Source: Pecten maximus
Taxonomy: Eukaryota
NCBI RefSeq assembly: GCF_902652985.1
Contig: NC_047023.1
Span: forward strand, 3,658,001-3,722,000
Length of the DNA: 64,000 nucleotides
Direction: 5' to 3'
Part shown: piece by piece, positions 1 through 64,000 of the stretch
Numbering within the stretch: the first letter of the stretch is position 1
How the letters are laid out: every line of letters begins with the position of its first letter
Notes under the pieces: generated by a model
Told to the model about the DNA's origin: nothing
Database searches by the model: none
Seen by the model: the letters and a program-made list of their open reading frames with translations, nothing else
Made by a program: the position numbers and the translations under genes

Positions 1-2175
1 AATCATGGTAAATACCCCAACCCAGTCACACAGTGAGTCAAACCCAGTCACACAGTGAGTCAAACTCATCATGGTAAATACCCCAACCCAGTCACACAAT
101 GAGTCAAACCCAGTCACACAGTGAGTCAAACCCAGTCACACAGTGAGTCAAACTCATCATGGTAAATACCCCAACCCAGTCACACAATGAGTCAAACCCA
201 GTCACACAATGAGTCAAACCCAGTCACACAGTGAGTCAAACTCATCATGGTAAATACCCCAACCCAGTCACACAATGAGTCAAACCCAGTCACACAATGA
301 GTCAAACCCAGTCACACAGTGAGTCAAACTCATCATGGTAAATACCCCCAACCCAGTCACACAGTGAGTCAAACCCAGTCACACAGTGAGTCAACCTCAT
401 CATGGTAAATACCCCAACCCAGTTACACAGTAAGTCAAACCCAGTCACACACTGAACACAAGGAGTCAAACCCAGTCACACAGTGAGCCAAACCCAGTCA
501 CACAGTGAGCCAAACTAATCATGGTAAATACCCCCAACCCAGTCACACAGTGAGTCAAACCTAGTCACACAGTGAGTCAAACTCATCATGGTAAATACCC
601 CCAACCCAGTCACACAGTGAGTCAAACCCAGTCACACAGTGAGTCAAACTAATCATGGTAAATACCCCAACCCAGTCACACAGTGAGTCAAACCCAGTCA
701 CACAGTGAGTCAAACTCATCATGGTAAATACCCCCAACCCAGTCACACAGCAAGTCAAACCCAGTCACACAGTGAGTCAAACTCATCATGGTAAATACCC
801 CAACCCAGTCACACAGCGAGTCAAACCCAGTCACACAGTGAGTCAAACTCATCATGGTAAATACCCCCAACCCAGTCACACAGTGAGTCAAACCCAGTCA
901 CACAGTGAGCCAAACTAATCATGGTAAATACCCCCAACCCAGTCACACAGCAAGTCAAACCCAGTCACACAGTGAGTCAAACCCAGTCACACAGTGAGTC
1001 AAACCCAGTCACACAGTGAGTCAAACCCAGTCACACAGTGAGTCAAACCCAGCCACACAGTGAGTCAAACTCATCATGGTAAATACCCCCAACCCAGTCA
1101 CACAGCGAGTCAAACCCAGTCACACAGTGAGTCAAACCTAGTCACACAGATAGTCAAACTCATCATCGTAAATACCCCAACCCAGTCACACAGTAATTCA
1201 AACCCAGTCAAACAGTGAGTCAAACCCAGTCACACAGTGAGTCAAACCCAGTCTCACAGTGAGTCAAACCCAGTCACACAGTGAGTCAAACCTAGTCACA
1301 CAGATAGTCAAACACATCATCGTAAATACCCCAACCCAGTCACACAGTAATTCAAACCCAGTCACACAGTGATTCAAACCCAGTCACACAGTGAGTCAAA
1401 CCCAGTCACACAGTGAGTCAACCCAGGCACACAATGAGTCAAACCCAGTCACACAGTGAGTCAAACTCATCATGGTAAATACCCCCAACCCAGTCACACA
1501 GTGAGTCAAACCTAGTCACACAGATAGTCAAACTCATCATCGTGAGTCAAACCCAGTCACACAGTGAGTCAAACCCAGTCACACAGTGAGTCAAACCCAG
1601 TCCCACAGCGAGTCAACCCAGGCACACAATGAGTCAAACCCAGGCACACAGCGAGTCAAACCCAGTCACACAGCGAGTCAAACCCAGTCACACAGTGAGC
1701 CAAACCCAGTCACACAGTGAGTAAAACTCATCATGATAAATACCCCAACCCAGTCACACAGCGAGTCAAACCCAGTCACACAGTGAGTCAAACCCAGTCA
1801 CACTGTGAGTCAAACTAATCATGGTAAATACCCCAACCCAGTCACACAGCAAGTCAAACCCAGTCACACAGTGAGTCAAACCCAGTCACACAGTGAACAC
1901 AATGAGTCAAACCCAGTTACACAGTGAGTCATACCCAGTCACACAGTGAGTCAAACCCAGTTACACAGCAAGTCAAACCCAGTTACACAGTGAGTCAAAC
2001 CCAGTCACACAGTGAACACAATGAGTCAAACCCAGTTACACAGTGAGTCATACCCAGTCACACAGTGAGTCAAACCCAGTTACACAGCGAGTCAAACTCA
2101 TCATGGTAAATACCCCAACCCAGTCACACAGTGAGTCAAACCCAGTTACACAGCGAGTCAAACTCATCATGGTAA
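1..2175 (+). repeat. Composite minisatellite (22-bp A and 22/23-bp B subunits) derived from an HMGCR exon end plus donor
   Basis: A=aacccagtcacacagYgagtca, B=aactcatcatggtaaatacccc(c). A+B translates as NPVTQRVKLIM|gtaaat. Confidence 0.95.
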
Positions 2176-2377
2176 TTGCTGGTATGTTACTTGAGTCACG
2201 CAGTGAGTCAAAATCATGATACCAAAAAATATTATTATTGATTGAAACCAAAATAACTGTGTGTGGTATTATCTAAATCTTATACTAGTAGCCTGTCCAT
2301 GGATCATTTTAGTCCAGTTAAGATTTTCTGATTTAGAGATGTACCTGTTCTATATACTGTATGATTCCCTTGAACAG

Positions 2378-2529
2378 TCTGCAGGTCTGGTGATGGTTCA
2401 CATACACAGTCGTCTAGGCAAAGAGTCGAAGAAAGTAGAAGGCTTTGGCAGCATCATGGCCACTAGTCAGATGTCGGAGAATAACGAGCTGACTCCAGAC
2501 ATGAACTTCTGGCTATATCACGTACAAAG
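2378..2529 (+). CDS. HMGCR: HMGCR exon, membrane domain ([14 protein letters not shown]...FWLYHVQR)
   Basis: gaacag|TCT ... AAG|gtaagt. Resembles vertebrate SLGLVLVHAHSRW. Confidence 0.9.
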
Positions 2530-5500
2530 GTAAGTAACTCTGTTTACTGTCATCATGTATACACTGAAAATGGCTGGATGTCAAATGGGTTGAATGAAGT
2601 GAAATGGCTGGATGTCAAATGGGTTGAATGATGTTGAATGGGTTGAATGAAGTGAAATGGCTGAATGTCGAATGGGTTGAATGAAGTGAAGTGGCTGGAT
2701 GTTGAATGGGTTGAATGAAGTGATTTTATGACATGGCCGTATGACATGGCAGATCGAGCTAGTTATATATTTGATATTTGTGTGTTACAGACAGTTGACT
2801 GTAAATGCTGACCTGATGGTGACACTAGTGTTGGCAGTTTTCCTCACTGCTAAATACATGTTCTTTGATGACGATGTGGATGTGCCCTGCAGACTTTGTC
2901 CGTCCTGTACACGCTCCGGGGCCAGAATCCGTCAGATCTCCAGTTCCACAGACTTACCAGGTAAATATTCCTCTACCTTCGGTCAAGTTTCCAGTCCCAC
3001 AATCTTACCGACATCTGATTCAGATCTCCAGTTCCACAGACTTACCAGGTAAATATTCCTCTACCTCGGTCAAGTTTCCAGTCCCCAAACTTACCGACAT
3101 CTGAATCAGATCCCCAGTTCTGATACCTTAAATAGTCAATATTTACTTTTCCCATCTACATCATTCAGGGCCATACCATATGAGATTCTGCGTACTGATG
3201 TCCGTATAATGTGACCGGGTGGGGTGTGTTGCTGGGTGTCTTTGGCAGTATGATTCATTGAGATAGCACTATAAAGTCGTAATCAGTTCCGCGCAATCTC
3301 AAGCCTCCCAAAACATGCACACATTCACTACACACACTCGATTCTCACGTGCACACACGCACACAGGAGGCCATTGTTAAATGACCAGAGCTTTTGACAT
3401 TAAACAATCCGAGAACAGATTCCACAAACTTAACAGGTCAACATTTACCTACCATCTTGTACACGGTACATCTGATTCATCTCTTCAGTTTTGAAAAACC
3501 TATAAACAATTCTGAAAATTATTAATGAAAAATTGACCTTCAACATTTTCTTATTTCAGTCCTTCTTGGTATTATATATATCCTAACCAGAGTTCTTTTA
3601 AAATTGAATACACAAATAGTGACAATGCCCACATGTATTTATTTGTAATGGAACAAGGATTTAACAGGCACATTGCTGGAAGGGTTTCAATATGCAAGTA
3701 TGTGCATGTTGTCAAAATAATTAATGTCAAAATGAACCATTTACTGCTTTCATGAATAATCCATAACTTTAATTTAATGGACTGTAATTAATAAGTAATT
3801 ATAAGTATGGTTTAATTTTTCTTTCTAAATGCTTTTATTCAGTATAGTTATATTACAGATTATATATATCTCTACATATAAATCATTTTGATTTAAATTT
3901 CAGCACACATTATGTTCAGCACCCAACATTCAGCCCATATTCAGTAACCAAAATTAACACTTCCTAGATTGACAGTCAGCACCCATACCAGATATTCTCC
4001 AATCAACATCCTCCTGACCTCTATCTAACCAAAACCATATCTAGATTGTCTTACATTCTCGTTTACTCAGAGCACACACTTACTCCATAACTTTTTTTAA
4101 TGGACTGTACTTAATAAGTAATTATAAGTATGGTTTATTAACTTTTTATGAATATCAGAATATGCAAAGGTATTTTACACTGAGTCAGTACTGAGAAAGT
4201 TCCCTTGGGTGTGCTGGATTTGTACATACAGTCCTTGAATGTTCTGAAAGTTCCAAAACAACCTGTAAATCTAACGCAATGGCAGACATCGCTAAGCAGG
4301 CTAAACCTCATTGCCAATCAAGAAGAGGGAAATCATGGCGATTTTATTATCACTATATAGCCAGCAATATCGGCTGCTTTGTATGTATTAATGAACTGTT
4401 AATGATCAATCAAGCCATACCGAGTATATTTAAATTACCATCGACAGAAACCGATATCTATAATATAGAATAAATCTTCAAACAATAGGCCAACAGCTAT
4501 CAGACACAAGTTATCACAATATATGAAACACCCTGAACTTTCAAACACAATAAAATGCATACAATATACAAAGAACCTAGACAGTACCAATTAATTACAA
4601 ATATTTTAAATATAAAATCTTTAACTAGACTTAAAGCTTGCTGTTAGGATTCATGTGTCTGAAGTTTATATTTTCGGTGTAGAGACCAGTAAGTAATACT
4701 AATTTTGTCACACAAGCTTTCTTGACAGACTATACAATATTGATTTAATTCTCAGTTCCAGAAATACCAGCACCTTCTGCAGAGCCTGTTCTAGAAGTTA
4801 CAGATGTTTCTCAGAAGACAACAACATTTACTCTTGGTGATGAAGATGAGAGTTCCGATGAGGAAACTGACACAAAGGAGAGTAGAGAAACCCAGACAGA
4901 ACTGTTGGAGTTTGGTTATCGGCCCCTGGAGAGACTGCCCTCTATACAACCTCCACGGCCTGTTTCTGAATGTTTGGATATTCTCAAGTCAGATGTTAGT
5001 AAAGTGAAACGATTTATCCATGAACTGATAGCCTGGTCAAGAAAACTTAGTAATTCAAAGCGTCTTGGTTTTAAAAGATAAAAACTCTCAAAGTTTACAT
5101 GATATCTTTATATTTACATTGTACTGCAGCCCCACTATATAACTTAACCAAGCTTTCTTGAAGGTTAAGAGTCCATAACTTCCAAATCTTTATTATGACG
5201 TCATTATCTTAGTGATGTCATAATTTTCACGTCGGCGATAACGAAAGATGGCTGTTGAATAGGCCGACGATAATAATTTGTTCATTCATCGTCGGAGCAA
5301 AATTCCTGGATAAAGTCTTTATTATCGTTGTCAAATGTAAATATAAGCATTGAACTGCTTTCATTTGGAAGTTATGGGCTGATGAATGCCAACTGGACAA
5401 AGGCAAATTCAACATGAAGCGATAGTGTGCTTCATTAAATTTGCCTTTGTCCAGTTGGCATTCATCAGCCCATAACTTCCAACTGAAAGCAGTTCAATGC

Positions 5501-8500
5501 TTAAATGACTGCTAACAGAAATAGATTTCTAGATAGTTTGTATTGGTCAAAGTTCAGTGTTTTTGGTCAGAATTACTTTTTTTGTCGCTAGATAGCAGAA
5601 AACAGTAGTTGTGTTTATTAGTCTCCTATTGCTGAAACCGGGGGACTACAGGATTCCTCTCCTTCCATCTTCTATGTATGTACAAGATAACGCCAAAGTT
5701 TGTCAGCAGTCGAACGACTTCATTCCTTGAAGGAGTTCGAATCAAACTTCACACAATGATAAAGGACTATAATATCTCAGACAAGTTTGAGTTTTAGTGT
5801 TTTGGGGTCAAGGTCACTGAAATTACTCTTTTTAGAGGCGACAGGTGGGGGACATGTGTTACTTTAACAGTACACATTAATTTATTTTTAATATTTAAAG
5901 ACAACATAGGTAAAATTCATTGATCCTTATTTTACTTGAAAAAAAATATAAAAATAGTTCATGTATTACGATGTACCTGTAATCATTGATTACAGGAAGG
6001 TGCCAGTGGACTTACAGATGAAGAAATTAGTCGTCTTGTGGAAGAAAAGCACATCCCGAGCTACAAACTAGAGACAGCTCTTGGAGACTACGAACGCGGT
6101 GTTAATATAAGGTCAGTTTATATGTGGTCTGTCCTTATCTGTCTAAAAATAAAAATGATAATTCTATATCACGTTATATCATATCTTATCTAGATCTAAG
6201 TCAGTAGCCATGATGGGAAATCCATTGGTATCATTTGAAAATAGTATATGGTTATATTAAGTACAGTTAAAATGTTATTTCTGATTTTATAGTGTGGTAA
6301 CATTCATAAAAGGAAAATGTGATTTGAACATATAAGTTACCAGGCCAAAAATTCGGTTATGAATTTTATGAAAATTTTCCAAATGAAAAATGCATTTTTT
6401 ATTAGTTTTTAGCTCACCTGGTGAGCTTATGTCATGGCGCGGCGTCCGTCGTCCGTCCTTCAGTCATCCTTGAACATTTACTTCAAATCGCTACTAGTCA
6501 AAAACATTTTATTGGATTTTGCCCAAATTTGTTCAGAAACATCCTTGGCAGAAGGGGATCAGATTTTGCATAAATGGTGACTCTGACCCCCAAGGGGCCG
6601 GAGGGGCGGGGCCCAATAGGGGAAATTGAGGCAATTCCTTTAAATCGCTACTAGTCATAAAGTTATGAATGGATTTGAACCCAATTTGGTCAGAAACATC
6701 CTTGGGGGAAGGGGAACAGATTTTGCATAAATGGTGATTCTGACCCCTGAGGGGCCAAAGGGACGGGGCCCAATAGGGGAAATGGAGGTAATTCCTTTAA
6801 ATCGCCACTAGTCATATAGTTATGAATGGATTTGAACCAAATTTGGTCAGAAACATTATTAGGGGAAGAGGAACAGATTTTGCATAAATGGTGACTCTGA
6901 CCCCAAAGGGGCGGGGCCCAATATGGGAAATAGAGGTAATTCCTTTAAATTGCTACTAGTAATAAAGTGATGAATGCACTTTCAGACCTTAGATAGTCTG
7001 GACTTCATTAATCTTTAAAGCAGTTCGGATTCCTACACTATAACCATATATAGCATTGTTTGAGATTTACAAATAAAACAAATTGAATATGAACATTATT
7101 TTGACATTTGGTCTAATTCAACCAGGTGAGCGATACAGGCCCCATGGGCCTCTTGTTTGATTAAGTTTATACATTATATGTATTAAGTCTTTGTCCTACA
7201 GTTTAAAATGATAATACTGTTGTTTGTTGACAGGAGAGGAATGATATCAACAAAACTACAGAATAATGATGCCATGGAGAACTTACCGTACATCAATTAT
7301 CATTACGAATTGGTATGTCAACTTACGATTAAAAAATTACCAAAGTATAACCCTACGAAAAATAGAAAAATACATAACTTACCGTACATCAATTATCATT
7401 ACGAATTGGTATGTCAACTTACGATTAAAAAATTACCAAAGTATGACACTACGAAAAATAGAAAAATACATCACTTACCGTACATCAATTATCATTATGA
7501 ATTGGTATGTCAACCTAAGATTCAAAAATTACCAAAGTATGACTCTACGAAACATAAAAAAGTACATAACTTATCATACATTAATTATCATTACGAATTG
7601 GTATGTCAACTTACGATCATTAAAAAATTACCAAAGTATGACGCTATGAAACATACATAAAAAAAATTCTGCAATCTTAGAAAGTCTTATGAACATGTTA
7701 CAGATGCAAGGACTTAATCCTGAACTACAAACTTGACATTTTCATTAAGCTGCTTTTGTAAGATTATTTAACTTGTTCTGTGTAAGATATACAGCCTGCC
7801 TGGTCTGTATGTTACAAGTATATGATGTAATGGTGTCTACTACATGTAGATTTTAAGGATATGGAAATTCTTATTTTAGAGACTTTAAACTTTGGAGTCA
7901 GAATTGATTTTTTTTTTCAAGTCTATTATGATATACACAGACCTTTGACCTTATACACGTAATATGAAATGGGGATGTTGGACTTTGCAACAATCTTTAA
8001 ACTGAATAGTGGTTTTGACATGACACATTTCCAGAGAACATTAATATTTTTAGCCATCTTTGTATAGTTGTGTTCATTCAGTTTTGATTCTGATTGGGAA
8101 AACAAAATGGCCAACAGGCAACCATCTCGGATTTTGAGGATGAAAGTTTGTTATCACTATTTCTTGAAAAGGACTGGAGGGAAATTTCTCAAACTTCACA
8201 TATAGGTTGCTCTTGGTCCCCATTTGTACCCATTGAATTTTGAGTTTGGTCGGGGAAACAAAATGGCCGACAGGTGGCTGTATTGCATTTTGAGAATTGA
8301 ACTTAGTTATCACTATTTCATGAAAAGTACAAGACGGATATTTCTTAAGCTTTATCTGTAGGTTCCTCTTGATCTCTGATGTTAATTCAATTTTGTATCT
8401 GATCAAGAAAATAAAATGGCTGACAGACAGCCATCTTGGATTTTGACAGTTTAAGTTTATCATCTATTATATTTCTCTGAAAGTTCTTTTTAGATCTTTC

Positions 8501-11500
8501 TTAGATTTCATATGAAGGTTAACCTTGTTATCAGAATATTAAGAGAAAAAGAGGAAAGAAGGGAAAAGCAGATAAAAGATCAAAAGATTAGAACAAGTAA
8601 AGATCATTCAATGGTGGGCAGATCTCTTCTTATGATATAAAAGTTTGATGATCAGCAAAATCCACTCACATTTTTCATGGCTTGCGTGTTGATGAACAGT
8701 TCAAAGATATCTTTCAATATTAAATACCAGTATCAAAGTTGGATACCATTTATATTGATCATTCCAGAACCTAGTTCTGATCAAAGTCAGTGCATGTTAA
8801 ATGAAATTACTGAAACATACTGGTATCTTCCAAGGAATAATAATGATGATTTTATGCAAATTGCTTGCATGAATGACACTACCACATTTACCTTCGTATA
8901 GAATGTATGTTTATGTTACAGGTGAATGGAGCATGCTGTGAGAATGTAATTGGTTACATGCCGATACCAGTTGGTGTGGCTGGGCCTCTTCTACTTGACG
9001 ACAAATATTACCATGTCCCCATGGCAACTACAGAAGGCTGTCTGGTAGCTAGCACTAACAGGGGCTGTAGAGCATTAGCAGTGAGTACACTATACATTTG
9101 CAGACACACAATGTTAACAGATCGTAACATTGAATGTTTTTTGTCTGGCATACAACAGAGCATTTTAAACAAAGAATTTCAACAACAAAATTCTGTGAAT
9201 TGCACTTTGTTACATGTAATGAATTGGGTGATGAAGAATTTTAACAAATATTTTCTGTGAAATGCAACTTGTTAAATAATTGGGCTATGTTCTTCAAGTT
9301 TTCCGTTTAGCTCTACATCATTGAATTAACCTTTTCTCTGAGTGCATAAGCTGTCATAACTTGGAATATACTTGGTATCTATATATAACTCTTCCAACAC
9401 ACATTTCAGATTCAGAATTTAACAAAAATTTACTGTAAGTTTATTATTGGACTTTGTTAATTAATTACAGTTGTGTTTACATTTTCCATTTAGTTTGGGG
9501 TTGACTTTATTACCAAAACTTGGAGTACACTGTTAACTATGCATGGCCATCCCTGCACACATTTCAAATTTTAAATTTCACCTACAGTTTAGAATAAATT
9601 TAACTTTGTTGATAATTGTACAATGTCAACCCCTAGGGGTTGACCTTTCTCACTATCAATATTGAAGAAATATCTTTTAAATTTCTTTCAGGTAATTGAT
9701 ATAATAGATACCACATATTGAGTTATATGATGCAGAAGCGGAGACATTCATATTTACATGTTACATATGAATCTTGTCTTTCTTGGTATATCAGTGTAAT
9801 GGGGAATGTACACCTCTTCTGGACATACAGATTTCTTAAAAAAACTTCAAATTTTTTTCCCCAGCAAAGTAGTGGTGTAAAGTGCTGTTTGGTGGGAGAC
9901 GGAATGTCTCGAGCTCCTGTTGTCAGATTCCCGTCCATCAGGAAGGCTAGGTGAGTTATAGTGTATATAAGATAACCAGGGCAGTACCAGGTAGTATAAA
10001 GAATCAAACTAGGAAGCAGACTACCTGTTAGCTAAGGTTCATTTACAGGTAGAGTAAGTAAGGTACATTGAGATCTGAAACAGTTGGCTGTGATAGACAG
10101 GCTCTTGTATACAGTAAAACACGGTTATAACGAATCCCAGGGGACTAACTGAATCAGTTTGTTATATTGATAGTTCGTACAACGTGTATTACAAATTTTA
10201 TTTTTTTTTTTTCTAAAAACTTCACTGTATGAAAATATTAAAATACAAATACAAGCATTGCCCAGTACAAATTAAAAGCGATGCAATTATTTTAAGTCAG
10301 GTGTAACTTTCTGCCGAAACTTTTCGCTTAAGGCAAGTATGTGTGCAAAGTACTAAAAGCATCTGACGTATCATTTTTTGAGACTCCAGAAAACGGCTTA
10401 TCTCGTGTAAATAACCACTGATTAAGGAATGTTCCTCCTCTCTCTCTATTTTCTCCTCGTCTTCACTGTCCGAAACATCCATAACGTCTTTTACAACATC
10501 TGCATCAGTCATCTTCATAGTATTACTGACGAAATCGTTCGTGGTGACCTTTACCCCGGAAGCCTCGTTTTCACTAGCTCTCAGTCGCTTGATGATAAAG
10601 CCATTGCGAAACATACATGTACTGTGAACACACTAAGACATCTAAGAATGGATTAACAACTCGACATAAACATCGATAAAACAACTCACTTTATTCAGAA
10701 GTCATGGAAAACACAATTCAATAGCCATACAAATATATACCCTGAAATGTGCCCTCGCGATCGGGCGCCTCGGTGACATGGTCGTGATCACCAGGGTATG
10801 ACTTTTCCGACTTCAGAAGATGGGTTCATACTATTGTGTTAAAATAACATGGAATTTCAGCTGACGAGATCACTAAATTGGTTCGTTATAGACAATATTT
10901 TGCTATGTGAAATTCGCATTATAATTATAGAATTACAAAGAAGTAAGAGGGAGACTAGCTGGGAAATCGGAATCAGTTTGCAATATCCATAAAATTGCTA
11001 TAAGCGTGTTCTTACCAAACGTGTTTTACTGTATAGAGGTGACCTGTAGGCCATGTTTGACAGCATAGCTAGATGTAAGCATGTCAAATAATTCTGAAGA
11101 AAAGATAATAAAATCAGAATATTTTGAGAGTTGATGATATGGATTTGAACGTTCTAATGATTGAATGATAAAATCCAAATAGATAGTATTGGGTATCCAT
11201 AATATGATATTTTCGATGGTCGTTACATAGGATATAGGCTACACAATTGGTCCAAAACAATGTTAATTGAAAGAGCGTGTTCTATACTTTTCATGATATA
11301 TCTGAAACACATAACACCAAAATCCTTTTTAAGAAGCATCTGAATGTTGGACTCTGTGTATTTTGATATTAAGAAGAGATAAAATATGATATTGTTATGT
11401 TTGGTTACAGCGAGCTGAAACTGTGGCTTGAAGACACTGATAACTTTGAGAAAGTGAAGGAGACTTTTGATGACACAAGCAGGTAATTCAAATATCATTA

Positions 11501-14500
11501 AGAATACTGTAATGATAAAAATCTTTCTGTAAACTATTGAGGTAGCATTGTCTATTTTCCCAGACAAATCTTCCATATCTTTCTCCTTTGTCTACAGTTG
11601 GAGTCAACAAGATTTCAGTTGTTAGCCCACCATCATCAGATGGTGGGCTATTCAAATCGCCCTGCGTCCGTGGTCCGTGGTCCGTCCGTCCGTCCCTCCG
11701 TCCCTCCGTCCGTCCGTCCGTCCCTCCGTCCGTCCGTAAACAATTCTTGTTATCGCTAATCCTCAGAAAGTACTGAAGGGATCTTTCTCAAATTTCATAT
11801 GTGGGTTCCCCTTGGTGCCTAGTTATGCATATTGCATTTTGAGACCAATCGGAAATCAACATGGCCGACAGGCAGCCATCTTGGATTTTGACAATTGAAG
11901 TTTGTTATCGCTATTTCTGAGAAAGTACTGAAGGGATCTTTCTCAAATTTCATATGTAGGCTCCCCTTGGTGCCTAGTTATGCATATTGCATTTTGAAAC
12001 CAATCGGAAAACAACATGGCCGACAGGCAGCCATCTTGGATTTTGACAATTGAAGTTTGTTATCGCTATTTCTGAGAAAGTACTGAAGGGGTCTTTCTCA
12101 AATTTCATATGTAGGCTCCCCTTGGTGCCTAGTTATGCATATTGCATTTTGAGACCAATCGGAAAAACAACATGGCCGACAGGCAGCCATCTTGGATTTT
12201 GACAATTGAAGTTTGTTATCGCTATTTCTGAGAAAGTACTGAAGGGATCTTTCTCAAATTTCATATGTAGGCTCCCCTTGGTGCCTAGTTATGCATATTG
12301 CATTTTGAGACCAATCGGGAAAACAACATGGCCGATAAGGAGCCATCTTGGATTTTGATAATTGAAGTTTGTTATCGCTACTTCTTAGAAAGTACTGAAG
12401 GGATCTTTCTCAAATTTCATATGTAGGCTCCCCTTGGTGCCTAGCTATGCATATTGCATTTTGAGACCAATCGGAAAACAACATGGCCGACAGGCAGCCA
12501 TCTTGGAATTTGATAATTGAAATTTGTTATCGCTATTTCTGAGAAAGTACTGAAGGGATCTTTCTCAAATTTCATATATAGGTTCCCCTTGGTGCCTTGT
12601 TATGTATATTACATTTTGAGACCTATCGGAAAACAACATGGCCGACAGGCAGCCATCTTAGATTTTGACAATTGAAGGTTGTTATCGCTATTTCTCAGAA
12701 AGTACTGAAGGGATCCTTCTCAAGTTTTCGTATTTAGGTCCAATTGAAGTTTGTTATCGCTATTTTACAGAAGGCACTGAAGGGATCTTTCTCAAATTTC
12801 ATATGTAGGTTCCCCTTGGTCCCTGGTGTTGCATTTTGGGACCAATCCGAAAACAACAGACAGCCATTATCGCTAAATCTTAAATTTTATATATAGGTTC
12901 CCCTTGTTTGAAAAGTACTAGAGGGCTGTTTCTGAATTTACACAGATTAGTAAGACTTAGAGGAAGGGAAAAGTAGAGAAAAGATCAATCTGACATGGAA
13001 CCTATAAAGATCATTCAATGGTGGGCGCCAAGATCCCTCTGGGATCTCTTGTTTTTGTTTTGTCGTAGTGTACACAGTTAGCTAGTACAGTGTGTATTGG
13101 ACCAAATTTTGGTATTTCTGTAGTAGGAGTGGGAAAATGTGCATCCAGACCGGGGTTCGAACCCAGGACCTCCAAACACTAGCCTGCTGCGCTACCAATG
13201 GAGCTACCTGGTCGCTGATGATTCCACTACATTTCCTTGCCAGTTTACTAGACATTTAAAGTGAAGAAGCCAACAGTATTCTCATTTTATGGTATCTTCC
13301 ATTTCTAACGAAACCAAGCTGTCTTACAAAAGCTGTATATTATATCATAAACATACAAACCTGATTGACCTGTGTGTTACAGATTCGCCAGACTGAAGAA
13401 GCTACAGGTGGTTCAAGCCAGTCGCTACTTGTACATTCGTTTTGTCGCAACCACAGGAGACGCCATGGGGATGAATATGGTATCCAAGGTATGATACTGT
13501 ATGCTAGTATGATATATGAAATCTGTCTGAACTGACATTCTATGGAAACCAATATATTGGTCCTATTAAACTGTTTAATCTGACACCCTGTGGAAACCAA
13601 TATATTCATCCTATTAAACTGTCTAATCTGACACCCTGTGGAATATAAAATATATTGATCATATTAAACTGTTTAATCTGACACCCTGTGGAAACCAATA
13701 TACTCATCCTATTAAACTGTCTAATCTGACACCCTGTGGAATATAAAATATATTGGTCCTATTAAACTGTTTAATCTGACACCGTGTGGAAACCAATATA
13801 TTCATCCTATTAAACTGTCTAATCTGACACCCTGTGGAATATAAAATATATTGATCATATTAAACTGTCTAATCTGACACGCTGTGGAAACCAATATATT
13901 GGTCATTTTAAACTGTCTAATCCGACACTCGATGGAAACCAATATATATGTCATAGAACTGTTATAGAATAGTTATAACAAAGCCTGCTATTGTTACAGG
14001 GATCAGAGAGAGCCTTAACTACTATATTGGAGCAGTTTCCTGACATGGAGATTTTAAGTCTGAGTGGAAACTTCTGCACTGATAAGAAACCTTCTGCAGT
14101 CAATTGGTCAGTATTACTGTAGGGAGATCACAGATTCTGACTTAACATGATGTTTCGATATGTTTAGTAACATCTAATTTTAATTTTAGAGGTCATCTGT
14201 CTACTGTAAGGGGTCAGAAGTTATCCTGGCTACACTTGACCATTTCTATAAGTGTATAAAATATTTTATTATCCCATCAACATATACGTCCATACCATTC
14301 ATGATAACATCAGTTTTTACATCCGATTTAATTTTGGTGATCGTCACTTAATGGGTCAAAGGTCACACCTGAAGGTAAATCATGTCTTTGTCAAGCCTCT
14401 TCTCACTTTATTTTATAGGTTGGAGGGACGCGGGAAGTCTGTTGTTTCGGAGGCTGTGATCCCGGGGAAAATTGTCAAAACTGTTCTGAAGACGAGTGTG

Positions 14501-17330
14501 GCTGCACTAGTTGACCTAAACATCAGTAAGAACCTGATGGGGTCTGCAATGGCTGGCAGTATCGGGGGATTCAACGCCCACGCAGCTAATGTGGTCACGG
14601 CCATCTTCATTGCTACTGGGCAGGTGAGTGGACTGTTGTCTTTGTTGTGAGAAGTAGGGTAAAAATTTCAGAATCAATACTACAGAATAGGATAAATCTC
14701 TACATTTTTGGGGACTACAGCTGATAACATCTGTATTTGGAAATTATCTTCAACTTATTAATAGTTTCATCAATATCCCCAAGTTTGTTCTATGTTTAGG
14801 GGGTAGTTTTTGTTTCTGCATCATTTGATAATGTTTATAAATATGTTTTCAAATACTCTTTTTGTAATGCAATACTCTACATTTATAAGATCTCAGTATT
14901 TTTATCAGTTCTTTTGGCTAGTAGCTGTTTAGGATTTGCATTTTATGTTAGAAATTATCAACACTGTTCATTTCTTCTTGCTCAAATAAAACTATAATTT
15001 TATGGAGCATTGTATTATCAGTTTTTAAAACAAGAGTTAATCTATATTCACCTAATCAAATAATTAATCTGAAAATTTAATTTAGATTTATAAATCCATC
15101 CACAGATATTTTGTCAGTACAGGAAGGGTTTTATGTACTGCAATCGTGGTTATTTCCACGGGGATTTAATTTTTGCGATTTTGGTGGGTACACTATACAA
15201 GTGGTTATTACCGTGAATTTTTCTTTTTCACCTGTTAAATACCACATACCTCACAAAATAATGTCTGTATGGGAAATTATTTTGGCCAAATGACCTTTTG
15301 CGTATCTAGGGTAAATTTCTCCCTAGCGTAAATTTCCATTTACAGTAATTGATAGACACTAGCCATGTTTGTATAATTCACCTGTCTGATTTGATGTTTC
15401 CCTTTCTTTGTTGTAATGTTGAGCTCCCTTTGTAGGACCCAGCCCAGAACACTACAAGCTCCAACTGTATCACACTGATGGAGCCGACTGGACCTGATGG
15501 TTCTGACTTGTACATTAGCTGTACCATGCCGTCTATAGAAGTGGGCACTATCGGAGGTGGGACCGTACTTCCTCCCCAAGGCGCGTGTCTCCAGGTAATA
15601 TACCAACAGTTTAAGGTTTGTCAACTTCTCAAGTACAATGTGTGTATACACAACTAAACTCTGGTCACAGACATCACTGTAACAGGAACAGTCCTGGTCA
15701 CAGACATCACTGTAACAGGAACAGTCCTGGTCGCAGACATCACTGTAACAGGAAAAGAAATAACTACATGTAAGGTCCATTGGTGAAACCGAGGCCAGGT
15801 CATTTAAATACATTTCTTTTTTTTCCCCCAGATGCTAGGTTTACGAGGATCAGCGGGCAAGGCTGGAGATCGCGCTGGTGAGCTAGCTAGAGTTGTGTGT
15901 GCTACGGTCCTCGCTGGAGAACTGTCGCTAATGTCGGCCCTGGCTGCTGGACATCTCGTTAGAAGTCACCTCCGACACAATAGGTATGTTTACTGAACAC
16001 CTGTCTTATCAAAACAGTGTTTTGGAGTTGAGAAAGTCAAAACAGTTTCATATTCTGAAAAGTTTTATTATAAAATGAAGCTGCTGTTTATAGATGGATG
16101 CATGTTCGAAAATCTTTTATATCATTGCTCTAGCGACTTCATTTTAAACAGATATTGTTTAAGTTTCATTTATATGTCCGTATGAGAATACCTCAAATGA
16201 GTTCATGTTTCAAGGTGCCAAGGTCAAAGTTACCATTACTGCTAATAAAAAATCTGTCAGCACTCTAGTGACTTCATTTCTGAACAGATTTTGATAAAAC
16301 TTTATATAATAGTTAAGTGTGTGAATCATTTGAAAGAGTTCATGTTCAGGGTGCCAATATTAAGGTCAAGGTCACTGTGTGTCTTCATCAGCAGACTTGA
16401 GGACTTCATCATTCAGAATTTTAATCAAACATCAGACATTGGGGATGTCTTTTAAACAGATTTTAACAAACTTTTATACCACTAATGAGTTTGTGGTTCA
16501 GGGTGTCAAGGTCAAAGACAAGGTCACTATTACTTATCATAGAAAATCTTTTGCTAGTCCCCTGGCCATTTCATTTATAACTGGATTTCGATCAAGTATT
16601 TTATATATTGGTCAAGTGTAAGAATACCTTAAACACATTTGTGTTTCAGGATACCAAGGTAAAGGATTTAGCCACTGTTACTATTTTAAGAAATCTTCTC
16701 TTTCTTTTTTCATATCCCTTCGAGCAACTTTATTTTTGAACAGATTTTGGTAATACATTATTAGTCAAGTATGAGAATACCTCTAAGGAGATAGCCATAT
16801 TGTAGGATATTTTGGGGGGTGTACTTGGCATGCGAGGAGATTTGATTACTTGTGATGCCTCGTTTTTGTTTTCAAACATTTTCTGCCACTTTTATATCAG
16901 ACTTGACACTAATATTTTGCTGTATTTTTTCAGGTCCACATTGAATGTAATAGCAGATACCAGTGGGACAAGTATATCTAAAGATTGTAATATAGACTGT
17001 AACAATACTGAACTTATCAACACTAGTCGGTCACGACAAAGTCCTGAAACATGTATATCACACTCAGGGACATCTACGTCAGAAAATACAACCAGGATGT
17101 CGGGGTCCGGGATGTCTGTGTCAGAAACTACAGCCAGGACATCGGGGTCCGGGATGTCTGTGTCAGAAACTACAGCCAGGACGTCGGGGTCAGAAACTAC
17201 AACCAGGACGTCAGAACCAGGGACGTCGGAGTCAGAAACTACAGCCAGGACGTCGGGGTCTGGGACGTCTGTGTCAGAAAATACAACCAGGACGTCAGAA
17301 CCAGGGACATGTATACTGAAGGCCTCATGA
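2378..17330 (+). CDS. HMGCR: 3-hydroxy-3-methylglutaryl-CoA reductase, multi-exon gene (5' exons lie upstream of the window)
   Basis: Spliced translation contains class I HMGR motifs [67 protein letters not shown] and [13 protein letters not shown]. All 13 introns are GT-AG with compatible phases. Confidence 0.97.
2566..2722. repeat. Short intronic minisatellite (~35 bp, gaatgggttgaatgaagtgaaatggctggatgtc-like)
   Basis: 4-5 degenerate tandem copies. Confidence 0.85.
2791..2960 (+). CDS. HMGCR: HMGCR exon, last TM helix and start of linker ([27 protein letters not shown]...STDLP)
   Basis: ttacag|A ... CAG|gtaaat. Resembles vertebrate LLLAVKYIFF. Confidence 0.9.
2932..3120 (+). repeat. 88-bp tandem duplication spanning an HMGCR exon end and donor
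   Basis: tcagatctccagttccacagacttaccag|gtaaatattcctctacc occurs at 2932 and 3020, with a partial third copy at ~3106. Confidence 0.95.
3168..3408 (+). mobile_element. 5'-truncated SINE with a Meta/MESC-like central domain
   Basis: gtataatgtgaccgggtggggtgtg...agcactataaag core, CA-rich segment, and a tail resembling that of the 17690 SINE. Family assignment is from recall. Confidence 0.6.
4756..4994 (+). CDS. HMGCR: HMGCR exon, linker (VPEIPAP...[15 protein letters not shown])
   Basis: ctcag|TT ... GAT|gttagt. Open frame; resembles vertebrate PRPNEECLQIL. Confidence 0.88.
5344..5503. repeat. Long near-perfect palindrome (~75-bp arms)
   Basis: taagcattgaactgctttca...gcaaatt / aatttgcc...tgaaagcagttcaatgctta. 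Confidence 0.92.
5996..6111 (+). CDS. HMGCR: HMGCR exon ([39 protein letters not shown])
   Basis: tacag|GAA ... AAG|gtcagt. Conserved HIPxYKLE motif. Confidence 0.95.
6409..7157 (+). mobile_element. HINE-like non-autonomous Helentron element with ~157-bp internal tandem repeats
   Basis: 5' ttagctcacctggtgagct, cgtc microsatellite, ~3 internal repeats, 3' caggtgagcg plus hairpin aggccc..gggcct and cttgtt; T-rich insertion site. Confidence 0.75.
7234..7312 (+). CDS. HMGCR: HMGCR exon ([26 protein letters not shown])
   Basis: gacag|G ... TTG|gtatgt. Resembles LPYRDYNYSL. Three further identical donors follow downstream (see findings). Confidence 0.9.
7280..7650 (+). repeat. 96-bp tandem repeat (x4) containing an HMGCR exon end and donor
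   Basis: gaattg|gtatgt at 7313, 7409, 7505 and 7601. Confidence 0.96.
8035..8630 (+). mobile_element. Degraded copy of the 155-bp-repeat HINE family
   Basis: aaatggcc..cagccatcttggattttga motifs; ends aaagatcattcaatggtggg like the 11622 element. Confidence 0.65.
8922..9080 (+). CDS. HMGCR: HMGCR exon ([18 protein letters not shown]...[20 protein letters not shown])
   Basis: ttacag|GTG ... GCA|gtgagt. Catalytic Glu motif TTEGCLVAS. Confidence 0.98.
9865..9950 (+). CDS. HMGCR: HMGCR exon ([28 protein letters not shown])
   Basis: ttccccag|CAA ... AG|gtgagt. DGMxRxPVVR motif. Confidence 0.95.
10110..11033 (-). mobile_element. Non-autonomous Tc1/mariner (pogo/Tigger-like) DNA transposon
   Basis: TIRs cagtaaaacacg / cgtgttttactg flanked by TA. 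Internal ORF 10297-10614 resembles the acidic C-terminus of Tigger/pogo transposases. Confidence 0.75.
11411..11482 (+). CDS. HMGCR: HMGCR exon ([24 protein letters not shown])
   Basis: ttacag|C ... AG|gtaatt. Phase 2-2; FDxTSR motif. Confidence 0.93.
11622..13053 (+). mobile_element. Full-length HINE-like element with ~6 copies of a 155-bp repeat
   Basis: 5' hairpin tagcccaccatc..gatggtgggcta, (ccgt)n microsatellite, 155-bp array, 3' tggtgggcg plus hairpin agatccc..gggatct and cttgtt. Confidence 0.85.
13122..13222 (-). mobile_element. tRNA-derived short element (SINE head or tRNA pseudogene)
   Basis: Minus strand carries A box gtagctccattgg and B box gggttcgaaccc; cloverleaf imperfect. Confidence 0.65.
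13383..13488 (+). CDS. HMGCR: HMGCR exon (FARLKKL...[13 protein letters not shown])
   Basis: ttacag|A ... AAG|gtatga. NADPH-binding DAMGMNM motif. Confidence 0.97.
13518..13946. repeat. Intronic minisatellite, 48-49 bp, ~9 copies
   Basis: Unit aaactgtctaatctgacaccctgtggaaaccaatatattggtcctatt. Confidence 0.92.
14000..14106 (+). CDS. HMGCR: HMGCR exon ([36 protein letters not shown])
   Basis: ttacag|GGA ... TG|gtcagt. Cis-loop SGNxCTDKKP. Confidence 0.97.
14419..14623 (+). CDS. HMGCR: HMGCR exon (LEGRGKSVV...[23 protein letters not shown])
   Basis: tttatag|G ... CAG|gtgagt. Confidence 0.98.
15436..15594 (+). CDS. HMGCR: HMGCR exon ([16 protein letters not shown]...[22 protein letters not shown])
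   Basis: ttgtag|GAC ... CAG|gtaata. Catalytic Asp and GTxGGGT motif. Confidence 0.97.
15661..15752. repeat. 33-bp tandem repeat x3
   Basis: Unit ctggtcacagacatcactgtaacaggaacagtc. Confidence 0.9.
15832..15983 (+). CDS. HMGCR: HMGCR exon (MLGLRGS...[25 protein letters not shown])
   Basis: cccccag|ATG ... AG|gtatgt. Catalytic His region. Confidence 0.97.
16934..17330 (+). CDS. HMGCR: HMGCR terminal coding exon with Ser/Thr-rich repeat, ending CILKAS*
   Basis: ttttcag|G completes HNR-S. Open frame to TGA at 17328-17330. Confidence 0.8.
17062..17310 (+). repeat. Coding minisatellite (~42-bp unit, [14 protein letters not shown]) in the HMGCR terminal exon
   Basis: Repeated tcagaaactacagccaggacgtcggggtc, frame preserved. 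Confidence 0.9.
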
Positions 17331-17689
17331 CATCCTATACCATAGCTTTTTCATTCCATTAACTAGTCATTACAGAAATTGTGAATCCAAGTCTTCTTTG
17401 CTGAAGAAATAGGGTTGTTTCATCATCAGGAGGTGCTGCTTTATCTGTCAAAATGTATATTATTGTAATTGTACCTGTTTATTTATCAAGTATCAAACTG
17501 CTAGTGTGGTAAACAACTACTGTAACAGTTTTATTTAAACTAAATTATGATTAATCAGTTTGTGTCAGTTGTTCCGTATCGCCTCCATTAACTAGTCCCT
17601 GAATATTGCTCTCCATCCAGCATTAACTGTGTTCTGAAGATCTTCCTTCTGTTTCAAACTGTAGCCATGATCAACAAGGTTGTGATTTC

Positions 17690-17923
17690 CTGAGCAGCGG
17701 TGGCCGAGTGGTTAAGGTGTCTCAACACTTGATCGCATGCCCTTCACCTCTGGGTTGCGAGTTCGAAACCCTTTTGGGTCAGTTGCCAGATACTGACTGA
17801 AGGCGGGTGGTTTTTCTCTGGGTACCCTGTCTTTTCTCTATCTCCCCTGGCATGTCCTTAAATGACCCTGACTATTAATAGGATGTTAAATTAAAATAAA
17901 CCAAATAAACTAAACTGAGCAGC
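17690..17923 (+). mobile_element. tRNA-derived SINE (V-domain-like) with 9-bp TSD, downstream of the HMGCR stop
   Basis: A box tggccgagtgg, B box gagttcgaaac, ggtttttctctgggtaccctg core, A-rich tail; ctgagcagc at 17690 and 17915. Confidence 0.8.
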
Positions 17924-18271
17924 ATTTTGATTTGACAGTGTTTGATTCTTCATTCATTTTATCGTTTCAATCTTGTCCAGATCTCTCCGACCAATCATTA
18001 AATGTTACATTAGCATCAGACCGGTGTATATTGTTCCACCCCAATATCTTGTTTCATTCTCTGGTCAGCATGTCTTCATGGAAATAAACAAGTTCACTGT
18101 GGTACTACAATAATTTTTAACAGCAGTTGTTGAGAAGGTGATACTGTGAAATTGCACAAAGAGATTTATCCCAGGGAAATACATCTTGTATTTTCAACTA
18201 TATAGTGCTGACTATTTAATTGTGCTATTTTGATATAGATTTGTACAACAGATTATACCATGTGTAAATAT

Positions 18272-19250
18272 TCTGCGATTGGTCAGAAAAGAGATGAATG
18301 TTGCATATTGGACTGTAGTTGGTCAGGAAAGAGGTAAATGTTGCTTAAGACATTGATTAGTCAGAAAAGAGGTGAATGTTCAATATATAGGACTGTGGTT
18401 GGTTAGAAAAGAGGTAAATGTTGCATATAGAACTGTGATTAATCAGAAAAGAGATGAAAGTTGCATTTAGGACTGTGATTGGTCAGAAAAGAGATGAAAG
18501 TTGCATATAGGACTGTGATTGGTCAGAAAAGAGGTGAATATTGCATATAGGACTGCGATTGGACAGAAAGGAGGTGAATGTTGTATATTGGACCGATTGT
18601 TTAGAAAAGAGATGAATGTTGCTCGGAAAAAGAGGTGAATGTTGCATATACATATATGTAGGACTGTGATTGGTCAGAAAAGAGGTGAATGTTGCATATA
18701 GTACTGTGATTGGTTAGAAAAGAGGTGAATGTTGTATATAGGACTGTGATTGGTCAGAAAAGAGGTGAATGTTGCATATAGGACTGTGATTGGTTAGAAA
18801 AGAGGTGAATGTTGCATATAGGACTGTGATTGGTTAGAAAAGAGGTGGATGTTGCATATAGGACTGTGATTGGTTAGAAAAGAGGTGAATGTTGCATATA
18901 GGACTGTGATTGGTCAGAAAAGAGGTAAATGTTCAATATAGGACTATGATTGGTCAGAAAAGAGGTGAATGTTGCATATAGGAATGCGATTGGTTAGAAA
19001 AGAGGTGAATGTTGCATATAGGACTGTGATTGGTCAGAAAAGAGGTGAATGTTGCATATAGGACTGTGATTGGTCAGAAAAGAGGTAAATGTTCAATATA
19101 GGACTATGATTGGTCAGAAAAGAGGTGAATGTTGCATATAGGAATGCGATTGGTTAGAAAAGAGGTGAATGTTGCATATAGGACTGTGATTGGTCAGAAA
19201 AGAGGTGAATTTTCAATATAGGACTGTGATTGGTCAGAAAAGAAGTGAAT
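18272..19250. repeat. 40-bp minisatellite, ~23 copies
   Basis: Unit ggactgtgattggtcagaaaagaggtgaatgttgcatata. Confidence 0.95.
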
Positions 19251-19639
19251 GCAAATCATCAAACAGTCTGTTTCATATTGGACTAGGAAATGTTCTAAAT
19301 CTAGTTTACAAATAGATTTCTTATTTTCAGTGGTAATTTGAATATGTAACCCTTGCATTTTCTACATATCCTGCCAAAGTTATTTTATGTACCTATTTTG
19401 CCAAATCAGTTGGGAGTATCCAACATATGAAAATAAAGCTTAAATTATAGAATACGTAGATATACTCAAATTATTGCCATTGTATGGTCAGTGTTTAAGA
19501 ATCATTAAAATTGTTACTCTTAGTTATTACATGTACAGTGTAAAGTTATTTGCATTCTGTGTCAACCAAATTGAATTACATGTAATAAATAATGGATCAT
19601 ATTATTTTATTATATTTTCCAGTAATTTACATGACATTG

Positions 19640-20195
19640 TCTTGGTATATATTTTTTTTTCACAAAAGAAACGAAATACCAGACAAATTTTGGCACCCAT
19701 CATTGAATGGTTGTTTTGTAAGGCTGATCTATTCTCTACTTTAATGATCTGATAACAAGGGAAACCTACATATGAAATCTAAGAGAGATCCATGAAGAAC
19801 TTCAGTGAATTAGAAATGGGAATAGTAAACTTTATCGGTTTGCCATTTTGTTGCCTGGATCAGACTCCAAATCAAATCATCTCAACTAAGAACAAATTGG
19901 AACCTACCTGTGAAGTTTGAGAGAAAAAAACTTTTAGTACGCATACTTCTCAAGAAATAACAGTAGCAATTTTCAATTGTCTAAAATCAATGATGGCTGC
20001 CATTTTATGTTCTGCATCAGACTCAATATCAAATACGCACAACTAGGGAACAAGGAGAACCTACATAGGAAGGCGGAGAAAATTCCTTAAGTACTTATAA
20101 AGAAATAGTGATAACAAGGATTGTTTACTGAGAGACGGATAGACTATGGACGAAGAGCGATATGAATAGTCTACCATCTGATAATGGTGGGCAAG
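19640..20195 (-). mobile_element. Degraded, inverted HINE of the 155-bp family
   Basis: ttggcacccatcattgaatg at the left end and gaatagtctaccatctgataatggtgggcaa at the right end match the reverse complement of the 11622 element termini. Confidence 0.6.
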
Positions 20196-21506
20196 TGTGA
20201 TACACAATGTTTGGGATGAGACAAAACTGAATTATTTTATCAGAGTACATATGTTACCAAATATAACAGCGGGGCATAAAAAACAAGAAGAACGGTCTTT
20301 AATATTATTTTAGTTTTATTGATACAAGTAGTATCGCTCAGACTTGATCACTCTCAGACCTCACTTGTTCTGTAAGACACTTGAGTTATCTCCCTTTCAC
20401 TTCCTGTCACTCCCAGCACTGTCAGTGTGACAGCAGTCCTCCATAACAAACCCTTATAGCTATGTACATACAACAGAGTCGTACAGTAAACATGTCAGGC
20501 TAACCTACTGGTAAGACATGTTCTCAATGGAATACTCCGTGGATAACATTTGTAATGGATGATGATGATGAGTTATATCGAAGGATTTTATTATCAACTT
20601 AAAAACTCTAAAAACAATGGCACAAATCATTTGATTTGACGACATTCACAAATGGTACAAAATAATTATGTACTTTGTATGAACCTTGTCAGTATCATTA
20701 TAATATTGAACAGAACACAAACAATAATGGAATGAAGTAACTGAGAACCCCAAAACATGGAAAAGGGAATTCTCCGCTCATATTTAAAGCAAAGTTTGTT
20801 ATAATTAAGATGTACGTATTTTAATATAACTGTACATCTGTCCAACAAAGGGTTACAAATGTGTCGCCTTCCCCGGACACTTCTATCTACACAGGTGACA
20901 TGTATTTTTTATTTTTGCAGAGTATACTGACACATGTTTATACACACTCACACAAGTCTATATATTAGCGTATGTTTGCATTGAGTTTGAGCAACAAAGC
21001 CTGTCTCTGGGAAATCTTTCACAAATCTTCACTATAGTAAGTTTTTATACGTTTTCTATACCGACATGTGAAGACAATCATTGGTATTTCCATCGAAGTG
21101 TATATATATATATATATATATAAACACATTATATGTATGATGCATTAATTAACTGATATTCCATACGGGAAATGATTATCATGAGGAAAACCTAAGTAAT
21201 CCACAGTTACTGTAGCATTACTATAGTAAAACTACAGTTAAACTATTAAAGTAATACTATTAGTACACTAGTAGCATTATACTGAAGTGACATTACTGTT
21301 AAATCTTATACCAGCTTTATTATAATATCACTGTAATGATGTAATAGTAATAGAACTTGAAAACACTGTAAAATAGTCAGCACATCAGAATACTAATATC
21401 TTAAACTATAATAATATAATACACTAGGTAACACAGTATTAAATGTAATAATACACAGTAAAATATGTTACACATTCCTGGTAACATGGACGATGGTACA
21501 TGTAAC

Positions 21507-22535
21507 CATAGCTACAGACAGTATAGGCCATAGCTATAGACAGTATAGGCCATAGCTACAGACAGTATAGGCCATAGCTACAGACAGTATAGGCCATAGC
21601 GACAGACAGTATAGGCCATAGCTATAGACAGTATAGGCCATAGCTCTAGACAGTATAGGCCATAGCTATAGACAGTATAGGCCATAGCTACAGACAGTAT
21701 AGGCCATAGCTACAGACAGTATAGGCCATAGCTATAGACAGTATAGGCCATAGCTACAGACAGTATAGGCCATAGCTACAGACAGTACATTGTGTATAGG
21801 CCATAGCTACAGACAGTATAGGCCATAGCTATAGACAGTATAGGCCATAGCTACAGACAGTATAGGCCATAGCGACAGACAGTATAGGTCATAGCGACAG
21901 ACAGTATAGGTCATAGCGACAGACAGTATAGGCCATAGCGACAGACAGTATAGGCCATAGCGACAGACAGTATAGGCCATAGCGACAGACAGTATAGGCC
22001 ATAGCGACAGACAGTATAGGCCATAGCGACAGACAGTATAGGCCATAGCGACAGACAGTATAGGTCATAGCGACAGACAGTATAGGCCATAGCTACAGAC
22101 AGTATAGGCCATAGCGACAGACAGTATAGGCCATAGCGACAGACAGTATACATGTAGGCCATAGCTATAGACCGTATAGGCCATAGCTATATAGACCGTA
22201 TAGGCCATAGCTACAGACAGTATAGGCCATAGCGACAGACAGTATAGGCCATAGCGATAGACAGTATAGGCCATAGCTATATAGACAGTATAGGCCATAG
22301 CTACAGACAGTATAGGCCATAGCTACAGAAAGTATAGGCCATAGCGACAGACAGTATAGGCCATAGCTATAGACAGTATAGGCCATAGCGACAGACAGTA
22401 TAGGCCATAGCGACAGACAGTATAGGCCATAGCTATAGACAGTATAGGCCATAGCGACAGACAGTATAGGCCATAGCTACAGACAGTATAGGCCATAGCG
22501 ACAGACAGTATAGGCCATAGCGACAGACAGTATAG
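21507..22535. repeat. 22-bp minisatellite, ~45 copies
   Basis: Unit ccatagc(t/g)acagacagtatagg. Confidence 0.96.
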
Positions 22536-22719
22536 GTGTCTTGGTGCAGTTTCTATTACCGGCATGTTTTTTTTTATTACAATATACACAATCATATTCT
22601 GCATATCAATTAAGTCTGTGTCTTCAACATGTAATATATCAAGGAATAAATGTATTGCTTGTACAATGTATATGGCAAAATAAATCCACATTGAATTCAA
22701 CTGGGTACATGGTCACAGG

Positions 22720-22951
22720 AAATGTATTTACCATGACAACAGATTACATACGCAGCCTCAGAAAATGTATTTACCATGACAACAGATTACATACGCAGCC
22801 TCAGAAAATGTATTTACCATGACAACAGATTACATAAGCAGCCTCAGAAAATGTATTAACCATGACAACAGATTACGTACGCAGCCTCAGAAAATGTATT
22901 TACCATGACAACAGATTACGTACGCAGCCTCAGAAAATGTATTTACCATGA
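22720..22951. repeat. 43-bp minisatellite, ~5 copies
   Basis: Unit aaatgtatttaccatgacaacagattacatacgcagcctcaga. Confidence 0.93.
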
Positions 22952-23952
22952 CCTATCTCATAGGCTCATGATATTCCTTTGGCCAAAAATGACTACCAGT
23001 CTGTTCTCAACAAAACCAAATAAATAAATGTTAAAAAAATAATCATAATGTATTAAACTAAAATAACGACCTCGAAAAATGATGATTGCTTTTAATTTCT
23101 GGAGCAGTAAAAATTAACATCATCATTTCGCATCTCACTATTTAAGCATTTCACAATTAACTAATAAAAACATTATTAGGAGCACTAATACATCCACTAA
23201 TGACAATGCAACATAAACACTTTTCAACAGAAGGTATAGCAATAAACTATTTATTGTTGCTACACATAAAAATTAAAAGGCACAAAGGAAATGACATTTT
23301 TTTTTAATTGAATATCACAGATTTTTTTTATTACAAACAACTACACGTAATTATATGATAACAAGTCTATTAAATGATATTTGCATATTTCTGAAAAAAC
23401 AGCAACAAAACTATTGCTTGTGATCACTGAAATAGTTTAAATTCTCCTTTTCAGCTATTAAATATAATAATTATATAGGTCAAACGCTGACCGAAATGGA
23501 AATCCAACCATGTCACAGGTTGTCCTATGTTCTTTGTTAATAAAATTAGGAAGTTCAGTTGACCCTAGATATTGATCAATTTCAAAAATCGAATCACAAA
23601 TCTGGGTTGAATCCTTATCACCTTCCAAAATAAAAGTATCAATACAAAATTCTCATGATTCAAATAATGCTCTCAATTGTCAGGAGAAAGCCCCTAAGTC
23701 ATTTGGAAAATAATTTTTCTGTTGTCTTAAGATCGGGGATTATGTATAGATGTTTGTAAGGAATGGGCCAGCTAACAGACAATTATCGCAAACCGTTTTG
23801 ATTTGTGCAAATAAGAAGTGTGAGCAAACATAATCCATACATGTTATTTATGTCATGATAAACATCAATATAAACAAAGATACGTAAACAACATTATAAT
23901 GTATTAAGTAAACAATGTGAGCCTGGAATGTTATCAGTGTCCACATCACCGC

Positions 23953-25252
23953 TGTTCTAAGGTCTGGGCCGACTCCATCTACTACAGTAACACGTACTAG
24001 TGTGTTCTAAGGCCTGGACAGACTTCGTCTACTATAGTAACACGTACTAGTGTGTTCTAAGGTCTGGACAGACGCCGTCTACTATAGTAACACGTACTAG
24101 TGTGTTCTAAGGTCTGGACAGACGCCGTCTACTATAGTAACACGTACTAGTGTGTTCTAAGGTCTGGACAGACGCCGTCTACTATAGTAACACGTACTAG
24201 TGTGTTCTAAGGTCTGGACAGACGCCGTCTACTATAGTAACACGTACTAGTGTGTTCTAAGGTCTGGACAGACGCCGTCTACTATAGTAACACGTACTAG
24301 TGTGTTCTAAGGTCTGGACAGACGCCGTCTACTATAGTAACACGTACTAGTGTGTTCTAAGGCCTGGACAGACTCCGTCTACTATAGTAACACGTACTAG
24401 TGTGTTCTAAGGTCTGGACAGACGCCGTCTACTATAGTAACAGGTACTAGTGTGTTCTAAGGTCTGGACAGACGCCGTCTACTATAGTAACACATACTAG
24501 TGTGTTCTAAGGTCTGGACAGACGCCGTCTACTATAGTAACACGTACTAGTGTGTTCTAAGGTATGGACAGACGCCGTCTACTATAGTAACACGTACTAG
24601 TGTGTTCTAAGGTCTGGACAGACGCCGTCTACTATAGTAACACGTACTAGTGTGTTCTAAGGTCTGGACAGACGCCGTCTACTATAGTAACACATACTAG
24701 TGTGTTCTAAGGTCTGGACAGACTCCGTCTACTATAGTAACACGTACTAGTGTGTCCTAAGGTCTGGACAGACGCCGTCTACTATAGTAACACATACTAG
24801 TGTGTTCTAAGGTCTGGGCCGACTCCATCTACTATAGTAACACATACTAGTGTGTTCTAAGGTCTGGGCCGACTCCATCTACTATAGTAACACGTACTTG
24901 TGTGTTCTAAGGTCTGGGCCGACTCCGTCTACTATAGTAACACGTACTAGTGTGTTCTAAGGTCTGGACAGACGCCGTCTACTATAGTAACACATACTAG
25001 TGTGTTCTAAGGTCTGGACAGACACCGTCAACTATAGTAACACGTACTAGTGTGTTCTAAGGTCTGGACAGACGCCGTCTACTATAGTAATACGTACTAG
25101 TGTGTTCTAAGGTCTGGACAGACTTCGGCCACTATAGTTACACGTACTAGTGTGTTCTAAGGTCTGGACAGACTCCGGCCACTATAGTTACACGTACTAG
25201 TGTGTTCTAAGGTCTGGGTGGACGCCGTCTACTATAGTAATACATACTAGTG
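23953..25252. repeat. 50-bp minisatellite, ~26 copies
   Basis: Unit tgtgttctaaggtctggacagacgccgtctactatagtaacacgtactag. Confidence 0.97.
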
Positions 25253-25502
25253 GATTCAGTGGGACATCTACAGTTCAATTTTCTCATGACCAGAAAAAAT
25301 ATAAAGTTTTCAGTACAATCCATTAAACCTACCATTTAATGACTCGGAGCATCTATCACTTTAAAGCCAAAACACACTATTAACATACAGACAGGATACA
25401 TCTCAATAAATAGTCTATCACTACACTACACCGACCAATCACAGATTTTTAACTCCCCATTGTGTATCGAGAGACTGACTAGATTAATGGTGATGTTTCT
25501 CC

Positions 25503-26005
25503 GAGGTGTCAGACAAGACGTCCGATGTCCACTAGTACTTGTCTATGTCACCAAGGTGTCAGACAACAGACATCCGATGTCCACTAGTACTTGTTAATGT
25601 CACCAAGGTGTCAGACAACGGACGTCTGATGTCCACTCGTACCTGTCTATGTCACCAAGGTGTCAGAGAACAAAAGTCCGATGTCGACTCGTACCTGTCT
25701 ATGTCACCAAGGTGTCAGACAACAGACGTCTGATGTCAACTAGTACCCGTCAATGTCACCAAGGTGTCAGACAACAGACGTCCGATGTCCACTCGTACCT
25801 GTCTATGTCACCAAGGTGTCAGACAACGGACGTCCGATGTCCACTACTACTTGTCTATGTCACCAAGGTGTCAGACAACGGACGTCCGATGTCCACTCCT
25901 ACTTGTCTATGTCACCAAGGTCTCAGACAACAGATGTCCGATGTCCACTCATACCTGTCAATGTCACCAAGGTGTCAGACAACAGACGTCCGATGTCCAC
26001 TAGTA
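25503..26005. repeat. 52-bp minisatellite, ~9.5 copies
   Basis: Unit atgtcaccaaggtgtcagacaacagacgtccgatgtccactcgtacctgtct. Confidence 0.94.
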
Positions 26006-26300
26006 GTTATCTTTTGTTGGTTAATAATGACCAAACCTACAGAGTGAAGCTGGCAGTAACAATACACCTAAAAATGTATACTGTCTGCAGTAATGTAAAA
26101 ACATCTGACATGGGGCAATCAGAATTCTAGGGAAACGCTATTTAGTAGTTACAATTTCAATTGGCCTCTAAAGAATTCATTTGACTCCTTAAAATGTTCA
26201 ATGAAACAAAAAGCAGTGTATGCCTGGGTATTACCATGATACGTAAAGGATATATTGCACAGTATGTACGTCAGTCATGCTACCTATTCAACAAAACTAC

Positions 26301-27418
26301 AAAAGTCCCATTGGGCCTGTATTGCTCACCTGTTTGTTACATCTTATCCTAATTTCAGGGGATCTAATTCTTCCTTTATTAAGCAATGAATCCTAAGCAC
26401 TAGTTATAATCCATAGTAATTAGGGATATCATCATCTGTTTGTGTGTAGGGCCAGCACCTCGATCATCGTAGGTAAGAACAGGGATCTCCCCATTACGAC
26501 TGAGGGACCCAGCATAGCGAGTACTGGTAATTGTAGATTAAATTGCCTAACTGAGATGCTAACATGGTAATGCCCTGGACATGTTCCTCATCCACCCCTT
26601 GGATGTGTTACAGCATTTATAGGCCCTCATCCATCTCCTGGACGTGTTACAGCATTTATAGGCCCTCATCCACCTCCTGGACGTGTTACAGCGTTTATAA
26701 GCCCTCATCCATCTCCTGGACGTGTTACAGCGTTTATAAGGCCTCATCCACCTCCTGGACGTGTTACAGCGTTTATAAGCCCTCATCCACCTCCTGGACG
26801 TGTTACAGCGTTTATAAGCCCTCATCCACCTCCTGGACGTGTTACAGCGTTTATAAGCCCTCATCCACCTCCTGGACGTGTTACAGAGCGTTTATAAGCC
26901 CTCATCCACCTCCTGGACGTGTTACAGCGTTTATAAGCCCTCATCCACCTCCCGATGTGTTACAGAGCGTTTATAAGCCCTCATCCACCTCCTGGATGTG
27001 TTACAGAACGTTTATAAGCCCTCATCCACCTCCCGATGTGTTACAGCGTTTATGAGTCCTGATGATGTTACATAGTTATTACCATATTTTTCCTTAAGGA
27101 ATCCCCTCCCCTATCTGATGATTCCCCCAAAACGAAGGGGGCTTATTTGTTGGCAGGGCTTATTGAATGATAAATACAGGAAGTTCTTGATAAGTCGTCT
27201 TTTGAAAGCTAAAACCTACCAATATCCTCTTATTTTAACCTTCCCCTGGCATGACAGATCAGCTTATCCTCTCCTTTGAGGATGTGTAACTCGGAACTTG
27301 GTAGAAATCTTATCAGAAACTAATTAGGGGAAAGTATATTTTTAATGAAAAGAATGACAGACAAAAGACACTATGCCATGGATTAGTCTCACCAGTTCTC
27401 ACAAGCAGGTGAGATAAT
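26301..27418 (-). mobile_element. Degraded, inverted HINE-like element enclosing a ~40-bp minisatellite (26585-27058)
   Basis: Left end cccattgggcctgtattgctcacctg is the reverse complement of the 3' end of the 6409 element; right end tctcacc...ggtgaga hairpin. Internal unit gtgttacagcgtttataagccctcatccacctcctggac. Confidence 0.6.
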
Positions 27419-28147
27419 TAATAGGGTGGATGGGGAGGGCTGGGGGTTGGGAGTTGTGAGAAATGTCAAAAATTTAGATCAAGATTTTTTTTAAACAATA
27501 ATATTAAAGTATTTCCGGAAAACAGGCAGTATTGCACAGTTTTGGTCCACATAGACTGTAGGTAAACATACAGTACCAAACGTAACTCCAGCATATCATT
27601 ACTGGTATAACACAGACAGAAATTATAACTAAGCTATTTTCACTGGGTTCATATACCTCAGAACAAAAAAACATACAAATAAAAACCCAGCCAAATGAAA
27701 TGAACTACGTGCCAGCAAGTCTACTTGGGATTGCTGCTCATACAAAAGAACGGAAACTATACCTTTCGAGAGATTGATGTTTATATCAAATTGACAGGAT
27801 TTGTTTGAATACGTAAGGAATGTTATTGCCACAAATATTGTAATTACTACCGATAGTGAAATAGTATTGTGTCCATAAGCAAGTGTTTACCAATAATTTC
27901 ACACTACAGACATTCACATTCCTGTCAATTAAAAGTATTGAATTTCAAATGGCAGAGAAATTATGCAGTGAAAATAGATATTTAATTACCTACGTAATGC
28001 CCTATGCGACAAACATGTGGAGCAATTATCGTTGATTTGAGCTGTTTACAAAATCACTAAACTCTACAGATGTTTGAAAGATCAGCATTAAGGTTCAAGT
28101 GAACATTTTTTTTTAAATTCTGTTTTTTTGGTCATGTCCATACAGAG

Positions 28148-28440
28148 TCACACCATGATTTCATCCTCCTCCCCTATATTCTGAAGTCCTGGGATCGTAA
28201 GGTAACTCGAATCGTACGAAGGAATCCGTCCTTGCCCTACTAAGAACACTGCATCGTAGTTGCCGGGGGATACAGGGTCATTAACACTAGATTCACCTGA
28301 GGCCTCAAGCTCCTGGCTTCCGTAAGAATTTTCTGAATTTCTCCGTCTCTTCACTGCCTCACTATAGCGAGTTGGTGGTCGTCTCGGTGGCAGTGTGGCT
28401 CGCCGCTTGGTCAGATGCTTCAGCTGATTTGGGGGACTGA
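28148..28440 (-). CDS. MYO9A: MYO9 terminal coding exon (VSPPNQLKHLTKRRATLPPRRPPTRY...GEEDEIMV*)
   Basis: ttacacag|TC is a phase-1 acceptor matching the upstream exon. Open to TGA. Confidence 0.85.
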
Positions 28441-31400
28441 CTGTGTAATGATAAAGGAGAGATGTTAGTGTGATGCAGTTGAGGGTGACAAAGAGACAAA
28501 GTCTTGACTTAAACTTTAAATAAGTTCCTCAACGACTAAGCTTAGTTACATGCCCAGCCAACAGGACTATCTTAAATTCTAGGCATGTTATAGACAATCT
28601 GTATCACCAGTGCTCTGCCTCTGAAGATCAAATTCTACAGTAACAACATTATCCAAATTTTCCAAGTTGCCTTGTTCTTTTTCCCCCAATATTATATAAT
28701 ACTAGTATTAAGTTATGAAATGTTAATTTCTTTTTAAACATCAATATTTGAATTAACTCTTAACATTTTCGCTCAATTACTCAACAAATTATTTACACTC
28801 TCAGCACTTCAGTCAGTTAATATGAACTTTAGATGAAATAGTAGTTTGAGGAAAGCTGTAAAGCATAAATTTTACATACACCTGCAAGCAGCTAATGGCA
28901 GACGAAACAAAAAACATTAATGTAGTCATAAGCTTAATATCAGCAGACCAGCATAGAGTTACACATCCTTGACCAATGTAAGTATATCGCAATATAGCTT
29001 TAATGCAATCTGTCCCTGATAAATTTAGCGGCCAATCAGTAATTAGCATATATATATAATTCACCCCGGATCAACTTATCAGCCAATCAGAAATCAACAC
29101 ATAATTCACTCCCTGATTAATGTCTGCCAATCAGCATACAGCTGTTTATCCCTCACCATTTTTGACTGTTAGATCTTATTTTTTGTAAAGCGTAAAAAAC
29201 AAGAGATCCCAGAGGGATCTTGGCGCCCACCATTGAATGATCTTTATAGGTTCCATGTCAGATTGATCTTTTCTATACTTTTCCCTTCCTCTAAGTCTTA
29301 CTAATCTGTGTAAATTCAGAAACAGCCCTCTAGTACTTTTCAAACAAAGGGAACCTATATAACAAATTTAAGATTTAGCGATAATGGCTGTCTGTCGGCC
29401 ATGTTGTTTTCAGATTGGTCCAAAAATGCAATACTAGGGACCAAGGGAAAGCTACATATGAAATTTGAGAAAGATCCTTTCAGCAATTTCTGAGAAATAA
29501 CGATAACAAACTTCAATAGTCAAAATCAAAGATGGCTGCCTCTCGGCCATGTTGTTTTCTGATCGGTCTCAAAATGCAATATGCATAACTAAGCACCAAG
29601 AGGAACCTACATGTGAAATTTGAGAAAGATCCCTTCAGAGCTTTCTGAGAAATAGCGATAACAAACTTCAATTGTCAAAATCCAAGATGGCTGCCTGTCG
29701 GCCATGTTGTTTTCCCATTAGTCTCAAAATGCAATATGCATAACTAGGCACCAAGAGGAACCTACATATGAAATTTGAGGAAGATCCCTTCAGTACTTTC
29801 GGAGAAATAGCGATAACAAACTTCAATTGTCAAAATCCAAGATGGCTGCCTGTCGGCCATGTTGTTTTCTGATTGATCTCAAAATGCAATATGCATAACT
29901 ACGCACCAAAAGGAACCTACATGTGAAATTTGAGAAAGATCCCTTCAGAGCTTTCTGAGAAATAGCGATAACAAACTTCAATTGTCAAAATCCAAGATGG
30001 CTGCCTGTCGGCCATGTTGTTTTCCGATTGGTCTCAAAATGCAATATGCATAACTAGGCACTGCGGGGAACCTACATATGAAATTTGAGAAAGATCCCTT
30101 CAATACTTTCTGAGAAATAGAAATAACAAACTTCAATTGTCAAAATCCAAGATGGCTGCCTGTCGGCCATGTTGTTTTCCGATTGGTCTCAAAATGCAAA
30201 ATGCATAACTAGGCACCGAGGGGAACATACATATGAAATTTGAGAAAGATCCCTTCAGTACTTTCGGAGAAATAGCGATAACAAACTTCAATTGTCAAAA
30301 TCCAAGATGGCTGCCTGTCGGCCATGTTGTTTTGCGATTGGTCTCAAAATGCAATATGCCTAACTAGGCACCAAGAGGAACCTACATGTGAAATTTGAGA
30401 AAGATCCCTTCAATACTTCCTGAGAAATAGCGATAACAAACTTCAATTGTCAAAATCCAAGATGGCTGACTGTCGGCCATGTTGTTTTCCGATTGGTCTC
30501 AAAATGCAAAATGCATAACTAGGCACCGAGGGGAACCTACATATGAAATTTGAGAAAGATCCCTTCAGTACTTTCGGAGAAATAGCGATAACAAACTTCA
30601 ATTGTCAAAATCCAAGATGGCTGCCTGTCGGCCATGTTGTTTTGCGATTGGTCTCAAAATGCAATATGCATAACTAGGCACCGAGAGGAACCTACATGTG
30701 AAATTTGAGAAAGATCCCTTTGGTCCTTTCTGAGAAATAGCGATAACAAACTTCAATTGTCAAAATCCAAGATGGCTGCCTGTCGGCCATGTTGTTTTCC
30801 GATTGGTCTCAAAATGCAATATGCATAACTAGGCACCAAGAGGAACCTACATGTGAAATTTGAGAAAGATCCCTTCAACACTTCCTGAGAAATAGCGATA
30901 ACAAACTTCAATTGTCAAAATCCAAGATGGCTGCCTGTCGGCCATGTTGTTTTCCGATTGGTCTCAAAATGCAATATGCATAACTAGGCACCAAGGGGAA
31001 CCTACATATGAAATTTGAGAAAGATCCCTTCAGTACTTTCTGAGAAATAGCGATAACAAACTTCAATTGTCAAAATCCAAGATGGCTGCCTGTCGGCCAT
31101 GTTGTTTTCCGATTGGTCTCAAAATGCAATATGCATAACTAGGCACCAAGGGGAACCTACATATGAAATTTGAGAAAGATCCCTTCAGTACTTTCTGAGA
31201 AATAGCGATAACAAACTTCAATTGTCAAATCCAAGATGGCTGCCTGTCGGCCATGTTGTTTTCCGATTGGTCTCAAAATGCAATATGCATAACTAGGCAC
31301 CAAGGGGAACCTACATATGAAATTTGAGAAAGATCCCTTCAGTACTTTCTGAGAAATAGCGATAACAAACTTCAATTGTCAAAATCCAAGATGGCTGCCT

Positions 31401-34400
31401 GTCGGCCATGTTGTTTTCCGATTGGTCTCAAAATGCAATATGCATAACTAGGCACCGAGAGGAACCTACATATGAAATTTGAGAAAGATCCCTTCAGTAC
31501 TTTCTGAGAAATAGCGATAACAAACTTCAATTGTCAAAATCCAAGATGGCTGCCTGTCGGCCATGTTGTTTTGCGATTGGTCTCAAAATGCAATATGCAT
31601 AACTAGGCACCGAGAGGAACCTACATGTGAAATTTGAGAAAGATCCCTTCAGTACTTTCTGAGAAATAGCGATAACAAACTTCAATTGTCAAAATCCAAG
31701 ATGGCTGCCTGTCGGCCATGTTGTTTTCCGATTGGTCTCAAAATGCAATATGCATAACTAGGCACCAAGAGGAACATACATATGAAATTTGAGAAAGATC
31801 CCTTCAACACTTCCTGAGAAATAGCGATAACAAACTTCAATTGTCAAAATCCAAGATGGCTGCCTGTCGGCCATGTTGTTTTTCGATTGGTCTCAAAATG
31901 CAATATGCATAACTAGACACCAAGAGGAACATAAAAAAATTAAGAAATACCCAGCATATATATATAGCCCTGTAAAACACTTACGTACGAAAATCTAAAG
32001 TTTTGTATCTGTGAGGTCACACCATAGCATTTAGTTCTACAACATAGCACCCATACTAAATTAATGCCAGTTATCATTACTGACTGTAGCTGTATATAGA
32101 TGATGTAACAGCCATCTTAATTAGCCTTGTCTATATAAATGATAATGCCACCCTGAGTCTGGTGGCTGGATAGAAATTAAAAGTTTGGATTCCAGTTAGG
32201 GCCTAACATATAACAGAGTATGAACAATTCTATACCAACCACGGCTACAATTAAGCTTGGCAGCCCCAATGTCATAAATCTAAATATATTTTTAAATTAC
32301 ATAATAATCATAGATATTTTGTCCAATGTTTACGTAGATATATTTTTTGGACAGGAAATGAATTTCCAGAAATATGTGGCTGATCACAACAGAAAGAAAA
32401 CATTTCACCTGTCAAATTGAACTTAATTATCAAATTGCCATGTTAATGTAAGAAGCCAATTTGAAAAGCTGAGGTCTCCATTTCACACACATGAAAAATT
32501 AGGCTCTAATTATCATAAAACAACTAATCCACAATCAAACACAGAGTGATAGTGTACATCAATCAGTCTGAATATTCTGTTAGAATTGTGCGCTTAACAC
32601 ACAACTCAAGAAGTTGTAGCTTGTTTTATTTTTTTAAGTTTTCACACAATGCAAAGCAGTTAGCTAACTTGTGGTACAGTTGTTTGTACACAGGCATGAA
32701 AATAGATATTGTCATAATTGATGTTCAAATACAAAGAAAAGAGTCTATTAAATCCTTTCGGATGGAAAAACCCTCAATGAAATTCATTCTGCACATTTTA
32801 TACAGAAAACAGAAAACATTCAACATATCAAACACAAAGAAATAGAATCACCTTTGACAGAAGGCTGATGGGTTGTAAACTAATACTGAATGATACAAGG
32901 TAAAACTACGTAGAAACAAGACAAAAAGGTGAACTATTGAAAGTAAGATCTAGTATTAATGAGTTCATGACATAGTGAAAAGAAGATTTGGACAAATTCA
33001 GTGGCCAAGACTGGAATAGACAGGACTAATATACTATTGTAGTACAGTAAAGGAATTATGGCTGGGAGACATCAACAATGAAAAGTCGAAAAAAAGACAT
33101 TTATAACATGCCAATGTACCTCCGGTCAACCCTCAGAGGGTTGTCTCAGCTAGGATTTATACCAAACATGCACAAGGTCAAAGGTCATGACCTTACAGGT
33201 TTCACTGGATATGACCATTGTGTCATGACACTTTATAATATCAACACAATATCACAAACTACATCTATACACCACAATCAGATGTGTACGAAACATGAGG
33301 TATGTACGTATTACAAATCTTTTGTTCAATGGAATCCCTGCTGAATGTGCATCATTTTTTTATGAAACGAAAAATACAGCTTAGGTTATTTTTTTTTTCT
33401 TCTGTAAATGCACAATTCAAAGAAGGTAGGAGTAACATGCTTGCAGGACAAGAGGCTAAGTACAATAGAAATTTTCCTTGAGAAAAAATCTCGTCACAGC
33501 AACAGCAAGATGTCAGTGTGACAAACATACCTTGGTTGTTAATGATCATTTGAAAAAGCTTTTGATTGATTCTGAAAAGCAGTGAATGGTACGCCAACAG
33601 TCAGTATATATAAAGTTTGTATAAAATTTGTGTAAATAATCATAATTGGCTAATTATGACTCACATGTCAACTGGGTCAAGTTTAATAGTTTTAAGAGAC
33701 ATTTTATTTGATTGCAGCCATCCCGGGACAAAATAGATAATTTCAATAAGATCACATTACAATGATCGTGTACAACTAGTACAGATATTGTCTAACAGAT
33801 CAGGACAAACATTACTATTGTTTATTGGCTGTATTAAGGAAGTGAACATTTTCAAATTAATTTAAAACAAAACTCCTGTGTTTTTCCTGGGATAATATGA
33901 CAAGACCATGGAAATGAATAAAAATATGTAAAAATCATGGAAAAATATTGATATTAGCTCCAAATGGCAATTTCCTGAGGGGACAATGAAAATATTCAAT
34001 TAAGGGTGTCATGACAAACTCATTCAACTGTATATACTTAATGACTATTTTTTAATCTGTATGAATTCTTGTACCTAAATTTACTATCATAGTTTTCTTT
34101 CTGTTTCTTTCCCTATTTTCCCCCACTTCTTTATATCCTGACATTTTATTATTTGTTACTTGTTTGTTAAAGCAGATAAGCCAAACACTTGTACATCAAA
34201 GCACACACATATATATATATATTGGTTACAAGGTTAATACCAAGTTATATAAGGTCATAGCTTTTGCAGGTCTACCTTATTACAAGTTAGTAAACAAAGT
34301 GCCATGTTTATACGGCAGTCATGTGTGAACACCACCTGAAGCTGTTGACACTACCTAATTTTCATTTTCTATTTATAGTAACGGTTACAACATTAGCAGG

Positions 34401-37400
34401 TAATAAACTAGGCTACAGTGATGCTAAACTTTCATTAATAAGACTGATATCTTTAATACTTCTTACCAAATTTTCATCTGTATATTTTTGTAACGAAAAA
34501 ATAAAATGAATTTTGAAAGCTACACTTTGTGAAATGTATATTCTTAAAGGACAAAAAGTAAAACAAAAATATTTGTCTTCTGTATGTGATTGTAGACTGA
34601 AGATGTAAAGATGAGGAGAGTATGTTGCGGTGTACAAGCAGTGTAGTGTATAGCAGCATGTACTACCCATTCTCGTCGTCAGATCTTGTATATAGATACA
34701 ACCAAAGCCAATACTTGATTTATGCAGCTATTTCAGTCGCTATTGAGAACAGAACACTGTAAGGCTCAAATATCAAAGATATTTGTTAGAGATGGCTGAC
34801 GTTAACAGAAAGATTGGCTGCAGAAAAAGAACAGGGATATGTAAAATTTTAGTTTTACTTCCATCTTTATAGATCTCTGACAGATTCGAGTGAGATACGA
34901 GTTGGTGTTCAGGTGTAAAGGATCTGGGATAGAATCACACAGCTCTACTGTCTACTCACTAAACTCCCGATAGCTATTGTTTATAAATGATGGAAATTAG
35001 TGAAAATGTTTCAATTTAAGTGTAAATTAACTGTTATCAGAATTTAGCAGAACAGACAGTAGATGTGGTTAGTGTAACCCATAACACTAGCATACTTACT
35101 GGAAAACAGGAAGGCCAAAAACAAAGTGGGAGAAAACATTTAACAGGTGAAACACCCGACCAATACATGGTGCATAGATTGACAGTGTATTTGTGTGTGA
35201 GGGACACATGGTGTATAGATTGACAGTGTATTTGTGTGAGGGACACATTGTGCATAGATTGACAGTGTATGTGTGTGAGTAACATGGTGTATAGATTGAC
35301 AGTGTATGTATGTGTGAGTAACATGGTGTATAGATTGACAGTGTATGTGTGTGTGAGTAACATGGTGCATAGATTGACATTGTATTTGTGTGGGAGTAAC
35401 ATGGTGCATAGATTGACAGTGTATTTGTGTGTGAGGGACACATGGTGTATAGATTGACAGTGTATGTGTGTGTGAGACATGGTGTATAGATTGACAGTGT
35501 ATTTGTGTGTGAGACATGGTGTATAGATTGACAGTGTATGTGTGTGAGTAACATGGTGTATAGATTGACAGTGTATTTGTGTGTGAGACATGGTGTATAG
35601 ATTGACAGTGTATGTGTGTGAGGGACACATGGTGTATAGATTGACAGTGTATTTGTGTGAGGGACACATGGTGTATAGATTGACAGTGTATTTGTGTGAG
35701 GGACACATGGTGTATAGATTGACAGTGTATTTGTGTGAGGGACACATGGTGTATAGATTGACAGTGTATTTGTGTGAGGGACACATGGTGCATATATTGA
35801 CAGTGTATTTGTGTGAGGGACACATTGTGCATAGATTGACAGTGTATGTGTGTGAGTAACATGGTGTATAGATTGACAGTGTATGTGTGTGTGAGTAACA
35901 TGGTGTATAGATTGACAGTGTATGTGTGTGTGAGTAACATGGTGTATAGATTGACAGTGTATTTGTGTGTGAGTAACATGGTGCATAGATTGACAGTGTA
36001 TGTGTGTGAGGGACACATGGTGTATAGAATGATATTTTGTTTACTAAATAGTTGTTTGTACACAACATTTAAAAACCCCGTCACAGTCTTCATGTTAGTA
36101 AATATCTATTTCTAACCTCGCGCCTTTGATCACGTGATGTTCTTGACCAATGGTAATACGTCAGGGGATAGCGCCACCTGCATTCATTTTCAAGCAGCGT
36201 GATTATTTGTAGCAGGGTGCGTTCCCAGTACCTAATTATCATCCTTAACACTTTATCATTGGCACTGTTTCCTTAATTAGACCTCCATCAGAAGGATGTA
36301 GTTCTTGCATCTGTCTCATTCACAGACGCAGAATCTAGTGCTCCTTTAAATACTATCTCACTTTATAGTATTAGGTATGTTTTTCCTCTCTTTTTCAGCT
36401 TTATTCCATACGTGATATAACCTTTCAATCATTTGAACTCTTGTCATTACTTGGTTTATCTGCAAGCTTTATACCAGTTACTGTGCCACTGACCACATTT
36501 AACTTCTTAATGTCTCATTTTAGAGCATATGATAATTATGTGTGTATATATGTAATACGGTGCATTAATTTCTATAGGCAAATTTGTGCTTAGTTGTACT
36601 GATTATAATCAATAATTTTCTAGTTCATCATCGATTCACTTTATCTACACTCTTAAAAATATTACATTGTCATATCCTTCTTGCACATAATTTCTTTCTT
36701 GGGGGCTCTCATTCGGTTACTTTATTGTAACCTCTTCGATTTGGCCTTTTAAATTCGGGGAATTTCTTGCCCCCAATTCATTATATCATATTTTGTGTAT
36801 TTATTTCTTATGTAGATGATATGCTTGGGATCGCCCAAGCTCGGGGGTCGCCCCATCTGAAACAGTCTTAGCAGAACTGCCTGCTTTTTAGCTACCAACT
36901 GCTTACTCTGTGGCTTGAGGTCGCTCAAGCTAGGTTTCTCTCCTCTCTATTAGTCATAGCTAGCTAAGCTATGATCGCTCTAGCTTGGGGGTTGCATGCC
37001 CCTATAGTATAATTAGTATCTTAATTGTTTAGGTGTATCTTTTGAGTAGCGAGTAAAAATTTATTATGTAATATTGTTAGTTGATGTTATTTAGTTGTAA
37101 GAATGAGCAGCCCCTAAGAATGCCAAAACCTTTAGATAATATTTAATATGAGCCTGAACAAGTTATTGGTTCCATTCAATAAATTTTTGACTTTCATACT
37201 GTTTTGGTGTGTTGTGTATAAATTGACAGTGTATGTGTGCGAGTAACATGGTGTATAGATTGACAGTGTATGTGTGTGTGAGTAACATGGTGTATAGATT
37301 GACAGTGTATGTGTGTGTGAGTAACATGGTGTATAGATTGACAGTGTATTTGTGTGTGAGACATGGTGTATAGATTGACAGTGTATGTGTGTGAGTAACA

Positions 37401-40400
37401 TGGTGTATAGATTGACAGTGTATTTGTGTGTGAGTAACATGGTGTATAGATTGACAGTGTATTTGTGTGTGAGACATGGTGTATAGATTGACAGTGTATT
37501 TGTGTGTAAGTAACATGGTGCATAGATTGACAGTGTATTTGTGTGTGAGTAACATGGTGTATAGATTGACAGTGTATTTGTGTGTGAGACATGGTGTATA
37601 TATTGACAGTGTATGTGTGTGAGTAACATGGTGTATAGATTGACAGTGTATTTGTGTGTGACACATGGTGTATAGATTGACAGTGTATTTGTGTGTGAGT
37701 AACATGGTGCATAGATTGACAGTGTATTTGTGTGTAAGTAACATGGTGTATAGATTGACAGTGTATTTGTGTGTGAGTAACATGGTGTATAGATTGACAG
37801 TGTATTTGTGTGTGAGACATGGTGTATAGATTGACAGTGTATTTGTGTGTGAGTAACATGGTGCATAGATTGACAGTGTATTTGTGTGTAAGTAACATGG
37901 TGTATAGATTGACAGTGTATTTGTGTGTGAGTAACATGGTGTATAGATTGACATTGTATTTGTGTGTGAGTAACATGGTGTATAGATTGACAGTGTATTT
38001 GTGTGTGAGACATGGTGTATAGATTGACAGTGTATTTGTGTGTGAGTAACATGGTGTATAGATTGACAGTGTATGTGTGTGTGAGTAACATGGTGTATAG
38101 ATTGACAGTGTATTTGTGTGTGAGACATGGTGTATAGATTGACAGTGTATGTGTGTGAGTAACATGGTGTATAGATTGACAGTGTATTTGTGTGTGAGTA
38201 ACATGGTGTATAGATTGACAGTGTATTTGTGTGAGTAACATGGTGTATAGATTGACAGTGTATGTGTGTGTGAGTAACATGGTGTATAGATTGACAGTGT
38301 AATTGTGTGTGAGACATGGTGTATAGATTGACAGTGTATTTGTGTGTGAGTAACATGGTGTATAGATTGACAGTGTATTTGTGTGAGTAACATGGTGTAT
38401 AGATTGACAGTGTATGTGTGTGTGAGTAACATGGTGTATAGATTGACAGTGTAATTGTGTGTGAGACATGGTGTATAGATTGACAGTGTATTTGTGTGTG
38501 AGTAACATGGTGTATAGATTGACAGTGTATTTGTGTGTGAGTAACATGGTGTATAGATTGACAGTGTATTTGTGTGTGAGTAACATGGTGTATAGATTGA
38601 CAGTGTATGTGTGTGTGAGTAACATGGTGTATAGATTGACAGTGTATTTGTGTGTGAGACATGGTGTATAGATTGACAGTGTATGTGTGTGAGTAACATG
38701 GTGTATAGATTGATATTGTATTTGTGTGAGTAACATGGTGTATAGATTGACAGTGTATGTGTGTGTGAGTAACATGGTGTATAGATTGACAGTGTAATTG
38801 TGTGTGAGACATGGTGTATAGATTGACAGTGTATTTGTGTGTGAGTAACATGGTGTATAGATTGACAGTGTATGTGTGTGAGTAACATGGTGTATAGATT
38901 GACAGTGTATGTGTGTGTGAGTAACATGGTGTATAGATTGACAGTGTATTTGTGTGTGAGTAACATGGTGTATAGATTGACAGTGTATGTGTGTGTGAGT
39001 AACATGGTGTATAGATTGACAGTGTATTTGTGTGTGAGACATGGTGTATAGATTGACAGTGTATGTGTGTGAGTAACATGGTGTATAGATTGATATTGTA
39101 TTTGTGTGTGAGTAACATGGTGTATAGATTGACAGTGTATTTGTGTGTGAGTAACATGGTGTATAGATTGACAGTGTATTTGTGTGTGAGTAACATGGTG
39201 TATAGATTGACAGTGTATGTGTGTGAGGGACACATGGTGCATATATTGACAGTGTATTTGTGTGCGAGTAACATGGTTTATAGATTGACAGTGTATTTGT
39301 GTGTGAGTAACATGGTGTATAGATTGACAGTGTATTTGTGTGTGAGTAACATGGTGTATAGATTGACAGTGTATTTGTGTGTGAGTAACATGGTGTATAG
39401 ATTGACAGTGTATGTGTGTGAGTAACATGGTGTATAGATTGACAGTGTATTTGTGTGTGAGTAACATGGTGTATAGATTGACAGTGTATGTGTGCGAGTA
39501 ACATGGTGTATAGATTGACAGTGTATTTGTGTGGGAGTAACATGGTGTGTTGTTTGACAGTGTATTTGTGTGTGAGTAACATGGTGTATAGATTGACAGT
39601 GTATTTGTGTGTGAGTAACATGGTGTATAGATTGACAGTGTATTTGTGTGTGAGTAACATGGTGTATAGATTGACAGTGTATTTGTGTGGGAGTAACATG
39701 GTGCATAGATTGACATTGTATTTGTGTGGGAGTAACATGGTGCATAGATTGACAGTGTATGTGTGCGAGTAACATGGTGTATAGATTGACAGTGTATGTG
39801 TGCGAGTAACATGGTTTATAGATTGACAGTGTATTTGTGTGTGAGTAACATGGTGTATAGATTGACAGTGTATGTGTGTGGGAGTAACATGGTGTATAGA
39901 TTGACAGTGTATTTGTGTGTGAGACATGGTGTATAGATTGACAGTGTATTTGTGTGAGGGACACATTGTGCATAGATTGACAGTGTATGTGTGTGAGTAA
40001 CATGGTGTATAGATTGACAGTGTATGTGTGTGTGAGTAACATGGTGTATAGATTGACAGTGTATGTGTGTGTGAGTAACATGGTGTATAGATTGACAGTG
40101 TATTTGTGTGTGAGTAACATGGTGCATAGATTGACAGTGTATGTGTGTGAGGGACACATGGTGTATAGATTGACAGTGTATTTGTGTGAGGGACACATGG
40201 TGTATAGATTGACAGTGTATTTGTGTAGGAGTAACATGGTGTATAGATTGACAGTGTATTTGTGTGTGAGACATGGTGTATAGATTGACAGTGTATTTGT
40301 GTGTGAGTAACATGGTGTATAGATTGACAGTGTATTTGTGTGTGAGTAACATGGTGTATAGATTGACAGTGTATTTGTGTGTGAGACATGGTGTATAGAT

Positions 40401-43400
40401 TGACAGTGTATTTGTGTGTGACACATGGTGTTGTTTGACAGTGTATGTGTTAGAGACACATGGTGTGTTGTTTGACAGTGTATGTGTTAGAGACACATGG
40501 TGTGTTGTTTGACAGTGTATGTGTTAGAGACACATGGTGTGTTGTTTGACAGTGTATGTGTGTGTGAGACACATGGTGTGTTGTTTGACAGTGTATGTGT
40601 TAGAGACACATGGTGTGTTGTTTGACAGTGTATGTGTTAGAGACACATGGTGTGTTGTTTGACAGTGTATGTGTGAGAGACACATGGTGTGTTGTTTGAC
40701 AGTGTATGTGTGTGCGAGACACATGGTGTGTTGTTTGACAGTGTATGTGTGTGAGAGACACATGGTGTGTTGTTTGACAGTGTATGTGTTAGAGACACAT
40801 GGTGTTGTTTGACAGTGTATGTGTTAGAGACACATGGTGTGTTGTTTGTGTATGTGTGACATATATATTATCAATATGTTTGATATAAACATGTTCTGCT
40901 GTGAAGTCATTCTATCTGGTTGATTTCAAACTGCTCATCAACAGTAACTATATCATTATATTCCTAGCTATAATTTATGTTCCCCTTATTTTCTAATCAG
41001 ATCATTAGCCAATTCCTGAATCATAATTCTCACCAAAGGATATCAAAGTGTTATTCAAAACTTCAAAATCCTAAATATTATGCCTCCAAAGGACATTTAA
41101 TATCCTCTACAAACTAAAAAGCTTAATTGTTCCCATTATTTTCTGTTACTAGGTTACCATGGCTGATTAAACAGCAATAAGCTGAAGCAACGACATAAAC
41201 AGTGTATGTTGAAAGTTTACAACACTTAAATCAAACTTCAGTATAAATCAAGGCCCCGCCTCCTCAAACAAATGTCCATTCAGACTTTACCCTCCTTCAA
41301 AAAATTCACTGCCAAAAAGATTCTGTTTTGATTGAAAATTAATTCTAAAAAAAAAAATCAAGTTCTGGGAAACATCAATATATTAACATTATCTTTAGTT
41401 TATTCCCAATTACAATGAATTTGAAATCATAAGAAAAACTGATAATGGGAAAGTAAAACTGTCTTTCAGTTTTTATCATGAAATTGACCATGATATTATA
41501 ACAAACATAATTTTTTATTTTGATATTTGATTAATGATATTATAACAAACTAAGGCAAAGACAAATTTTGAAGGAAACTGACAACTGAACTAGAATTTGT
41601 TGAAGAAAACAGTGCCAGGTAGAAACACTTCTATTTGTTCAGGTTAAGAGTTCAATAGACCATCGAATCACACTTCATCCTTTACACACACAAACACACA
41701 TGCTACATTTGTGATCATCATATAGCCTCTGTCCTGTGTCAGGAAACGAAGAAAGAGATTGGTTTACCTGGGAGTTCAAAGGTCAGAGCATACTCCTCCT
41801 GATCTTCAAAGTCATCAGCTGTATCGTATGTACTGTCCATGTCATCCGTACTTAGAACCTCGTCATCAGAACTCAGGTGACGACATTCCAAATTTGGTAA
41901 ATTGGACGTAAGGTTATCTCTGCAAACGAGTAATCAGTCGCTATATAACTGTGAACATGAGGACTGATCGAGTTGATGTTGTGAACTGTCAAAGTTTGAC
42001 AGAGGATATAATACAAATTCTGGGTAAAATTGTCTATATCTAGCATGGCTGGCTATGAGGATACAGTAAAATCAAAATGATGGTATATATAAAGTACATC
42101 TTTATGTAAAATGATGGTACATAAAAAGCACATATTTATGCACGTACAGTCAAACTTCATTATCTTGAACTCTGAACTCGAAGGGTGTGCTTATATACAA
42201 ATTCTTTTTAAGATATACTCGTCTTCCTCAGGATATCTCAAAGATTTTTTCGTGACCCCACTGACTTATTAAGATAAAATATAATTAATGATCTTAGGTT
42301 CCATTGTATACAGGAGAGACAAAAATTGTTAATGTGATTTTGATGTTGATACCCACTTTTCCTTTTTGATGGATCGAATGTGTGAGCGAAGTGCCATCTC
42401 CTCGGCGTGTGTCATCCCGTCGAGGGACTCGGTACTGGTCACGGAGGCTCCAGACACTCGCTTCTTCTCTTCTATTGGACTCTGTAGGAAGGTCATAACC
42501 ATCAGTTTTATTTTCTAAGTCAGATTAACTTTTGTTAAAATAGTCCGATATCTTATTATGTGGGTTACAATGTAATTTTTGAATGTTGTTATTTTTCACA
42601 TATTAATTGGAAGAAAGAAGACATTCAGCTGTATGCACAGATTGGTCATTGATAAATTCATCTTCTGTCTTTTATTACTAACCCTGACCAAACAGAGACA
42701 GTCTATAGGCCTACCTTCCTCATGCTGGCCCTGACAACATTGAGCCGGTCTGTAGCCGTCTCCGCGGCAGTTTCCAGTGTACTGATGTCTTCCAGTGTGG
42801 ATTTCAACTTATACAACTGTTCTTGTATGATATGGTTGATCACCCTACACAGAGAAACCCAGAATTCTTATTTAGTCAATTCTAACAACACATGATTATA
42901 AATCTTTTGATACAAACTTATGACAATGGAATTAAACAAAACATTATCTTTTGTTCTGAAGACACAGGCAAAAAACAAAACAGGGTAATCACAAAGATGA
43001 AAGTAGAATCTTATTTTGCCAAATTGAATAAAAATTGGAATTTTTATAAAATGCAAAAGGAATGTGTATAGTTAATGCAAAATTGTTCTTACTTGGTCTG
43101 CCTTGGAACCTGACTAAGGGAGTCTTGTGCTTGTAGGTTTTTGCTTGTCCGCAGGAGACATGGGGCAAATATAATGGACAGTCCGGAAACAGACATTTTA
43201 TTGAAGGCCTCGTGGTGAGCCACCCTGTAAAACAGTCAACATATTCATGTTAACAAGCTGGGAACTGTAAATTTTTTGTTTTAAGAAAGTCATGTCCAAG
43301 CTAGAGTTTTATAACTTTCTGTAGTCTCACTGTTACAGTATATAAGTCCTATGTCTGCACAGTTACAGGTATCAGACGTCATAAAAACTATCTAAATCAC

Positions 43401-46400
43401 TCAGGAATACAGTGAAATAAATCACTCAGGAGTACAGTGAAATAAATCACTCAGGAATACAGTGAAATAAATCACTCAGGAATACAGTGAAATAAATCAC
43501 TCGGGAATACAGTGAAATAAATCACTCGGGAATACAGTGAAATAAATCACTCCGGAATACAGTGAAATAAATCACTCGGGAATACAGTGAAATAAATCAC
43601 TCAGGAATACAGTGAAATAAATCACTCAGGAATACATAGAGGTTACACAATGAGTGGTTGTTGGATATGGAATTTATTTCACACGAGTAAGTTATTTTTT
43701 AAAAGTTACAAAAGACACGAGCTTTAGCGAGTGTTTTTTGCAACTTTTAAAAAATAACTTACTCGTGTGAAATAAATTCCATATCCAACAATTTCGAGTC
43801 ATGTGACCGGTTTCTACCACAATAATATCGGCTTGAATCAAAGGGAAACGTGGCCAAGTACAATTTTGCGTATGCAAATAAAGTGTACCGGTGACGTCCG
43901 GGACCCGGTGATGTGACGTCATTAGATTATTGATGACGTCAATAACAATTGCAGCTTTGGTCAAAGTTCACCGTGTTAGCCAATCAAAATGCGTACAGAG
44001 TTTATACCACGTGTGGTATAAACAGATTGTTAATCAACAGCTGTAATGATTACCTGATGGTCTGAGAGTTGAATAACACAGGGTATTGTGGTATAAAGTG
44101 AAATAAATAACTCAGGAACAGTGAAATAAATAACTCGGGAATACAGTAAAATAAATCACTCAGGAATACAGTGAAATAAATCACTCAGGAATACAGTGAA
44201 ATAAATCACTCAGGAATACAGTGAAATAAATCACTCAGGAATACAGTGAAATAAATCACTCAGGAATACAGTGAAATAAATCACTCAGGAATACAGTGAA
44301 ATAAATCACTCAGGAATACAGTGAAATAAATAACTCGGGAATACAGTGAAATCATTGACAGTGGTTAAAATGTCTCAGCACTTTCTGTCTTAGTGTAAAG
44401 TACCTCTTTTTTTTTTACTTTTGTAGAAGCATTGGTATAAGATGTACAGACTTTGATGAAATAATACCTGGCCAGGTGAAAGATAAGCCTCTCAAACAAG
44501 TCGTAGTTGGCCTTGGGTAGTTTTTCTATAACAGCATACAGGGACTGGATCCTTTCCTTCTCATCCTGGATATCTGTTACACAGAAAGTACACGTTATAT
44601 CTCAACAACCCTACACACAGAAAGTAAACTTAATATATCAACAACCCTACACACAGAAAGCAAACTTAATATATCAACAACCCTACACAGAAAGTAAACT
44701 TAATATATCAACAACCCTACACAGAAAGTAAACTTAATATATCAACAACCCTACACACAGAAAGTAAACTTAATATCTCAACAACCCTACACACAGAAAG
44801 TACATGTTATATCTCAACAACCCTACACACAGAAAGCAAAGTTAATATATCAACAACCCTACACACAGAAAGTAAACTTAATATCTCAACAACCCTACAC
44901 AGAAAGTAAACTTAATATATCAACAACCCTACACAGAAAGTAAACTTAATATGTCAACAACCCCACACACAGAAAGTAAACTTAATATCTCAACAACCCT
45001 ACACACAGAAAGTAAACTTAATATATCAACAACCCTACACACAGAAAGTAAACTTAATATCTCAACAACCCCACACACAGAAAGTAAACTTAATATCTCA
45101 ACAACCCTACACACAGAAAGTAAACTTAATATATCAACAACCCTACACACAGAAAGTAAACTTAATATCTCAACAACCCTACACACAGAAAGTAAACTTA
45201 ATATATCAACAACCCCACACACAGAAAGTAAACTTAATATCTCAACAACCCCACACACAGAAAGTACATGTTATATCTCAACAACCCCACACACAGAAAG
45301 TAAACTTAATATATCAACAACCCTACACACAGAAAGTAAACTTAATATCTCAACAACCCTACACACAGAAAGTACATGTTATATCTCAACAACCCCCCAC
45401 ACAGAAAGTAAACTTAATATATCAACAACCCTACACACAGAAAGCAAAGTTAATATCTCAACAACCCCACACACAGAAAGTAAACTTAATATATCAACAA
45501 CCCCACACACAGAAAGTAAACTTAATATCTCAACAACCCTACACACAGAAAGCAAAGTTAATATCTCAACAACCCCACACACAGAAAGTACATGTTATAT
45601 CTCAACAACCCTACACACAGAAAGTAAACTTAATATATCAACAACCCTACACACAGAAAGATACACTTAATATATCAACAACCCCACACACAGAAAGTAC
45701 AAATTATATCTCAACAACCCTACACAGAAAGTACATGTTATATCTCAACAACCCCACACACAGAAAGCAAAGTTAATATCTCAACAACCCCACACACAGA
45801 AAGATACACTTAATATATCAACAACCCCACACACAGAAAGATACACTGTCCAAAACCCTTTTACCAGGATATTCTTGTAAAAAGAATGTTAGCACCATAA
45901 TGTCTAGGTGGCCTGTCATGGTTACCAAGATAGTATTTCAAGAACCGTGATGGGCATTAGTTACAGAAATTTCTTGGTGAAGCATTAGAATTATCACTGA
46001 TAGCATATCTATTATTGAAAAACTATATCATACATTTTTATATAACTTACCTGTTGTTCTAATGAAATCATCATAAAGGTCAAAGGTCAGTAGAGGTTCA
46101 GGTAGTTCTACAAAGTACTTCTTTAGTGTGGAGGCTAGAGTGTGAATGTTAAACTCCACAAGGTCTATATCTGTCAAATCTGAAAAAATACAAAATATAA
46201 GAACCTCAGAAGGTCAACTTCGGTCAAATTTGAAAAAATGGTCAATATATGTGAATCATGAAAACTTACAATGAACACAGAACCATTATACAAAATCTTC
46301 ATAAATATAAATTGATTTGTGAATATTGTTTCAAAGGAAAACCCCAAACAAAAAGCAAAAATGGCTGAAATCTCAACCTTTCAGTGCCAAAAGATTAACA

Positions 46401-49400
46401 TTAAATGTCAGCTTACCTTCCTTTCCACAGTCAAGGTTCTGTTTGAGAAGCTTGACCTTGGCATTAGCACCACTCTTTCGGTAAACACCTACAGTATACA
46501 GGCCGTGTAGTTCTACCAAGTTGATCAGCTTTCCTATTATCACAGGTATCTTTTCTTTGTCCGAGACAAGAGCAGCTAGCGGAGCACCAAAAACACACCT
46601 GGACGTACCAGCCTGGAAAATCATAAGGCAATTAAAGTCATTACAGATATTTGTATACTGTAGAATTGTCAGAACAATGTATTTCCAAAACTGCAAACTA
46701 CGTATTCAATTGAAAAATCATGAACGGAAAGAGGACATCTCAATATTGCCTTTTATACATTATGTAGTTACTTTACATTAACTGGTAAAAAAAGCTGAAT
46801 CAATGATAAAAAAAAGTTTAATACCTTGCAAAAAGAGAGATAAGTTGTTTATCTGTCCGAACCACCAAATCACCTCAACATTCTAGTCCGGCTATAAAGT
46901 CTATTTTATCTTTTATTTACTATTTTTCATTTTTTTTTTACTCTAAGAATCCTATTTGGCCTCCTGTGATTTGTGATTAAATACAGTGAGTATAGAGAGT
47001 GTACAGAAGGGTCGTGTGTAAGATATAATATCTTGTGAAACTCTCTACGTTACCTTTATCAACATAACATTATAGTGTGAAAGTAAAAATGGTGTGCACC
47101 CTTGTGTAGACATAAAATCTGATACAAAACTTTTACAGGTGGCCAATTAATGCTCGAACAGAAAGAGGCAAATGTTTTAAAATTGTGATTTGGACTACAA
47201 CACTGAAGCTACCCAGTATCTACAATACTGTATATCTAAATTCTGTCACATATCCACTCCAAAATGTTAAATTTAGTCAAATTTCCAGCATGGAGACATA
47301 TTGCAGTTTATGGTAAAATAAACACACTGCAAGCTACACAAATTAGGGATATATCACCCTGAAACACTAATCAATACCTGTTGTAAATTAAGCTTTAAAT
47401 TCAGAAATGATCTCAAAAATCAACATTTTTGTTCTATTTTCTTTCATTAAAAGGACATTTTTGTATTATGGTTACTACTATAACAGTGCATGGTTTGATA
47501 ATATTATGATAATTTAACAGGTCAGTCTAAAATAAATGGAAAATGAAAGTAACAATGCTAACAGTGGTTTGATATTGTTAAGATATTTTGATAAGTCAGT
47601 GTAAAATAAATGTAAAATATAAATAACAATGCTAACAGTGGTTTGGTATTGTTAAGATATTTTGATTGGTCAATGTAAAATAAATGGAAAATGAAAGTAA
47701 TAATGCTATAAGTGGTTTGATATTATTAATATATTTTGGAAGGTCAATGTAAAATATATTGAAATTCACGATACATTTACATTGGACACGTGTGTACAAT
47801 ATGGGTACAGGAAAACAGCAATATAAGAAAGGGGTGCACACGAGGGCTGCGAGAATGACGTAACAGTTAGCACGTTAAACACTGAGTGATATTTACCACC
47901 GACAACAAAAGTAACACCGTGCTGGTGCTATACACTAAATCTGTGTAATCAGTGAGACCGAACTGTGGAAATAATTCCAGATGATATTTATTAATATTAA
48001 AAATACTTAATAATGAAGCAGAATAGGTTTTTCAATCACAATTACATCACAAAGGTAATAAAAAGGAAATCAACTTAAGCAGCTAGGATTGAGAAAAAAA
48101 AACAAAAGCAAAAAAATCAATATTAAAAAAATAGCAATAAAATCAAACAAGTGCTTGCTTTTGCAACATAATTATGATAAAGGGAACCTCATCTACAGAC
48201 TTACACAATATAAAAGTGGTAACCTTTACCACGAAGCATTGATCTAATTTCAGTGATCTATTTTTGTCACAAGATACATCCAACACCAAGGTCACATGCA
48301 ATCTGTGGTGTGGGACCATCATAATCCTCCATTATACCAACACACTCTTGTTTAATAGTTCTCAGATTATGCTTAATTTGTTCCAACTTGAGCTGTGTTT
48401 CCCCAGAATACAAATTTGAATTTAAAGATTTCCATGATTAAAGAAGACCTACAAGTTGTTTAATCACAAAATGGTAGGATGTATACGATTGGTGATGAAA
48501 GACGATGAACAAATTAAATGATCTTAGCGGAGAAGAAAATCTAAGCAAAAAAAAATATCATCACAGCGGTCAAACAAACTGAAAAGAAAAGAAATGTTAG
48601 CAACTGAAATGACAACATCAAAGTCGTGGATGATATATATCCAGGTAAATATAACTCACAAACAGACCGGTCAAGTGCTCCCCTAAGCCTGAATGAAAGC
48701 AGCAATTGAACTGATCCCAACGGTAGTACTGTCAAGCACAGGAACGAAGATAGACCAATCACACAAACATGGTTAGGTACGATTGTCATGTGACAGGAAC
48801 CAATCACATTGCATCGACTACACATAAACATAGCAAATACTTTAAAAACTTATGGTGAAAAAGTTTCCCCCTCGGCTGATCTAGAAGTATAGTTCCATGA
48901 AATCTGAGACGGAACCACATTATACGATACTCTACTGGTAAAGATTGATCAAAAACAGATATAATTCTATATTTAGAATTTATAAAAAACTGAGTGCAGC
49001 TACAATCTCCTAATAAAGTATTTGCTAGGTTTATCTACATTGTGGGCACACAGTCAAGTATTGTACACAGAAACCAGGACTAAAACAAAAAAACTTTCCA
49101 ACAATCTGTCCATATTTCTTTTTCTCTGAAAACTATAAATTTTTTGGGATTTAAATTAATTTTGATTGTACTAATTGGGTTAAGCGACTAAATATTTGTT
49201 AGGTTTGCAGTGGACAAACTCTCTTGTGACCTCGACAAGTAACAACATTAATAGGTGCGTATTCAGCAAACCAATAACAACCTCGGCCATAAGGTTTAGG
49301 CGAAGGACAAGGGACTGAACCCTATGTCCTGTAGGAACTTTTGTGGTGGACGATTCAACCGTGTCAGTCTGAAAAATCATGTACATAAAGATTCATCTAA

Positions 49401-52400
49401 TCTCATATTTCAATCAGAAAATAGGGGCAAAGTCAAAGATGCTGTTTCAGTTCTTGAAGCATGCAGTCCAAACTATTTTATCAGGGCTATACATTATAAA
49501 CCTTACACTATTTGACGTCATCCATGTTCCAAATATGCTTCATATGCATGTATTGAGTAATTTCTTTAGCATTGATTTTCTATTATGTAATTTGGTGTCT
49601 GTTGATAATATTTAGTCCACTAATGACCAACCTAAGGACGATCACGAGCACCAGTTCCATGTCTACCAATATTGATATCATCTGCAAAACCTCAAAATAT
49701 TCATTCTGCTCTCTATACTCGCAATTTCCTATGAATCAACTTAACAGCCCCATTAACGACCAGTCGTACTTCATTTCTGTTTCTCTAAACAAGATTGACA
49801 ACTGACGCAGTATTTCAAGTTTAATTTTTTCACTTTAGGATACTATCATCATTTCATAGAATTTCATAGATGTGGGAAGAAAAAACTACAGCGGGCGGGA
49901 CAATATATACCATTCCATGCCAAATTCAGACTGATATACATTCTTGATTCAAAATGCATACAAATACATTGATGTCATCATCAATCAAAACTCTGTGAAG
50001 AAAGTATATCATGATAGTTAAGAGGTCCTAAACTGAAAGAAGAGATCTCTGGACAAAATTATTATTCTACAAAAATAAAGGGCAACAACTCTTCCCGAAA
50101 CCATTGAGTCATCATACAGCATAGCTAATGCCAGCACAACCAATATCATGATATGATGATGTCAACGAAGTTCCTTAGAAAACTCAAAAACTCCGACCTC
50201 TCCCAATGACCTTAAAATCCAGAAAAGGGGCAACAACTCCATAACTATTTACAAAACCAAACATTTTGACAGGCATTTCGATAGTCATAATTTTCATCAT
50301 TTGTATTACTAAACCTCCTAATTAGCAGATATTTGTGAACAAAAAATTTGTAAAGGAAGGGCATGTCCTGATATTCATCCTGGTAACATTTCAATGGCTG
50401 TGATTTTCTTGGGGGAAAAAAACTCAATAAACTTTTGTCAATTTCTAGATACCCTTTGAATGATCTCCTGATGGCCAGCAAACCTCTTCTATTCTATCTT
50501 AAGAACAACTTGATTGTCAATTTCCCAAATTTATAACCTCGGAGTACTGTAAGTTTTCCTGCCTCGCATTCTCTGTCCTTTCAAACATGGCAGGTAATAC
50601 ACAGGACCACTGTTACAAGGCTCGAAAGAAAAATGAGTGGCCGAAAAAAAACATTGGGGAGGGGGATTGCAAGGAGAGACTACTGCAGCAGACACACTGC
50701 ACACTTTAACTTGTGTAAAAACAACGGTGGCATGATAGAAATGAATGTTTCTGTCAATCAATGGATTCGGCTATCGTCTTGAATCCTGGAATATAAGCTG
50801 TCACCTTGATCTAATATATGAATTGATTTATCTCTCTGGCAATGTCCTATTGTCTTAAAGACTTTATCTGAAACCAGAATTCAAGTTTACACCTTTACTG
50901 ATGTCACCATGGCCTCTTGTTTAAAATGAAGTAAAACTTGTGAAAAAATAAAGAGGTGTAAGCTTCTTAGCCTGAATCAATGGTTCACATGTGATGGACC
51001 TGTATGTGATACACACACCAAAACGTGCGTTCAGGAGATGAATGACAGACTAGGGTGAAGGACATGATTCCCAACTGGGAGTGTAAGATGTGTACAGAGT
51101 ATTTGTTGTCAGTATATTTACCTGCGTATCGTGAACACCTTTGCACGTGTTGCTTGATTTCGTTACACACTTCCGATGACAGGTATATTTACAAACTGAA
51201 AGACAAGAATAACAACCATCATTCTCATATACCCTCTGTATATGTAACACTTTGCTCTAAGTACGACCATCATTCTCATATACCCTCTGTATATGTAACA
51301 CTTTGCTCTAAGTACGACCATCATTCTCATATACCCTCTGTTTAGGTAACACCAGGTGTACCAAATCACATCTCTATTGATATTGTCATTTGACTCAATG
51401 TTATAAAAGATATTTTACATCCTGAAAAAAATTTAAACTTCGATTAAAAATAACTGTTTTTTATCCAATAAAAATAATGTCATTTTCAGGCATGTTATAC
51501 CTAACTGGTTCACTCCTTAAGAAATTGTCAAAAAATATTACCTGGTACTAAACACAACTGACTAAAAGAAACACAAAGAGTTATCTACCTTGACAGACAC
51601 TCCCCTTCTCCATAATCCAGATGATATTATTGCAGAATTCACAAAACGTAGGGATACCAAACTGTACCTGGCTGAACTTGTGTCCTTGGTATTCCTGGAA
51701 AATCATAAATTATTAATGGTTTCTACGTATTTACAATACCAGTTTCTTACATCAAGAGAGGAAATATCATATTTACAATACCAGTTACTTACATCAAGGC
51801 AGGAAATCTTGTATTTACAATACCAGTTACTGACATCAAGACAGGAAATATCATTTTTACAATACCACAGATAACATGGGATATTTTTGGCAGGACAAAT
51901 TGAAATGCTGATTATCACAGCCTCTGTAGCCAGGCTTCAACATTTTTGGTAAGATCCATATGACCTCTTTGAAAATAAAGTGTTTTAGAGGAAATGAAAT
52001 TGCACAATAGATCTTTTGATGTCGCTGCTAACTTCATTTTACAGTTGAAATGAACAATATCTGCTATATTGTGAAACATGTATCGTCCCTGCTCTTTTTA
52101 TGATGGACAGGGGCTAAAATGAGCATACAAACATTCAGGATAGAGCCTGGTGAATTTGCAACAAAATAGTTAATCAAGTCCATAAAATATCAGGAATTTG
52201 AAAAAATTACCAGATATAACTCTGTAACCTCAATGATCAACCTGAAGAGGATCTACAAGCAAAAAGTTTATTGACCGAGAAATGGACATCACTGAGGAGT
52301 CTAAATGAAGTGTGAGATGACCTGACCAACAGATAGATCAGGTATCATACCCACAGCTAATACGGCTGAACACATACCAAAACATCTTTCTTCTTGTTTT

Positions 52401-55400
52401 CTCGTTTCTGTGCCCTGCTTTCCGTTTTTCTGTCTTCCTTTTTCTTTTCTTTCTTATGATTCTTGATGAACTCGTCCAGGAAGCCACGGAAAGCATTGAT
52501 TCCCATGGTAACAGGGAAAGAGGCATTCGTCCCCTCGGCCTTCACTTCAGCATCCAAGGTGTGGACAAACTTAGCGAAGATGTCTCGATATGGCACATGT
52601 ACCTCTATTTTCTGTAATAACACAAACTTATAATTTTGTTATTCCATATAGAGAATATTAAGGCTAATAAAAAGCATAAAAAATTCTTTTAAATTAATTA
52701 ACAAAATTTCTGTCAAATTGAAGAACAGCAATTTTCAAAGTTTTATCATGTTTTTAAATGGCCATCAAACTATTTTTTCCACAAACATATTCTTAATATT
52801 GTAGCATGTTTTTGGTTTTTACCAAATCCACAAAAATGCCCTCATTTTATTTTACATCTTACTACAGTACAAAGTGACATAGTTCTTATTTGGCTTTCAC
52901 TTTTAAAGTTCCTGAGTATATCTCCTTCATTTAAACACCAAACTCCTACATAACGTCCATACCAATGATTGGCAGTGTAACAAAACTGTATTTTCATCCA
53001 AACTGAAATATTTACAAAAATTTTCTGTAAAAGATTTCAAACAAATTTACCTGTATTAAGATAGTGTAGGTACAGGTAATACAGGTAAATTTGTTTGAAA
53101 GCATTTACAGAAAAAAATTGTAAATATATTCAATATCTGTGGTTCTATAGAATATCTCAGACCGACACCTCCCCGATATCTCGGACCAACACCTGTACGG
53201 TGATAGTGTTTAACGAATCACTTACCTTTTTCTCCACTGATATAAGAGCTTGCATCTCTATGTGGAACTCCCTCAGTGATCGTTTAAAAACAGCATCAAA
53301 TATTGTATCTCTTCTGGAACAGTCTTTATTATAAGCTAAAAGCTGAAAACCCCAAACAAAGACACATTATCCTTTGAATAATAGAATTTATGTGGAGATT
53401 TTGAATAATAGAATTTATGCTGAAATTTTACGAAGTCTCTCATTGAGTTTTATCTTAACAAATAATCAAATTCATTACATTTACACTACACAACAGTAAT
53501 GCATCAGTTTATGGATTTTTTTTTCTTCTTTTCCAAATTCTGTACTCATTTGAACTAAATGAATCTATTCCTAAAGGTTTAACTGATTTTTTTTTTTACC
53601 AAACCTACTTTTTTATGAATGAACTCATCAAGCTGTGAGATCTCGGAGATGTCCTTGAGACCTAGTTCCTCAGGGTACTGCCACAGGGAGGTACCAGCCA
53701 GGGTCCACTCGTTTCTCTGAGGTGACGACGACTTCTTCTCCAGCTCAGCAGGCTTCCGGTCCTGGCGTTTCTTTCTACCTTTGCGGTCAGGTCGATCAGC
53801 ACTGGAGCTTATATCTTCCTGGGAACCTTGTACTGACCCCTTCCTGACTGTTGGGGATTTAGGGGCAGATAACTCTCCTACCGGTAACACTGATACACCA
53901 ACTGGGAAAAAAAAAAATCTCTAAAATAATGGGGCTTTCTATTTTGATGATTTTAATTAAGTGTTGAAAGAATACATTTGTAAGGAAGCTGATTCCTGGG
54001 TGAACACTACCAACAGCCATTATCATAATACTGGCCTCGGTAGTTAAATTGGCAAATAAAAAACATATTAAAAGATTTTTTTTTTTTTTTAATATCTATA
54101 TCAATATAATAATGTTCAATTTTTAAACAATACAATAACCTAACCTGATATATTGGTTTGTTTGAAACACAAACACATATTCTCTCAGGAGTAGCTTGTT
54201 TTGTTACTTCAGCTGTATACTGAAGTTACAAAACAAGCTACAAACTTTCTATTTTTAAGTCTGATATGAATTCTTCAGATATTTCCTCTGTAATGGTTAT
54301 TTTCATCCTCTTTTTTTCATTCAGACTATTTAAGTCGTCAGTATAATTACCTATCTTGGTGCCGAGGATTATACACCAGTCGTCAGTATAATTACCTACC
54401 ATGGTGCCGAGGATTATACACCGAGTCGTCAGTATAATTACCTACCTTGGTGCCGAGGATTATACACCGAGTCGTCAGTATAATTACCTACCTTGGTGTC
54501 GAGGATTATACACCAGTCATCAGTATAATTACCTACCTTGGTGCCGAGGATTATACACCGAGTCGTCAGTATAATTACCTACCTTGGTGTCGAGGATTAT
54601 ACACCAGTCATCAGTATAATTACCTACCTTGGTGTCGAGGATTATAAACCAGTCATCAGTATAATTACCTATCTTGGTGTCGAGGATTATACACCGAGTC
54701 ATCAGTATAATTACCTACCTTGGTGCCGAGGATTATACACCGAGTCGTCAGTATAATTACCTACCTTGGTGCCGAGGATTATACACCAGTCATCAGTATA
54801 ATTACCTACCTTGGTGCCATGGATTATACACCGAGTCGTCAGTATAATTACCTACCATGGTGTCGAGGATTATACACCAGTCATCAGTATAATTACCTAT
54901 CTTGGTGTCGAGGATTATACACCAGTCATCAGTATAATTACCTACCTTGGTGCCGAGGATTATACACCGAGTCGTCAGTATAATTACCTACCTTGGTGTC
55001 GAGGATTATACACCAGTCGTCAGTATAATAACCTACCTTGGTGCCGAGGATTATACACCAGTCGTCAGTATAATTACCTATCTTGGTGTCGAGGATTATA
55101 CACCAGTCGTCAGTATAATTACCTACCTTGGTGTCGAGGATTATACACCAGTCGTCAGTATAATAACCTACCTTGGTGCCGAGGATTATACACCAGTCGT
55201 CAGTATAATTACCTATCTTGGTGTCGAGGATTATACACCAGTCATCAGTATAATTACCTACCTTGGTGTCGAGGATTATACACTGACTCAGCCCGACTGT
55301 CACAACCTAGTATTGACACAACACTTGACATTTCCAAATCCTCATGCATACATGACCAATATAACATAGTTCAATCGTGAGTGGAATGAATTGTCCAAAC

Positions 55401-58400
55401 TGACCGTGATAGGTTGGAAAATGTCTGTACCTATCATATATATCATAGTACTAGTATATCATACAGGGCCATCAGGTTACGTACTTCTTGTATGGAGCTC
55501 TGGACCATGTTGTAAGACTTCGTCTTCATCGCTGTCATCCTGCGAGTCCTTCTTTCCTTTCTTGTTAGCTGTATAAGAAGATTCTCCAATAGTAATGACA
55601 ATTGTGTTGTACGCCACTGTTCTCTCAACACCAAAACAAATATCCCTGGGACATGTTTATTTCAGGTTTTCACATAAATACTTGAATTAGTTACTGTAAC
55701 AGTCGGGAATTTTTTTCGATTTTTTGCCAATATACCAAAAATCTGAATAAAAAAAACTAATTTTATAGAGAAAATCTGAAATAAAACATCAGATTCTCCA
55801 ATAAATTCATTTCAAGGTAACATTTTTTCATGAATTTATTCTATCCAGGAAAAAAAAAATGGTTAAAATAAAACTCCTTGAAAACAACACCATTTATCTC
55901 TGTATTATGTGTGTATGGACATGTCATATACCATGTTGTTTAATACTATATATCGTTTTTGGATGTATATACATTTTCTTCAAATGTTCCTTTACTGAGG
56001 AGAACTATGATTAATATCTGTTTGTTTAACCAATCCTTCAATTTCTTTTCTTCACATTTTAGAATGGAGTGATATAGAAAACACAAACAGCAATTTAAAA
56101 GTGTAATGTATAAAGTAGAAACATGTTCCTACCAGTAGAATAGCAACACAATGAAGTTGATTATTTTTAGAGGAATGTTTATGTAATACTTTCTTCATTT
56201 TTTACTTTGTGAAGAATAAATAACACCTTCAATGAGATTAACATCTAGAGCTGTTCTCTGCTTTTCCTATTCCAATGAATACAAAAGTCCTGCACATTAT
56301 CACATTTCCAATTCAGAAATCTCTTTTACTTCACAGCAACCTTTTATTCAGAAACCTGTTACTTCACAGCAACCTTTTATTCAGAAATCTCTTTCTTCAC
56401 AGTTAAAATTGATTCAGAAATCTCGTTTCGTAACTTCACAGCAACATTTGATTCAGAAATCTACCTCACAGCAACCTTTTATTCCGAAATCTCTTATTTC
56501 ACAGCCATCCTTGATTCAGAAATCTCTTACTTCACAGCCATCCTTGATTCAGATCTCTCTTACCTCACAGTTCCATTGATTCAGAAATCTCTTACTTCAC
56601 AGCAATCTTTTATTCAGAAATCTCTTACTCCACAGCAACCTTTTATTTAGAAATCTCTTACTTCGCAGCCATCTTTGATTCCGAAATCTCCTACTTCACA
56701 GCTACCTTTTATTTAGAAATCTCTTACTTCGCAGCCATCTTTGATTCCGAAATCTCTTACTTCAGTCACCTTTTATTCCGAAATCTCTTACTTCACAGCA
56801 TCTTTGATTCCGAAATCTCTTACTTCACAGCTTACTTTTATTTAGAAATCTCTTACTTCACAGCTGCCTTTTATTTAGAAATCTCTTACTTCACAGCCAT
56901 CTTTGATTCCGAAATCTCTTACTTCACAGCTAACTTTTATTCAGAAATCTCTTACTTCACAGCATCTTTGATTCAGAAATTTACTTCACAGCAACCTTTT
57001 ATTCAGAAACCTCTAAAATCAATAGTATTTTCTCTGAAACACTCTAGTTTCATCAGAGTTTTTACTCATTTCAATACCTGATCATGTTAAAAGAATGGAT
57101 ACAAAAATTGCAGGAACAGGCAAATCTGAAGCAGTGAAAATGACATTATGATAAGGCCAAACTACGTATAGTATTATATCGCCATTATTTATCATACAGG
57201 AAAAAAACACGAAACAACTTTATTATGAAACATCAGCCATTTTTTCACCCCGTCCCCCCAAATATAGTCAGTAAGAAATTCAATGATCTCATCCATTATC
57301 CACAAGTATACGAAAGTATATATAATGTATATAAACCGTAATAGGTGGCCACGGCCAATGGTTATGTGATGTATATATATATATGTATACACAGTTTATA
57401 TACTGAAATACTGAAAGGCCGTCAGAGGCAATGCTGAATGCACATGCTCAAGATGCATGCTCTCCACAAGGTAGACTGATGACAGCTGAGACATGACTCG
57501 GGCAGACAGAGGGTTGCAATGTGAAAGTCATACAAACCTATCATAGACAATAAATGTGTTGACTTAATTCCTACAGAAAAAGGTGTTAAAGTATTACAAA
57601 ACTACCACTACTACTACAACTACACTAGTAATGACCGTCACACAAACCTACAGTAATATATACAACTACGAACATTTGTCAGTTCATCCATGTACACACA
57701 TACAGACTGAATACAAAACTCGTAAAACAATCTAGTACAGGGCCAACAGGATATTCCATTCCAACCTTGGAAGACGCCATGCAAGGGTTTCTCATAGGCA
57801 TAAGCTCATTCCAAAAAAACATCCGCCAACTCTTAGCCAATCAGAGTACAGTTGGATTAAAGCGTGGCTGGTAACTTAGTAACCATTATAGTCAGTTTCA
57901 AATTTCATGCCCAGAACACTTGGGTCTTACTCACTCTTCTCCCTATGGAGGAATCGTAATGATGGTCTATGGCGCATTAGGTGATAAGCATTGCAACTCT
58001 TATTGGACTCCTTCAAATCTAGTTTTGTGAAACAGAATAATCAGGGAATTCATCAACAACACATCCTCCTGACACTATGAGTTTACAGAAACAGATCAGC
58101 CTTTTTACACAGACAATGATGAGTTGATGGGGTCTAGCAGCAAACTTTATTATAGAATTACCTATTTTATGTTAAACAGAACAGAAATCTATTGATTTTT
58201 TTTTTTTTTTTTTTTTAAATTTTGTTTGCCTACAACACTTAAGACTTTCATATATTTACTTTTTGTATAAATTTACAATTGATGCAATGAAAAATCTTGA
58301 ATGTACATGTATTGAGACATTATCTCATTTTCGGTAGAAATTATAGACATTGAAATGCAGAAAGATCATAGACATAGTCATGTATAGTAAATGTATACCT

Positions 58401-61400
58401 TACATGAAGTTCACTATTTCAATAAATTGAAAAAAAAAAAAAATTGAATAAAAACTTTTTGAAATTCAACAAGACTGAAACAATTTTGTTTGAAAACTGT
58501 GGGGACAAATACTTAGTGAGAAAACGCCTTAGAGACTAGCAGGCCAGCTGGTGACAGAGACTAGGTGGCCAGCTGGTGACAGAGACTAGCAGGCCAGCTG
58601 GTGACCCCAGACTACTTCTCAGTACTGTCACAGACAACAGAGGACAACAGTTCTACCACACACAGCTAGCTAACAGCCCCCTACAACCACTTCAGCACTA
58701 ATATCAAGGCTTCAGGAAGGGTTCAATCAAATGTACCTACAGTGAGCTTTAGTAAAATATACTCTTTGAAAATTACAGGATTTAATTTTTGTGAAATAAA
58801 CATGAAACAACAGAAATTTGTTTTGTTGATGATTAATATAAGAAATTATAATTTTTCATTTATACAATTTCACAAAAACTAATTATTTTGTCGTTAAAAC
58901 TCACTGCAAGTAATTTGGAGTATGTATAACTACACAGCACATGATTTGCCATTGATTTACACAGAACTAAACAAACATTTCCAGTATAAAATACATTGAA
59001 AATGAAAGTAAAATAATAAATCAGAAACCACTTCACCAGTGCTGATAGTTAAAGATATACTGATTTACATATAAACGGATGTACATACAGGAGAATGACA
59101 AATAATTACCTCTACTCGCTAAGTTAAGGTGAATATTCAAAGGTGGAGCTCAATGAACATTCATTTGAAGTAAAATGAATTTCTGTAAAAAGACAGACAT
59201 TTATATAAGGGGTGAAAACCTATATACTTCACCTCCCATAATATTCTTGAATTGTCGCCGCGCCCGGCGGAACGGACTGCGGTTTTTGGAGAAGTCACCG
59301 GTAGGAGATAGTGGTTGTGCTGGGAGCTCCTGTCGGTCCTTGTTTTTCTTGAGGCAGTCGTCAATTTCCTGGAGTTTATCTCGGGATATCACAATGGTGT
59401 CGGGACTAGTAGGTGAAGATTCCTAAACCAAGGGTCATACATCACATCAATATCTCATAACTAACTTAAATCACACTTCAGTCTCACACCCTCCTACATA
59501 TAAACAAGATTACAAAGGAATATAAGACAGTGAAAAGTTCGTAATGACATAGTTTATCTAACTCTCAAACTTTGTACATATGTAGTTCAAATAAAAATAA
59601 CTTGAAATATTTACAGTTATTCATATGTAGCAATGAATACAAAAAAGTTCCTGGTACCTAAGGATTGGATGCTGACTCCTTTTAAACTTCAAGCAATGTT
59701 ATAATATGATCACTAATTTAAATCAATAATTGATTAATTCATTTAAAATGAATTTCCTTTTCCAAGTAAATTTGATCTCATAGCAATATGATTATAGGGA
59801 GACAACTGAATAAAGGAAGTTTTTGATAAATCTTTCAGCAGTAAAAGACCGACATGTTAACAGTTATGAATATTTCCAAGCAGCTCAGAAACAGTAATCC
59901 TCAGTTATCTTGTTTACTTAACAGGAAAAGTCGAAAACCTACTTTTAGGTAAAAAAATCTTCATTTGCATGAGATGTAATTAATGCGTACATACATGTAT
60001 TTATACCTATGTCAGCAGAGTTCCTTCTGTATCATCAGTGTTATTACGACAGAAATGCCACAAAATTCAGTTATATCTACCTATATAGGGCATTACGCTA
60101 CTTGTAACTTTTCACTTTGCTTCATACTTACAAATGATGTAATAAATTCTCGCATACCTGATTCTAAAATAATAACCGTCCAAATGATGTAATAAATTCT
60201 CACATAGCTGATTCTAAAATAATAACCGTCCTGATCAGAACTTTATAGACAGTTATTGATTTGTACAGTCAGAATAATGACAGTAAATTTTTGTTGTATT
60301 TCCAGCTGCTGTACCGAAACAGGGTTTGATGAACAATGCAATGTGCATTCTGGTTGAATTTCAAATTCATCTCTGGTACATAATTATTTTGACAAAGCTT
60401 CGTCAGAATACAACAGACAAAGCTGCTTCAGAATGCCAACACTATATGCCTTGAACTCTATATATTCTGTTATAGAATGTCATCTCAGCATGCAATGTAC
60501 ACAACTTAATTAATATATGAACAAAAGGATTGCAATACCGGCCAATTTAATGAAAAATACAGTTTTGAAAACAATACAGAAATACTTTGATCTTGAAAAC
60601 AAAGAGATAAATTATTTTCAGGCAGCATTCAGCATCATGCAGGGAAAGGAAGTTGCAGTTCATGCACAAGACTTCTAGCCATATACACCCAACCACTGAC
60701 CACATGTACAGGAACTTAACACAGCAAGTCTTAATATAACATCAAAATCTTAATTTAAGAATCGAGCAAAATACAACTTTTGTGCAGCTAACATGAAACT
60801 ATAATCCTCCAAAATGAAGCCATTCCAAACCGATAAATTCAATATAATTATATCAGCATGAAACTAGGTTATATCTCAAAATCAACACAAACTGTTACAA
60901 TACCTCTGCCAAGCTATGAGGTATAAGAAGCTCTGAACAGGAAATAATGAAAACTTATCACAGGTTCAATATCACAAAGTTCAAGGTCGTTTATTTAGTT
61001 TTTATCAGACTATGATATACTCGAAGAGGTTAAAGCCTGTTCACCCAAATCTGTTATAAAAATTCCTCATTTTGTCATTTCAAAGTTAATTTAACAATTT
61101 GATGAATGCAATGCTTAATGTTTATTGTTTGAACAGTTAAGATTGAAAGATTCATAATTCAATTAATGATTTGTTGCATTAATGATGTAATTGTTAATTG
61201 AATCAATGATTTTATGAATAATTTAATTATCAATGATTTAGATAACTATTTGACGAATTTAATGCTGAAAGTTTATTGACTGAACAGACTGAGATTTGAA
61301 AGATTGACGATTCAATTAATGATTTGTACAATTAATGATTCAATTAAATGAATGAATGGTTTAATGGATTAATAATTTGATTGATGAATGATCAAGAAAT

Positions 61401-61799
61401 TAGTTTGTAACTTTAGTAATTAGCAATATGTGAAAACAAAAGCATAGCTTTGTCTACAAGCAAGTATATACTCTTGTTTACAATAGCAACCGTCTCAACA
61501 ATAACAATGGCAAAGATACAATGACAGACATCTGGGGAAAATGTAGAATATTTAGGTGTGTAAAGCTGCTGTAACACAAAAGAAGCTCTAAAACTTTCAA
61601 CTTGACTGCGTACAAAAACAAAACATAACTTCAAAGTCTACTACAGTACTGGTCATATCTGCCCATCAACATGCCTTACCAGATCAGAAAATGACTCTTG
61701 CTTTGCGAGAGGAGCTGGAGAGTTTTTGGGGCGTCTTTTCGGTTGGTAGTCTCTCTCTACAACAATTGACGGCCTGAGAGGACGATCCGATTTCGTCTC
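28148..61799 (-). CDS. MYO9A: Unconventional myosin class IX tail (C1 domain + RhoGAP + coiled coil), multi-exon; the motor domain would lie beyond the window
   Basis: Spliced translation gives C1 (HKF...PTFCEFC...VCQVCKYTCHRKC...C), then RhoGAP (FGAPL; GLYTVGVYRKSG; LASTLKKYFVELPEPLLTF; NKMSVSGLSIIFAPCLLR), then QEQLYKLKSTLEDISTLE and the C-terminus EIMV. This order matches myosin-IX. It is the invertebrate co-ortholog of MYO9A/B, so the symbol is approximate. Confidence 0.9.
29198..31930 (-). mobile_element. HINE-like element, 5'-truncated, with ~16 copies of the 155-bp repeat
   Basis: Reverse complement of 11622-13053 starting from its 3' terminus (aacaagagatcccagagggatcttggcgcccacc). The microsatellite end is absent. 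Confidence 0.88.
35165..36028. repeat. 36-39-bp TG-rich minisatellite, block 1
   Basis: Unit acatggtgtatagattgacagtgtatttgtgtgtgagta with length variants. Confidence 0.96.
37214..40858. repeat. Same minisatellite, block 2 (~95 copies; variant unit after ~40420)
   Basis: Accounts for the spurious 1085-, 872- and 703-aa ORFs. Confidence 0.97.
41768..41919 (-). CDS. MYO9A: MYO9 exon (DNLTSNLPNLECRHLSSDDEVLS...EYALTFELP)
   Basis: ttgcag|A ... CAG|gtaaac. SDDE motif. Confidence 0.88.
42357..42481 (-). CDS. MYO9A: MYO9 exon (SPIEEKKR...EEMALRSHIRSIKKEK)
   Basis: ctacag|AGT ... AA|gtgggt. Phases fit the neighbouring exons. Confidence 0.87.
42715..42844 (-). CDS. MYO9A: MYO9 exon (VINHIIQEQLYKLKSTLEDISTLETAAETATDRLNVVRASMRK)
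   Basis: gtgtag|G ... AAG|gtaggc. End of GAP domain and coiled coil. Confidence 0.92.
43093..43224 (-). CDS. MYO9A: MYO9 RhoGAP exon (VAHHEAFNKMSVSGLSIIFAPCLLR...)
   Basis: ttacag|G ... AA|gtaaga. NKM...FAPCLL motif. Confidence 0.95.
43394..44352. repeat. 25-bp minisatellite split by a ~460-bp insertion
   Basis: Unit aaataaatcactcaggaatacagtg at 43394-43636 and 44097-44352. Confidence 0.95.
43636..44097. mobile_element. Palindrome-bearing non-autonomous element (Crypton-like?) inserted in the satellite
   Basis: Interrupts the unit aatac|agtg. Contains ~60-bp inverted arms at 43658-43791; no TIRs and no clear TSD. Confidence 0.65.
44468..44573 (-). CDS. MYO9A: MYO9 RhoGAP exon (IQDEKERIQSLYAVIEKLPKANYDLFERLIFHLAR)
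   Basis: taacag|AT ... AG|gtatta. Confidence 0.95.
44579..45847. repeat. 37-39-bp minisatellite, ~33 copies, abutting a MYO9 acceptor
   Basis: Unit acacagaaagtaaacttaatatctcaacaaccctac. Confidence 0.96.
46051..46179 (-). CDS. MYO9A: MYO9 RhoGAP exon (LTDIDLVEFNIHTLASTLKKYFVELPEPLLTFDLYDDFIRTT)
   Basis: tttcag|AT ... CAG|gtaagt. Confidence 0.95.
46417..46612 (-). CDS. MYO9A: MYO9 RhoGAP exon with arginine finger (AGTSRCVFGAPL...GVYRKSGANAKVK...)
   Basis: ttccag|GCT ... AAG|gtaagc. GxYRxSG motif. Confidence 0.96.
47480..47755. repeat. Degenerate ~74-bp AT-rich tandem repeat x4
   Basis: aacagtggtttgatatt...aaaataaatggaaaatgaaagtaacaatgct recurs. Confidence 0.75.
51122..51195 (-). CDS. MYO9A: MYO9 C1 domain exon 2 (VCKYTCHRKCVTKSSNTCKGVHDTQ)
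   Basis: tttcag|TT ... CAG|gtaaat. Confidence 0.93.
51215..51341. repeat. 51-bp tandem repeat x2.5
   Basis: Unit accatcattctcatataccctctgtatatgtaacactttgctctaagtacg. Confidence 0.9.
51589..51694 (-). CDS. MYO9A: MYO9 C1 domain exon 1 (EYQGHKFSQVQFGIPTFCEFCNNIIWIMEKGSVCQ)
   Basis: ttccag|GAA ... AAG|gtagat. Confidence 0.95.
51729..51867. repeat. 42-bp tandem repeat x3.3
   Basis: atttacaataccagttacttacatcaag... recurs. Confidence 0.85.
52378..52611 (-). CDS. MYO9A: MYO9 exon (KIEVHVPYRDIFAKF...MGINAFRGFLDEFIK...KKKDVL)
   Basis: ttacag|AAA ... TTG|gtatgt. NxFxxFLDEF helix preceding C1 in myosin-IX. Confidence 0.92.
53008..53127. repeat. Inverted repeat (~50-bp arms)
   Basis: tttcaaacaaatttacctgtatta / taatacaggtaaatttgtttgaaa. 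Confidence 0.85.
53226..53342 (-). CDS. MYO9A: MYO9 exon (LLAYNKDCSRRDTIFDAVFKRSLREFHIEMQALISVEKK)
   Basis: tttcag|CTT ... AAG|gtaagt. DTxxDxVFKxxLxEF motif. Confidence 0.92.
53609..53901 (-). CDS. MYO9A: MYO9 exon (VGVSVLPVGELSAPK...LDEFIHKK)
   Basis: ttcccag|TT ... AAA|gtaggt. Matches supplied ORF 53579-53890. Confidence 0.9.
54333..55283 (-). repeat. 44/45-bp minisatellite, ~21 copies, derived from a MYO9 exon end plus donor
   Basis: Minus-strand unit gtgtataatcctcgRcaccaag|gtaggtaattatactgacgact. Confidence 0.95.
55262..55306 (-). CDS. MYO9A: MYO9 45-nt symmetric exon (SCDSRAESVYNPRHQ)
   Basis: atactag|GT ... AAG|gtaggt. Phase 1-1, open frame; no homology support. Confidence 0.65.
55485..55568 (-). 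CDS. MYO9A: MYO9 84-nt symmetric exon (ANKKGKKDSQDDSDEDEVLQHGPELHTR)
   Basis: ttatacag|CT ... A|gtacgt. Phase 1-1. Confidence 0.75.
56311..57012. repeat. 33-bp minisatellite, ~21 copies
   Basis: Unit ttcagaaatctcttacttcacagcaacctttta. Confidence 0.93.
57935..58018 (-). CDS. Candidate MYO9 cassette exon (DLKESNKSCNAYHLMRHRPSLRFLHREK)
   Basis: aactag|AT ... A|gtgagt. 84 nt, phase 1-1, open; inferred from sequence only. Confidence 0.45.
59233..59422 (-). CDS. MYO9A: MYO9 exon (ESSPTSPDTIVISRDKLQEIDDCLKK...RRARRQFKNIMG)
   Basis: gtttag|GAA ... GAG|gtgaag. Matches ORF 59201-59392. Confidence 0.8.
61680..61799 (-). CDS. MYO9A: Probable MYO9 exon (ETKSDRPLRPSIVVERDYQPKRRPKNSPAPLAKQESFSDL)
   Basis: ttaaag|GAG ... 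CTG|gtaagg. 120 nt, phase 0-0, GC-richer than its flanks. Confidence 0.65.
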
Positions 61800-62629
61800 C
61801 TTTAATCAACAACACATCATTGTAAAGCAACCAGCCACCACCTCCACACAGATGAGTACCAAAGATCTCCCTTGGAGTTACCTCCCTTAGCAAGCACTCT
61901 TTCCAAAGTATGGTGCTTAGAACACCAATAAAACTGCCTATATTTATATCTGTTTATACATAACCCCCTACAATGCAGTGAATACATGTTTTAAATTTAG
62001 TAGGATGCAATTTGTATGAGAGCAAGCAAGCTATATGGAGTTGAGTCATGAATTTGATTGGTTTATACATGGTTACTCAGTGAGTAAGCACATTATCTGT
62101 AAGATAGGAGGATGCATGAGCAGACTGAGTGAGGGTTCCATGCCAGGTCAAGTGAGCCACTACTTGTTATAACCCTACCTATACCCATAACTCATCCTTA
62201 CTCTAGTCATATTACGTCCCAAATCAGTGATTGATGATCAATTGATCGAGTCTTAAAGTTCTAAAATATGTTCAGGTTCTTTCGTCATTTACCATGATTC
62301 ATTTTTTAATCCTTCATCATCTTTTAGGAATTCTTTCAGAGAAAACCGACATCTCTTGAATTATATCTAGCAACAGCGGTGGGTATAAGTGTTCTACATT
62401 CCTAATGTCCAGTAAAGGCCTTCTCCACCCCAATATTATCACCAATGATCACAATAAATATTATCTAAGTCTCTCCTATCTACAGTTATAGTCTGAAGCT
62501 GGTGACAAATATACAACTAACTCACTATTTCTGTAGAAGCACACAGTTTCAGATAAAGACTACAATTTTCCTTCATTTCCATTTTTAAACTGTTACTCAA
62601 ATTTAAATCAATATACTGTATAGACATGC

Positions 62630-63166
62630 TCTATCTCTCTCTATATATATCTGATCTCCATAGTAACAGTTATCTCTATCTCTCTCTATATATATCTGAT
62701 CTCCATAGTAACAGTTATCTCTATCTCTCTCTATATATATCTGATCTCCATAGTAACAGTAATCTCTATCTCTCTCTATATATATCTGATCTCCATAGTA
62801 ACAGTTATCTCTATCTCTCTCTATATATATCTGATCTCCATAGTAACAGTTATCTCTATCTCTCTCTATATATATCTGATCTCCATAGTAACAGTTATCT
62901 CTATCTCTCTCTATATATATCTGATCTCCATCGTAACAGTAATCTCTATCTCTCTCTATATATATCTGATCTCCATCGTAACAGTAATCTCTATCTCTCT
63001 ATATATATATCTGACCTCCATAGTAACAGTAATCTCTATCTCTCTCTATATATATCTGATCTCCATAGTAACAGTTATCTCTATCTCTCTCTATATATAT
63101 CTGATCTCCATAGTAACAGTTATCTCTATCTCTCTCTATATATATCTGATCTCCATAGTAACAGTA
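62630..63166. repeat. 45-bp minisatellite, 12 copies
   Basis: Unit tctctatctctctctatatatatctgatctccatagtaacagtta. Confidence 0.96.
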
Positions 63167-64000
63167 ATGAAGGAAGACAATTTTATGACTCATGCCCTGA
63201 CCAGGCCTCCAACTAACAATCTACAGCCACCTAAATGCCTAGCCAGAAATACCCACAGCTTATACTACTGTGCCACATCATATATAAAATGCCTTACTTG
63301 TGTCATGTTTAAATATTTTTTGCGATGAACAAGTGCCATTGTAAGCAAATTCAGTAAATTTAGTATTTTTTGCCTGCTTGACTATGGTTCCTGTCGTTGC
63401 TAACTGTTTAATGTCCCAATATCTGTTTATCAAAATGGCCTTTCCTTCCCCTAACCTCAGGAAATTCATCCATCCCCAAACCTCTGAACCCAAATCACCA
63501 AGATCCCAGAATAAAGCTATCAAATGAAAACCTTGGTAATCCCACTAGTAATGAAAACATTCCTGACGTCTTGTATCAATCAAAAAAGAAGTGACCACGT
63601 TCCCTTAACGAAGTGACTGTGTTGAGAAGTATGACTTACAGAAGGTGGGGGAAGGAAAGGCAAATCTACAAATCAACGGATCTAATAAGTCACTAAGCCT
63701 TCTCCAAAGTGATAAAATACTGATAACCATCTACATCACTCACAACATGCATGGGGAATGAGAGAAAAAAATAAATGATGAGAAGATAGAAATGTTTACC
63801 CCGTCTGTCTGGAATGCCTTGGCAAGGTCTGAAACCCTGAAATTGAAAAAAAATATATATTATGAACAAATTCAAGATCTGGAATCCTGAAAAAGAGAAA
63901 TTAATATTATCTACAGATTCAAGATCTGATACCCTGAAATGGAAAATTTCTCATTTTGACATTTCGTTTTTCCACAGGCAGATTTTGTAAAACTCTACAG

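Follow-up and report, generated by a model that had tools for sequence, protein, structure and literature searches.

A candidate capping protein interaction motif in the tail of a scallop class IX myosin

The stretch of DNA analyzed here, hereafter the window, comprises 64,000 nucleotides of the scallop Pecten maximus (contig NC_047023.1, positions 3,658,001 to 3,722,000, forward strand); all coordinates below are positions in the window. Its minus strand carries exons for the tail of a class IX myosin, the last of which encodes a stretch resembling the capping protein interaction (CPI) motif. The features are as follows, in the direction of transcription.

52378 to 63838, minus strand: further myosin IX tail exons, from homolog alignment
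about 51590 to 51694 and 51122 to 51196, minus strand: two C1-domain exons, from homolog alignment, with a C1_1 match
about 46430 to 46615, 46050 to 46190, 44468 to 44578, and 43093 to 43224, minus strand: four RhoGAP exons, Pfam PF00620
42715 to 42844 and 42357 to 42481, minus strand: two exons of the tail that follow those of the RhoGAP domain, from RNA contigs and homolog alignment
41768 to 41919, minus strand: penultimate exon, with the end of a second coiled-coil-like stretch, an acidic patch, and a conserved segment directly before the motif
28441 to 41767, minus strand: last intron, 13.3 kb, GT..AG, containing 155-base and 39-base tandem arrays
28148 to 28440, minus strand: protein-coding portion of the final myosin IX exon, with 2 bases ending a split codon, 96 codons, and the stop codon at 28148 to 28150
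28367 to 28423, minus strand: CPI-like motif of 19 residues, with Leu1, His3, Thr5, Arg8, Arg14-Arg15, and Pro17 as in CD2AP and Ala9-Thr10 in place of Pro-Lys
28364 to 28366, minus strand: Tyr three residues after the closing Pro (Pro+3), at the place of CD2AP Phe505 and within the predicted interface
28151 to 28159, minus strand: hydrophobic C-terminal end after an acidic run, an end shared by 20 of 49 myosin IX tails
27300 to 28147, minus strand: 3' untranslated region, at least this far, with unbroken cover by spliced contigs X1, X2, and X8

The host gene is a full class IX myosin, with head, IQ neck, C1, and RhoGAP domains on one strand. Beyond the window, the minus strand has 20 tblastn matches, collinear with the protein, to residues 4 to 1088 of the Tegillarca myosin IX (P0002), and these matches span the N-terminus, head, and neck. 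Within the window, the tail exons are mostly 78 to 100% identical to a Mizuhopecten myosin IXb-like protein. The C1_1 match falls on one exon (E of 3.6e-04) and is below the cut-off because the domain is split over exons.

Several other features share the window. An HMG-CoA reductase gene, of which three exons match PF00368, occupies about 2200 to 16900 on the plus strand and lies tail to tail with myosin IX. The introns of the myosin hold tandem arrays at 29384 to 31930 (155 bases, 16.5 copies), 35165 to 36032 (39 bases, 22.5 copies), 37214 to 40824 (39 bases, 94.6 copies), and 44579 to 45840 (36 bases, 35.3 copies). An intronic element at 43636 to 44100, flanked by 25-base tandem arrays, is covered to a depth of about 40,000 in RNA run X1, versus 34 for the exons. 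It contains a long hairpin, its matches to miRNA families all stay below threshold, and it is likely a high-copy non-autonomous mobile element.

In which frame is the last exon read? The frame with the motif is open from 28528 down to the stop at 28148 on the minus strand, and another frame over the motif is open from 28362 to 28508, so the frame had to be taken from splicing. RNA contigs from three of four runs (X8, X1, and X2, belonging to three studies) match 27300 to 28443 and then run on in the exon whose end is at 41768; in the fourth run, X7, the contig stops at 28440. The last intron (41767 to 28441, minus strand) runs from GT to AG over about 13.3 kb in phase 1, which keeps the motif in frame and rules out the alternative frame. 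In all four runs, of which X1 and X15 appear to be the same data set, RNA contigs join the four upstream introns back to a RhoGAP exon. In X1 and X8, these contigs match in length and depth those that cover the last exon, and the positions continue from one to the other, which points to a single transcript piece from the RhoGAP domain to the last exon. Alignment of the last exon with the abalone tail extends through the final residue (E of 3.4e-10). The motif is thus coding and stands behind the C1-RhoGAP module of a class IX myosin. The original prediction had assigned the peptide to the last exon of a myosin IX; the 19 codons from 28423 to 28367 translate to that same peptide, and the splicing and the linkage to the RhoGAP exons agree with the assignment. 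It had also stated that the open reading frame track misses the motif, and with common start codons the frame indeed begins at 28354, downstream of it.

Two bivalve database models, P0001 and P0002, end a few residues past the penultimate exon (window 41748 to 41768) and do not include the motif exon. These ends resemble intron read-through, and reading on into the intron of the window gives a similar end. The lack of the last exon in both models may be one reason that the motif went unnoticed. The intron behind the donor at 41768 has no RNA contig cover in the four runs; because contigs prove presence and not absence, a short isoform without the motif may exist as well.

We scored CPI likeness over the seven fixed positions of the published consensus LxHxTxxRPK(x)6P (PMC5491179), accepting the closing Pro at position 17 or 18. 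The scallop motif scores 5 of 7, with Leu1, His3, Thr5, Arg8, and the closing Pro in register, and, as had been noted from the sequence at the outset, Ala-Thr replaces Pro9-Lys10 of the strict consensus. Shuffles of the last exon reached at least 5 of 7 in 36 of 20,000 cases. The six frames of the window hold 42,600 stop-free 19-mers, of which a single one, the scallop motif, reached that score. A phmmer search of the PDB with a 34-residue peptide from the window returned nothing at E up to 10. Thr10 lies next to the core Arg in an Arg-Arg-x-Thr context (28394 to 28405, minus strand) that is not common to most aligned tails; we take this to be a candidate site for a basophilic kinase, through which binding might be switched.

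Conservation was examined with the C1-RhoGAP-tail region of P0002 as the query, which does not include the motif. From the best 150 matches, 56 rows had the second coiled coil plus acidic anchor; seven with tails shorter than 40 residues were dropped, and 49 were scored. Names were looked up for 30 of the best 150 matches. Nine of the 49 tails reach at least 5 of 7, all of them 24 to 45 residues past the anchor (shuffle P of ≤0.01), and 13 reach at least 4 of 7. The nine are from abalone (Haliotis), scorpion (Centruroides), mite (Dinothrombium), amphioxus (Branchiostoma), two nematodes (C. elegans HUM-7 and Mesorhabditis), Capsaspora, and two further rows. Besides these nine, a sponge, Oscarella, carries the motif. 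Plakobranchus and Strongylocentrotus score 4 of 7 at the same place. Outside the anchored tails, at least 5 of 7 is reached at 3 of 135,092 positions of the 150 proteins, and two of these three are the same tail motif in rows that the anchor missed (P0184 and P0201). The motif of Capsaspora myosin IXA scores 6 of 7 and has Pro-Lys at positions 9 and 10, a pair also present in the P0201 tail, and HUM-7 has Tyr in place of His3. The Capsaspora and sponge proteins possess head, IQ, C1, and RhoGAP domains. With these two carriers, the motif appears to be much older than had first been proposed.

The remaining 40 tails score below 5 of 7. None of 13 vertebrate-clade tails, none of 10 tails in the clade with the insects Ischnura, Diaphorina, and Hermetia, and none of 3 malacostracan tails (the Homarus-Meganyctiphanes clade) reach 5 of 7, and neither do those of Owenia, one Lineus isoform, and Antedon. 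Rows were grouped with a tree of 126 rows, built by a quick method with many open forks and used for this grouping only. Conservation in other lophotrochozoans had been proposed as a check on the motif, and the outcome is divided among the four named tails: Haliotis (5 of 7) and Plakobranchus (4 of 7) keep it, and Owenia and the one Lineus isoform do not. A stretch in snake Myo9a (4 of 7, offset 78, shuffle P of 0.074) and one in Ischnura (4 of 7, shuffle P of 0.126) were considered as motifs and not counted. Possible traces of a decayed motif occur in these two (P0204 and P0132), in Antedon (P0137), and in P0136 (a row of the insect clade), none of them significant against shuffles.

Fifteen tails, the scallop and 14 others, were aligned. 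Leu1 is kept in 15 of 15, Arg8 and the last Pro in 14 each, and His3 in 13, and the flanks diverge. Lys10 is present in 3 of the 15 and Pro9 in 5. Two features outside the scoring are also frequent, two basic residues before the last Pro (13 of 15) and an aromatic residue at Pro+3 (9 of 15). When 10 tails were picked by the upstream segment alone, 6 reached at least 5 of 7 and 8 at least 4 of 7, with a pattern that was written after the tails had been seen. By these comparisons, the motif is conserved in position and patchy in distribution, with entire clades lacking it. The simplest reading is that an ancestral holozoan motif was lost several times.

The extreme C terminus follows a different distribution. 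The same two final residues as in the scallop close 20 of the 49 tails, among them tails of insects, of crustaceans, and of vertebrate Myo9a in which the CPI-like motif is absent. We take this end to resemble a PDZ ligand, and we found no literature title on such an end in myosin IX.

A profile of the 15 aligned tails was searched against 177,635 PDB sequences. It matched 11 of them at E up to 10, and every one is a CPI chain; this result is biased toward CPI by the choice of profile rows for their CPI-like look. The matches are CD2AP (1.7e-05 and 5.1e-05), CKIP-1 (1.7e-04), six CARMIL1 chains (five peptides and 9ec0_A; best 1.6e-03), a CD2AP-twinfilin chimera, and 9bli_C; PDB 9bli is a RavB-CapZ entry (PMC12865202). 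A Pfam scan had been suggested as a further check. For the exon and the window peptide, it returned no CPI-related family and no CARMIL_C; among the 15 tails, 4 match CARMIL_C, with a best E of 0.0023. The ELM paper names a CPI class, LIG_ActinCP_CPI_1, with 15 instances (PMC8728146).

How does the motif compare with known CPI proteins? The best profile matches are to the CD2AP/CIN85 CPI (PDB 3AA6 and 3LK4), with which the scallop motif shares the spacing from Leu1 to Arg14-Arg15 and Pro17 and the aromatic residue at Pro+3. In CD2AP, this residue is Phe505, three past Pro502, which docks in an N-stalk pocket formed by beta-subunit Ile29, Cys36, and Leu40, and flanking contacts of this kind raise affinity for capping protein (PMC2897767). 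The scallop motif differs from CD2AP in its Ala-Thr versus Pro9-Lys10 and in its host, a motor with a RhoGAP domain versus an SH3 adaptor. CKIP-1 (PLEKHO1; PDB 3AA1) has Ala at position 9, as in the scallop, and is identical to it at positions 14 to 19, but keeps Lys10, has a linker one residue longer, and contacts membranes through a PH domain. RavB binds with L(X)6R(X)6RRLP and no Pro-Lys pair (PMC12865202). Ala9 of CKIP-1 and the missing pair of RavB indicate that the strict Pro-Lys form is not general to binders. They explain half of the Ala-Thr departure; the loss of Lys10 is a real departure, common to 12 of the 15 tails.

The capping protein-binding region of CARMIL, which combines CPI with a CSI motif, is likewise represented by its six chains and the weak CARMIL_C matches. 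CARMIL has a PH-LRR-HD architecture plus CSI, whereas the scallop host is a myosin, and by eye the scallop last exon contains no CSI consensus. Dictyostelium CARMIL links capping protein to a myosin (PMC2150732); this link to myosin I is indirect, through SH3 domains, whereas the scallop motif is on the motor chain itself. A vertebrate complex of SH3BP1, CD2AP, JACOP, and CapZ also brings a Rho-family GAP and capping protein together at sites of membrane remodeling (PMC3514035), but there the two activities are on separate proteins, and in the scallop the GAP, the motor, and the putative CPI form one polypeptide. The order of head, IQ, C1, and RhoGAP is that of the class IX myosins Myo9a, Myo9b, and HUM-7, from which the scallop protein differs in that the scored vertebrate tails have no CPI-like motif.

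We modeled a 44-residue peptide from the window with capping protein, using scallop alpha (P0287) and a beta subunit from another scallop (P0005), with alignments not used. The stand-in P0005 is 92 to 100% identical per exon to the beta subunit of this genome, and all 11 published CPI contact residues of beta (PMC2897767 and PMC4598739) are conserved in it. An alpha-subunit exon of this genome is 100% identical to a protein labeled Pecten maximus. The beta exons occur twice in the genome (G000:C3090 and G000:C16:17.26 Mb), on a chromosome-size and a small contig, probably as a duplicated haplotype. The three predictions scored 0.84, 0.86, and 0.84, versus 0.33 for the best of three controls; since CPI-capping protein complexes have already been solved, these scores may reflect memory and speak for likeness rather than for binding. 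Two controls with unrelated partners scored 0.02 and 0.00. In a microbial calibration, 51 of 78 solved pairs and 2 of 108 mismatched ones came up to the mark for such scores; in a eukaryote calibration, 71 of 105 and 2 of 126 did. Both calibrations were made up of pairs without peptides. The runs share at least 84% of contacts, with a partner pLDDT of at least 62.

Confident contacts cover peptide residues 6 to 25 (Leu1 to the Tyr) plus 28, 29, 31, and 32, and they fall on the beta subunit except for two alpha residues, as in crystal structures (PMC2897767). The interface includes 6 of the 11 published beta contact residues (29, 36, 40, 41, 44, and 67); the other five (R15, D30, D63, Y64, and Y79) are missing from the confident set. 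The model places the motif along the same beta groove in which CD2AP, CKIP-1, and CARMIL bind; Arg8 would be the core contact, and the Tyr would add affinity. Together with the coding frame, the conserved position, and the CPI-only profile matches, this prediction at the CPI site argues for the CPI-like reading of the peptide with which the analysis began, and we consider it probable, from sequence comparison and modeling, that the motif is an ancient CPI of the CD2AP type by which myosin IX binds the stalk of capping protein directly.

We weighed this reading against three others. The scallop copy may be a weak or dispensable relic of a true CPI, with poor binding and little effect in cells. 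The replacement of Pro9-Lys10 would fit such a relic, as would loss or decay in many lineages, evidenced by the 40 tails below 5 of 7 and the partial traces in Ischnura, Antedon, and P0136. The CPI consensus alone binds at micromolar strength in CARMIL (PMC2897767), and a bare consensus of this kind would accord with weak binding here. Yet the core residues Leu1, His3, Arg8, and the last Pro are kept where the flanks diverge, the scallop retains the affinity-raising aromatic residue at Pro+3, and RavB binds with just L(X)6R(X)6RRLP. We regard a relic as unlikely.

A second possibility is that the motif is a conserved basic, Pro-rich site for another partner, such as acidic lipids, F-actin, an SH3 or WW domain, importin, or the acidic patch or head of the myosin itself, and that the CPI likeness is incidental. 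Arg, Lys, and Pro are abundant in the stretch, which stands about 30 residues after the acidic patch, and Thr10 is in what we take to be a kinase-type context (Arg-Arg-x-Thr). But a charge patch needs no fixed spacing of Leu1, His3, Thr5, and Pro17, the profile found CPI chains only, and the two unrelated-partner controls scored close to zero. Inspection by eye found no exact RxxPxxP or PxxPxR pattern in the motif. Another partner seems to us distinctly improbable. That the likeness is a matter of chance, or that the stretch is not translated in the motif frame, is largely refuted and very improbable: short motifs do arise by chance and P0001 and P0002 lack the exon, but the spliced contigs of three runs fix the frame, the exon aligns to the end of the abalone tail, the score is seldom attained by shuffles, and other tails have the motif at the same place.

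If the motif is a CPI that binds the capping protein stalk, known properties of CPI motifs and of myosin IX suggest how it might act. Myosin IX, as a plus-end-directed motor, would bring capping protein to barbed ends near membranes or activate it there. Binding of the motif would loosen capping and free capping protein from V-1, and the RhoGAP domain would switch Rho off at the same spot. Rho is linked to formins, and its shutoff there would damp formin-type elongation. A single chain would in this way couple Rho shutoff to the control of filament ends. We hold this full delivery model tentatively, at somewhat less than an even chance. The broader history is for us comparably uncertain, and we would not yet bet on it: a motorized regulator of capping protein, carrying its own CPI and switching Rho off, may have arisen before animals and been lost separately in vertebrates, insects, and malacostracans.

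Our full-text search found no published CPI motif in a class IX myosin; supplements, subscription papers, and the ELM instance list may hold a mention. Myosin IX is not named in the available text of 10.1101/2020.02.06.936211, PMC10881157, and PMC8728146. The word "capping" does not occur in a HUM-7 preprint, and in the available text of PMC11569205, the mention of HUM-7 together with capping protein is a reference-list entry. C. elegans hum-7 mutants have extra actin protrusions, which have so far been attributed to Rho (HUM-7 preprint).

Capping protein needs a partner with a CPI motif for its localization and function in cells (PMC4598739). The few partners known so far are adaptors, and a RhoGAP motor that moves toward plus ends and bears a CPI would extend them by a family; judged by sequence and predicted structure, myosin IX is likely such a new family of capping protein binders. 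Because the scored relatives of human Myo9a and Myo9b do not have the motif, the medical reach would be small. If the reading is true, a CPI would for the first time be built into a motor, and into a RhoGAP, as judged by the CPI families of the papers cited here, and Rho shutoff, motility, and control of filament ends would be joined in one chain, at a date before the animals.
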